From: Azolla caroliniana
Lineage: Eukaryota; Plantae; Polypodiophyta
Reading direction: 5' to 3'
Assembly: GCA_043228905.1 (NCBI GenBank)
Contig: JBHGNT010000009.1
Location: 11,842,001-11,906,000, forward strand
Length of the DNA stretch: 64,000 bases
Under the pieces are notes generated by a model that was not told the DNA's origin, did not search any database, and saw only the letters and a list, made by a program, of their open reading frames with translations. Below are positions 1-64,000 of this stretch, piece by piece (position 1 is the first letter of the stretch; each line of letters starts with the position of its first letter). The position numbers and the translations under genes were made by a program.

Positions 1-129
1 GGGATGCATGTCCTCTTGTAAGTCTATCCTTTGTTGCCTATGTCATCGAAAATTTACCTGAGCGAGCACTGAAAGTGGCTCCGAGATAGATGTATGATCC
101 AACGGGCCGATGTGTGGAAGATAAGGACT

Positions 130-1210
130 TTAGTTTTCCCTAGACTCACTACCGATGTCATCTAAGGCATTAAGGTGCCTTTGTAGGTCGTGTTCGGATT
201 CAGAGAGCAAAACTATGTCATCCGCATAGAGCAAGATACGAACCTGTGTATCCCCAAGGACTACTCCGTTGCCTCCCTTACGAGCAATAAAATCTGTGAT
301 CTCATCAATGTAGATCCCAAAAAGTGTCGGTGATAGGGGGCAACCTTGCTTTACACCAATAGTGCTAGTGAAACAATTGGATAGGCCACCTGGGCATCGG
401 ACACACCCGAACACTTGTTCATATAATGCGTAGATGGCCCAGACCATGTCATCTGGTATCCTCAAGCTTTTAAGCCTATCAAATGACCGCTCTCTAGGGA
501 CTGTGTCAAAGGCCTTGCGAAAGTCCACAAAACAACAATATAGTTTCTTCTTGCAAGCCTTAGTTTGGTCAATTAAGCATGTAAGTGTGAAGATATGATC
601 AATGGTGGAGAAGGCTCGTCTAAAGATAGATTGTTCAGGTGCACGAAGATTTAGGGTCTCCATATAATTGCTAAGCTCTGCTTCCATTACTGCACCATAT
701 AATTTAGCAAGGGTATGACCTATCATAATGGTCCTATAGGTATTTGGGTCCATGGGGTCCCCCCCTTTATGTATGGGGGCCACTGTGTTCTTAGTCCATT
801 GTGGTGGAAAACCCTCCGCAAGGGCACGATTGAAGATTAGAGTTAGCAAGGGAGCTAGGCACTCTCTCGCATATATAATGTGTTCTGCTCGCAATCCTGT
901 GTGGTCCATGGACTTCCTATGTTGTAATTTCTTTATGACCTTCGCGACCCTAGGGGTCGTGAAAAGTGTTCCCGTGGTAGATCGGGGTGTGGAAGGCATT
1001 GGAATGGGTGGTTGGTTTGGCATTTGGTAAAGTCTCTCTGTATATGTGTGCCAGGTTTCGGGATCTTCGATGGGTATTTGTGGTCTTGGTTCCCGTAGTC
1101 TCATCCATGGCGTGGCGCAATCGCTACTCATGAGCATATGGTAGAGTTCCCAATATTGGGATGCCTCCCACACCCGTCTCTTACGATGTGTCATCTTGTG
1201 CATTTCTTTG
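130..1210 (-). pseudogene. Non-LTR retrotransposon (LINE) ORF2 reverse transcriptase fragment, interrupted by a copia LTR at 1211
   Basis: ORF 130..1305 has LINE RT motifs PIHKGGD..NTYRTI, FVDFRKAFDTV, GVKQGCPLSPTLF and YADD. Its first ~30 codons are actually copia LTR sequence. Confidence 0.9.
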
Positions 1211-1465
1211 TGTTGAGAGGCAAGCTCAACCGGATCCGGATCGGCTGAATAAGCTTGAGCCGGATCGGTGAGCCGGTGAGGTGGGGAGCCAGTTAGCCGG
1301 ATCAAGCAGTAACCGGAAGCCTAGTAGCAGCCTAAACTACTAGGTAGTTAATGTCTCGTAGTTAGTGTTAGACGCTTGTATGAGCATTGAAGTACATTAT
1401 ACTTCTGCCAGTCCTCTTAGGACTTGCATAAATAGTGTTGTTGAGCACGTTGTATGTATAGAGAA
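1211..1465 (+). repeat. Copia 5' LTR (partial)
   Basis: Aligns by eye with 3939-4212 (shared agcagtaaccggaagcctagtagcagcc ... gcataaatagtgttgttgagcacg). Confidence 0.85.
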
Positions 1466-3938
1466 TTTTACAAATTCTGCCGTGCTCTCCCCGCACAAGG
1501 AACCGAGGAGATGGTTCACACGCAAAGAGAAGGGGAAGAAGAAGATGCCGGAATATGAAACCGGCAATGTTGAGTCGGATCGGAGAAAATCCAACTCCAG
1601 AATGGATGAATGCGGATCTTCGGCAACAAAGACCGAACCGGCCAATAAGGGCCTCAAAACGGGTAACGATAAGTTACACCGGTCTTCCCGCCAGAAGAAC
1701 CTCGTGAAGCAGTACGGGTATAATGAGTACCTGGTGCATCATTATGCGTACATGACCAAGGTGGCGGAAGTGCGTGAGTTGGAGAGCTACGCAGAAGCGG
1801 CAAAGGATGCAAATTGGCATGCCGCTATGGAGGAAGAAATGCGTGCACTTGATGCCAACGACACATGGGACCTAGTTGACCCTCCCCGACACTGTAAACC
1901 AATCGGATGTAAGTGGGTGTACAAGGTGAAGTACAATGTCGATGGTTCAGTTAACCGGTACAAGGCCTGGTTAGTGGTGAAAGGATATGCGCGGACCCAC
2001 GGAATCGACTATGATGAGACCTTCGCTCCGGTAGCGAAGATGACGACGGTTCGTGTGGTGCTGGCGGTTGCTGCAGCAAGGGGATGGCATCTTCACCAGA
2101 TGGACGTGAAGAATGCCTTTCTTCAAGGAGATCTTGAAGAAGAGGTCTTCATGACCCAACCCCCTGGGTTTGAATCGGAGATGAACAAGTCGGCGGTATG
2201 CCGGCTGAAGAAGTCACTTTATGGTCTGAAACAAGCCCCTCGAGCTTGGAATGCAAAGATCACGCACCGGTTGCGTAAGATGGGGTTTGTGACCTCTAAA
2301 TCTGACTCGTCGTTGTTCATTTGGCAAGGCCTAGACGGTCTGGTTTGCATCTTGTTGTATGTTGATGATCAAGTCATCACCGGACCTAGACTCGATGAAA
2401 TCAGCCGAGTCAAGTCCGAGCTGTCGGAAGCATTTGAGATGAAGGACCTGGGGGACCTTCACTATTTCCTTGGGATCGAGGTGATCCGAACCCCGACGGC
2501 ATATTGCTCTCACAAAGACACTATGTGTTGAATATGTTGTACAAGTTCGGCATGACGGAACGTCGACTGATCTCCACACCCCTGGACTGGAACCAAAAGC
2601 TCCGTCTCGACTTCGAACCGGCCTGCGATGAGAAGCGGTTCCGACAAATCGTCGGAAGCGTTATATATTTGACAATCACCCGACCCGACATCAGTTATCC
2701 AGTTGGTGAGATCGGCCAATATATGCAGAAGCCAACCATGGAGCACCTTCTGTGCACGCATCGAATTTTGCGATATATGAGCGGTACGAAGGAACGGGGA
2801 CTGTTATACTGGCATGGTATAACCGAAGAGCTAGTCGGCTACACCGATGCCGACTGGGCTGACGATGCCTCGGATCGCCGATCCACCTCCGGCTATATGT
2901 TTTCCCTTCGTAGCGCGGCTGTTGCGTGGAGCAGCAAAAAGCAGCCAATAGTGGCCCTTTCGAGCACTGAGGCTGAATACTGAGGCGTTACTATTGCCAC
3001 TTGTGAAGCCATTTGGCTTCGGCGACTGCTGCAAGACTTGCGGATCGAGGTGCCGACCGCGATCCTGATCTACTGCGACAACATAAGCAGCATGCAGCTC
3101 GCCAAGAACCCCGTATTCCATGCTCACACAAAGCACATAGAAGTGCACTACCACTTCGTGCGTGAGCGTGTCCTACGCGGTGAAGTCGAACTTCGGTATG
3201 TTCATATGGATCGGCAAGTTGCTGACATCTTCACCAAACTGCTCGGATTGGACAAGTTGCAGCACTTCACCAAATTGCTTGGTGTTCAGCATCTCGATGT
3301 GCCACACTTCAGGGGGAGAACGGGCAAAGACACTGGAATGGGAAAAGGCAAAGAAACTACCGATTGCGCCGGTAAGGGAAGAACCGACAAAAGGGAGAGA
3401 CAAGAAGAAGAAAGGAGTCGAGTCAACAAAGGAAGTTGACACATCCGAACAAGTTGGAACAAGCGGCAGCGGCGGCAGAGTCGAGAAGGACAGAGCCGAC
3501 CGAAAGAAGAAGGCCAAGACCTGGACATGGTCCGATGTGGTGAAGGGAGCGACTGATTCGAATCGGGAGCGACTGATTCGAATAAGAGCTAGAACGAGTC
3601 AGAGAAAGACGATTCGGTTCAAGAGACGGATTCAGAAGAACCGGATCAATTCAAGGCCAAGAGGACGAGAAGACAGCGAAAGTCGACGCCAACACGAAGG
3701 AATCGGTGAATCGCAAGCGCCAGGTCACAACAACGAGGGAGCTGAATTGGGCCTGTTGAGCAGACAAGCCGACCAAGGAGGTCGAGGTGCGTAGAATTAG
3801 AAGGGTTGCGGCAAACGGGACCGGACCGGACAAGGAGCGCGAGCGAGGTGGAGTGACGCTAGAAGGAGCCGGGTGGAAGGACCGACTACCATGGAGACTG
3901 ACACGACGATCCGACCTCAAGTTGAGCTTGAGGGGGAG

Positions 3939-4212
3939 TGTTGAGCGGCAAGCTCAACTAGATCAAGATCGGCGAAATAAGCCTGAGCCGGATCGGCATC
4001 TGAAAGGATGAGCCGGATCAGTGAGCCAATGAGCTGGGGAGCCGGTTAGCCAGATCAAGCAGTAACCGGAAGCCTAGTAGCAGCCTAGACTACTAGCTAG
4101 TTAATGTCTCGTAGTTAGTGTCAGACGCTTGTGTGAGCATTGAAGTACATTGTACTTCTGTCAGTCCTCTTAGGACTTGCATAAATAGTGTTGTTGAGCA
4201 CGCTGTATGTAC
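3939..4212 (+). repeat. Copia 3' LTR (3'-truncated)
   Basis: Follows the PPT. Similarity to the 5' LTR stops at ~4212. Confidence 0.85.
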
Positions 4213-4215
4213 AAA

Positions 4216-4804
4216 CACGTTCGAGTTCACAAGTGGAAGGATCGTGCATAAATGGAAGGATAAGGAAAAACGTTAAAAATCCACTATTTTCGTGATTTAG
4301 AAGTAACTAAAAAAAGAGGAATTTCAAAAAGTTACAGTCTCAATTTATATCACAAACTTTACAACCAATGTTATTTTATAAGAAACGATTTTTTAGAAAT
4401 CATAAGAATTCAAAACACATGCTTTTATATTACTCGATTTGCTACAAGCGGAATGTAGTTACACTTAATAGCCAAAAATACATTCATGATCATTCTTTTA
4501 CGGAGAATCACTACTATAACTAATATACAATGACAATTCCTCCTCCTCATCCTCGAATGTACCAATCAATGCATTATCTTCATCATAAACCAAATGGTTT
4601 GACTCTAGATTATAAGTAGCAGATCTCGTTTGCCTTTTGACTCGAGCCACCTTGTAGACCTGGTAATTTTTCTTTTATTATATCTATTGTTGACTTCCTT
4701 AATCGTCCGACTTTTGTAAGTGTGAAGTCCTATACAATGATATCCACATCAGAGATATCAAGGGTCGAGGTGTTACGAATGTTTCGCTTCCTCTTCCTAC
4801 TTCC
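4216..4804 (-). pseudogene. Probable 3' end (C-terminal coding remnant, 3' UTR and terminus) of the DUF7869-like transposase element, separated from its main body by a Tcn1 insertion
   Basis: Minus strand at ~4800-4620 translates GSRKRKRNIRNTSTLDISDVDIIV*DFTLTKVGRLRKSTIDIIKEKLP. It has the same orientation as the transposase that is cut at 11895 by the other end of the same LTR element. Confidence 0.5.
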
Positions 4805-6570
4805 GCTTCAGGATTACTCCTAAGAACACTATAAAAGAAGGCACTAGGCATTATGTTGAACCAAATTGGCTCAACGCCAGTCTTAAGCCTCTTAGCCATT
4901 TTGTACTTATCCTTCACATAATATATTAGCTGTTATCATCATCTCTCTCTCTCTCTCTCTTCCTCGCTATCTCTCTTCTCTCTTCTCCCTCTCTCAGTCT
5001 CGGGAATCTTACGCAGTCCTGTCCTCTTAGTACTAATAGTACTTCTCTTCTTTAGTACTAATTCCCTCTGTGCTTTAGTACTATTCATGATAGTTTGAAC
5101 CAATTTTTTCCTCTAGCCTACTTGTCGTTCTCCCTCATCCTCCTACCCTTTTCCCTATATTATGGCTACTGTTAGCGCCCAAGAATATCAATTTGTTTTC
5201 TCCGAGCTACAATGCCTAAAAGAAAAATTTGTTGACTTGGAACAAGAAAACCAACGACTGATAGGGGATCTGCAACATAGATGCCCCATCCGGACCGATT
5301 CGTACATGTTTTGCTCCGAGAGTTTTCTTCCTGTGTGGGGTATCAGGGCTTCTCGAACTATCAGTTCCCCACTCCGCAACAATCCGCTTTAAAAATCCAT
5401 TCTCACTTGGGACAAGAGTTCCCTCTTGTTCCTTTCGTGATTTGCCGGCATCGTTAGGAATTGGACGGATTTCCCACCATTTTGGCTCCGAATTCGCGCA
5501 AAAGCCGCACCGCTATCGAGCACCTTCGTCTCCATCCATGATGCCGTGATAAAGGGTTGGCCGAGGATGACGGAATGTGAAACCTCATCTTGCACGAAGA
5601 AATTTTGGTCGATCTCGACATCCCCGATCTTCACCGTCACATCCGGACAAGCCGCAAATAGATCTTCCGTTGCTTTGGTGGCCGCCCGAATCTTCCATCC
5701 ATGGTTGGTGTTAATAGGCCACTTCCCCTTCCGGTAGAACTCCTTGGACATCAAGTTGATCTCCGATCCGTGATCAATCAATGCTAGCACGGGTTCTTTG
5801 ATGTTGCCGATTCGGACCGGAGTCTCCGTAGTCGCGCGTGCCCAATGTGGTCTTGTATAGTGGGAGTTCGGAATTTCGTCCTCCACTTCGGTGTCGTTCA
5901 TTAAAACGGTGTTCGCATTCACCCTTGGAGCATTTTCCTCCGTACTTTGTCTTTTTCGCTTCACGAGATCCACGAGAAGATCGTGGAACTCCTTCTTTGC
6001 TATTTCGAGTAGCTCCCGAAGTGAGAAATCTACCCGGCTATCCAAGATCCTTTCCTCGAACACTCTTTTCAAGTCGGTTTGTTGTTCTATGACCGAGGCG
6101 AGCTTGAATGCCAGAGTTGCCTTTTCTTTTCCCTTACCTCCGGAGTTCCAGCTTTCCGATATCTTCGATGGCCCGCCCGCATCCTCCGTGCGTCGTCGTT
6201 TCTCGTCCACATACACCTTATGCAATTGACATAGGGCGTATACGCTATTCTTGTCGACAGGGCACTCCCATCCCGTAGCTTCCCGGACGCCTTCCGCGGT
6301 GCTTCGGATCTCGTTGGAGTCGGTTTTCTCGGGATTTTCTAGAACTTCCGGCCAAAAAGACGTCTTTGCTCTCGATGACTCCCCGACACATATTCCCGCG
6401 GTTGTCGCATAGTTGCTTCTTGCCGCCAATTCCTCCTCGAGCACCTTCTTCATGCCGCCTTTCCGGAAGTTCGGTCGAAGTGGCTTCCGAGAGTCCATCG
6501 AATGAATCCGGTTTCCCTCGTAGTAGATGAGATCCCGCCGTAGCGCCTCCTTATGCTCGTCGCAATCCCT

Positions 6571-7158
6571 CCGATCGTGTTCGGCGCTATCGCACCATAT
6601 GCACCGTCGGTCCGTATACTTGGAGCTTGTGGGGCGGTCATCCGACTTCTTCAACATCGCGATCTTCAGATTCTCCATCTCCTTCAATAGTTGCTCCACC
6701 GTAGATGCATCAATTGCCTTCTCGGTTGTAGTCTCCCGAGCCCTCGGTTGATGGTCTTCCAATCCGGTTCTCAGTTTCAGAATCGGTTCCGAAACCCTCT
6801 TTTCCTCGTTTGCAAGCCATTGCCCCCTCTTCGTGTATCGCGCGACGATATCCCACACGCTTTCCGATCGTGTTCGGCGCTATCACACCATATGCACCGT
6901 CGGTTCGTATACTTGGAGCTTGTGGGGCGGTCATCTGACTTCTTCACCATCGCGATCTTCAGATTCTCCATCTCCTTCAATAGTTGCTCCACCGTAGATG
7001 CATCAATCCCCTTCTCGGTTGTAGTCTCCCGAGCCCTCGGTTGATGGTCTTCCAATCCGGTTCTCGGTTTCGGAATCGGTTTTGAAACCCTCTTTTCCTC
7101 GTTAGCAAGCCATTGCCCCCTCTTCGTGTATCGCGCGACGATATCCCGCACGCTTTCC
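6571..7158. repeat. 293-bp tandem duplication inside gag (frameshifting)
   Basis: ccgatcgtgttcggcgctatc occurs at 6571 and 6864. The duplicated peptide is visible in ORFs 5389..6858 and 6777..7724. Confidence 0.9.
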
Positions 7159-7741
7159 CATGTTTCGGTGAGGCCACTCTCCGTGGTCGTGTCCTCCAAG
7201 AGCACTCCGAGATCTTTCCGGTCCCGGATGTCCACGGCTCGCAAGAACATGATCACCTTGTCCGGTACGAGGATAGCTTGATCTCTCGCGGACAACCTCC
7301 CGAACCGGCTTTCAAATGCCGAAAACACATCAACGACCTTCAATCCCTTGTCCGACATCTCCAACCAATCTTCGAATCCCCTTCGCGTCGCCTTGGAGGA
7401 ATCCTCGATGGCGAACGTCCTCTTTAGCTCTTCTTCAAACGCCTCCCATGTCGGATTTTTTTGTCGTAGCCCATGGATGCTTGCTTGAAGCCCGTCGGTC
7501 GCCACCCGGTTGAAGGACGTCAATTGCAGTCCTTCCGATATTCCGCACCGTAGCATCTCCGCCTTGTAGTCCCGAAGATACCGCGACACGTCTTTCCCGT
7601 TGAATTGCCCGTTTCGTTGCACGAGCCGCTCCACTGATGCCGCTATCTCCGACATCGCGCGTTGTTCTTGTAGCATGCGCTCGAACATCATCATCATGTT
7701 GCTAGCCTCCGGTTGATTTTCCATCTCCTTGCCACCCGGTT

Positions 7742-7759
7742 TTCACGTCGGGCTCACTA
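7742..7759 (-). promoter_or_regulatory. Primer-binding site complementary to tRNA-Trp
   Basis: Minus strand TAGTGAGCCCGACGTGAA lies 4 nt after the LTR. The complement of the plant tRNA-Trp 3' end, as recalled, is TGGTGAACCCGACGTGAA (2 differences). Confidence 0.75.
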
Positions 7760-10700
7760 ACTGTGTCGTGCCTTTCGGCTCTGGATCGTTGCGTGAGTCG
7801 GGTGGGAAGCGCCGAGGTTTTGGACTAGGAGGAAGAAAAATACAAATAAGACTAGTAAAGAATAGGTATAAAGAGTTATAAGATAAGAATCTTGTGAATC
7901 CCACGAGTTTAGTATATTTAGTCAATATTTAGGTAGTAAGAGAGAATTATTTTAGCAAATTCATGAATCCCACGAATATTTTAGATTGATTGATCATTAT
8001 AGAAAAAAAATCAACAAAAACTACAATGTGCTCCCCATCCTTATATAGTGATGGGAGAAACTAAGCATAGCTACATGCTTTTTTCTAATATGTTCATGCA
8101 CACTAAATGTGCATGTGATGCTTTTCTAATCCTTGCTTTTATTTGCTAAATATAGTGCTCATGCACACTAGATGTGCATGAGTCACTTTTTAGTTGATTG
8201 CGTTTTTCTATAAAATATTCACGCACTCTAAAAATGCATGATTTACCTTTTAATAAAGGTAGGCGCAAATAAAGGACTTATAATTATTAAATCTATTTGT
8301 AGAACACTAAAGATAAGGTAGCATAACGGTAAAGTTGAGGTTTGGTTACGTGGAGGTATAAGGTTTGAATCTTGCCTTATGCACGTGATAAATATTTTGA
8401 TATATTATTTATTTATTTATATGTATCTAAAATCGGATATATTATTTTATGGTTTTCTCGTAGTGTGTGGAATACACTACGACAACGTATTTGACAAGGT
8501 AAAAGCCGGTACTCTTCCTCATCATCGTCCCTACAATTGTCCCATCGATTTACAACCAGGAGAAGAGCCACCATGGGGACCAATCTACAACTTGTCACCC
8601 ACCGAGTTAGAAGTCCTTCGAGCCTACATAGAGGAGAACTTGGCAAGCGGGTTTATTCGTCATTCGAAATCTTTAGCCGGAGCACCCATCTTCTTTGTCA
8701 AGGAGAAAGATGGCTCACTTCGTCTTGTTGTTGATTACCGTGGCTTAAATAAGGTCACCATCCGGAATAGGTATGCACTTCCTCTTATATCAAGTCTTTT
8801 AGAGCGAGTTAATGGTGCCAAGTTTTTTACAATAATCGATCTACGAGGAGCGTATAACCTCATGGGGATCCGACCGGGAGATGAATGGAAGACTGCCTTT
8901 TGCATGCGGTATGGGCATTTCGAATATACTGTTATGCCGTTCGGTCTAACCAATGCACCTGCAGTCTTCCAACACATGGCAAATGATATATTTAGAGACC
9001 TCTTGGATATCTGTTTGATCATCTATCTGGATGATCTATTTATTTATTTGAAGACCCAGGAAGAGCACGATCCTCATGTACTATTAGTACTAAACCGACT
9101 CCATGAGAATGGTCTTTATGCCAAGCTAGAAAAATGTAGCTTTGACTGCAAGCAAGTGGAATTTCTAGGCTATATTATCTCCTCAAAGGGCACCTCCATG
9201 GATCCAGCTAAGGTCCAAACTGTGCTAGAGTGGCAAATTCCACGGTCAGTACGAGATGTACAATCTTTTCTAGGTTTCGCTAACTTCTACCACAAGTTTA
9301 TATAGGATTACTCGAAGATTATTTACCTCTCACACAACTTACGAAGAGTGGACAAGCATTTCTTTGGTCCAATGAAGCGGACATGGCTTTTCGGCATCTT
9401 AAGAAAGCCTTTACATCAGCACCTATTCTAACCCATGTCGATACAAGCAAACCATTCATCATGGAGGCCGATGCATCAGATTTCGCCCTCGGTAGCATCC
9501 TTTCTCAACAAGGAGATAAAGAAGAGTTACATCCTGTGGCTTTCCATTCGCGCAAATTCGATGTTGCGGAAATCAACTACGAAATATATGACAAGGAGTT
9601 ATTAGCCATCGTGGATTCATTTGTGCAATGGCGGCATTTTTTGGAGGGCTCTCCACGTCAGGTCATCGTCTTCAGTGATCACAAGAATCTTTCTTATTTC
9701 TAGAATGCTCGTGTGCTAAATCGACAGCAAGCTAGGTGGGCTCAATTCCTCACACGTTTTGATTTCAAAATTGCATATCGACCGAGGAAGCAGCAAGGAA
9801 AGGCAGATGCACTATCACGGCGTTCATATCTTGCACCTCGTCCTAGTGATCCCGCATTCGATAATTAAAAGCAAGTAATCTTGGGACCAACACGATTGCA
9901 CACAACGCGGATTTTTCACACCCCAAAGGATTCCCAGATTATCGACACCATACGTGCGAATTTGAAGACGGACAATTTTGCTCAAGACATTCTGGCACAC
10001 ATTGATACCTCTCAGGCATCCTGTTCCCAGTCTCAGCAACCAAGTATGGACTACAGACAATTCGAATATCATGATGGTTTGTTATTCTCTAAAAAGCTTG
10101 TATATGTCCCCGATTGCTCCTGTCGCCTTCAAATCGTCCAAAGTTGTCACGACACCCATATGGCAGGACATTTTGGTAGCACTAAGACAATAGATCTAGT
10201 TCAACGATCCTTTTGGTAGCCCTATATGCGACGTTTTGTCGACGACTACGTTCAGACCTATGATGCTTGCTGCTGAGCAAAGATGCCACGACACCATCCA
10301 TATGGCTTGTTGGAACACTTACCGATTCCAAGTAAGCCGTGGTAGTCTATTTGTCTTTATTTTATCACAGATCTACCGGTCTTGAAGGGGTTCGATGCTA
10401 TCTTAACCGTCGTCGATCGATATACAAAGATGGCACATTTTGTGCCATGTACTAAGGCCATCACTAGCGAGGAAACCGCCACCCTTGTCATGCGTGAGGT
10501 ATTTTGGCATCATGGCATCCCAAACAGTATCATCAGTGACCGAGGACCGCAATTTTTCTCCAAATTTTGGCAGCATCTCTTCAAGATGCTCAAGGTCTCT
10601 TGCAACCTCTCCTTCGGCTACCATCCTCAGACCGATGGGTAGGCGGAACGAACAAACCAAACGCTGGAGCAATATCTCCGGTGTTTCCTGGGTTATCAAC

Positions 10701-11224
10701 AGGACGATTGGGCCGAGATTCTCCACTTTGCGGAGTTTGTGTATAATAATGTTGTTCACTCCTCGACTCGAGTCTCCCCATTCTACGCTTATACCGGTTC
10801 TCATCCTCGCTGGTCGGTGATCGACACCCGGGAGCTACCTACCAATCCTCGTGCTGGGGATCATTTGGAGAGACTACGCAAGATCCAAATGGATCTCTCT
10901 ACTCATCTTCGTCATGCTCAACAGACACAGAAAACTTACACGGATCGTCATCGGCTTCCCTCCTCTTTTGCCATCGGAGATCGAGTATGGCTTTTATGTC
11001 GTCACATCAAGACTACTCGACCGTGCGACAAGTTGGATTATCGCCGACTCGGTCCTTTCCGTATTACCGGCAAGGTTAATGATGTCACGTTCCGCCTTGA
11101 TCTTCCTCCGCATCTTCGGATACATCCGGTCTTCCATAGTTCTCTTCTTGAACCTTATAAAGCAAACACTCTTGCCGATCGTGTTACTCCACTGCCACCC
11201 CCGCTTGAGTTAGACACCGGCTCG

Positions 11225-11385
11225 GAGTATGAAGTTGCTGCCATCCTCGACTCCAAATTTTTTCGCAACAAACTTTATTATTTGGTCGATTGGCTTGGCT
11301 ATAGGCCGAGTGAATGTACTTGGGAACCCGTCGAGTATGTCGCCAATGCTCAGGATCTTCTTGCTGAGTTCCATCGAAAGTATCC
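11225..11385 (+). other. Integrase C-terminal chromodomain (group I type)
   Basis: EYEVAAILDSK..LYYLVDWLGY..SECTWEP..V.NAQDLLAEFH, with the aromatic cage Y/W/Y present. Confidence 0.9.
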
Positions 11386-11447
11386 GAACAAACCCGGTCC
11401 GCAATCAACGCTGACTCGTTCCACTCGTCGCCTTAAGGGGGAGATAG

Positions 11448-11894
11448 TGTCATGATATGGCAAGACTCAAACCCATGACATTATGTTATATGGGTCGAGC
11501 TCTTGACCAATATAGCATCTATTGTAATACGTAGGATATTATTTTCATTTAAGTTTTATTATAGGAAATTAATGTATATTCTAGATTTCTCTGGAACATT
11601 CTAGAAGCTTCAGGATTACTCCTGAGAACACTATAAAAGAAGGCACTAGGCATTATGTTGAACCAAATTGGCTCAACGCCAGTCTTAAGCCTCTTAGCCA
11701 TTTTGTACTTATCCTTCACATAATATATTAGCTGTTATCATCATCTCTCTCTCTCTCTCTCTTCCTCGCTATCTCTCTTCTCTCTTCTCCCTCTCTCACT
11801 CTCGGGAATCTTACGCAGTCCCATCCTCTTAGTAGTAATAGTACTTCTCTTCTTTAGTACTAATTCCCTCTCTACTTTAGTACTATTCATGACA
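11448..11894 (+). repeat. Tcn1-like 3' LTR (complete, 447 bp)
   Basis: 8-bp terminal inverted repeat TGTCATGA/TCATGACA after the PPT. The 3' portion is near-identical to 4805-5092. Confidence 0.92.
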
Positions 11895-13934
11895 CTTGAT
11901 CGTGTTTTCTATTTCATGCATTAGCAGTTCTAGAATTTTACCAACCCAAAATTGGTGGCCATGTGAGTTCTCATCAGCCGGCGTTGCAATCAACATCCCT
12001 GCCGTGAGCTCTTGCAAATTGCCTTGCCATCTAGCTTCGGCTGCTTTGGTCATCCTTGGTCCCACATAAATGTCTCTTTGTTGTGGATGGACCAAACTGT
12101 CATTAATCGCATTTGTTGGTTGCTCCGGAGTTCTATTTACACAATCATGTTGCAGCGACCATGTGAATGGCGTTTCCAAATTCCAATTATCACCAAATAT
12201 ACAATTGTCTATAATTCCTTTCTGATCACTATAAAATACATCCCACCATGATGTTTCTTGTTGTTCGGCATATTTCTTGGCGGCCTCAATATGCTTTCTT
12301 TTTTCTTCTAAGGCTTGGAGCCATAACCGTTTTTGTTCCAATACCAAGTCACTCTGCAACTGTCCTTTCTTCTCAATTGGCATTTGCTTAGCTCCATGGA
12401 CAATTGTACTCGGCATACAAAGTAATAACTAGCAACCACCTTCAAGTTCCCATGCTGTAGAAGATGAATATTGTTTAGCATACAAAAGCGTAGAACCACT
12501 TATTTCATTTTTCTTTATCATAAAAATGTGATTGAAGCTTATATTGTTTAACTAGGTGAGCACTTTAACATTCCCAACACCCCCATATGATATATATCTC
12601 TTAAAGTCATATACCTCCTTCAAGTGTAACACTTTTCGGCGTGGTGTATATGCATCACAAATGACATCAAATAGTTTACGTAATGTGAAAGCATCATGCC
12701 GAGACAACTGTCTAGAGAATGTGCTAAACATTTGATCTATATGATCATGTGTGTGGCCAACCAAAAGAAAATTGACTTTCACTTTTCTAAACAATCCTTG
12801 GTTGACCAACATACTTAGATAGCCAAACACAGTTGAATTTTTGTTCTCTCTAGTAGTATTGTCCAATTGAATGTATAGAACAGGGGGGAAAGGTTGGCCC
12901 CAAGACATCAAAACTCGGTGAATCATTGTAACTGTAGAAATGATAACATTTACGTGGAATGATAACATTTGAAAACCAAGCTCTCCATAATCTTGTGAAT
13001 TGGTTATATGTGACAAACTTATTACGTGAGCCCACCATATCAGATCGATAGACATCATAAACTTCCCGATGTGTGTAATTATCAGAGAGGTGCATCCTAC
13101 CTGTAGTGGGCATTACTTCACAATTTAATTGAAAGTAACTTTTCATCCAACCAATAGCATGTTTTCCAATTGCACCTTTCATACTTAGAACCTCTTTACG
13201 ATTAAGCATCGGATCCCCGCTAAGTAGACGTTGTTGTACTCTATGTAGCCGCATGTTACTGACACATAACACAATTTTGCATGCAACTCTACATATCTGT
13301 TGCGCATGGAAGATATAATACTCGAATGATACTTTGATCCCCGTACATTTGTCAAACACTAGTTGCATATGTGACCCGAGGTAAGTGTCTTGCCCATCAC
13401 CAGTCATCGAAAAATAGTATCGCCTTAATTCTCGCAACTTTGATTTTCCAATCATAGACATACAACCACGGGCACAACATATTTTTTTGACATCAAATCC
13501 AATCTGTTTATCTGATGTCACCAAGTTAAATCTAGCCAAATGAATTCTTTGTGGGATTCTTCTAATATGCATAGGGCTTCCAGATTTCTCTTCCTACATA
13601 GAAGTTGGTGTAACCTTGTTACTATCCAATTCTTTGTTGTGACCATCGCCCATGATATTCCATGTTTCATTGGCACTACCTTCATTCTCCGTATCTTTAT
13701 TAATATCGTATTCTTCAATAGAGAACTCTTCACATGTGTCATTATTCACATTCGTTGTAGAGGTGAAGATGAGCTCAGACAATACTCTTCGATAGAATAT
13801 GGTGAGTATGTCCACAGAAAATATTCTTCAATAGAAAATGGTGAGTCTGTCGACAAACAATACTCTTCAGTAGAAAACGAAGAGTCTGATGACAAACAAT
13901 ATTCTTCAATCGAGAACGGTGAATCTTCACTCAT
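11895..13934 (-). pseudogene. DUF7869-type (Sola-like) DNA transposase, frameshifted and partly deleted
   Basis: Core motifs are LYIQLDNTTRENKN...FLLVGHTHDHIDQMFS. The upstream region reads CC..GC, QICRVAC, W...YF..NCEVMP and FTRLWRAWFSNVIIPRK; the downstream region reads FWVGKIL. It is split over ORFs 12850..13572, 12552..13058 and 11883..12416. Confidence 0.75.
13781..13934 (-). repeat. 39-bp in-frame tandem repeat (DSPFSIEEYCLS-like, 4 copies) at the transposase N-terminus
   Basis: aatactcttc/aatattcttc recurs every 39 bp; see ORF 13746..13934. Confidence 0.8.
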
Positions 13935-14592
13935 GGCTTAAGGTCTACACAGAGCTCTTTAAGTTATGTGCTTAGGCTAAGGCAAAAAACTAATAAGCTC
14001 CTCTCTAAACATAAACTCCTCTCTAAACAGAAGCTCCCTGAATATAATGTCTATATTATTTAATATTATCTTAATACAATACATAAAAAATATTATTTTT
14101 AATATAATAATTGTATTCAACATATTAATAATTACTTAAACTAGTTTGTATGAAGTTAAATCAAGTATAATATAATTACAATCATTACTAAGCCATATAT
14201 ATGTTGGATTAAAGTTAAAATCATTGGTTAATTAATGGCACCCATATTTAATATAGAACTTCTCAATCATTGGTTCATTCATGCCCACCATTTTAAATAT
14301 AAGACTTTTCAATCATTAGTTCATTCATGCCCACATCTCTAATACAAAGCAATTAAGAGTCATAAAAATGTTGCTTTCAGTAATCAATCATTGGTTCATT
14401 CATGACCTTCAAAGTCATTGTAAGTTATTTTGACTATAAAATATTCATCAATATGTTAGTTTGACTTTGTAATCATTGATCCAATCATAAGCAACTCTGG
14501 TTAAAGTGACTGTGGCTACTAACTAACTAACCTCAAGCTTGCCAACCCTGGTTAAAGTGATTGTGGTTACTTTAACCACTGTGGTCGATCCC

Positions 14593-14600
14593 TATAAATA
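14593..14600 (+). promoter_or_regulatory. TATA box of the divergent plus-strand gene
   Basis: CCTATAAATA lies ~100 nt upstream of accATG (14700) and the splice donor CAG|GTAAG (14734/14735). Confidence 0.6.
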
Positions 14601-14780
14601 GGAAGACCTCGTCATATTTCAGTCACACGAAACACAAGAGCACACAGAGCATGAAGCACGAAAGCGAGATCTCCGCCTAAAACTTGACAAATATCAACCA
14701 TGTCTTCAAAGAAAATCGAGCGTCAGGACTCCAGGTAAGCCTCTAACATTGTGGACATTTTTGTAAATATGTTTTAGCAT

Positions 14781-15470
14781 CAGGAACTCGATACGGCGTA
14801 TCGAGTTCTTGTGTAAAACACAAACTTTATACAGGAACTCGATACGACGTATCGAGTTCTTGTGTGAAATTTAGGTTTTATATAGGAACTTGATACGACG
14901 TATCGAGGTCTTGTTTAAAGTTTTTGTTTTAAAGAGGAACTCGACACCCCGTATCGAGTTCCTATATTATGTTTGCGTTTTAAATAGGAACTCGATACGC
15001 CGTATCGAGTTGTTGTATTATGTTTGCGTTTTAAACAGGAACTCAATATGCTGTATCGAGTTGTTGTATTTTGTTTGCGTTTTAAACAGGAACTCGATAC
15101 GCCGTATCGAGTTCCTGTATTTTGTTTGCGTTTTAAACATGAACTCGATACACTGTATTTTCCTGTATATAGTGTGTGTTTTAAACAGGAACTCGATACG
15201 CCGTATCGAGTTCTTGTGTTATGTAACTCTTTTACAAAGGAACTCGATACAGTGTATCGAGCTCCTGTATTAGGTTTGTGTATTATAGATGGACTCGATA
15301 TGGCGTAACGAGTCCCTGTATAAAGTTCCTATTTTATACAGGAACTCGATACGGTGTATCAAGTTCCTGTGTAAAGTATGTGTTTGATACACGAACTCAA
15401 TACCCTGCATCGATTTCATGTATAGACACGAACTATATACAAGAACACGATATGGTGTATCGAGTTCATG
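14781..15470. repeat. Array of 14 x 31-bp palindromes (CAGGAACTCGATAC-nnn-GTATCGAGTTCCTG) with ~20-bp AT-rich spacers, ~51-bp period
   Basis: Units start at 14781, 14832, 14883, 14934, 14985, 15036, 15087, 15138, 15186, 15237, 15288, 15339, 15390 and 15440. Confidence 0.95.
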
Positions 15471-16340
15471 TATAAAACAAGAACTTTAAAGAGGAATATT
15501 GTGTCTTTCGGGCAACAATTTAGTATTGTGTGAAAAGATATCAAACTTTTTGTCAAAATCATTCTTTTTTTAGGGTGATTTGCCTTATTTTGTAACAAAT
15601 AGGGGCCTTAATTATAGAGGTTTTATGACCTAGTATAGCTTAAAATAGTAGAAAATAACCCACAAATTACCTTTACGATACCAAATTCAAGTCTATCATA
15701 TGCAAATTCTCTAGAATCAATATAAGCCATACCTATCCTTCAAGACAATATATATCCTTGTATAGTTATTAAGATATATATTTTCTAATTTGAATAGCCC
15801 TTACTAGAATGGATTTCTGAATAAAGGACTACCGTGTTCACACAATGCATGATTGATATTTATAGTTTACCACAAATCGCATGCTAGTTTATGTCTTCAT
15901 CTAATTATTTGTATTTTAATATACAAATTTAATCTACGTGACTACCTAACTTATGTTTTCACATGTCCTTTCTTAAATAGGTCGTTTGAGAACTTGTCTG
16001 ACCGACCTGTGAAGAAGATAAAGCTCTGCATACAAGGTTCTCCAATTGAAACACAGACCCTAATAGCTCCCGAGAACATGAAGAGAGGAAAAAAGCTTCT
16101 CTTCAACGAGGAGACAAAATCTCAACCACATTGAAGTTAGCCAAAAGAAACTATTAGTAGGTACTGGTAGTGAAGACCTTCCTGACCGTGATCTAACAGA
16201 CAAGGAATGATGTATGCAATACGTCGACTCCAAGAAAAAAGTCGTATTGTATACAACAAAGAAGAAGGGCGAGGGGCAGCTTGAAAATGAAACCCCATTT
16301 ATGTATGGCCGTAATCTATGATTTGACTACGAAGATGCAG

Positions 16341-19300
16341 TATTAGAGATCTAGGTACTAAAGTAAGCTTAAGATAAGGATAAAGTATTGATAGATAGAA
16401 AGGAGAAAGAGAAAGAGGAGTGTTGATCCACCCGACCACCCTCGAGCGAAGGGATCGAGACGGACTCGAGCCTCGATCGACGTCCCATACCACCGCCGTG
16501 GCGTCGAGTCGTACCTGGTGTTGGCGTGCTCGCTACAAGAGTTGACCCACCACAAGAGCAGAGTCTCGATGTAGTCAAAAGATGATCAAATGAGGGTAGC
16601 TAGGCCTCTTATTTATAGCGATACCCAAGGCCCCCAGGCAAGTTCACACTTGACCTAATGGGTAGTCTCAATCCCGAGGATTAAAAGTAATCCTCCGCTT
16701 CTTTACACTCTCGTTTAACCCTCACACTTATCCACATGTATCGAATACTACGATAAATTCTCACCACGGGATATTAAATGGTCATGCCCGTAACATACTC
16801 CCCCCTCTTTAAAACATTGCAGTCTTGCAATGGAAAGTTAGGGAAATTAGTTCTGAGAGTATTTTCGCGTTCCCATGTGGCATCTTTTATTGATTTATCC
16901 ATCCATTTTATTTTAAATTCTCGGATTTCTTTAGTACGTAATTTTTTTGTTTTAACATCGAGAATTCTTTTTGGTACATGTGGTTTAGAAGATAATTCTT
17001 CAGAAGTAACCAGAGTTTCAGTTGTAACTGTATTGTCGCCAGAACCTAGAAGCTCTTTTAGACGACTTACATGAAAGACTGGATGAATTCCAACACCATC
17101 GGGAAGAGCGAGACGATAGGTTGATGACCCAATGCGTTTGAGGACTGTAAAAGGTCCACAAAACCGTGGGGCTAACTTAGCGCACTTACCCGTAGACAAT
17201 GTCTTAGAATTGTGAGGTACACATAAAAATACCTTCTGTCCAGGGTTGAATACACGAGGTTGCCTATGATGGTCGGCATAAAAACGCGCTCTATCTTGAG
17301 CTGTTTTTATATTATCTCGTGCAATATGCAACATATCTTGCATATCTCGAAGAAAGTTTTGCGTACTTTGCAACTCATCATGATGTATATTAACATCAAT
17401 CGGGGCTCGTGGTTGAAAACCATACATCAACATAAAAGGACTATATCCTGTCGACATATGCTTGAAGTTGATATAAGCAAACTCCAAATTTGGGAGATAA
17501 CGTTCCCATTTTGTTGGTTTTGCGAAGAACTATTTCAACGGCCTCTTCGAAGGATTTTGGATCCTTATTGTGCACTATCCAGTGATAGTCCGAATTGGGG
17601 ATGCCATTGACAAAACAAGCTATCAACCAATTGTCCCCTTCTAGACCCAATTTTTGGATTTGGGTTCTAGCATGGTGACCACAATCTTCTAGCGAGGAAA
17701 ATTTCCTGCTAGAGAGGTTCATTAAAGCTTGTGCTGCCTCGGTTCGAGAGGGAGGTTGCAGAAATTGGCCCTTAAAAACCGTGACAAAATCTGTCCAGGT
17801 ATCGGGCAATTTCCCCGTTGTACGGTGCCCACGCCACAAGGCGGCAGCCTTACCCCCGAGTTCTCGGCTGACATATGCAATCTTCGTACTATCTGGCGTG
17901 GGATAGAGCTCAAAATGAGACTCCCATCGGCCTAGCCACGTGTAGATTGCTTCTTCGGTTCTTTCCTTTTTGTCTCCCGTAAATGGCTTAACAACAAACG
18001 ATGGTTCACCCTGTCACTCATCAGGTCTATTAGTCTCACGTTGTAGACTAATGACACGTGCCTCGAGAGCACTTTGAGATTGCCGAAGTTCGGTCATCTA
18101 TTGAGCGGTGAAACTAAGGTATTGGGTTATTTGTGCCAAATACATCTCAGTGGACATTTGTCCAGGAGGATTCCCTTGAGTTCCTTCCGCTTGAGCGGAT
18201 GACATCGGGTCGTTAATTTGAGCCATTAAAGATTATTTTTGGAAAAGAAATAGGATAAGGTCAGAGAGATAGTCATAACATCATGTCGTGATGTAAACAT
18301 ATCATGGGCAAACATTAATCGATATCATGATCTCACGTCAATACCCCTCTAGACGTATGAGATGAGGTTCAAGATCAAGTTACTATGGTAACACAAAGGT
18401 GTTTTAAAAACCATGGGGGTGACAAAGAAATATCTTTCCCTAATCTCTATATCGATTTTTTCATGGTGGCTCCGCGAGGCTCAACCATGTATGTTCACAT
18501 CATGAATAGTTTATACACGAAAAAAATGTTAACATAAACTATGTTTCGGTGCCCACATATGTGGTTTCGGCTCTTTAAGTCCTATTACGAGGACCCCGAG
18601 CTACACTTGGACCTTAAGTCTGAACATGTGTTATAGTCATATGTATCAAGGATGTTGTATGGTCTTGGTCATATTTGAACTCGAAACCTCGAGAACAAAT
18701 ACATTAAACACTTGAGCCAACCAAGTAAGTTGCGCTTCTCAAATGCTTAATGTTTGATGCGTATAGGAGATATGCGAGGCATTTGATCATATATGTTTTT
18801 TTTAAAAGAACATATATGTCAAGGGTCCATATTTCGCCCTCATTTACCAAAACTATGTTGGTACGTTACCTAACCTCAAGTCTCGTAATTACGATGGCAT
18901 ACGCCAAAGTGCAACCTAATGGTCAAGCCAAATGAGCCCTCGTTTCGTAGTAGGCTCACGTGGCCCATCACATGGTCACGTCATTACGAATGCCTCTCGT
19001 ATGAACGAGCTCATGGTGGCATCGTATCCATGTAACGAGGGAGGGATGTTGGATACGTGTGTCATTGGAGCGACCTCACTTGAAGTGGGTCAAGCCCTAC
19101 GTACTCAACATCATTATGGCTATAGGCGTTTCTTTACGTAACGAAATCGAGGTCATCAACGGGGTTGTCAACAATAAAAAATTGTTGAAAAAGGGATGGT
19201 GACAACGCCATTCTCACAAAAATGTGAGGACGGCCACCAACATCCTTTTCCTGACAAGGACAACTTTCGATATAATCACGTAATAACGAATATACACATA

Positions 19301-20370
19301 TGTTTACTTATCACATATATACGATCAAATACGCATATACGTGACCACATATGCCTATATTAAACATATCGTTATATTAAATAGCCACAAATGGCGTGAT
19401 CGAGATACATAATCGAGGTATATACCTCTACGCACACGAAACATCCACAAATAAGAGATCATCGTAATACGCAATTGAGGTATTGACCTCTTACGCATAC
19501 GAGACCAAACGCATATCCTTTACAATAAATCAAGGTATTAAACTCATACGCAAACGTAACATATGTTCGTGAACGTAATACGTAGTTGAGGTATTAACCT
19601 CGTACGCATACGACACTCATCACATATTATTTATATGTCAAACAAGGTATTGACCTCGTGCACATATGTAAACGCTTTAGATAATCAATTAAAGACCACT
19701 ACAACATCATTGACTTAATGAAAAAAATGACATATAAACTAAACACATGATTAGATGGGAGAAGAGAGAATAGAGAAAAAAAAATACGGAAAGAGTTACC
19801 GAAGTTCTTTGTTGATCATTGTCTGGATCAAGGCCGACTGCATGTCGATCGATCACCATCAATCAAAAGACAAAAGACAAACAAAGAAACATTAGTACAT
19901 AGCTCTGAAACCAATTATTATAGATCTAGGTACTAAAGTAAGCTTAAGATAAGGATAAAGTATTGATAGATAGAAAGGAGAAAGAGAAAGAAGGGTGCCG
20001 ATCCACCCGACCACCCTCGAGCGAAGGGATCGAGACGGACTCGAGCCTCGATCGACGTCCCATACCACCGCCGTGGTGTCAAGTCGTACCTGGTGCTGGT
20101 GCGCTCGCTACAAGAGTTGACCCACCACAAGAGCAGAGTCTTGATGTAGTCAAAAGATGATCAAATGAGGGTAGCTAGGCCTCTTATTTATAGCGATACC
20201 CAAGGCCCCCAGGCAAGTTCACACTTGACCTAATGGGTTGTCTCAATCCCGAGTATTAAAAGTAATCCTCCCCTTCTTTACACTCTCGTTTAATCCTCAC
20301 ACTTATCCACATGTATAGAATACTACGATAAATTCTCACCACGGGATATTAAATGGTCATGCCCGTAACA
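16341..20370 (-). mobile_element. Non-autonomous chromovirus (LTR, long leader, partial gag, integrase tail/chromodomain, LTR) with intact ends
   Basis: 455-bp LTRs at 16341-16795 and 19916-20370, TSD TGCAG on both sides, PBS TGGTTTCAGAGC (iMet-like) at 19902-19913 and PPT at ~16798-16812. Gag remnant ~17480-18225. ORF 16774..17487 has GPF, HPVFHVS and the chromodomain IKW...DATWE. Confidence 0.93.
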
Positions 20371-21399
20371 TGCAGATTCGGCCAACGTACTAGTAACGAT
20401 AGAGTGCTCTAAGGGGGTACGTAAAGTGTTCCTTTCTGAAGCTCTTCTAGTAAAGGAATCTTGTGGGCCAGAAGCTTTCAAAAAAGATCTAGAAAACTCA
20501 CAAAACCTTATTGTTACCTTGAGACCTTATATACAAGGCCATGTAACTCTAAGGGATCCATTACCCTCCCCAGTGAAGGCCACAAAAAAGGGCATCTAAA
20601 GTACAATCAAGACCACCAAAAAAGAAGACCGCCAAAATGTCAGACTCCAACTCATCAAGTGAAAACGAAGATGAGGAGACTAAGGGGACACCAGGAGCTA
20701 AGCTGGCATCGGGTGTGTTGTCATCCGAGTAGAATAAGATACGGAGAGAGTTAATGCAGCGTAAACTGGTCAGGAAAGGGCAAGTGTTTAATTTGCCTAT
20801 AACACACATCCATCGGCCCCCTATTGATGAAAAAAATAGGACGAAGACCACTTGAGATTAGAGAGCCACACCGAATGCATGTTCAAAATCTCAAGAAAAA
20901 AATGAAAATTAATCCTCATGCTACCGTTGTGCCTTTTATTGTTATGGTGGATCCTGAAGAATGTGAAACCATTGAAGATTTTGATATAAGAAAGCATGAT
21001 CAATATAATTACTTTGTCATTGGTGGATCGCATTCAACGAAGGCACGTCGGCAACTTGTCAGAGAACATCCAACGACTTTCTTCTTCAAGTATGCCGAGT
21101 GCAAAGTTTACGTGGGTCTTACAATTGAAGAGGCAAAGTTGTTGGCATGGGACCACAATAACGATAATGACTATAGGCAGAAAATGTCATCGATTGAACG
21201 TATAAGGTTCTTCTACCACGAGTATTTGGACGTCAAACAAAAGTTTTGTGTGAAGCTACATCTAGGGCTACGACGTCAATGCTTGCATGAAGTCGGCATT
21301 GTGGTAGATGATAATGTTAAGTCCGATGGTCTTCGAAAATATGATTCTTGGTTTCAACTGGCCTTTAGAGATGGAGAAGTATGGGACCTACAGGATAAG

Positions 21400-23110
21400 T
21401 GATCGGATGGAAAGCGGCCGGCTCCTCACAGAAGGCGAAGGAGCAGCCTAGTCGGAAGTGTACGGCAAAGAAGGAGACACTGGTGGAAACACCGGTGAGA
21501 CCCTTAAAAATTAATCTGCGCTGGCCCGAACAGCCATCGGAACAACAACAGGAGCAAGAACCCTTGGCGGCGTTAATCAATAGCGGAACCCTAGCAGAGG
21601 AGCAGGAAGAAGAACCTGTCGAGCCCCTATTACGTCGCAAACAGACACGCGACGAGGGCCACAAAGGGGAGGAATCAAGTCCGGTAAGGGACAGTATCCC
21701 AAAGCCCCGCCCCGAGGAGCCGTAGCCCAAGAAGGAGTCAGAACCGGTTCAACTAGCTCTGGTCTTAGAAGCACCTGTGCGGCAAGAAATAGTGGAACCG
21801 GATATTCAAAAACCGGTGATTGAATTGTCGGTGTCGTCGATGCAGCAGCAACAACAAGAATAGGAACTACCACTAACCACCCATAATATGTTCCCGGCGA
21901 GTGATGAGGCCACACCACGACCAGAACCGGCATGACAACATAGCACTGGCAGCCAATGGCTACGGTGGATAGGAGAACAAGTGGCCAGGGTGGTGTGCCA
22001 CATCGAAGCAGAAGAAAGAGCACACGTGGACTAGTTGGTCGCCACAACTGAAGAACTAGAGAAGGTCCAGTCGAGAATCCGGAGCATGGAACAAGAAATG
22101 GAAAAGACCAGAGAAGAGGTGGTTAAGCTGGTCATCGAAGGACCAAAACAATTAGAACCGATGGCACCGGTGAGTGTTCAGAATACTAAGACCCCGGTGA
22201 CTGAAACAATCCCGAATAGGAATAAGGCACAGGACCAAGAACTCGCCACGCTGAAAGAAGAATTGGAAGCCCAAGAGGCCTTAAGGGAGGAAGGAGGCGG
22301 CGAAGGAAGAACAAAAGAAATTAGCCGAAAGCCTCCAGCGAGCCGAAGAAAGCCTGCGAAAAGGTCATCCAACTAAAGGAAGAAAAAGAAAAACTCCTGC
22401 AGGAAAAGGACAAACTCCGGCTCTCGACAGACGTAGAGATCGAGCGATTCAAGGAAGAGCTCCAACAACAAAAGGACCTGGAAGACCATGCTTGCCGTCT
22501 AATCAATCAAAGGCTGAAACAAAAAATGGACGACTTTGATCGGCTGCACTGGGATCACAAACACTTGGATGCGGAACACAAGAAATTGATCACGGAAAGT
22601 GATCGGTAGTAGGAGAAGTTATGGGAACTTTGGGATGCGGTTAACTGGACAGCGGCGACCCTTGCGGAGGAAAAATCGAAGGGGGCTGAAGTAGCGAAAA
22701 TATTGGCGAAAGAACGGATGGAGCTAACCTGGCAGCACTCTGAGGCAACGGAACAAAGTTCAGACTACCTATCAGACATAGCTCATCCACTGCAGAAGCC
22801 AGGAAGCAACAACGACAAGCCTTATCAAACAATTGAAAAACGAAAAACAAGCCGTAGAGAATAAGTCGAAGATGGGGTTGGGGCGAATCCGTGATTTGGT
22901 GCTGACATTGCGAGACCGGACAAAGAGACTGGTGGAAGAAATTTGGGTTCAATGGTGGTCTAAATGGGCTAAGCAGGCGGCGGAGTTACAATTGCTGAGA
23001 GCAGATGTGGAGAACCGGAGGAAGGACGACGACGATTTCTATAAACTGGACGAGGAGAACATTGTAGCCATAAGGGAGGAATTGTCAGACGACTTCCTAT
23101 CGTTAGCCGG
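21400..23110 (+). pseudogene. Degenerate charged/coiled-coil ORF of probable retroelement origin
   Basis: E/K/Q-rich fragments in ORFs 21399..21725, 22035..22376 and 22833..; there is an abrupt compositional change at 21400. Confidence 0.4.
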
Positions 23111-26100
23111 GGACCAATTGGCAACGGTGAGGCGATCGACGCTGGACCAGACCGTACTGGACACAAGTCATGTCCTATTGTTCGTTAAATCGGTGGACGC
23201 AAGGGATCGGGAGCAAGTGAGCTTCCTTCTAGAGACCAATGCCGGCCTAACAACCGAATGGGCCGTGGTAAAGAGAGTCTGCGACCATTTTGACAAACGG
23301 CGTGAGTGGGTCGATAAAGGCTTGACAGGGGCGGGTTCTGTTGCGACAAGGAAGGTCGAGGTACCCCCACCGGCGCGAAGGGAAGAGACCCAAGACTAGC
23401 TCGAGACCAGCTCGACTTCGACCGACATGGTCAAAGGCTTGTCAAGAGGAGTGGCTCTGGAGGATCTAACTCAGATGGTGAGGGACCTCTAGATTGCACA
23501 AGCACGGATGGACAGCGGCGAACAAGTCCGTGACCGAAGGCCTCCGGTTGGGAACCGGTGCTTGTGGTGCAACACAATCGGCCACGCCCGAAAGGACTAC
23601 GGGGACTTCGCCGAAGTGATAAGAGCTAACATGGTGTACCTATGGAACGGTCGGTGCATGCTAGCGAGACCCAGAGAGCCCTGTATCTGAATGTCGGACG
23701 AGGGGGTATGAAACGACTGATGGAAGAAGCGGCGGCTCTCCACGCGGAGACCGTCCACTACTCGGCATCGGCTAGAATCCGGGTTGGAAGTGATGAAGTC
23801 TAGAAGACGAAGGAAGCCGGATTCTGGCCGCTAGTGCTAGAAGGCCTCACCGGCGTACGGTTGAGGAAAGAGGAAGCGGACCGCGCGGAAAAACGGGTCG
23901 GGGAGGTAACCGGGTGGAGTGACTCGGTCAAGGAGAAGACGGGCTTCATTGAAGCCGCTTGCCAGAACTATGAGGTTCTGGTGGAGGACAAGTGTGTAGG
24001 TAAGACCAGAGGGGCCGGACCCTCACAACGGTATGAGACCCGGTTCAAGCAAAAGCAGAATGATGCCGGTGTTACCGGCGGACCGGATAAAGCCAAGAGG
24101 GCCGAGTACCGACTGAGCACGGAGATTGAGAGGACCATGGACCTGCGAAAGGTCCTCGAGGAACGTATCCTCGACAGCAAAGTGGAGTTGTCATTGAGGG
24201 AAGTGCTCGGAATCACCAAGAAGGAGTTCCACGACTCCATCATAGACTTGGTGAAGCGGAAAAGGCTTTTGACGGAGCCGGAGCTGGAGAAGCCGGTGGA
24301 GATGCAAACAACACACCTGGAAGACATGGCCCTGGAGGACGAATTGGTAGAAAGCGACTACTCGAGGCTAGATTGGGCTAGGGCCACTACAGAAACCCCT
24401 GTTCGGATTGGGGACGTCTAGGAGCCGGTGGTAGCGTTGGTAGACCACGGTTCAGAGATCAACTTGATGTCCATGGACTTCTACAAGAAGGGAAAGTGGC
24501 CGATCAACACCAAGCACGGGTGGAAGATACGGACAGCAACGCGCGCCACGGAGGAGCTACACGGAGCCTGCTCGAATGTACGAGTAAAAATCGGTGATGT
24601 TGAGATCGATCAACACTTCTTCGTGCAGGAGACGTCCTTGCATCTGGTGATACTCGGAGAACCGTTCAGCATATGCGCGAGTCAAGAGCCAAGATGGGCG
24701 TCACTCAGTCTAGTTCATGACGGTGCGACCCTCGGTGCCGAAAACCGAGGTTATTTTTAGAGAGGGCTATCAAGGCGTGGGGCCGTGATAGTTCGGACAC
24801 CCCGGAAAAACCCCACAGATGTACTATAGGCAAACACACTTGCACCATCGGTAGGAAATTTTGGTTCTCCGGTAGTGGAGGTTGTACGATAACCGGCGTA
24901 GCTGGCCGGGAAAAGAAGCGGGTGGAGGAGCGACTTCGGGCATGTGGAGTCCTCGGCCCTGAAGAGGAAATCAACAGATCCGTGGAGGCAGTCTCTTTCG
25001 ACAACACCTTGGGGGAGTTACGGAAGGCCTTAATGAGGACCAGACGATCCCGGTATGTTCGGAAGAGATGTACGAAGTCATCGCCAACTTCGGTAATGGA
25101 CTCGAGTCGAAACAGACGGCCCGAGTGGATACGAAGTACAAGACTGTGGACCGGATGGTGAGGCCAGTCACGGCACCCTTGCTAGAGGGCAACGAGTTAC
25201 GGATAAAGGGGGTCGCGTCAGACCCAAGTTTACGAGATCCGGCCAGCATAGGACACACATTCACCGACATAACACTACGGGAGCTCAAGATCGGTGGGGG
25301 TGGCTTTCTACTGCCGGCGGAAGAAGACCGGTTTCAGAGAATGCTCGGGAGGCACGGGAAGGCTTTCGCATTCTCACTGGAGGAGATCGGGTGCGTAGAC
25401 CCGAAGGTTGTGGAACCAACGGTGATCTTCACGGTACCCCATGGGTACCCAGAGCTCACATCCCAAAGCTGATGGAGCTGCTGAAACAGAAGGTGGAGAT
25501 GGGCATCCTCGAACCATCGAGTGCCCCATATTCGAATCGGTGGTTTACCGTGCCAAAGAAGAACGACACACTGCGCTTCATACAAGACCTGCAGCCGGTC
25601 AACAAGGTGACCATTCGAAACGCAGGTATCGGACCGACCATCGATGAGTTCGCAGAGGCCTTCGTAGGGAAGTCGATCTACTCGGTCGGGATCTATACTT
25701 AGGGTACGATCAGTTCCAACTAGCCGTAGAGAGCAGGGATGTCACGACGATGCAGACTCCTCTCGGCCTAGTTCGAATGTGTACCCTGCCGCAAGGAAGA
25801 ACGAACTCGGTGGTGCACATGGTGAATGCGATAAACAAGGTGTTGAGGGACTGCATCCCGGACATCACCATGCCATTTCTGGACGACATCCCAATCAAAG
25901 GATGTCCGGTGGAGGACAAGGACAAGTCGGTCGGGCCCGACGGTTGCCGGAGGTTCGTGACGGATCACATCCGCGATTGCGAGAAGGTGCTACATAGACT
26001 TGAGAGTGCGCGGTTCACCTTCTCCGGAGAAAAATCAGACTTCGGACAGTCGGAGATCCTGGTGGTCGGACACCTGTGCGGGCCTTACGGCCGGAAGCCA

Positions 26101-28374
26101 TCCCCGGCGAAGGTAGAAGCCATCTCCGCGAGAAGGATGATTGTGGGTCGGTTACGGAGGTCCAAAGGATCCTGGGGGCGTGTGCCTTCTATCACATCTG
26201 GATTCCGCACTACGCGCATGTTGCGAAACCGCTCTACGGGTTATTGAAGAAAGGGCACCGATTCGAATGGAGGACAAAGATTGAAGGAGGCGCTCGCCGC
26301 GGCACCGGCTCTCCAGAAAGCAGTTTACGACAAGGAAATCCCGATTTACGTGACTGTGGACACAAGTCCGACTGGGATCGGATGGGTGATCAACCAAGAG
26401 GATGACGATGGCGCAAGGTTCCCCATCCGGTTCGGCACGAAAGTCCTTAGTGAGAAACAACGAGGGTACGCCCAGGTTAAACGCGAACTCTAGGGTATCG
26501 TTTCGGTGGTCAAGGCCGATAAAGACTACCTGATCAGGACCGAGGTGATAATCGAGACGGACTGCCTGCCGATTCTCGGCACGGTTTCCGGATGCACGAC
26601 GCCGAACCTGGCAATGCTCAGGTGGAAGCGTACATCAAGTCCCTAAATCCGAAAATACGACACATTTCTGGAAAAGACAATGCCATGGCCAACATGCTTT
26701 CGAGAGCGAGGGTCGATGACAAGGACGGCATGGTTTCGGAGGACGAGGAAGTCGGTGTGACTTCTTCGAGGCGGCTTACGTAACAACAAGGAAGGGGAGC
26801 ACTCCGGCGCTTAACGAATTCGATGAGAGCAAGTACGACGGGGAGTGGCTCCAGATCGGCGAGTTCCTAAAGACAATGACACCGGATGCGACGTGGACAA
26901 AGGAAGAGACCAACCGGATTCGGAAGAAAGTGTATCGATTCTTCCTATGGGATGGGAGCATATGGAAGCACCCGAAGAAGAGAAACGACATCCCGCTCTG
27001 AGTGGTGGTGAGGAAAGAGGAACAAGAAGAATTGTTGATGGCATACCACCAGAGTCCCTGGGCCAAACACCGTGGGACGTGGGCCACATTCGAGAAGCTA
27101 AAGGGGAAGTACTGGTGGCCGGGACTATACCGGGACTTGCATCGGTTCGTGACGACTTGCGAAAGCTGTCAGGTGCACTCCATAGTCCGACATCAGGATG
27201 AGCTTCACCCGACCTACCCTTCGACCGTCCACTTTAAGTGTGGCACGGATTCGATAGTTGGAGCGGAGACCAGAGGACATGGACCGAGCCGCGGAGAAGC
27301 TACGGGTGGCGAGGGTAAAGAACAAAGGACGGTTCGACCGGACTCATCGACTGAGACCAAAGAAGATTGAGGAAGGCGATTGGGTTCTAGTGTATGACAA
27401 CAACCTCGACAACCAGCACCGGGCAATGTGGAAGTTTGCAAGAAGGTGGTTCGGGCCTTATGTGGTGACAAGTGCCAACAACAATGGGAACTACCATCTC
27501 GCGAAGCTCGACGGGACAAGGATGGCGGTACTGGTGGCGGGGAAAAGGATCAAAGCATTCAAAAAGCGGCACGAGGCTGAACCGAACCCAGACAACCTGG
27601 ATGGCGACAACGACCGCCTCGGAACGGATGTCGATCCGGAAGACGAAGGATAAGAGTGGGCCGGTCTTCTCCGGCAAGAGTCTACTTTTGGTGCATACCG
27701 GTGGATGCACGGTTAGGTGGGGGTGGATGTCGTGGAGAAAACCGTCCCTAGGTGGAAACCGGGTATAACGTGCGTAAACCGGCCCTTACACATGGGCACA
27801 AGTTTTGTTGTATTCTACGTAGATAAGTACAAGTCGGGTGAGGTGAAATCCTAGGTAGCACGCATTCATTAGGAGAAAATCGAGGCGTATCCTTGTCCGA
27901 AAGGACAGGGAATAAACATGATGTAACGGGTGGTAACGGCCTCCCTCCTTGGGCTATAAAAGAGAGGGAGAGGTATTGTAGAAAGGGGTATCGCGTTTTT
28001 TTGGAGGATGAAGTGCAACCGGACTGGAACCGAGCTCTTCTCCTTTGTCTTCTCCATAGTCGTTCTATGCAGGTTTTCGGGAGGCTGACTCTGCTCTGCA
28101 GAACGCCCAAGTGCTTCCGGTAGAGTCTCCATCTCGCGTTCTGTGTGTGCATGTGTGTGTGGGTGCAGGCGTCGGAGCCTATCACTCGCCGGCTTGCCGG
28201 TTGTAACTCCTTGGTTTACTTATATATATACATTCGATATCTCTCCATTGTTCAACTCTTGTGAATCTACGTGTCTATGCATGTGTCCTTCCCCTCTTCT
28301 CATTCGGTTATTTCTCGGTCCGAGGCCCCCGTGGTCCCGCCTCGTTCTCCACGCACGCGCGTAACAACGCGACA
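23110..28374 (+). mobile_element. Ty3/gypsy of the same family group as 5278-8484: gag-PR-RT-RH-IN remnants and 3' LTR
   Basis: Gag is similar to ORF 6777..7724. Motifs: PR LVDHGSEINL, RT LPQG..FLDD, RH VDTSPTGIGW, IN H..H/CESC (core deleted). PPT at 27711-27727; LTR 27728-28374 (TGTCGT..CGCGACA). Confidence 0.88.
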
Positions 28375-28448
28375 CCGTAACCACCCCTTTGGTGAAGTGA
28401 TCCAGAAGGACACCCTGTGTTAGCGGCTAGTCCAACCTAGGAGTAACA
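28375..28448 (+). repeat. 3' end remnant of an LTR related to the 42031-42469 family
   Basis: accacccctttggtgaagtg..ccctgtgttagcggct..aaca resembles the reverse complement of 42031-42100. Confidence 0.65.
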
Positions 28449-28683
28449 ATTATCTTTCACGCTTTATGCATAACCCCAGCCTTTTGCATTAGAAATCACT
28501 TTAGAGAGTTATGCGATATCTAAAACACATGTTTAAATATGGATTAACATATAAACGATACCAATCAGAAAGACCAATCACTAGTTGGTTGGTCTGATTC
28601 AGATTGGGGGGCATTGATACTCGAAGATTTATTGCTAGTTTTTCTTTTATAACGGTAGGAGCAATAATCACTTGTTTATAAAA
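28449..28683 (+). pseudogene. Old copia RT/RNaseH junction fragment
   Basis: Translates RVMRYLKHMFKYGLTY...LVGWSDSDWG. Confidence 0.6.
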
Positions 28684-31660
28684 TGTTGAGAATTGACCGG
28701 CCACAACAGGTTTCACATACGCGTTCGGGTGCATAGAAAACGAGCAAGGTAATGCATAGACAAAAAATGGGGGGGGGTAGAAAACAAAATAAAACAGAGA
28801 GAATAGAGACACCGAAGTTTAACGTGGAAAACCCGGAAGAGAAAAACCACGAGGGTCCACAAACCCCAAGAAATGGAATCACTAAGTAGAGAGGAGTACA
28901 ATAAGAAACTCGGAGGCAACGACCTCGAGATCTTCTTCGTCAACAGACGATTGCAGAGTTACACTCTAGTTCTCACAAACTTTCTCTCTCACAATTATAG
29001 AGGCAACTACCTCGTTCTAACAATGATCAACTAGACCTTACTAAAGTTTGCCCTAGTTGTATATATACTTATACAACTTTATGGCTATTTTGACTATTTA
29101 CAAATATTGTCTCCCAAGTTGGCTATATCCTTGATTTCGGTTTCGGCCTCGGCCGAGTTACTCATCAACTCGGCTCTTCTCTTCCCATCTGGAGGGACCT
29201 ATTTCCCAACAAACTCCCCCTTCACTCCGGCATGGAGTACTTCCCCAAACCGACTCTCTGTCGGCACGCGTTTAGCTTTTCGGCTGACAACACCTTCGTC
29301 AACATATCTAATCTATTTTCAGCTATGTGGATGTTCATTAGAGCAAAGTCCTTCTCTTCAACTCGATCTCAGAGTGAATGGTATCTCCTCTAGATGTGCT
29401 TGGTTCTCGAGTGGTAGGTGGCATTCTTGGCAAGATGGATGGCGCTCTGATTATCGTAGTAGAGTCGAAATTCTTCCTGCCGAACTCCCAGCTCACCGAT
29501 AAAATCCTTCATCCATGTTATTTCCTTGCCGGCTTCTGCTACGGCCATATACTCGGCTTCCATGGTCGATAACACCACGACCTTTTGCAACCTTGATTGC
29601 CGCGAAACATCTCCCCATGCATAAGTCATTACGTACTTGGACGTGGATCGGCTAGTATCCACATCAGCTGGCATGTCTGAGTCAATATAACCTTCTAGTG
29701 TGGGGTTACCCAAGCTGAATCGAATACACACATTTGAGGTGCCTTTTAGGTACCGAAGTATCCACTTTACGACAACCCAATGCTCTCTTCCGAGGTTGTT
29801 CATATATCGGCTGACCACTCCGACTACGTATCCTATGTCCGGCTTGGTACATACCATTGCGTACATCAGACTTCGAACTGCCGAGGCCTAAGGGGCTTTT
29901 TACATCTTGGCCTTCTCGGTTTTTAATTTCGGACATTGACCTTTGCTTAGCTTGCAGTTTGTTGGCAGTCTTAAGCCGACCAGTTTCACGCTTTCCATGC
30001 GAAATCTCTGGAGCACTTTTGTCACGTACTTCTCCTATAACAACCATACCAATTTCTTTGTTCAATGCCGAACAATGTGCATTCCCGGGATTTGTTTTGC
30101 CAGACCCATATATTTGATCGAGAATGACCTACTCAAGGCCTTCTTCAAGCTTCCGATTTTCTTTGGGTCCTGTTCGACAATCAGCATGTCATCAACATAC
30201 AACAGGAGGATGAGAAATCACCTCCATCATACTTCTTAACAAAGATGCAATGATCAACTTGTGTCTTGTCGAAACCATGATCCACCATGAAGGAGTCAAA
30301 TTTTCGTTACCATTGCCGAGGTGCCTGCTTCAGCCCATACAAGCTCTTCCTCAATCAACATACTAGGTTTTCTTTACCTTTCTCCACGAATGCTTCCGGC
30401 TGGTGCATATATATCTCTTCCTCCAAATCTCCATGAAGGAAGGTAGTCTTGAAGTCTGATTGTTCGACTTCGAGATCCATGCTAGCCGCGATGCTCAACA
30501 TTGTTCGGATTGACATCATCTTTCTTTGGAAATATTCGGGGGGCTCTTCTTTCTCTTAGGGCGTATCTTCGGCCTCCATTCGGCACGGTAGGTTCTTCTT
30601 CGACTTCTTCGGCCGAGTCGAATTTGGTTCCTTGTTCGGCCAGTTCCCCTTGCTCTTCAGTCCGTTCTCGATTTTTCCGAGTATTAAATCGGCCGACTGG
30701 TTCGGATTCGATTTCGATCGAATCGACTTCTACTCGATTCAGCCAAGCTGTGACTCTGCTCAATTAGGTAGTTGGAGACTTATTCTCAATCTCCCAATCG
30801 ACAATCATCTTCTCTTCCATAAAGATGACGTCTTAGCTCCTAATCACCTTGTTCTCGGCTAAGTCCCATAGTTGATAGCCGAATTCATCATTGTCGTAGC
30901 CGAGAAATATGCATTGCCAAGGTTTCGGATCTAGCTTCCCCCTCTGATCCTTTGCAACATGCACATAGGCAAGACAATCGAACACCCTCAGATGTCGGTA
31001 TGAGACGTCTTTGTTGCTCCACACCCTTTGTGGAATATCACCATCCAAGGGTATTGAGGGTGATCGATTTATTACATACGCTATCGTCATTAGCGCCTCA
31101 GCCCAGAACGTCTTTAGTAACTTCGCATGTGCAAGCATACTTCAGACCCTGTCCATTATGGTCTGGTTCATTCTCTCGTCCATCCCGTTAAGCTCTAGCG
31201 TCTTCGGCATGGTATAGTCGAGCCGGATTCCCGGCGCTCAACAATATTCTTCGAATGGTCTGTGGTACTCTCCGCCATTATCCGCTTGAACTGCCTTCAG
31301 TTTTGGGTCGGTTTCCCTCTCGGCCCTCACTTGGAACTCTTTGAAGACGGATAGCACTTGATTCTTTCGTCTTCAGCACAGAATCCCACAACTTCTGGCT
31401 ACAATCGTCTATGAAGGTCATGAAATACTGTGAACCAGCATGCAACTTTGTGCCCACGTAGCATACGTCCATATGCATGAGTTCCAACGGCATTTTCTTC
31501 CTCATCGAGGGTCTCGATCGGAATGCGGTTCTGTTTTGTTTGCCGACCAATCAATCAACACCTTTGTCCATATGCAATTTCTTTACCTCCGGTAGGAGTT
31601 CCATTTCGGCTAGCAACTACATCCCCTTCTGGCTCATGTGGCATAGCCTCTTGTGGGGAT
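28684..31660 (-). mobile_element. Ty1/copia 3' half (IN-RT-RH) with 3' LTR, degenerate
   Basis: LTR 28684-29211 (TGTTG..CAACA) with PPT at 29214-29228. Motifs: RH STMEAEY/HSRTKHI and IN HMDVC..FIDD, FWAEAL. Confidence 0.88.
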
Positions 31661-34600
31661 CATTGATGGGCAGGGACACAATGGTCCCAAAGCTTTTCTT
31701 TCCTTGCAAAAATGTTTTCCAATTAATAAAACAATCAATACTTTGTCTAATACAATGGATGGATTTACCTACTACTTTGGTGTGGAAAGTCATGGCACAC
31801 AAAATAAAGGGAGCAGGAAGATGTTGGATGCATTGTGCACTTTAGGGATGATTAAAAGCGATGACATAATTTCTCGTATGCTTCTTGAATATTCAGATGT
31901 GGATATAGTCAAAATATTAGAAAATTGCTTGAATGAGAAAGAATGTGACAAGAGATTTGTTCATGTAAATTTTGTTGATATGTACCTTCGTATTGTTGAT
32001 TTTATTGAAAAAAATGGTTGTATAGCTAATAGTGAAATAGTTGGCAATAGCTATCATGAAATGGCTAAAAAAGCAAGTAAAAATAACTATGCAATAAAAG
32101 TTAACACTAAATATAAAACAATAGACAAAAAGGTCAAGCCCGTGGCCATGCATCTACCTATGGATAGTACTGAAATAAAAAAGAATGTCATGTTTGAGCC
32201 AACATTGCGGGATTCTAAGGATATTGGTCATAAGTTTATAAATGCTGCTCTAGATCAACTAAAAATTGGTGAGAATGATTCTCTTTTGCCTGTTGAGATA
32301 CAATATTTTCGAAATATGATTGCTAGTCATGGGAAAGCATTTACATTTGAGTCGAGTGAAATTGGTTGTGTAGACCCAACATTTGTGGAACCAATGATTG
32401 TATTTACAATTCCGCATATTCCTTGGAATTTAAGGCCTATCCCTGTTCCTCAGGCCCAAATACCGCAAGTAATAGCTTTGCTAAAGGAAAAAATAGAAAT
32501 GGGTATCTTGGAGCCATCAGATGCCCCCTACTCGAATAAGTGGTTTACTATACCTAAAAAGAACGGTTCATTAAGGTTCATTCAGGATTTACAGCCTATC
32601 AATAGAGTTACTATTTGAAACGTCGGTGTTGGATTGATTGTAGATGCCTTTGCAGAAGCTTTCGCAGGAAGAGCTATATATTCTATGTGTGATTTGTATT
32701 CAGGATATGATGAATTTCAGCTTGCTATTGATAGTCGTGATATAACTACTATAAGAACACCAATTGGATTGATGCGAATGTGTGCATTGCCTCAAGGTGC
32801 TACAAATTCAGTGGCACATATGGTGAATGCTATGAATAAAATTTTAAGAGATTTTGTGCCAAAAATAACTATGCCTTTTCTAGATGATGTTCCAATTAAA
32901 GGATGCTCGATGAATAAGAAGGATGAAAAACTCATGGCGAACTGATGTAGAAAGTTTGTTGTAGACCACATTGATGCTTGTGAAAGAATCCTTTCAAGGT
33001 TAGAAGAGGTTCATCTTACATTTTCAAGTCAAAAATCTATGTTTGGGGTTCCCAAAGTTCTAATTGTAGGGCACATGTGTGAACCCTACGGAAGAAAGCC
33101 ATCCCCAATTAAGGTAAATGTAATTCAAAATCTAAAGGATGATTGTAAATCTCTAATAGAAGTGCATAGGTTTTTGGGTGCTTGTGTGTTTTACCGAATT
33201 TGGATTCCACATTTCCACATGTGGCTGATCGGCTTTATGGGTTGCTTAAAAAGAATTCAAGTTTCCTTTGGACTAATGTACATACAGATGCAATTCGCCA
33301 ACTAAAGCAAATGTTGTTGAATGTCCCTATTTTACGGAAGGCTAGGTATGATAGTGAACACCCCATCATTGTTATTGTGGATACAAGTCCAATTAGGATC
33401 GGTTGGGTTGTTAACCAAGAAAGAGAAGGATGAGTTGAGATACGCAGTTCGATTTGGTGCAAAAATCTTAATAGAACGCCAAAGAGCTTACCCACAGATT
33501 AAAAGAGAGTTATGGGGCATGTTAACAACTATTAAAACAAATCGTGAATACTTAATTGGTGCTAAAGTTGTGGTTGAAACAAATTGTCGTCCATTGCTAG
33601 GAATGATTTCAAGTTGTGAAACATCTGATATAACTATGGGTCACCTACTCGAAATTAAAAGAGAAGTTTTGGTGGGCTGGAATGTACAATGATGTTGTAG
33701 ATTATGTACAATCATGTGAGAACTACCAAATGTATTCGAATATTCGGCATCGTGAGGGGTTCCAACCTACTTATTCTTTATCTCTACATTATAAATGGGT
33801 TGTGGATATTGTAATGATGTCTGTGGGGCTTTGGCAAATGAGATATCGTGTATTAGCAAGAGAAGATTTGACAAATCAAGTGGAAGGCTGACCCCTACGC
33901 CAAAAAACCACTTCAGTTGTTTGTAAGTTCCTTCTTGAAGATGTGATATGTAGGTACGGGTGCATTGGGAAGATTGTTGTAGACAGAGGAGAACTAGATT
34001 CTAACGAAGCTGAACAATTTTTTTCAAGAATGGGAATTCGACTGTCCTTAACTACGGCATATAACCCTGAAGCTAATGGGAAGGCTGAGCATGGACATAG
34101 CCCTATAGTAAAAGCTTTGGTGAAAGCGTGTGATGGCAAACCGAACCTCATCTATTACCATATGCACTATGAGCTGACCGCACTACTCACAGTTCCGTAA
34201 CTAGCTTTATATGCCATCAGAATTGATACTTGGTCAAAAACCAATTATGCCAGTAGAGCAATCGGTATTTTCCTGGGTTGCCTTGCCATGGGCAGATGAA
34301 ATGAGTCGAGAAGATTTGCTTGCTCTTAGAATAAGACAACTAGAAAGAAGGGATGAAGATGCTCAAATAACTACAGAAAGGATGAAACAATGTCGACTAC
34401 GAAACAAAGAAAGATTTGATAAAACCCATCGCCTTCAATCAAGAAAGTTCCAAGAAAGTTCCAAGAAGGTAATTGGGTCATAGTTTATGATAGCAGCTTG
34501 GATAACCAACATAGTACTTCTCGCAAATTTGCCAAAAGATGGTTCGGGCCATATATCATTAGACAAGTGAATAAAAATGCAACGTATTTCCTAACTGAAA

Positions 34601-35449
34601 TGGATGGAGTTGCTTTAAAGTTACCAATTGCAGGAAAGCAAATTAACCTATCCAAGAGAAAGGATGATCAAAGCACTAACTTCCTCAACGAAGATGACAT
34701 CCATGAAGCTAAAGAAGGAGACATTCGTTGGCGCATGCCAGAGGATGCGTAGGTCTAGAGGGGGAGGATGTCGTGACATTTCCATGCCACGATGAGGAAA
34801 TAACCTCTACCAATTTATATGAGCTTATTCAAATGTTTGTAAAAGGTTATATGAAGTGCAAGGCCTCAATGAATAGGAGTGTCTGGGGGTTTATGTGTCG
34901 TGAAGGATTTGCTTCAGGATAGAAAAATAAACTAAAATATTGTATTGAATAACATTCGAGAGACTTGAACCCACAACCTCACATACCAAACACAAGGCAC
35001 ATGCCATTAGGCTGGGACATTTGTTCTTTTAAAGCTATATTTTAATGTTCGTACGTATGCCATGTATATTTTCATACATGAAAGCTCGAATGCGTGGGAT
35101 GTCTATCATGCATCACATGCAATGCATGAACGCCAAATGGCGATCATGCATCACATGCATTTCATGCACTATATGCATATCTTGTACCCTCACATGCATC
35201 ATATGCATGGAGGCACTTATTTAAAGAGGGAAAGGGAAAAGAGTGAAGGGGGAAACATGAGACGAGGAATATTATTGTACTAGGAGGAACAAGCTATATT
35301 ATTGTAACAAAAATATTTTGTAATCATCTTCAAATATCAATACAAGTTATTTCCGTTTCTCCTCTTTCTTTGATCAGAAGCCTGGTGCTTACTTCCCGGA
35401 TTCGTGATTTTCTTTTCGTTTCCTCTCCTACGTCGAGATCAACGCAACA
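31661..35449 (+). mobile_element. AT-rich Ty3/gypsy pol (RT-RH-IN) and 3' LTR, same family group as 23110-28374
   Basis: Motifs: RT DLYSGY..LPQG..FLDD, RH VDTSPIRIGW, IN TTAYNPEANG and KRWFGPY. PPT AGAGGGGGAGGA; LTR 34769-~35449 begins TGTCGT. Confidence 0.87.
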
Positions 35450-36516
35450 ACGTAAGCCTACGAGGGACGATCTCCTTATCGGAGCCTTCGAATCATGTTT
35501 ATCGCTGTCCTAGTGTTGTCGGTGTCTCCGAAACTAGCTTGAAACTCTTTAACAAATGCGTCAAAATCCTCTAGCAATGGTGATTTCTTCTCGAGAAGTG
35601 GTGCGAAGTTCCCACTAATCCCACACGAGCAACGTCAGTTGGATACCGATTGGGATGTAGCTAAATAACAAGACGAACTTGATTCAAAAAGCCTCGAAAT
35701 AAAGACCTCATACAATCCAACTTGGCGGGGAGGCTGATCTTTGGCTCTCTAGGGGAGTTTTGAGCCCCCGACACTTATTCTCATAATGAAAATATAATCG
35801 CCTTGAGTTGATGAACCCGTTGTGATAACTCTTCATACTATTGAGCTTTTTCAGTGATCACTTGTTGTAGGTCTCCAAGTAGCCTTTGATTCTCATGCTC
35901 TAATGCCACAAATTTATTCGTGAGCATGTCGAGCTCAAAAAGAACACGCATGTATTCTTGTTTGCTCGAGGCGAGGGGAGAGGAGAAGGAAGAAGAGAAC
36001 TTGTTAGGGTTTGTCGAAGACGAAGAAATGAAAGAAAATTTGGTTCAAACTGTCGAGAGAGAGAGAGAAAGAAGATAGAGAGATAATTGAAAAGGAATTA
36101 TTATATTGAAGAGTAAATGGATTACAAAGAGTAGGCAACAGAGTACTACAAAATGGCATTGAACCAATTTAGGTTTGGGATGAGTGGTAGATCCCAATTT
36201 ATAAGTAATAGAGAACACTATAGAATATTCTAGGTTATCCTAGAATGTAGAGTAATCTAGAATATCTCTAGAGTATTCTAGAAGGTTCTAGTGTATAGAA
36301 TACTCTAGAATATTCTAGGTCATTCTAGAATATAGAGTAATATAGAATATCCCTATGATATTAGATTTCATATTCTAAAGACTATACATGCAAGAATATT
36401 AATACAATGGCTAAGGATTTGACATGTATACAACAAGGTCGTGGGTTCAAATCCTTTTGAGGCATAATGTGAGTGTCATGATGCTTTCAATGCATGATGT
36501 GAGTGTTATCATGACA
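35450..36516 (-). mobile_element. Tcn1-like chromovirus 5' fragment (LTR and gag start)
   Basis: LTR 36051-36516 is highly similar to the reverse complement of 57283-57794. The gag remnant matches 57880-58430. Confidence 0.88.
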
Positions 36517-39500
36517 CCGAGTCTGAAATACTAACACCGGCTTGCCGAATCCGAACATTTTCTCGTTCCCTTTTCGGTGTCGGTCGATGAACACTTTTCA
36601 TCGTCGTTGCTCGAGTTCCAACTGTAGAATGTTATTTATCCGATGTCCTTCTAATTCGCACAATGTCGCTAGTCGGATTTTTTCCGATTCCTTCTCACTT
36701 AACCTTTCTCGTACTTGAATCCACAAACTCAGAATTTGAAACTCTATCGGCATGACCGCTTCTAATCCGAAAGCTAACTGGAATGGTGTTGTCTAGATAC
36801 TTGTTTTGTACGCGGTTCGGTAACCCCACTGTGCACTCTATAGCTTCGTGTCCTAGTCAGTGCAGTTTTCATTGACTATTTTCCGAAGGATGTTTTGCAA
36901 GGTCTTGTTGGTGGATTCGGCTAATCCGTTGTCTTGCGGATAATAAGGTGTACTCCGCTTGTGTACGACCACATAAAACGTCGTCAAGCTCTCTACTACT
37001 TGACCGAGGAAATGTCCTCCTTGATCACTGATCACTTCTATCGGGCATCCATACCAGCACCAAATGTGCTCGTATAGGAACTTGGTCGTTGAGGCCGCGG
37101 TATTATCCCGGAGTGCCTTTGCTTCCACCCACTTGGGGCAGTAGTCTGTTGCTACAATGATATACTAGTTCCCGGTCCGCATTGCCGGAGGTTTGAAAGG
37201 TCCGACGAAGTCCAATCCTCATTTTTGAAACGGCTCCAGTGTTAACACCGGCGGGTGTGGCATCCTTGCTTGTTCTGTTGGTTGGCCCATCCATTGACAT
37301 AAGTCGCATTCGTTTGCATACCGAATCGAGTCCTTCAGTATTCTAGGCCACCACAATCCACTTCGCCATATCTTCCTTGCTGTTGCGTCTCCGGCATAAT
37401 GTCCTCCGACGACTCCACAATGAGCTTGCTGTAAAATTGTCTCCTTTTTGTCGCACCGAACCGCTCTTCGCCATAGACCGTCCGCTCCCTTGTGGTACAA
37501 CATATCCTACACTAAACAAAAAATGTCAGCTTTGTAACGCGTTGCTCTTTTGTTCGTCCCGATTCAGTTCTTCCGGGGGCAATCCGGTACTTAAAAACTG
37601 TTGCATATTAGTCAGCCATTTGTCCTCCTCGGCAACCGTCCCGTCCACTGTATTCTCCGTTGTTGCCCTAAACAGCTGCGCATCTGGGAGGTCGTCTTTG
37701 ACGCCGTCACCTGCCTCTCCGAATTCTAACTGGCTCAAGTAATCCGCTACCGCATGTTGTACTCCCGGTCTATGGTAAATCTCGAATTTGAACTCCTGTA
37801 GAAGCAGCGCAGCGTCCATCGTGCTAGTTTGCCGATTAGCGATGCCTTGGAGACCAAGTATAGTAATGCCGAATGATCCACGTGGAATGAGAATTTCCGT
37901 CCCAGCAAGTAGCGGCGGAACTTCATTAGGCTATATATCATTCCCAAGGCTTCCCTTTCTGTTGTTGAATAATTTTGCTCCACTTGGGAGAGCTTCCAAC
38001 TGGTGTAGTAAATCGACCGGTACCACTTCGGTTCGGTGAGCTGCATAAGAACACTGCTGATCGCAATATCATATGTGTCCACGAACACATGAAATTCCTT
38101 CAACCAATCCGGGGGTTGTACAACCGATGCCTGGGACAACATTATTTTGAGCCCATGGTATGCCTTTTCCTCCGGTTCTGTCCATTGGAAAGGTGTTTGG
38201 TGTATAACTGCGTGTAGTGTTGTGGCAAGATCGGCCAAGTATCGGAGCATCTGACTATGCCACCAGATTTGCCCTAAAAACTGGCTCAAAGCTTTGGCGG
38301 TTGTCTGTGCCAGTGCTTCCAAAATGGCTTTAACTTTATCCAGGTCCACCGCAATTCCGTTCTTACTCACAATATGGCCTAGTAACATGTCATTGGTTAC
38401 CCCGAATACGCATTTTGCCGGGTTCAGACTTAGCCGGTAACCTCTGCATTTCTCCAGGCATAACCGGAGATGGTCAAGAAGTTCTTCTTTCCTGTTGTAC
38501 ACTGCAAAGTCATCTAAGAACACCTGCATAAACACTGGAATAAATTACCCGAAAATTTCCATGATGATTCATTGGAACGTTGCCGGTGCCATCTTAGGTC
38601 CGAACATCATCATGACTGCTACAAAGACTCCCCATTCGGTGACGAATGTTTTTTTCTCCTGATCTTCTGGGTGCATCCTAATTTGGTTATATCCGATGAA
38701 TCCATCGAGGAAGCTATACAGCTCGTGGCCTGCTACCGCATCCAAGACTCCATCCGTGAATGGGAGCGGAAATGCATCGGTGACAGTGGCAACATTCAAT
38801 TTTCGGTAATCCACACAGACCCGGATCTTTCCATTCTTCTTCGGTGCCACCACAATTGGGCTTAGCCATGTGTTTGTCTTCACCGGCCGGATGAACCCAA
38901 CCCACAACAACTTGTCGATCTCCTCTTTTACTTTAGCTGCGTAATTCGGATTCATCCAGTAACGTCTCTGCGCTACCGGTTTCTCATCCTTGCTTAAATG
39001 AATCTGGTGCTGATATAATTGTGGGTCTAGACCCTGCATGTCTTCATATGACCACGCAAATACAACCTAGAATTCTTTTAATAATGTGCCCATTGCCGAT
39101 TTCTCCTCCAGTAGCATTTCTTTGGCCACATGCACTAGTCTTGTTTCTTCGTTGGTTCCCAAATTCACTTCTTCCAATTGTGATGCTTTCACCCGTTGTG
39201 ATACCACCATCTCCCGCTCTACAGCCTCTTGTGCTTGTCGTAGTTCCTAGATCACGTCCCTATCCGGATCCTCACCAGCATCCTCCGGTTGCACAATATA
39301 TGGGGAGACCGCCTCAGCCACGTCCACTTCGAACAGAGGGACTATCCTTGGGTTTTCATCAAGGTAGCGATCTACCTCCTCATTGGCAAGCCCTTCTAGC
39401 ATGTTCACACTTTCGGCATATAATGATGTTATTTCCTTGCCAGGGCCCGCTTAAGGGTGTGTGGGTACTCTTACCATAGTTTTCACCCTTCGGAACGTAA

Positions 39501-42469
39501 TGTTGTTCTTCTGCCAGTTCTGTTTGATGTGGGCAGTCCGTAACCATGGTCGTCCTAGCAACAATGGGTATGCTCCATGCACATTCAACTGGAGGACAAC
39601 GGCAGAAATTCGGAAGGCATGGCCTTCGATTATCACCTCCAAATCCTGGATCAATCCGGCCGGTCGTACTAAACCGGTGTTCGCCATCCGGAGCCAAAAC
39701 GGGCATGGTTCCCATTCTTGGATTCCAAGAGTGTTGCATGTTCAGAGGCTTATTGCGTTTACTCCCGATCCGCCATCGACGATCATCCCCGGTACTTCTT
39801 GTCCTTTAATAATGGTGGTGATTGCGGGACTACTAGTATCCACCACTGCCAGCTCTTCCTACGGATTTGAAAAGAACGTCGGAGCTAGTATGGGGCTTGG
39901 TGGGGTCCATGCCGATTTTAAACCATCGGTGAATCGGGGCACCAATTGCAGTAACCGACCTAGTGGTAGCATGATCTGGCATTCATGTAATGCATGTCAT
40001 GTGGGGTTCTCCTGTTGCGTCGTCTCTGTAGGTTCCTCCAATGCGTTCCTTTGCTCCTTCAGTTTCGTGACATTCCGTTCATTTGTCTTTTCAATCCATT
40101 CCGTAGCTTGTTTGCGGATAACTTCTGGAGCCTCCCATTCAGCCATCTTTCCCTTTGATCTAGTGGTGACTTATTGGATGTCCGCCACTTCCACAACCAC
40201 CATGTTGACTTCCGTTCATTTTTCGTTACTCTTTACCAGACATTGGTTGTTGTAGTCTCCCTCCTGGTGGCAATAGTAGGAATACGCCCTCCATGTATTG
40301 CTAGACTCTACTTTTCACATGCTACCCGGTTGAAATCCAGATATTGCCCAGTTAGGCTCCTCTGCTCTTCTTTGTTCCGTTTGAATGCTAGTTATGCTTC
40401 TATCCGGCTCTCCTTGGTAATCCTTTGCCAGTTCCCGACGATCCTCATTCCGAGCGTTCCATTTTTTATTATAGCGTCAGTTGTTCCGGTATCCTTGCCG
40501 GCGCCGGTCTTCATAGTCTCCCCGTTGATCCTCTCTTCTCTGATTATAGTCAGGGGAGTAATCCCGATTATATTGGTTGCCATTATAGTCACGGCTTCTC
40601 TCGCTCCGGTCCTCATCATAATCGTCCCGTCGGTCACTGAATCGGACGTCTTGTACCGGTCGGTAGAGATCATCTCGCCGAAATCGTTCTTCTTTGTCTT
40701 CCCGGTTGTTCCGAGTCTCGATGTGCCGGACTGGTGTAGCTTGCTGATTCCGCAAGTTGTACTCGCAACGGTCCATTGTGTGTGACCGGGAATGGCATAA
40801 CATGCACTGCAATCTCATCATGCACTCTATTGTTGAGTGCTCGGGGTTAAGGCACGTCGTGCATTGGACCGCCTAGCGAAAACATAGGTCCTCTTCGGTA
40901 GGGAGTGTTCTTTGGAGTGCTCCCATCGTCAACCACGAACTAGTTTTGTCCATTTCCATCAGCCAGTCAATGACCTAGTCTATTGTGCTGGTCCGAAAAT
41001 CTATGACCGCACACACGGTTCAGAGAGGCTCCCGGAGCACTGCCAAAAATACCTCTTTCGCTTCTGCTTCTGGCGGTGCTTTGGTGAGTTGACTATGCAT
41101 CGTTTGAAACCGAATAACGAACTGCTGAATGGTTTCGGAGGGATCTTGCCATGTCGTATAAAATTGGTCGACAATCTCTCTTTGATCCACCTGTCTTTGG
41201 AAGAAACGTAGAAATCTAGTCTTTAAATCCTCAAATGTGGCGATGCTACCGGGGAGGTGCTTGGAGTGCCAACGTGCCACGGGTCCCTCCAAAGTCATGC
41301 CGAATTCCGCAATTTTTGATCGTTCTACCTCTGCTTCGTTCAGTCGTTGGGAGACATGATTCGCCTCCCAAGTTTGGAGAAACGCATATACATGGGCTTC
41401 CGCGTCCGGGTCATCCCGATACTTCGGATATTGGTAATGCATTGTGTCATCATCTTCTTGTGCTGCCAAGGCCGGTGCTAGAACTCGCTCCTCCTGTTCT
41501 GTCGGTGACTCAGGTTGTGGTATCGAAACTCGCTCCTCCTCTTGGTGGTCCGTGCCGGTCGTTTTGTTCGGAGCTTCCAGTTTTGTTGTTTTCGGCTCCG
41601 ATGTTGGTATGTGGTCCGACTCGTCGTCTTCCAAGTTGTCTAGGGTATCGTGGTTACTACGATAATTCGATTGGACGTTGTATTCACCATCCAAATCCAA
41701 TTCGATGGCGGAAAACGCTTCCGAACCATCATCTCTTGCGGCAAGGGTCTGCAGAATGGACTCCGCTTCCTACAGACTGCACAGACTACTTCCTTCGTCT
41801 GGGTGGTGGTTCTGTTGCAATCGAAGTGACTCCTCCACGACTCGCGGAATCACTTTGGAAAAAAACCGATCCAACCAGATCTCCTCCATCGCTTGTTAGT
41901 AAACCTCCCGCTTCCACAGTCTCTCGGCGAGTCGCTTCGCTTGCTTGGCCATTGGGTCGTTCGTCAGTCTATTCATCCATTCCCCCACTATTCAGTGTGC
42001 TTTTTGCAGGAATCGTGGTCGCCAAAACTGTGTTGTACGTGGGCTAGCAAAGCCACTAACACAGGGCATCCCTTTGGAACACTTCACCAAAGGGGTGGTA
42101 TGGTAAGGAATGTGCAAACCATAATACAGAACCGATCCTTCTCGATTACTATCCGGAATGATTAACTTGATACACACATATGATAATCACATTAAGCATA
42201 GAATAGCATTAACAAGATAAACAATATGCAAACCCACAACACTTCTCTATTAAATATCCATTGTTAATTACATCGTCTCCGGATCCTTTTATAGGTATCC
42301 AGTTGTGTTACAAACCGGTGCCAACCAGCAACCGGCTATGAACCGGTCTAGATCTAGATCGGCATACCGATTCCAGGTCGTTCCTTCCGATCTTATCATT
42401 ATCATAATTGATCTAATTACAACTCCCAAAATCGGCTCCCCATTCATACTCTGGCCTAACCGGCCAACA
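36517..42469 (-). mobile_element. Non-chromovirus (Athila/Tat-like) Ty3/gypsy, 5' LTR through integrase, degenerate
   Basis: LTR 42031-42469 (TGTTG..CAACA) with PBS TGGCGACCAC (tRNA-Arg-like) at 42015-42024. Gag 41020..41700 plus CCHC knuckles, PR IVDGGSGVN, RT FLDGFIGYNQI/FLDD, RH, and IN HCG..GGH/CDLC. Confidence 0.88.
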
Positions 42470-42975
42470 ACCTACCTCTGAATAGACTCAGTGTCTATGG
42501 ACAGAAAACGGGACTAACTGACTCTGCCCATAGGAGTGAAGGGGGAGTTTTTTAGGATTTTTTCCCTCCTAAGGGAGAGGTCGACTAGCCGACTAGGAAA
42601 AGTTAGGAGTCAAATGGATTCGACTGGTCGCGCCAACAGGATGGTCGATCAGATCGACCAACGAGTCGACGTGGAGAGTCAACAATATTGGATAGATTCA
42701 ATTCAAGGCAAAGACAAGACCGACTAGTCGGGCCGACCAGATGGTCAAAGACAAGGCCGACAAGTCAGGCCGACTCGATAACTGACATAAGAGTCAGCTA
42801 GTCTAATCGACTAGTTGATTAGTCGGCTAATTGACTATTCTTAGATAATGATAATAATAACTTACCTCCTATCTATAAATATGTAAAGCTAGGGCAAACT
42901 CAATATACATGAACATAACATAACGAAGGTGGATATAGAGAGAGTGTGAGTGAAAGAGAGAGAGAAAGAGAGATA
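42470..42975 (+). mobile_element. Copia 3' end, PPT and first part of an LTR
   Basis: GAGTGAAGGGGGAG PPT at ~42534-42547 (same as at 46904), TATA-like CTATAAAT and a GA-rich tract. Confidence 0.65.
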
Positions 42976-44763
42976 GATTATATTATCGTCTTCGGAGGTC
43001 AAATATGACCTATGAGACCAAAAATATTACATTTCACGTGATACGTGTGAAAGTGAGTAGTGACTCTTGATGTTTAAGAAATTTACCAATGAATGTTGCA
43101 ATCCAGAGTGCACATTGTGGTTGTGAGAGGAATTCATGCAAGGATTGGGCTCGGTCGAAGAGATGTAGAAAGCATGGTCGAATATGATAAAAGGCAGAGC
43201 ATTGTATAAAAGTGTGATACTCAGACTCGCGAACTTATTTAGGGCAAAGTGTGCATAGCCGACCACGCTCGTCACTTGTGCCCCAACGCCCTGTCTCACA
43301 TCGCAATGCATGTGAGCTAAGTCGAATGGAAGCAATGGTTCGAATGGTAGATAACTGTATGGGCTCTAACATGTATCGATGTGTACGATTTCCCCGTTCC
43401 GCAAAGAATATGGTTTTGTAGTTTGGTGCAACATGTGTAGTATAATTTGTGAAGCGTGAGCCTCCACATTTGTCCCATGTCATGATACATTGGTGTTGCA
43501 AAAAAGCCTCATTTATAGAGGAATCTAATGATGCATCATGAAGCAAGTGTCTCGCATCCCATCTACCAAACCATTTTTCTATATCTTGCATCGAACCGGA
43601 ACACAAAATTTTGCTTTTCTGCATCTTTTAGATCTTTTTGCTTGCTTCCCATGCAATTCTAGGAAGTTGATGTGAGGGACTTTTTTGAAACTTAAGCATG
43701 TATTCAATAACCCTTTCCATGGCCATGATCTCAATGCGAAGTGATCCCGTCTCAAGGAGGAGGAGGGTGTAGGGCGTTTGTTTCTTAGCTTGTAGAAACT
43801 TTGTAAGAAAATGTTTTTGGACATTTTCAAAGTCTTTCCGCATAGATTTAGGGATGCTACCACCCCATACTTCCACCCCATAGAGAAGAACTGGTGTCAC
43901 CAAAGTGTCGAAAAGATATTTCTTGAGGACCCAACACTTAATATCCCCAAGATTGCATGTGTTCTCAAATGCATAGTATGCTCGCTTACTCGCCTCTAAG
44001 CGGCATGTAGCACATTCATTCCATCTATGATTTGAACTTCAAGGCCAAGATATTTGAAGCTTTCGACACATTCAAGTGACTCATTGTTGTACATAATGCA
44101 TGGTTTATCTCTTTTTTGGCTCTTCACAAGCATAATCTTTGTTTTAGAGCTATTGACACTTAATTTAGTATGCATGCAAAATTGTTCCAATTCCTTCATA
44201 AGCTTTTGTGCATCTCCTAAAGTATTTGCAAAAAGCACTACATCATCTGCATATAGCAAAAGCATAATCACAACATTACCAATGACAACTTCTTTAACAC
44301 ATTCTTCCTTTGCAAACTTGGTAACCATTTCTTCCAATTCATCAATGCATAGACCAAATAGTGTTGGTGAGAGTGGGCATCATTGCTTAACACCAATAAT
44401 GCTTTTGAAAAAATCTGAAAGTTTATCTCTCATGCGCACACAACATATAACCTTCTCATAAATTCGGGAAATTGCGAGCATATATTCACTTGGCACCTCA
44501 AGTTCTTCCATTCGCCTCCAAAGATGCTCACGAGGTACCATATCAAAAGCTTTCTTGAAGTCTACAAAGCAACAATATAAACCTTTACCTCTAAGGTGAA
44601 TTTCCTCAATTAATACTCGAAGGGCGACAAGGTGATCAATGGTGCTATGCTGTTTTCGAAAGCCAACTTATCCATAAGCTCTCTTACTATTTTTTTCAGC
44701 CCATACACTTATCTTTGATTCCATTATACATCCAAATAGTTTTGCCATTAATGAGCCAATCAT

Positions 44764-44767
<4 letters not shown>
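42976..44767 (-). mobile_element. 5'-truncated LINE (RT plus C-terminal Zn finger; RTEX/L2-like by motif)
   Basis: FVDFKKAFD, LSPTLFG, YADD, FKYLG, PVLLYGVEVWG and IRLSSHALRCETGRW..RLCTLC..ESEYH...C. Confidence 0.85.

Positions 44768-44830
<63 letters not shown>
44768..44830. repeat. (GT)n(GA)n compound microsatellite
   Basis: Directly visible in the sequence. Confidence 0.95.
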
Positions 44831-44833
<3 letters not shown>

Positions 44834-47360
44834 TGGCACAGTCATTGTGGAACTGGCCAAGAACCCTAAGTGGGTATTCTCTAAGTTTTAGAGAATTTGT
44901 AATATGTTTTTCCTCCCTTGTATTCTCTATTTATATAGTGGAATATCTATTCTCGTTGTTTTCCCTTGTTTTAGGGTTTCCACGTAAACTATGTATACTG
45001 TGTATTTTTTTGTGTATTCATTGTTCTATTGTTTCCACGAGGTGCATTTAAGCATATCCTTCTGAAGATCTATGGTTCCTGCCCTATCAGAAGACGGGTT
45101 CATCCTCCAAGCCGGCCGAAAGTCGGATGTTAGCTGAAGGACACAATGGCCCAGCTAGATCCGGACAGCGAGCCGGATCAACCAGAGGACATTCATAGGA
45201 CAAATCCGGACCATCCAGAATAGAGCCGGTCGGATCCGGATAGGGATCTGAATCGGTCGTAATGCATCCAATCGGACCTAGACGGGGAGCCAAATTGGAT
45301 GGATCCGGACAAGAGACCGAATCTCGAGCCGGATTGGCCGAAAGGCATCTGCCCGAATCCGTGGAAGTAGCCGGATCGGATTCAAATGAGAAGTCAACTG
45401 AAAAAGATGGTGTTGAGCTAGTCGATGAAAACCAAGGCAGGAGATACCCCCTAAGGATTCAAGGGACCCCCGAAAATTTCCAAAAGAAGAATATGCTCTC
45501 ATAACCAATGAGGGGGAGCCTGAAAGCTTCGAGGAAGCTAAGGAAGATGCCTACATCAAAGAGTGGTTACATGCCATGCAAGATGAGATGAATTCCTTGC
45601 ATGAGAACCACACGCACGAGTTGACCGAGTTGCTGAAAAGTAAGATGGCACTATGGAACAAGTGGGTCTACAAATTGAAGCTGGGAGAAGGCGGAAGTCC
45701 ACCCAGATTCAAAGCTCGCATTGTGGTGAAGGGTTTTCAATAGAAGAAGGGTGTGGATTTCAACGAAATATTTGCCCCGATCGTGAAGACGACATCCATA
45801 CGGACAGTGCTGAGCATTGCAGCTAGCATGGACTTAGAAGTCAAACAACTGGATTTCAAAACAACTTTCCTCAATTAGCATCAGTAGGAAGGATTCTTAG
45901 ACGAAGGAAAGGAAAACCTGGTATGCCAGTTGAGGAAGAGCTTGTATGGATTGAACCAAACACCCTTGCAATGGTACCGGAAATTCAAGTCTTTCATGAT
46001 AGATCATGGCTTCAACAAATCACTGTGTTTTTGTGAAGAAATATGATGGAGGAGACTTTCTCATCATCTTGTTGTATGTTGATGACATGTTGATTGTTGA
46101 ACAGGACCTATGAAAATCGGAAGCGTGAAGAAGTCCTTAAGCAACTGGTTGATTGTTGATTGTTGATGACATGTTGATTGTTGATGCAGATACCAACTGG
46201 TCCACGTCTAGATACGTGATGACATATGTAGGGGGAGTCGGCTCATGGTAGTCGAGGTTGTAGAAGGTTGTGGCTCTATTGACCACAAAAGCGGATTATA
46301 TGGACCATAGTATGAACCATACGTGCATTCGCATTTGTGAATGGTTCAATCATTCGCGAAAGAAAAACACCCACAAAGAATGATAAATACCATACTTTTG
46401 GATTAACTATTTATTATGAGGTAGATAAGCCTAAAAATGGAAAAAAAAACAATAAAAACATTAAAAAATGGGAAAAAAACAAAAAAAAAACACAAGAATG
46501 TTTGAATAACATTCGCATTCGTTTTCCAACGTAGGAAAACGAATGTTATACTAGACGAACACAAGTTTTACGTACTATGATATGGACGTTGTCGAAGCTA
46601 GCAAGGAAATCGTATGGATGAGGGATTTTATCAGTGACTTGGGAATGCGGCAAGAACAATTCTAACTACACTATGACAATCAAAGTGTCACCTACCTTGT
46701 TAAGAATGATGCCTACCACTCCAGCATTAAGCATATCCAGAGGAGATATCATTGGCTTAGAGAGAGGGTAGAAGAAAGGGACTTTATCCTAGTGAAGGTC
46801 CACACAAACGATAACGGATCAGACATGTTGACGAAGGTGTTGTCAATGGACAAGATGAGTGCATGCAGACAGAGAAAATGCCTGCTGAATTACCCCATCC
46901 TAGAGTGAAGGGGGAGTTTGTTGCGATAATCGGCCCCTCCGGATGGGATGAGTTAGAGGGCTGAATCGGATGAAGGCCAGCAAAGAGCCGAAGCCGATTT
47001 GGCTGTAGCCGATTAGAGGCTATATTTGTAAATAGACCATACTACATATGAGTATAAATACACCTAGGGCAATCATTATGGAGTGTAGAATCACATAGAA
47101 CTGTGTTCTAATCATTGTGTAGAGAGTGAGAGAGTGGGTAACCGACTTTAAGACGAAGACGAGCTCAAGGTTGGGTTGTTACCTTAGAGTCTCTTGTGTA
47201 TTCATCCTCATAGTGATTCTGTTTGGAATTCGTGGACGCCCGTGGTTTTTCCCATTCGGGGTTTTCCATGTTAATATCTCGTGTCACTATGTCTGTGCAT
47301 TTTCTAGTTTTTCAGTTGCTTAAGTTATTGTCTTTTCTCATTTGTGTCGATCCCATATAT
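44831..47360 (+). mobile_element. Copia LTR remainder, degenerate RT-RH and 3' LTR
   Basis: LTR motif GGGTTTCCACGT at ~44974, RT NKWVYKLK/YVDDML and RH HSSIKHIQRRYHW. PPT at 46904-46916; LTR from 46919 (right end approximate). Confidence 0.8.
46306..46579. mobile_element. hAT-type MITE inserted in the copia RNaseH
   Basis: 8-bp TSD ATATGGAC at 46298-46305 and 46580-46587, with termini CATAGTA...TACTATG. Confidence 0.8.
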
Positions 47361-47399
47361 ATAGCATATATGATGTCCACTAGCCACCAGTGAGCCTTG

Positions 47400-48800
47400 C
47401 GTGACAATTTTGAGAAGACGCTTGTATGGGACCAATTTGCATTGGCATCCAAATTACATTTCCGTTGGATGAAATCTAGCGTCATCTTGTGTATTGAAAG
47501 GGATTTGGAATGTATGGGATGACAAGGATCATAGCTAGAAAAGGCTCTATTTTTTTACACTTGGGGTATCCATTGGGAATGAATGTTACAAATAGGCTAA
47601 TTGATTGAATGGATTTTTAGCGAGTTAAGAGATATTTCACGTATGCTTGAAAGTTCTACACTATATTATGGAACCCATTATATTATATTATTTGCCATTA
47701 TTGTCATGGACAAAGAAGGCTTTGCATTCTATTTTACAACCTCTTCGATATTTGTTGTGGAGAAACAATGATAAGAAGGGAATCACATGGGTTACGTGGA
47801 ACCATCTCGCAATCCCTAAGGGCTTGGGAGGAGTTGCAATATCAAACTTATCTATGCATATGATGCTCGTAGATTTTGATTATTGCAAGAAATGTGTTTA
47901 GGCTCACATTTGTGGATATCTATTGTTTAATATTTCATTGAGAATGAGTGTAACACATGAAAGAACAACGGCTAAAGCTTCATAGTGGCAACTATTGAAT
48001 GGGTGTATTCCACTAAGTATTCCTCGTTGTTTATGTGTTCAACACTTGGTTGTCTCATGGCATTAATCACTCTCATTATTTGTATCGAAACCATCATCTA
48101 GTAGAGATCATTGCAATTCTTTACAAACATCATTACCTGTATCTTCTCGATTATTATGTTGGCTTGGAAAGGAGATATAGTTGGGGCTTGATATCAAATA
48201 ATTTGGAACATGATGAAGCCCGGCAATTACTATGCATCCCGCCTTGATGCAAGATCCTTTACCTCTACAAACAAAGAGCCAACGTGGGTCACTTGGTGTT
48301 TAAGGGGTTCAACACCATTTTTAGAAGTGACTCATAATATCTTGTATCATTGCTCTATTGAGTCTTTCTAATGGTTATCCCCTAAGGTTGAACAATAATG
48401 GAGAAAACAAATTATGAATTGTGGCAGATCTGAAAATGTAGTTGGCATTCTTCATTGCCACTTGTAGAAAAGCTCTTCATTTGAAGGTGTAAACCTTTGG
48501 GATTCCCTCTAAGCAATGTGGATTATTAGCAAGGGGCAATTACTTCTTTTGCATCATCCGACAGGAAGCTAGTACTCATCATTTCATACAATGTGTGGTT
48601 GCTTATCGGATTTATAGTTACATTTCTTAAATTTGGCAAGTTTTGTCACAGTGTTATTTGATGCCAAGACAATGGGTGGTTTGCAGAAGTCACAAAAAGG
48701 TTGACCAAACATTCGAGATGAAGATCGTTTTTCTATCTTTGAGAAAACTGGGGATTGCTTCATAATTAGGGTATGCCCAATGCTTATGTGTTTGATGGTA
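47400..48800 (+). pseudogene. Highly degenerate L1-type LINE ORF2 3' region
   Basis: LLWRNNDKKGITWVTWNHLAIPKGLGGVAI resembles the L1 W..i..PK..GGLG motif; many stops. Confidence 0.5.
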
Positions 48801-49090
48801 TGCATGGAGTCAATGCATACCTAAGAAAGTTAAAAGGGTACCAATGTTACGATTTTCTTTATTGGAGCACGTGGAAATTCTTTCTTTGGTGGAGTGTTCG
48901 TCTTGCCTATTGGCAATTCAACAAGTTCCACTACCCGTGTAGTGTCATGTAGTGGTGAGCATACATACTCCACTCCATTGTGGCACCCATTGTAAGTATG
49001 TATGTATGTAGTGTTTTTCACACGAACATTAATTATTAAATATAATTGGGTGTGTTTTCACCGAGAGACAGAGAGAGAAAGAGAGAAGGA

Positions 49091-49275
49091 GGAGGATGTA
49101 GCTCAGTTGGTAAGGTTGCCCAATGGAGACCAGGTGGTCATGGGTTCAACCTACATTCCACGGTGGCATCTAGAGAATTAAGAGTATATGAAGTATATAG
49201 AGAGAGGTGAGGAAACTAGGTTTCGAACCCATAACGCAATACTTATAGTGTTAACAACTTACCACTAGGGTAAAG
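49091..49275. repeat. Two convergent tRNA-derived (SINE-like) heads
   Basis: Plus strand: A box TAGCTCAGTTGG (49099) and B-like GGTTCAACC (49143). Minus strand: CCCTAGTGGTAA...GGTTCGAAACC (49219-49273). Confidence 0.55.
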
Positions 49276-49524
49276 TAATTACAAGAAAGATAAAAAGGAG
49301 GAGGAGGTCATTCTTGTAGTTTCCAAACTTTCTTCCGTATTTTTTTATTTTTTATTTGTTTTGTGGGGACTGTGACTGCCTTTTGGGGCGGAGGTCGTTG
49401 CTGTTTCTTTTTTCTTTTTGCTGCACATGGAATCAATCTGTTTAACCCCTCTGTCTGTCTTTGTAGCTTGCTAGATCTCTTCTTGTCGATCGGTCGGTCG
49501 ATCTATCTGTTTGTCTTTACAGAT

Positions 49525-50154
49525 ATGGCTTCCTCTGAGAGCGATTACTCTCAGTACTCAGACGACGACTCTGTATCTTCTTACTCGGAAGGAGAAGAGG
49601 GAGGAGGTGAAGGATTTTCTGATTCAGAGTACGGCGGTAATGGAGATGAAGAAGCCTCAGACTCAGACTCAGACTCAGATTCGGACTCAGATTCAGACTC
49701 AGAAGAATATGAAGAAGAAGACGGAGACTATGAAGATCAGTATGACGAAGAAGAAGACGATGATGATGATGAAGATGACGACATCGAGAATGAGTATGAT
49801 GATCTACAAGAAGATGAAGAAGCTGAAGACTTATATCAAGAAGTTAGAGACGAAAGAGAGCCGATTATTAGCAATCAAGCGGACGGATTACCTCTACTAG
49901 AGAGCAACAACGGGAGGACTGATCAGAAAGCCGAAGCAGATGAGATCTCTGATCTAACAGATGGACCTTTCTCTGCGGAATCCATAAACTCAGACATAGA
50001 TCCGTCCACGTCGGTGGAAGAGAACAAGAAAACCTTATCTCAGCAGGAGACTCCTCCAGAGAGTGATAGTGGGAATAACACGGCTTTGTCTCCTGCTCCT
50101 GCCACCATAATTTTGCCTTTGGAAGGGAAAATGGAGAACATGAGGATCGAATAA
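49525..50154 (+). CDS. Hypothetical 209-aa highly acidic, low-complexity protein
   Basis: Uninterrupted ORF MASSESDYSQYSDDD...MENMRIE. The ATG lies 2 nt after a polypyrimidine/CAG splice acceptor (49522); a UTR-like SSR-rich region follows. Confidence 0.55.
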   Translation: MASSESDYSQYSDDDSVSSYSEGEEGGGEGFSDSEYGGNGDEEASDSDSDSDSDSDSDSEEYEEEDGDYEDQYDEEEDDDDDEDDDIENEYDDLQEDEEAEDLYQEVRDEREPIISNQADGLPLLESNNGRTDQKAEADEISDLTDGPFSAESINSDIDPSTSVEENKKTLSQQETPPESDSGNNTALSPAPATIILPLEGKMENMRIE

Positions 50155-50520
50155 TGGAACTCATCACTGTTGCCTTCTTCTTGAGAGAGAGAGAAAGAGA
50201 GAGAGAGAGAGAAAGAGAGAGAAGATCAGATATCATCAGATCAGATTTAGTATGTGACCTTCTTCTTCTTCTTCTTCTTCATTGATACTTTGCCGCGGCC
50301 TGCAATTCTTTCATGGATAGATGATATGATTGGGAATAATTCACTCCCCTTGTTCTATGTATTTAGCTGAAGTTTAATGTAGAATAGGGAGGAGCTTATT
50401 TATTGAAGTCTGTGTGGGATACAATGTTTTGCCAAAAGAGTATTAAACATCAAGCTGAAGTTATTGTTGTTACAGGTTAAAAGAGTATTTTGATTTTGAT
50501 TTCTCTTTCCTATCAAACCC

Positions 50521-50884
50521 TTGCCTACGCATTCACTATATGAACGTGTGTTGTTTATGTAACATACTTTCAATATGGCATATATAATCCAGTTTTACAT
50601 TTTGCTTGATCTCATAATATGATTGCTTAACCAATTTGATGGTTAATAATCACATTGTCAGAATACTATAATTTTGGACATGCTTGCCTATGCATTATAT
50701 GAACGTGTGTTGTATATGTAGCATACTTGGTATATGCCATATAGTGCATTATATGAACTTGTGTTGTATATGTACCATACTTCGTATATGTCATGTAGTT
50801 TTCCCGTTTTGCTTGATCTCGTAATACCTTTGCATAATCAATTTGATTGTCAATTACATTGTCAGAATTCTATAATTTTGGACA
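50521..50884. repeat. Imperfect tandem duplication (~160-200 bp units)
   Basis: atatgaacgtgtgttg, ttttgcttgatctc and cattgtcagaat..ctataattttggaca each recur. Confidence 0.7.
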
Positions 50885-51042
50885 ATTCTTATATCGCCAA
50901 GTTGTAGGCACGAAATCTACATACATTCATATACATACACATGGATACATTCATGCTACAAAGTTTGCATGCATACATAGATATATACACATGTATACAT
51001 ACATAGACTCGGTTTAGTTAGACATTTTGATAATATGCATAT

Positions 51043-54000
51043 TGTGGTATTACCACGGATCCTAACCAAGGCCCCACCTAACCAGGGTCACATTGACCAC
51101 ACCCAAATTAGGCCCCTACCAAGCCCCCATAATTAGAAGAGCTAATTGGAGCAGGAAAACACCCACCACTCTAAGAGTAGCCTATAAGATGTACTAAGAG
51201 TAGCCTATAAGATGTAACTTAGAAACTCATGACCCCAACAACACACACCACGATGTAACTATGGTCACATCCGGCGTCACTATCGAAAGTGGCAAAATCA
51301 ACAACAGAAACAAAACGTCCAATTAGCTGACGCTGCCTCCCTCTCTAAGCTCCTGGAAAACTAATGTGCGGGGTGCCGCAAGGAGAGCCGCCCCCGCACG
51401 TCCACGCCTCCACATCATCAACTTCTCTCGTTTATACCATGATCGAGCCGCCCCCGCACGTCCACGCCTCCACGTCATCAACTTCTCCCATTTGTACCAC
51501 GATCGCCCGCCTCCAGCACATGACCCAAGAAGTTCTCCTCGACTCCGGCAACAACATCTCTTCCATCAACACGGATTTAGTCGCCCAATTGCAACTTCCC
51601 ACGAGCCTCGCACCGCCCATTAAAATCCTCTTCGGCGACCAGCAGCGGTTGTTCCACTCACATACGCAAGTCATGTGCATGCTCACCATCAATTCTGCCC
51701 GAATCCAACATCGTTTCTACGTCCTCCCGCGCCAGTGGTTCCCAATCACCTTGGGCTGCGATTGGTTCCTCCATAGTCAAGCCTATCTCGATTTCTCCTC
51801 GCAATAGCTCGTCCTCCCCAATCACCTTTTGATCGCACTCTTCACTAATCTGCGAGATACCACCTACATCAGCAACACACAATACCTGGTATCATCGACA
51901 GAGCGCATCCACCACATCCGATTGCTCCTAGCCCCCTTTCGCTCGTTGTCTACACCACCTGCAATGCCTCCCTCGGTCCGCTTTCCGATCCACCACACGA
52001 TTCCTACAGGCAACGCCCGCTCCATCAACGCAACTCCCCGACGTCGCTCCCCTCTAGACCACGAGTGCATCGACAATGCTGTCAAAACTATTCTACAACA
52101 TGGAATTATCACACCTTCCAAGAGCGAGTGGATTTCAGAGCCACACATGGTAAAAAAAGGGGATGACTCTTACTATTTTTGTGTCGACTTTTGACAACTA
52201 AACCATGTCACCATCCATGACCGATATCCTCTCTTGCGTATCGAGGACCTCCTCGACCAGCTCGGCAAATCAAAGTACTTCTCCTCCCTTGATTTGGCCT
52301 CAGGATATTCGCAGATCCCAATGAATCCTAAAGATGCCCACAAAATTGCATTCTGCATTAGGAAAGACATTTTTCAGTTCACACGGATGCCCTTCGGCCT
52401 ATCTGACGCTGAGAGCACATTCCAGCGAATGGCTAACGCCAACTTCGACGATCTCATCACCCGTCGCGTCATCATCGTTTATCTAGACGATATTCTAATA
52501 CATACAAGCACCTGGGCGGAACACCTCCAAGTCATTCAGGAGATCCTAACTTGTGTTCAATGCTATCGTTTGCCGCTGCAATGCAAGAAGTGTCGTTGGG
52601 GTAGTATGCGCCTCCGCTTCCTCAGGTACGTCATCTCCTTCGACGGAATACAGATGGACCCAAAGAAGACGGAAATAGTCCAAAAATTCCCACGCCCCAT
52701 CACAGTCAAGCAACTTCAACGCTTCCTCGACCTCCTCACGTTCTCTCTCCGCTTCATCCCACGGCTAGCCGACTTGTCAGCCCCACTACACGCACTTCTG
52801 CAAAAAGACGCACCCTTCCTATGGACCGACGCCTACAAATCCAGCTTCCTGCAGCTCAAGCGAACGCTCCAAGCCTTTGACCTCTTGGCACACCCTGATT
52901 TCACGAAGCGTTTCCATCTGCAGACGGATGCCTCCAACGTCGGCCTTGGCGCGGTCTTGCTCCAATCCGACGACAATGACCAACTACGCCCGATTGCCTA
53001 CATAAGCCGGTCACTTACCAAAGCCGAACAAAATTACTCGAGAACCAAAAAAGAGTTGCTCACCATCGTCCGGGCATTCCATCATTTCCATCCGTACCTA
53101 CACGCATCAAACACATCGGTCGAAACCGACCATCAGCCATTGCTCTCCCTCATAAAGAAGGCTCACCCACCCGGTCGCTTACTCCGTTTGGGCTTTGGCG
53201 TTGCAGGATTACACATTCACTCTGCACTATCGCCGTGGTCCCCAAAACATCGTCGCCGATGGATTATCCCGCATATCCTTTCAGGCGAACCAAATCACCT
53301 CTGGCACAATCGATTTCCCCGTATCCTCGTCCCAAATGGCCAACATACAACAACACGACAAAAAGATCCAAGACATCTGCCACTGCGTACGAGCCAAGGC
53401 CACATCATCTCTCACCAAGCCATTCATGATCCAAGATAATGTCCTGCTTTTTTGCCAAGTAGGCAAGGAACCCGGGTCTACGTACCTGAGCAATTGCGCC
53501 TGTCTTACCTTCGTTTCTTCCATGATCACCCGTGGTCCAGCCACTTCGGTTTTCACAAGGTGCTAGACAAAATTCGTTGCAAATTCTATTGGCCGAGGCT
53601 ACGCCACGAGATCGCCTCCTACATCAAAGCATGCAACTCATGTCAGGACATCAAATCACCTCAAGTGGCTCAAGGCCTCTTACATCCGATACAGGTTCAA
53701 GATCCATTTGAAATCGTTGGATGGGACATTCCGGGCCCCTTTCCCGAGTCACAAGAAGGGAACAAATTCATCCTCGTCATAACCAAGTACTTGATGCGTT
53801 GGGCTGAGATGGCCGCTATCCCAGATGCGAAGGCTACGACCATCACCACCAAACTGTTGGAGAAAATCATCTTCCCCCACGGTTGCCCACTCCAAATCTT
53901 GTTCGATAAAGGACCCCAATTCAATAGCGAGCTCCTACGTCTCGTTTCTACACAATTAGGAATCCAAAAATTATTCACGTCGCCCTACCATCCGCAGACG

Positions 54001-54835
54001 AATGGATTGACAGAGTGCCTCAACCGAACCTTAAAACAACAAATCTCGTCCTACATCGATCCGCCACACTTTACCAAGGACCGGATCTTGCCCTTCGTTA
54101 CACACGCCTACAACACAATTGTGCAAGCCTCCACCCATATTAGCCCCTTCTGGGCCTTTTACGACAAGGACCCGCGCTTACCCCTAGAAGTGGCAGTCCC
54201 GCAACCAACCATGCCACTCCATTCTAACAAAGTGTCCTGGTGGTCCCACCTGCAATAACTCCAACCCCTCCTTCGCAAAGCCATCACAAGCAACCTGCAC
54301 CAAGCACAACTATGCCAAAAACGCCAACACGACGCAGGCTGCGCCGACCATCAATACCACACCGGCAACAAAGTCCTCGTCTATTTCCCCATCCGTTGTC
54401 GCGGCCTGAGCGAGTCGCTCCTGAACCGATGGATCGGTCCCTTCAAAGTTCAAAAGCAGATATGCAACACTACATATCTGCTCCGTCGCGCCTCCAACAA
54501 CCACTCTCTACCTTCGTCCACCAGTCTCGCATGAAGCCCCTCCATTAGCTACTACCGCCCATGCCCACGCCCACGCCATCCCTTCGCCTAGAACTGTTGT
54601 CCACGCCCCGCTGAGCTCCAACTTCACAATAACTTTTTTTTACAAGGGGGAACTGTTGTATTACCACGGATCCTAACCAAGGCCCCACCTAACCAGGGTC
54701 ACATTGACCACACCCAAATTAGGCCCCTACCAAGCCCCCATAATTAGAAGAGCTAATTGGAGCGGGAAAACACCTACCACACTAAGAGTAGCCTATAAGA
54801 TGTACTAAGAGTAGCCTATAAGAGGTAACTTAGAA
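51043..54835 (+). mobile_element. Ty3/gypsy element without chromodomain, gag largely missing
   Basis: Near-identical LTR starts at 51043 and 54654, PPT AAGGGGGAAC. Motifs: PR LLDSG, RT SLDLASGY..MPFGL..YLDD, RH QTDASNVGLGAVL, IN HDHP..H/CNSC, SPYHPQTNG and GPF. Confidence 0.9.
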
Positions 54836-56594
54836 CGTAATGGAAAGGGGGCTATTTTGAGAGCATTTCACAATATATATAAGATAAGGCATTGTAATGA
54901 TAAAGATGAAGATGACGTGGGAAGGTTTATCCTCCCAACCCTATGGCATGCCTTTTATAGTAGTTGCCATGCAAAATAAGGGAAACTATGCATGTCCAAC
55001 CCGTTGCCAGCAGAACATTATGGCTGTATGTGAACACCCACCTTTAGGGATATCTTACAATACCGTCGTTGAGACGTTTGGTCATGAGTCATGACATACC
55101 ATCTTCCTTGAAGGATTTGTCATCTTCCTTGATGGCCAAGTCTAAATGCCTTTCCAAACTTACTCACATTCCTTAGTAGCCTCTACAATTGGGGGCTCGC
55201 GAGAATTGGAGGCTCTTTAAAATTGAGGGTTTGATAGAACTAGAGGCTTGTTGAAAATGAGGGCTTGTTAGATTTGGAGGTTCGTTGGAATTGAGAGCTC
55301 GATAGTTGTCGTTGCCATCACCATTTGACCTCTCTTTCTCTCTCTCTTACCACAATGGAACTTTAATGGCTAAAACGAGATTAGGGCTAATTGCACTAGA
55401 TTAACACAATCAAATCTAGATTAAAACCAAAACACAAGGTTTTTACAAGGAAAACCCCTTTCAAAAGGGGGCTCACAACTTATTTATAAATGATGGCAAT
55501 GATGGTTACAAAAATGGTGGTCAAGGGGACTAGAAGTGAAGTTATAACATATGGCTCTGATTATGCGTTCAGTGAGGATCTGATTATGCCTAGCCTATGA
55601 TCAACAACACAACCCCTTTGTTGATGTAGTGTACTCAAACCACTTTGAGCTACCTTCCTAGATTGGTACATTGTTGTGATGTGAGGGGCACAAATGAGCA
55701 AATGAGTTAGACTAAAGATATATAAAAGATTGATGGCACAAGACATAAGATAAGCTGAAGTTAAGGCATATCTCAATTAACAAGAACTTACTCTAGGAGT
55801 GAAAGATCAAGGTTTTGCGTTCTCTCTTTAGTGTGAGCCATCAAAAAGATGTCAACGAGATGAACAAGAGGGATGTGAGTGGATGGACATGGATATTGGC
55901 ATTTTGCTCACTCTAAGCGCATGGGGAAAAGGAACTCATGCACGAGGAGCTCCAAAGTCTTATAAAAGGGAGCGGAGAACTCATTGCATGTTCTAAAATT
56001 TTGGATCAAGGCAGACGCGCCTCATGAATCTTAAACAAGCCAAGATAGTGAATCAAGAAAGCTGTCAAGATCACTGATGACAAGAGGCAATGAATCCCTC
56101 TCACTAGTCTACTAATCTAGAGCTCGAGGATATCTCTATGAATCTCTACTTGCAAATCAAACATCTATGTAGCTTTTAAATTACTCCATGTAATGGAGTT
56201 CAGTCTTCATACGTTATACCTACTCATTTCATGAATTTAGTGTTAATGAGAAATTTAATATCTAAATTCAATTTTTTCCTATAAATCTTTTGCTCAAATT
56301 ATTCGGGATCAAATGAGGAACACACTAGACTTTTTGGCTTAAATTCCGAGCTCGGTACATGAAGTTTCATGATTTTAGAGCTAAATCAGTGAAAAATGAA
56401 TCTCCGAGTTATCACACCGAGAAAGTTGAGAGGCTCACCCCTCGAGGGTCCTAAGGGGATTTTTGGATCTCGATTCTAACCATTGAGAGAGAAGTTATGA
56501 GGACACATAAACAATACTTCAAATGACAAGGGTCAAACCTGCTACACTTGTCGATGACGGGGTCCCATCCACCCAAAGAGGCCCCTCCCCCCCC

Positions 56595-57282
56595 TGTAAA
56601 GATAATGTGCGGAAGCTAAGACATAATGACTAGTTTGGATAACAACATAACTCAAAATGGAGGTTTAATGGAAAACTTGAATACATGGGAGACACAGAGA
56701 GCAGAATAGCATAAACCCTTTTCAAATTAATAACACTCTATACATACAATGTGCTCTATGAGCACTTTTATACAAGTCCTTAAAAGGATTGATAGAAGTA
56801 CTGACAAGTATTTCAATGCTCATATGAGCAACTGACACTGACTCTTAAAAATATGCCTACGTACTAGGCCTCTAACGGCCTACCTATTACAATCCGATCC
56901 AGATCCGGTTCAACTTGTCTACTCAACACTCCCCGTCAAGCTCAACTTGAGGTCAGATTGTAGTGCTAGTGTTTGTGTTTGTCGGTCCTTTCCTCCGGCT
57001 TCGCCTAGCGTCCTCCCACTTGGCTCACGCTCCTCGACCTTCTCGGTCGGCTTGTTTGCTCCTTCGACCCTTATCAGCTCCCTTGCTATCACATTGTTGG
57101 TGCCCCTTGACCCATTGGCTCCTCTATCTCGGTGTCGGCTTCGGTTGCCTTTTTGTCTGCTTGGCCCATCGTAGATTCGGCTCCTCCAAGTCGAACATTT
57201 CGATTGAATCAGGTACATCTGATTCATTTCTGTTCTCGACAGAATCGGCTGTCTCCGAATCATCATCGATTCCCAGACCTTT
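56595..57282 (-). mobile_element. Copia 3' LTR and 3' region, related to the 1211-4212 family
   Basis: LTR ~56595-56928 adjoins PPT CTCCCCGTCAAGCTCAACTTGAGGTC (compare 3914-3938). ORF 56919..57266 ends SDLKLSLTGSVE, like ORF 3787..4011. Confidence 0.75.
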
Positions 57283-57742
57283 TGTCATGATAACACTCAT
57301 CATACATCATGAGATGATAATGATGTATCGAAAGGATCATGACACTCACATTATGCCTTGAAAGGATTTGAACCCACAACCTTGTTGTACACATGTCAAA
57401 TCCTTAGCCATTGTATTAATATTCTTGTATGTATAGTCTTTAGAATATGAAATCTAATATCATAGGAATATTCTATATTACTCTACATTCTAGAATGACT
57501 TAGGATATTCAAGAGTGTTCTATACACTAGAACCTTGTAGAATACTCTAGAGATCTTCTAGATATCTACATTCTAGGATAACCTAGAATATTCTAAAGTG
57601 TTCTCTATTACTTATAAATTGGGATCTACCACTCATTCCAAACCTAAATTGGTTCAACGCCATTTTGTAGTACTCTCTTGCCTACTCTTTGTAATCCATT
57701 TACTCTTCAATATAATAATTCATTTCAATTATCTCTCTATCT

Positions 57743-57789
<47 letters not shown>

Positions 57790-60700
57790 TGATAGTTTGA
57801 ACCAATTTTTCTTTCATTTCTTCGTCTTCCACAAACCCTAACAAGTTGTCTTCTTCCTCCTACTCTCCCCTTGTAAGCTATGGAGTCCGTGAGCAAACAA
57901 GAATACATGTGTGTTCTTTCTGAGCTCGACATGCTCACGAATAAATTTGTGGCATTAGAGCATGAGAATCAAAGGCTACTTGGAGACCTACAACAAGTGA
58001 GCACCGGAAAAGCTTAACAGTATGAAGAGTTATCACAGTGGGTTCATCAACTTTAGGCAATTATATTGTCATTACAAGAGCAAGTGTTGGGGGCTCAGAA
58101 CACCCCTAGAGAGCCAAAGATCAGCCTCCCCGCCAAGTTTGATGGTACGAGGTTTTTATTTCGAGGCTTTTTGAATCAAGTTCGTCTGGTTATTCAGCTA
58201 CATCCCCATCGGTATCCAACTGACGCTGCTCATGTGGGATTAGTGGGAACTTTGCTATGTGGTACGGCGTTAGCATGGTTCACACCACTTCTCGAGAAGA
58301 AATCACCATTGTTGGAGGATTTCGAGGCATTTGTTAAAGAGTTTCAAGCTAGTTTCGGAGACACTGACAACACTAGGACAACGATAAACAAGATTCGAAG
58401 GTTCCGGTAAGGAGATCGTCCCGCATTGGCTTACTTAACTGATTTCTGTCTCTTGGCATGTGATATCCATTGGGATGAGGTGGCCTTAATGGATCAATTC
58501 CGTCAAGGTTTGCGAAATGATGTCAAAGATCTTCTTCTTACTTTCCTTGAAGATCCGAAGTCGCTTACAGAAGCCATTAGTCGAGCCATGCGATGTGATA
58601 ATCGCCTATTTGAGCGACATTCTTAGCGCCGACAAATGTTACGCCGCCAACCTGAACAGACTTACGCTTTCGTAGTCGCAACGCCTCCACAAGTATCTAG
58701 ACCCATTACAAGGGATGGCCCAACTCCGATGGAAATAGAGTCAACACAACGACGTGGGCCGTTATCAGATGCTGAGAAGCAACGACGTCGAGTGCATCAC
58801 CTTAGCCTGTACTATGGCGGTCCAGGACATATAGCTATAAATTGTCCACATAAACCTAGGTGTCAAGTATACCAAGTAAGTGCACATGAAAACCCTACAT
58901 CGAGTTCTATTGTTATTACTAATAACATAAGTAAGCCTCATAGTCCATGCCATGAGAATAGATTCGATGTCTTGAGCCAATTAGACGATGTGTTAAACAA
59001 GTAAGTCCAGCGAAAATAGGAGCCATTTGGCTGAACCATCCTAGCTATGTAGAGTTAGTTCCTAGTCGTGGTTCCATTTCATCAAATCAAGTGAGTAAAG
59101 TTTTTTCAACACAAGTCGAGCTTACCACATCTACATGTCATCGAGTCCTAGCCTCTGCCCTCCTAGATTCTGGAGCCAACTTTTGTTTCATGGATCGTGA
59201 ATTTGCCTTGTCACAAAACATCCTCTTGAATAAGCTTCCCAGCCCCGTAGCCGTAGGAGTCATTGATGGACGTCCCATAGCATCAGGAGATATAGTCGAG
59301 GAGTCCAAGCCAATTAGGATAGTCCTTGGTGATTTGGCAAGCATAATCTCTTTCAACATTATTCGTAGTCCGGAACACCCAATAGTTCTAGGTGTCCCTT
59401 GGTTTGGACTCCCTAACCCGAAGATTGATTGGATGAAAAGAACAATTGAGGAGACCTGGGAAAAAAGCACAAATCCCGCATCCCTCTCTCCTACATGTGA
59501 TAATAGGTCCCCAGAGTTATCGACCATCTCTTTATGACAGTTGTGGGAGGAAGGGGGAAACGAGGCCATGTTCATCTTTGCAATAGTAGCAACTCTATCA
59601 TCAACTTCACATGAAGCGGACATTAAACTACCAAAGAAATACAAGGAGTTCTCAGAGGTCTTTGATAAGGTGAAGGCCATTACATTGCCGGAGCATCGGC
59701 CATACGACTGCCCTATTGACTTACAACTAGGGAAAGAACCTTCATGGGGCCCAATTTATAATCTCTCCCCTGTAGAGCTAGAGACTTTGCAAGAATATAT
59801 TGATGAGAATCTGGCTAACAGATTCATTCGGTATTCTAGATCCCCTGCTGCTACACATGTCTTCTTCGTTATGAAGAAGAATGGGACTCTTCGGTTGGTA
59901 ATGGATTATCGAGGGCTAAACAAAGTGACTATTTGGAATAGATATGCTCTACCGTTAATCCCGAATCTTTTGGAACGTCTCAGTGGTGCAAAATATTTCA
60001 CAAAGTTGGACCTTCGTGGAGCATATAATCTAGTTCGGATTCGCCTGGGGGATGAATGGAAGACAAATTTTCGCACTTGCTATGAACATTTTGAGTATAC
60101 TGTGATGCCATTCGGTCTCACAAATGAACCTGTTGTTTTCCAACATATGGCGAACGATATTTTTCGAGATTTTCTTGATATCTTCACTATAGTTTACCTA
60201 GATGATATTTTAATCTACTCGAAGACCCAAGAGGAGCATGACGAACATGTTCGTCAGGTACTACGTCGACTCCGAGAATATGGTCTCTATGCAAAATTAG
60301 AAAAGTGTAGTTTCGGCCAAAATCAAGTGGAATTTTTGGGGTATGTTGTATCATAAGATGGTATTGCTATAGACCCCATGAAGCTACAAGCAATTTTAGA
60401 GTGGCAAACTCCCCCTTTAGTGCGTGATGTGCAATGTTTTCTCAGGTTTGCAAATTTTTATTGAAAATTTATTAAAGATTATTCCAAGGTGGTGCTTCCG
60501 CTTACTCAACTCACACATAAAAATCAGCCATTTATATGGAGTTCAGATGCAGTTGAGACATTCGAAAGCTTAAAATGAGCATTTACAACGGCACCTATCT
60601 TAGCACATGTCGACCCAACAAAATGCTTCATCGTCGAAGCCGATGCATCCGATTTTGCACTAGGGAGTGTCCTCTCGCAGACTGGAGATGATGGACAACT

Positions 60701-60847
60701 ACGCCATGTCACCTTTCATTCACGAAAGTTTGAAGCTGTAGAGATCAACTACGAGATCCATGACAAAGAGCTTCTTGCAATTGTGGATTCGTTTCAACAA
60801 TGGCAACATTTTCTAGAAGGTTCTTCTTAGTAGATCATTGTCTACAA
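57283..60847 (+). mobile_element. Tcn1-like chromovirus: 5' LTR, gag, PR, RT and RH (interrupted by a copia)
   Basis: LTR 57283-57794; gag from 57880 (PKISLPAKFDG, PTPMEI, knuckle); PR LLDSGA, RT YLDD and RH EADASDFA. Confidence 0.92.
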
Positions 60848-61118
60848 TGTGACAAGAATACACGCTCCCGATGAACAACACTCGGCCACAACCGAGCCTA
60901 GAATCAAACACAGTAAACGGGTAATGAACGCACGACACAGTGAAGAGAATAGAACACAGGATGTTAACGTGGAAAACCCAAACTAGGGAAAAACCACGAC
61001 AGCCCACAAACTGCAAACTATCACTATATCAGAATATACAATAGTGAAGCACTGAGGCAACGACCTCGAGCTTGCTATCTTTGCCACAAGCGGCCGTTAC
61101 AACAGAGGCACCGACCTC

Positions 61119-61182
<64 letters not shown>

Positions 61183-64000
61183 CACAGTTACGCGCTCTAA
61201 TCTTGCACCAACAAGAATAACAACAAACTAATGTTTGCCCTAAGTCATATTTATACTGATATGACTTTTCGGCTATTTACAAATATAGCCCCGATGGACT
61301 CTCAAAAACATATTTACGAATATGTCCCTTCATCCGGTGAACACTCCTCACTGGGCCTGCATCATCCGGCGCTTGTCGGGCACACGTCATCCGGTTCTCA
61401 CCGGGTCTTCCGTTGTCGGGTACTCCACATCCGGTTCTCATCGGGTCTTCACCATCCGGTTCTTGCCGGGTACTTGTCATCCGGTTCTCACTGGGTCTTC
61501 CGTAGCTGGGTACTCATCATCCGGTTTCGGCCTCGGCTGAGTTTGCTCATCGACAGTATTCTTCTCACTTCCCATCCGGAGGAACTTGTTTCCTAACAAA
61601 CTCCCCCTTCATTCTGGCATGGGATGTCCTACTAGTCCGATCCACTCCGACATGCATTCAACTTGTCGGGTATCAGCACTTTGGTCAGCATATCTGACCC
61701 GTTCTCCGTCGTGTGGATCTTCGTCAGCGCGAACTCTGGATCTTCTACTCGCTCCCGGATCCAGTGGTACCTACGCTGGATGTGCTTCGTCCTGGAATGG
61801 TACGCTGCGTTCTTAGCAAGGTCGATGGCACTTTGATTGTCGCAATAGAGCCGGCATTCATCTTGTCGGATACCGAGCTCTCCATAATATTTCCTTGCCG
61901 GCTTCCATAGCCGCCATGTACTCCGCTCCGCCTCCGTGGTTGACAATGCAACCGTCTTCGGCAGCCTCGACTGCCACGAAATAGCTCCCCTTGCATACGT
62001 CATTACATACCCAGATGTAGACCGACTGGTATTCACATCAGCCGACATGTCCAAATCGGTGAAACCGTCAAGTTGAGGTTTACCGGAGCCGAATCGGAGA
62101 CACATATTCGAAGTGCCCTTCAGGTACCAGAGTATCCATTTGACCGCGTTCCAGTGCTCCTTGTTGGGATTGCTCATAAACCGGCTCACCCTCCGACTGC
62201 GTATCCTATATCCGGTCGGGTACACACCATTGCGTACATTAAGCTCCCGACGACAGAGGCATATGGAACCTTCATCATATCAGCCTTCTCTGCTTTCGTC
62301 TTCGGGCTTTGCTTACCGGATAATTTGCAGTTTGCCGGGAGTGTCGATCCGACCGATTTCGCTTCTAACATGTTGAACCACTAAAGCACCTTTGTCACGT
62401 ATTTCTCCAGTGACAACCACAATTGCTTCTTTGACCGGTCCCGGATGATGTGCATCCCCAGCATCTGTCTTGCCCAACCCAAGTCTTTTATTGCGAAAGT
62501 TCGGTTGAGAGCCTTATTCAGCATCCGTATTCTGGCTTGGTCCCGTCCGACGATCAACATGTCGTCCACGTACAGAAGGAGTATCAGGAAGACGCCTCCT
62601 TCGAACTTCTTCACAAACACCCAGTGATCGGCATGCGTCTTGTGGTACCCTTGATCTGTCATGAAGGAGTCAAACTTCTGGTACCATTATCGGGGAGCCC
62701 GCTTCAGTCTGTACAAGCTCTTCTTCAACTGGCAAACCAGGTGCTCCTTCCCTTTCTCCACGAATCCTTCCGGTTGCTGCATGTAGATCTCCTCTTCGAG
62801 GTCACCGTGAAGGAATGTCGTCTTCACGTCTAGCTGCTCTACCTCGAGGTCCATGCTTGCCGCTATACTCAGCACCGTCCGGATGGAGGTCATCTTTACT
62901 ACCGGGGCAAATATCTCGTCGAAGTCCACGCCCTTCTTCTGCTAGAACCCCTTCACCACGATCCTGGCTTTGTATCTCAGGGGGTTGCCGACATCTCCCG
63001 GTTTCAACTTGTACACCCACTTATTTTGGAGTGCCTGCTTTCCTTTCGGCAACTCCACCAATTCGTATGTACGGTTCTCATGCAGGGAATCCATCTCATC
63101 CTGCATGGCACTTAACCATTTGCGGCTGTGGGTGTCATCCTTCGCTTCTTCGAAGCTTTCTGGCTCCCCCTCATCGGTTAGCAGCACATGCTCTGCATCC
63201 GGCAATCTCCGGGGGGGCCTTCTCTCTCTGAGAGGATATTTCCGTCTTTGGGCTTCGATAACCGGCTCCTCCATTTGCTCTTCATCCGAATCTGATTCGG
63301 GGTCTTGGCCAGTTCCGTTTTCAGCTTCCTCTACTTCTTCCTCTGCCGGTTCGGTATCCTCACCGTAACCGGCTGGTTCCTCGAGTGCTAACCGGTCTCT
63401 TGCCGGTTGGGTCTGCTCATCATAGAATCGATCCTTACTGGTCGACTCAGAGTTCATTATCTTCTTCTCCAACTCCCAGTCGGCGAGCGTCTTGTCCTCC
63501 ATGAAGATAATATCTCAACTCCGGAATACCTTCTTGTCGACCAGGTCCCACACTCGGTAGCCGAACTCATTGTCACCGTAACCGAGGAATATGCATGGCC
63601 GTGTCTTCGGATCTAGTTTTCCTCTCCGGTCCTTAGCTACATGTACATATGCAAGACACCCGAATACCTTCAGATGCCGGTAGGATACTTCCTTACCGGT
63701 CCAGACTCTCTGTGGCGTGTCTCCGTCCAAGGGTACTAACGGTGATTTGTTTATCACATATGTCGCCGTTGACAGTGCCTCAACCCAAAACTTCTTGGGT
63801 AGTTTTGCATGCACCAGCATACTCCGGACCCTCTCCATTATGGTCCGGTTCATCCTCTCGGCCAACCCGTTTAGTTCCGGCGTCTTCGGCACGGTAAATT
63901 CGAGCCGGATTCTCTTCGAGCGACAGTACTCCTCAAACTGCCCCCGGTATTCACCTCCGTTATCTGCTTGAACCGCCTTCAGCTTCCGGCCGGTTTCTCT
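60848..64000 (-). mobile_element. Ty1/copia 3' half (IN-RT-RH) and 3' LTR, running off the window
   Basis: LTR 60848-61598 with PPT at 61601-61612. Motifs: IN PELNGLAERMNRT, RT QLDVKTTFLHG/YVDDML and RH STTEAE/HSRTKHI. Confidence 0.92.

Follow-up and report, generated by a model that had tools for sequence, protein, structure and literature searches.

A dead Sola1-like transposon of Azolla caroliniana and its relatives: a predicted ParB-fold methyltransferase and an intronic palindrome array

In a 64-kb stretch of the Azolla caroliniana genome (the window, i.e., the whole of the DNA analysed), a transposase-like gene, a divergently oriented ParB-like gene and a series of regular palindromes lie side by side, interrupted by LTR retroelements. 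The locus raises the question of whether these three parts belong to one mobile element and, if so, what a ParB-like protein might do for it.

Extent and integrity of the element

The window holds a dead TIR DNA transposon, of which the left ~6.1 kb is kept (4214-21396 minus two LTR insertions); the full element measures 7.6-8.6 kb in intact relatives. The ~6 kb unit reconstructed in the preliminary description is real, but it is only the left part of this larger element: homology ends at 21396, where a Gypsy internal fragment truncates it. The remainder of the flanking LTR, sought as a right boundary, was not found, and neither methyltransferase exons nor a right TIR were found anywhere in the 64-kb window. 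The left TIR (4214-4250, plus strand) begins with 5'-AACACG and is, over 37 bp, 92% identical to the right TIR of two relatives (L007 and L003). Comparison of copy ends revealed that the flanks of other copies diverge immediately outside AACAC; hence the candidate terminus CACGTTCG, placed at 4216, was nearly correct, the true end AACACG at 4214 lying two bases further out.

Both nested elements are foreign to the transposon. The first, a chromodomain Gypsy LTR element (4805-11894, plus strand) with a second retroelement fragment inside, has LTRs (4805-5090 and 11607-11892) that are 97.6% identical and carries RVT_1, Chromo and Asp_protease domains (Pfam). It is an insertion, as had been proposed, but not a clean one, as its junction lacks ~155 bp of the 5' LTR and ~30 transposase codons. 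The second (16341-20370, minus strand; LTRs 96.5% identical) is flanked by the expected target duplication TGCAG, and contigs of three out of four public runs contain the empty-site join 16334/20370.

The minus-strand gene at 11895-13934 was recognised correctly as a DUF7869 transposase (PF25273, E 1.9e-41), which we regard as Sola1-like; it is a DDD transposase pseudogene with stops and frameshifts. Its C-terminal tail, expected at 4620-4800, is present and slightly longer (4501-4804, minus strand; frameshift near 4635), as shown by tblastn with intact transposases as queries (P0185/P0187, 87-89%). Compared with intact relatives, the window transposase has an internal deletion of ~122 codons at ~12940, which takes out a CxxC/H motif and the first catalytic Asp (DGMDQ); DGMDQ, QLDNT and GHTHDHIDQ are conserved in the intact proteins, which match DUF7869 (Pfam). 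The divergent intergenic region (13935-14699), which may serve as a promoter, contains a TATA box (14593-14599) besides its 46-bp repeats (14219-14334). The proposed spliced plus-strand gene agrees with its counterpart in L007: exon 1 (14700-14734, 35 nt) is identical to it in length and phase, and the acceptor lies at 15980. Exon 2 is split by the second insertion into a 5' part (15981-16340, plus strand; tblastn with P0002), covering the N-terminal region and the start of a beta domain whose PH-like match in predicted structure comparison reaches a Z of only 4.7, and a 3' part (20371-21396, plus strand; 89% to P0002), with a ParB-fold domain at ~20778-21184, the start of a helical region and frameshifts near 20588 and 20830. 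The copy is indeed a pseudogene, and its methyltransferase half is deleted.

The proposal of one mobile element is supported by the relatives of this copy, a many-copy group that comprises 41 or more sequence families from land-plant DNA. In L007, L022, L025 and L037 the TIRs enclose the transposase, the ParB-like gene and the array, and only these two genes, with no linked ParA, lie between the TIRs of L007. The DUF7869 transposase stands head-to-head with the ParB-like gene in all 12 contigs that extend 3.3 kb or more upstream, so that the prediction of independent neighbours came out negative. Moreover, of the 37 contigs reaching 1.7 kb or more downstream, 36 include both methyltransferase motifs, and in Riccia the two genes bear consecutive locus tags (R1sor_010795, DUF7869; R1sor_010796, ParB-like plus PF01555). 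The transposase and ParB-methyltransferase trees give the same three clades (13 loci). Three contigs considered as alternative gene layouts (L032, L035 and L011) were rejected, as they represent one element inserted in another.

Termini of the AACAC/AACAT type were found at 33 ends in 28 loci. A 4-bp TSD candidate, TGTT, occurs on both sides of L025, and L024 contains a related empty site; this is one of four both-ended contigs (L022, L037 and L059 show no match), and short-read repeat contigs can join the flanks of different copies. The ParB-methyltransferase gene of the relatives has five GT-AG introns. Of 11 pairs compared, seven allowed dS to be measured and gave a dN/dS of 0.016-0.075, dS being saturated in the other four. 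Two runs were guessed to be RNA; one gave two contigs partly matching the methyltransferase region, with no splice joint, and the other none. CpG/CHG values, compared as a possible trace of silencing evasion, average 0.80/0.86 in intact genes, against 0.59-0.71/0.58-0.59 in the window copy and 0.51-1.03/0.28-0.72 in neighbouring retroelements, the hosts compared being different.

The predicted protein

A ParB-like domain had been suggested for the downstream exon; the predicted structure of a close relative bears this out, although Pfam gives no ParB match. The proteins modelled were P0003 and P0057. Foldseek gave 12 matches at an E no greater than 0.001, and all of the 11 among them that were listed are ParB/Noc; the ParB-fold model aligned with 7bm8 at Z 9.7 (rmsd 2.4, 97 aligned). 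By sequence, the ParB half gave only chance gp41 matches in the PDB (E 0.02), and a wider profile search found methyltransferases and no ParB. Extending the alignment into the helical region that follows the fold gives an rmsd near 10 A, and no helix-turn-helix was demonstrated there by structural alignment. The Box II GxxR arginine, described in the accessible text of PMC12704722 as required for nucleotide binding, is absent: the window and six aligned models read GGSHS, all 26 intact models have GGSH and, among 18 full rows of a wider alignment with its register set by eye, the arginine is kept only in P0159. Since this arginine is missing, a CTP clamp is doubtful, and the domain probably serves in docking or as a dimer module instead. 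The analogy drawn earlier with ParB CTPases loading at parS is weakened by the lost arginine.

In the relatives, the gene continues into a predicted beta-class N6-adenine/N4-cytosine DNA methyltransferase, giving a protein of ~976 aa (PF01555, E 1.3e-10 on L007). Hence, among the functions proposed at the outset, DNA modification gains support. The motifs ADIPYGF, NPYQKPQ and DLFSGTGTT are present in 26/26 intact spliced models, and in every one of them motif IV (ADIPYGF) precedes motif I (DLFSGTGTT), the permuted beta-class order; motif IV reads DIPY, not the canonical DPPY, Ile replacing the first Pro. The predicted model of P0057 matches CcrM with Z 21.0 (rmsd 3.4, 225 aligned). Purifying selection on the catalytic domain is as strong as on the ParB domain, while in animal and amoebozoan relatives the methyltransferase motifs have decayed.

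The palindrome array and its possible function

The first intron carries, as described before, 14 regular palindromes (14781-15470) of the form AACTCGATACG-N-CGTATCGAGTT, repeated with a 51-bp period over 14785-15466 with one unit degenerate; 13 of them pass a 2-mismatch filter, against one match elsewhere in the 64 kb. Across families the consensus is a two-fold symmetric 17-bp TCGATRC-N3-GYATCGA, and the arms are 59-95% alike between families, compared with 32-62% for the linkers. Spacings cluster at 30-34, 39-43, 49-56, 63 and 71-73 bp, i.e., 3-7 helical turns; the phase statistic (R 0.74 for a period of 10.2-10.4, with p 0.016 when distinct values are used) is only indicative, the motif filter having been picked after the data were seen and the families being related. 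Mismatches within the palindromes are G-T in 44 cases and A-C in 39, with no bias towards RNA pairing. Given this, along with the helical-turn spacing, the palindromes look like candidate DNA binding sites, and structured intronic RNA, another option raised earlier, is disfavoured. As L022 and L023 have one palindrome between the genes and L037 two, a long array is not required.

The reading that we favour, with modest confidence, is that the second gene of this Sola1-like element encodes a protein that docks on the array in its own intron, writes N6-methyladenine and thereby keeps the element active. The divergent promoter would express both genes, and a protein dimer would bind the symmetric 17-bp site via its ParB-plus-helical half, the phasing placing neighbouring dimers on one face of the helix. 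The tethered methyltransferase could then mark nearby element DNA, with adenine as the presumed base in view of the Asp that opens motif IV. Such a mark may oppose host 5mC silencing or license the promoter or the ends, an effect that VANC achieves by another route. Compared with codon shuffles, 15 coding sequences showed no clear depletion of any of 10 candidate target motifs, the largest drop being that of GAATTC (3 vs 9.3). More tentatively, we picture a large transposon radiation in non-flowering land plants, in which a ParB module without the CTP switch might polymerise on phased palindromes and aim the methyltransferase, so that 6mA (or 4mC) would override 5mC silencing.

Possibly the protein binds in the same way but the enzyme writes N4-methylcytosine, probably at the CG-rich palindromes or nearby CGs, blocking or masking host C5 methylation. 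Each window palindrome contains up to four CGs (array CpG o/e 1.82), N4-cytosine enzymes of the same beta-class fold match the P0057 model as well (PvuII, Z 16.5; rotifer N4CMT, Z 16.8), and 4mC is reported from a land plant in the accessible text of bioRxiv 10.1101/2021.02.12.428880. However, Asp starts motif IV in 26/26 models, whereas MpDN4MT1 has TSPPY, and N6-adenine enzymes take the first five places among the structural matches and also head the sequence matches, making this reading unlikely. We give a similarly low chance to a mainly regulatory or architectural role, in which array binding would control the divergent promoter in the manner of KorB or scaffold transposition, methylation being local autoregulation and not anti-silencing. 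It fits the position of the array within ~0.1-0.8 kb of the shared promoter region, the presence of KorB among the structural matches and the retention of an array by a nested, transposase-less left end in L011, but the selection on the catalytic domain, equal to that on the ParB domain, exceeds what a pure binder needs.

Subterminal and internal repeats are often transposase binding sites, and no helix-turn-helix is shown in the ParB protein; the palindromes might then be bound by the transposase or a host factor, with the methyltransferase finding its target through its own recognition domain. This is less likely again: in 13 transposase-bearing loci the motif is absent from the termini, 88 of its 90 matches lie between the two genes and only two fall outside the intergenic/intron stretch, and inverted-repeat arrays also adjoin ParB genes in Plavaka elements, which have an unrelated transposase. 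It is very improbable that the array acts as intronic RNA hairpins, either as a small-RNA source or as an RNA methyltransferase substrate; it does lie within transcribed intronic sequence, and a 3-nt loop allows every unit to fold back, but there is no G-U excess over A-C mismatches and the spacings are helically phased. That the three parts are chance neighbours, as the window alone without a right TIR would allow, is refuted by the TIR-bounded relatives, the gene linkage and the clades shared by the two gene trees, and its probability is negligible.

Novelty and comparison with known systems

The combination had been thought undescribed, but for the design as such this is incorrect: Sola1-1_Ec32 (PMC12477816) and the arrays of Plavaka PAG3 (bioRxiv 10.1101/2025.02.11.637652) are published. 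With algal examples already published, this is not a new kind of element, and the window copy is dead; the algal accounts, in their accessible text, give it one paragraph without a test, while self-binding and self-modification are proposed in both, and PMC12477816 cites Iyer et al. 2011 for green-algal relatives. No land-plant report of a ParB-methyltransferase transposon was found in the PMC literature, although bioRxiv supplements may list land-plant relatives. The present analysis specifies the predicted enzyme with its invariant catalytic motifs, as well as a candidate 17-bp site and a phasing rule. Land plants are described in the accessible part of PMC4738411 as having few N6-adenine DNA methyltransferases. 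If the more tentative of our readings, that of a radiation overriding 5mC silencing, is true, these elements would give them a well-defined source of non-5mC DNA methylation, present in many copies, and would offer a portable, site-tethered methylation tool.

The closest system is Sola1-1_Ec32 of the brown alga Ectocarpus (PMC12477816), likened here by its description: its Sola1 transposase, like the Sola1-like one here, is accompanied by an opposite-strand gene for a ParB-like/N4C/N6A methyltransferase protein, of 1104 aa as against ~976 aa. It is one family, 21.5 kb long with 282-bp TIRs, AACCG...CGGTT termini and a 4-bp TSD, whereas our elements comprise at least 41 families of 7.6-8.6 kb with a close-matching TIR core of about 33-37 bp, AACAC...GTGTT termini and a single 4-bp TSD case; the available text of PMC12477816 mentions no palindrome array. 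The Plavaka (EnSpm) elements PAG2/PAG3 of Bostrychia, as presented in the accessible text of bioRxiv 10.1101/2025.02.11.637652, share a ParB-like protein, whose best match 7BNR also ranks first in our Foldseek search, a PF01555 methylase and tandem inverted-repeat arrays adjoining the ParB gene. Their transposase belongs to another superfamily, and two separate genes carry the fusions, ParB with a 2OG oxygenase in one and the methylase with SET in the other.

Amino-methyltransferases of prokaryotic type are known from two further eukaryotic settings, again as far as the accessible texts go: MpDN4MT1 of Marchantia (bioRxiv 10.1101/2021.02.12.428880) belongs to the host, has TSPPY and is described without mention of ParB, and the account of DAM-carrying retrotransposons (bioRxiv 10.64898/2026.05.21.726589) mentions neither ParB nor Sola. 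Phage fusions of ParB_N with N6_N4_Mtase from ParB-terminase loci (PMC4738411, PMC12704722, in their accessible parts; Javan93, Javan69) show the same domain order, although the plant version is extended by N-terminal and helical regions and its gene has introns. The phage fusion matches the plant methyltransferase by profile (E 1.7e-10), and 301 phage records match the methyltransferase half of P0057; phage ParB_N gave no profile alignment with the plant ParB half (probability 0.75%), and none of 13 pattern matches in viral contigs was confirmed as a relative. A phage origin of the fusion is plausible.

In sopC, as in our array, palindromic sites stand in tandem. Bacterial ParB/parS and plasmid SopB/sopC (PMC12704722, accessible text) resemble our system in that a ParB fold is followed by a helical region. 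Unlike them, the transposon protein has no ParA partner and no Box II GxxR arginine, and an enzyme is fused at its C-terminus. VANC, in turn, is carried by a Mutator-type element. In the accessible text on VANDAL/VANC of Arabidopsis (PMC5735166), the accessory protein likewise acts on tandem-repeated motifs in its own element, but it causes 5mC loss, whereas the accessory protein described here is the predicted writer of another mark.

Window copy and its mobile relatives

The copy in the window is dead and lacks the methyltransferase half of its second gene, and nested retroelements, identified by Pfam and LTR-pair comparison, fill the surrounding plant DNA. Both genes carry stops and frameshifts, as expected of the pseudogene proposed in the preliminary description. 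The minus-strand transposase-like gene (11895-13934) indeed matches DUF7869; a deletion of about 122 codons has removed its CxxC/H motif and first catalytic Asp, and about 30 codons are missing at the 4805 junction. Its suspected tail is present but spans 4501-4804, wider than the 4620-4800 first assigned to it. The transposase N-terminus (13776-13926) is a 39-bp (13-residue) acidic, FSIEEY-like repeat, also found in relatives. On the plus strand, the second gene begins with a 35-nt exon (14700-14734), its first intron holds the 14 palindromes already described, with a 51-bp period, and its large exon 2 is split, as had been suggested, by an LTR element flanked by the duplication TGCAG; contigs from three of four public runs read across this site in an insertion-free join. 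Element homology is cut off at 21396. Elsewhere in the window, an acidic ORF (49526-50154) with an AG acceptor just before it and no Pfam match is possibly a host exon, and an inverted pair (35452-36498 and 57320-58434; 1.1 kb, 87% alike) looks like opposite LTRs from the family of the 4805-11894 insertion.

A profile of 23 second-gene relatives had 161 confirmed matches, of which the best 80, all metagenome contigs, form 41 families at 90% nucleotide identity. Within this set, every contig that extends 3.3 kb or more upstream of the ParB exon (12 contigs from 10 of the 41 families) has a head-to-head transposase, and the nearly complete relative L007, of about 8.6 kb, carries the window's TIR at both ends. 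Hence, the proposal that transposase, ParB-like gene and array constitute one mobile element stands. The element family is real and high-copy. Moreover, trees of the transposase and the second gene from 13 loci show the same three clades, with the ParB tree weakly resolved. Since 33 ends from 28 loci begin with AACAC or AACAT and differ in their flanks, the left end in the window is placed at 4214, two bases outside the candidate terminus at 4216. Both-ended contigs measure 7594, 7724 and 7805 bp, and 6044 bp in an internally deleted one; one of these four shows a 4-bp duplication, TGTT, and a related empty site was found in locus L024. In three cases among the 80 contigs (L011:3280, L032:4040 and L035:3960) one member lies inside another's gene; the family may prefer its own members as targets, or the query may have selected for such contigs. 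At L015:7500-8800, a periodic repeat of about 300 bp that resembles a PPR gene flanks the element.

Named hosts of the relatives are ferns, a liverwort (Riccia), Ginkgo and Chara, with no angiosperm name among the 30 relative proteins looked up, so the window probably comes from a non-flowering land plant; all of these hosts have flagellated sperm. Riccia is the only one in which adjacency was seen, its DUF7869 and ParB-like methylase genes bearing consecutive locus tags. A possible chromatin-reading domain in the C-terminal part of the transposase is hinted at by two fragments in a Riccia DUF7869 cluster (P0278, P0280) whose names include a BAH domain. A gymnosperm protein, Ginkgo Gb_37443 (P0040), has both ParB-like and methyltransferase halves, with the motif DIPHGY.

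The ParB-methyltransferase gene

The half missing from the window is, in the relatives, a predicted DNA methyltransferase. Of 37 contigs that reach 1.7 kb or more downstream, 36 show the second gene running on into the motif IV and motif I regions, and 26 of the 27 contigs holding all anchor motifs yielded intact spliced models of 22 distinct proteins, which all share four GT-AG introns at identical places 3' of the ParB exon and keep ADIPYGF, NPYQKPQ and DLFSGTGTT. The methyltransferase domain has a dN/dS of 0.016-0.075 in the seven of 11 pairs with measurable dS, and L007 gives a PF01555 match. The predicted model of one relative, P0057 (mean pLDDT 74), best matches CcrM (Z 21.0), then M.BceJIV, MboIIA, M1.HpyAVI and RsrI, all five being beta-class N6-adenine enzymes; N4-cytosine enzymes follow (Z 16.5-16.8), and we consider it unlikely that the enzyme writes 4mC. 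In two runs with the window's family, all 30 bins across the methyltransferase exons and right TIR of relative L003 are covered by contigs, so 3' halves are present in organisms with this family; no single contig joins a 3' half to the window copy.

The ParB-like domain placed in the downstream exon is matched by fold in predicted models of relatives, although Pfam does not pick up ParB in the window. The model of relative P0003 (mean pLDDT 58) has ParB and Noc as best Foldseek matches and aligns with Caulobacter ParB over 97 residues (2.4 A, Z 9.7); the P0057 model matches PadC (Z 9.3). Box II reads GGSHS; absent from it is an arginine that ParB-fold proteins reportedly cannot lose and still bind nucleotide (PMC12704722). 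Of 18 full-length rows, that of the amoebozoan P0159 alone keeps this arginine. A helical region is predicted 3' of the ParB fold, in which a helix-turn-helix was not demonstrated. Before ParB, a beta domain is confidently predicted (P0003 residues 118-227; window 16133-16340 and 20371-20590), its PH-fold matches being weak (Z up to 4.7). In the alignment, relatives from the amoebozoan Clastostelium (P0159), the sea anemone Exaiptasia (P0157) and the hemichordate Saccoglossus (P0264) keep the ParB and helical regions, with decayed methyltransferase motifs.

Palindrome array and possible self-methylation

The palindrome core, TCGATRC-N3-GYATCGA, is conserved across families and the linkers are not. 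Of 90 motif matches in 13 loci that bear the transposase, 88 sit between the two genes; counts per locus are lowest in the deleted L059 (0) and in L022 and L023 (1), and reach 15. In 23 representatives, the 128 spacings group at 30-34, 39-43, 49-56, 63 and 71-73 bp, i.e., 3-7 helical turns (R 0.74 at period 10.2-10.4, phase near zero), with p 0.016 if every spacing value is entered a single time, for related families and a motif filter chosen after the data were seen. Arm mismatches show no G-U bias (44 vs 39 of 1560 pairs). The array had been read as protein loading sites or structured intronic RNA; helical spacing and unbiased mismatches lead us to favour, from sequence, a site in double-stranded DNA that a dimeric protein would bind, rather than RNA structure.

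On balance, we lean slightly towards a mechanism in which the ParB-methyltransferase protein, if expressed, would bind the array in its own element and methylate that element's DNA, probably at adenine, which would hold off host silencing. The position of the array between the genes would also suit promoter regulation or scaffolding, although we regard this role as improbable. Recognition of the putative dimer site by the transposase or a host factor seems more doubtful still, and RNA hairpins, at odds with the helical phase and the absent G-U bias, are very improbable.

Relation to known systems

The combination was initially thought undescribed; however, the Ectocarpus transposon Sola1-1_Ec32 already unites both genes in one element: a Sola1 transposase and, on the other strand, a ParB-like gene with an N4C/N6A methyltransferase, as here (PMC12477816). 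Its termini are AACCG and its TSD is 4 bp, compared with AACAC/AACAT and one TGTT case here, and its authors propose self-modification. Red-algal Plavaka elements likewise have inverted-repeat arrays adjoining a ParB gene (bioRxiv 10.1101/2025.02.11.637652). Hence, the design itself is already in print for algae, as a proposal. Mobile-looking ParB-HTH Dam genes of Volvox are described without a transposase nearby (Iyer et al., 2016). In phages, ParB_N and N6_N4_Mtase occur fused beside terminase; profile comparison aligns their methyltransferase halves with the plant protein, but not their ParB halves. Searches of the PMC literature found no land-plant report of such elements. What is new relative to these reports, then, is compact land-plant elements in which the array lies inside the enzyme gene's own intron, in helical phase.
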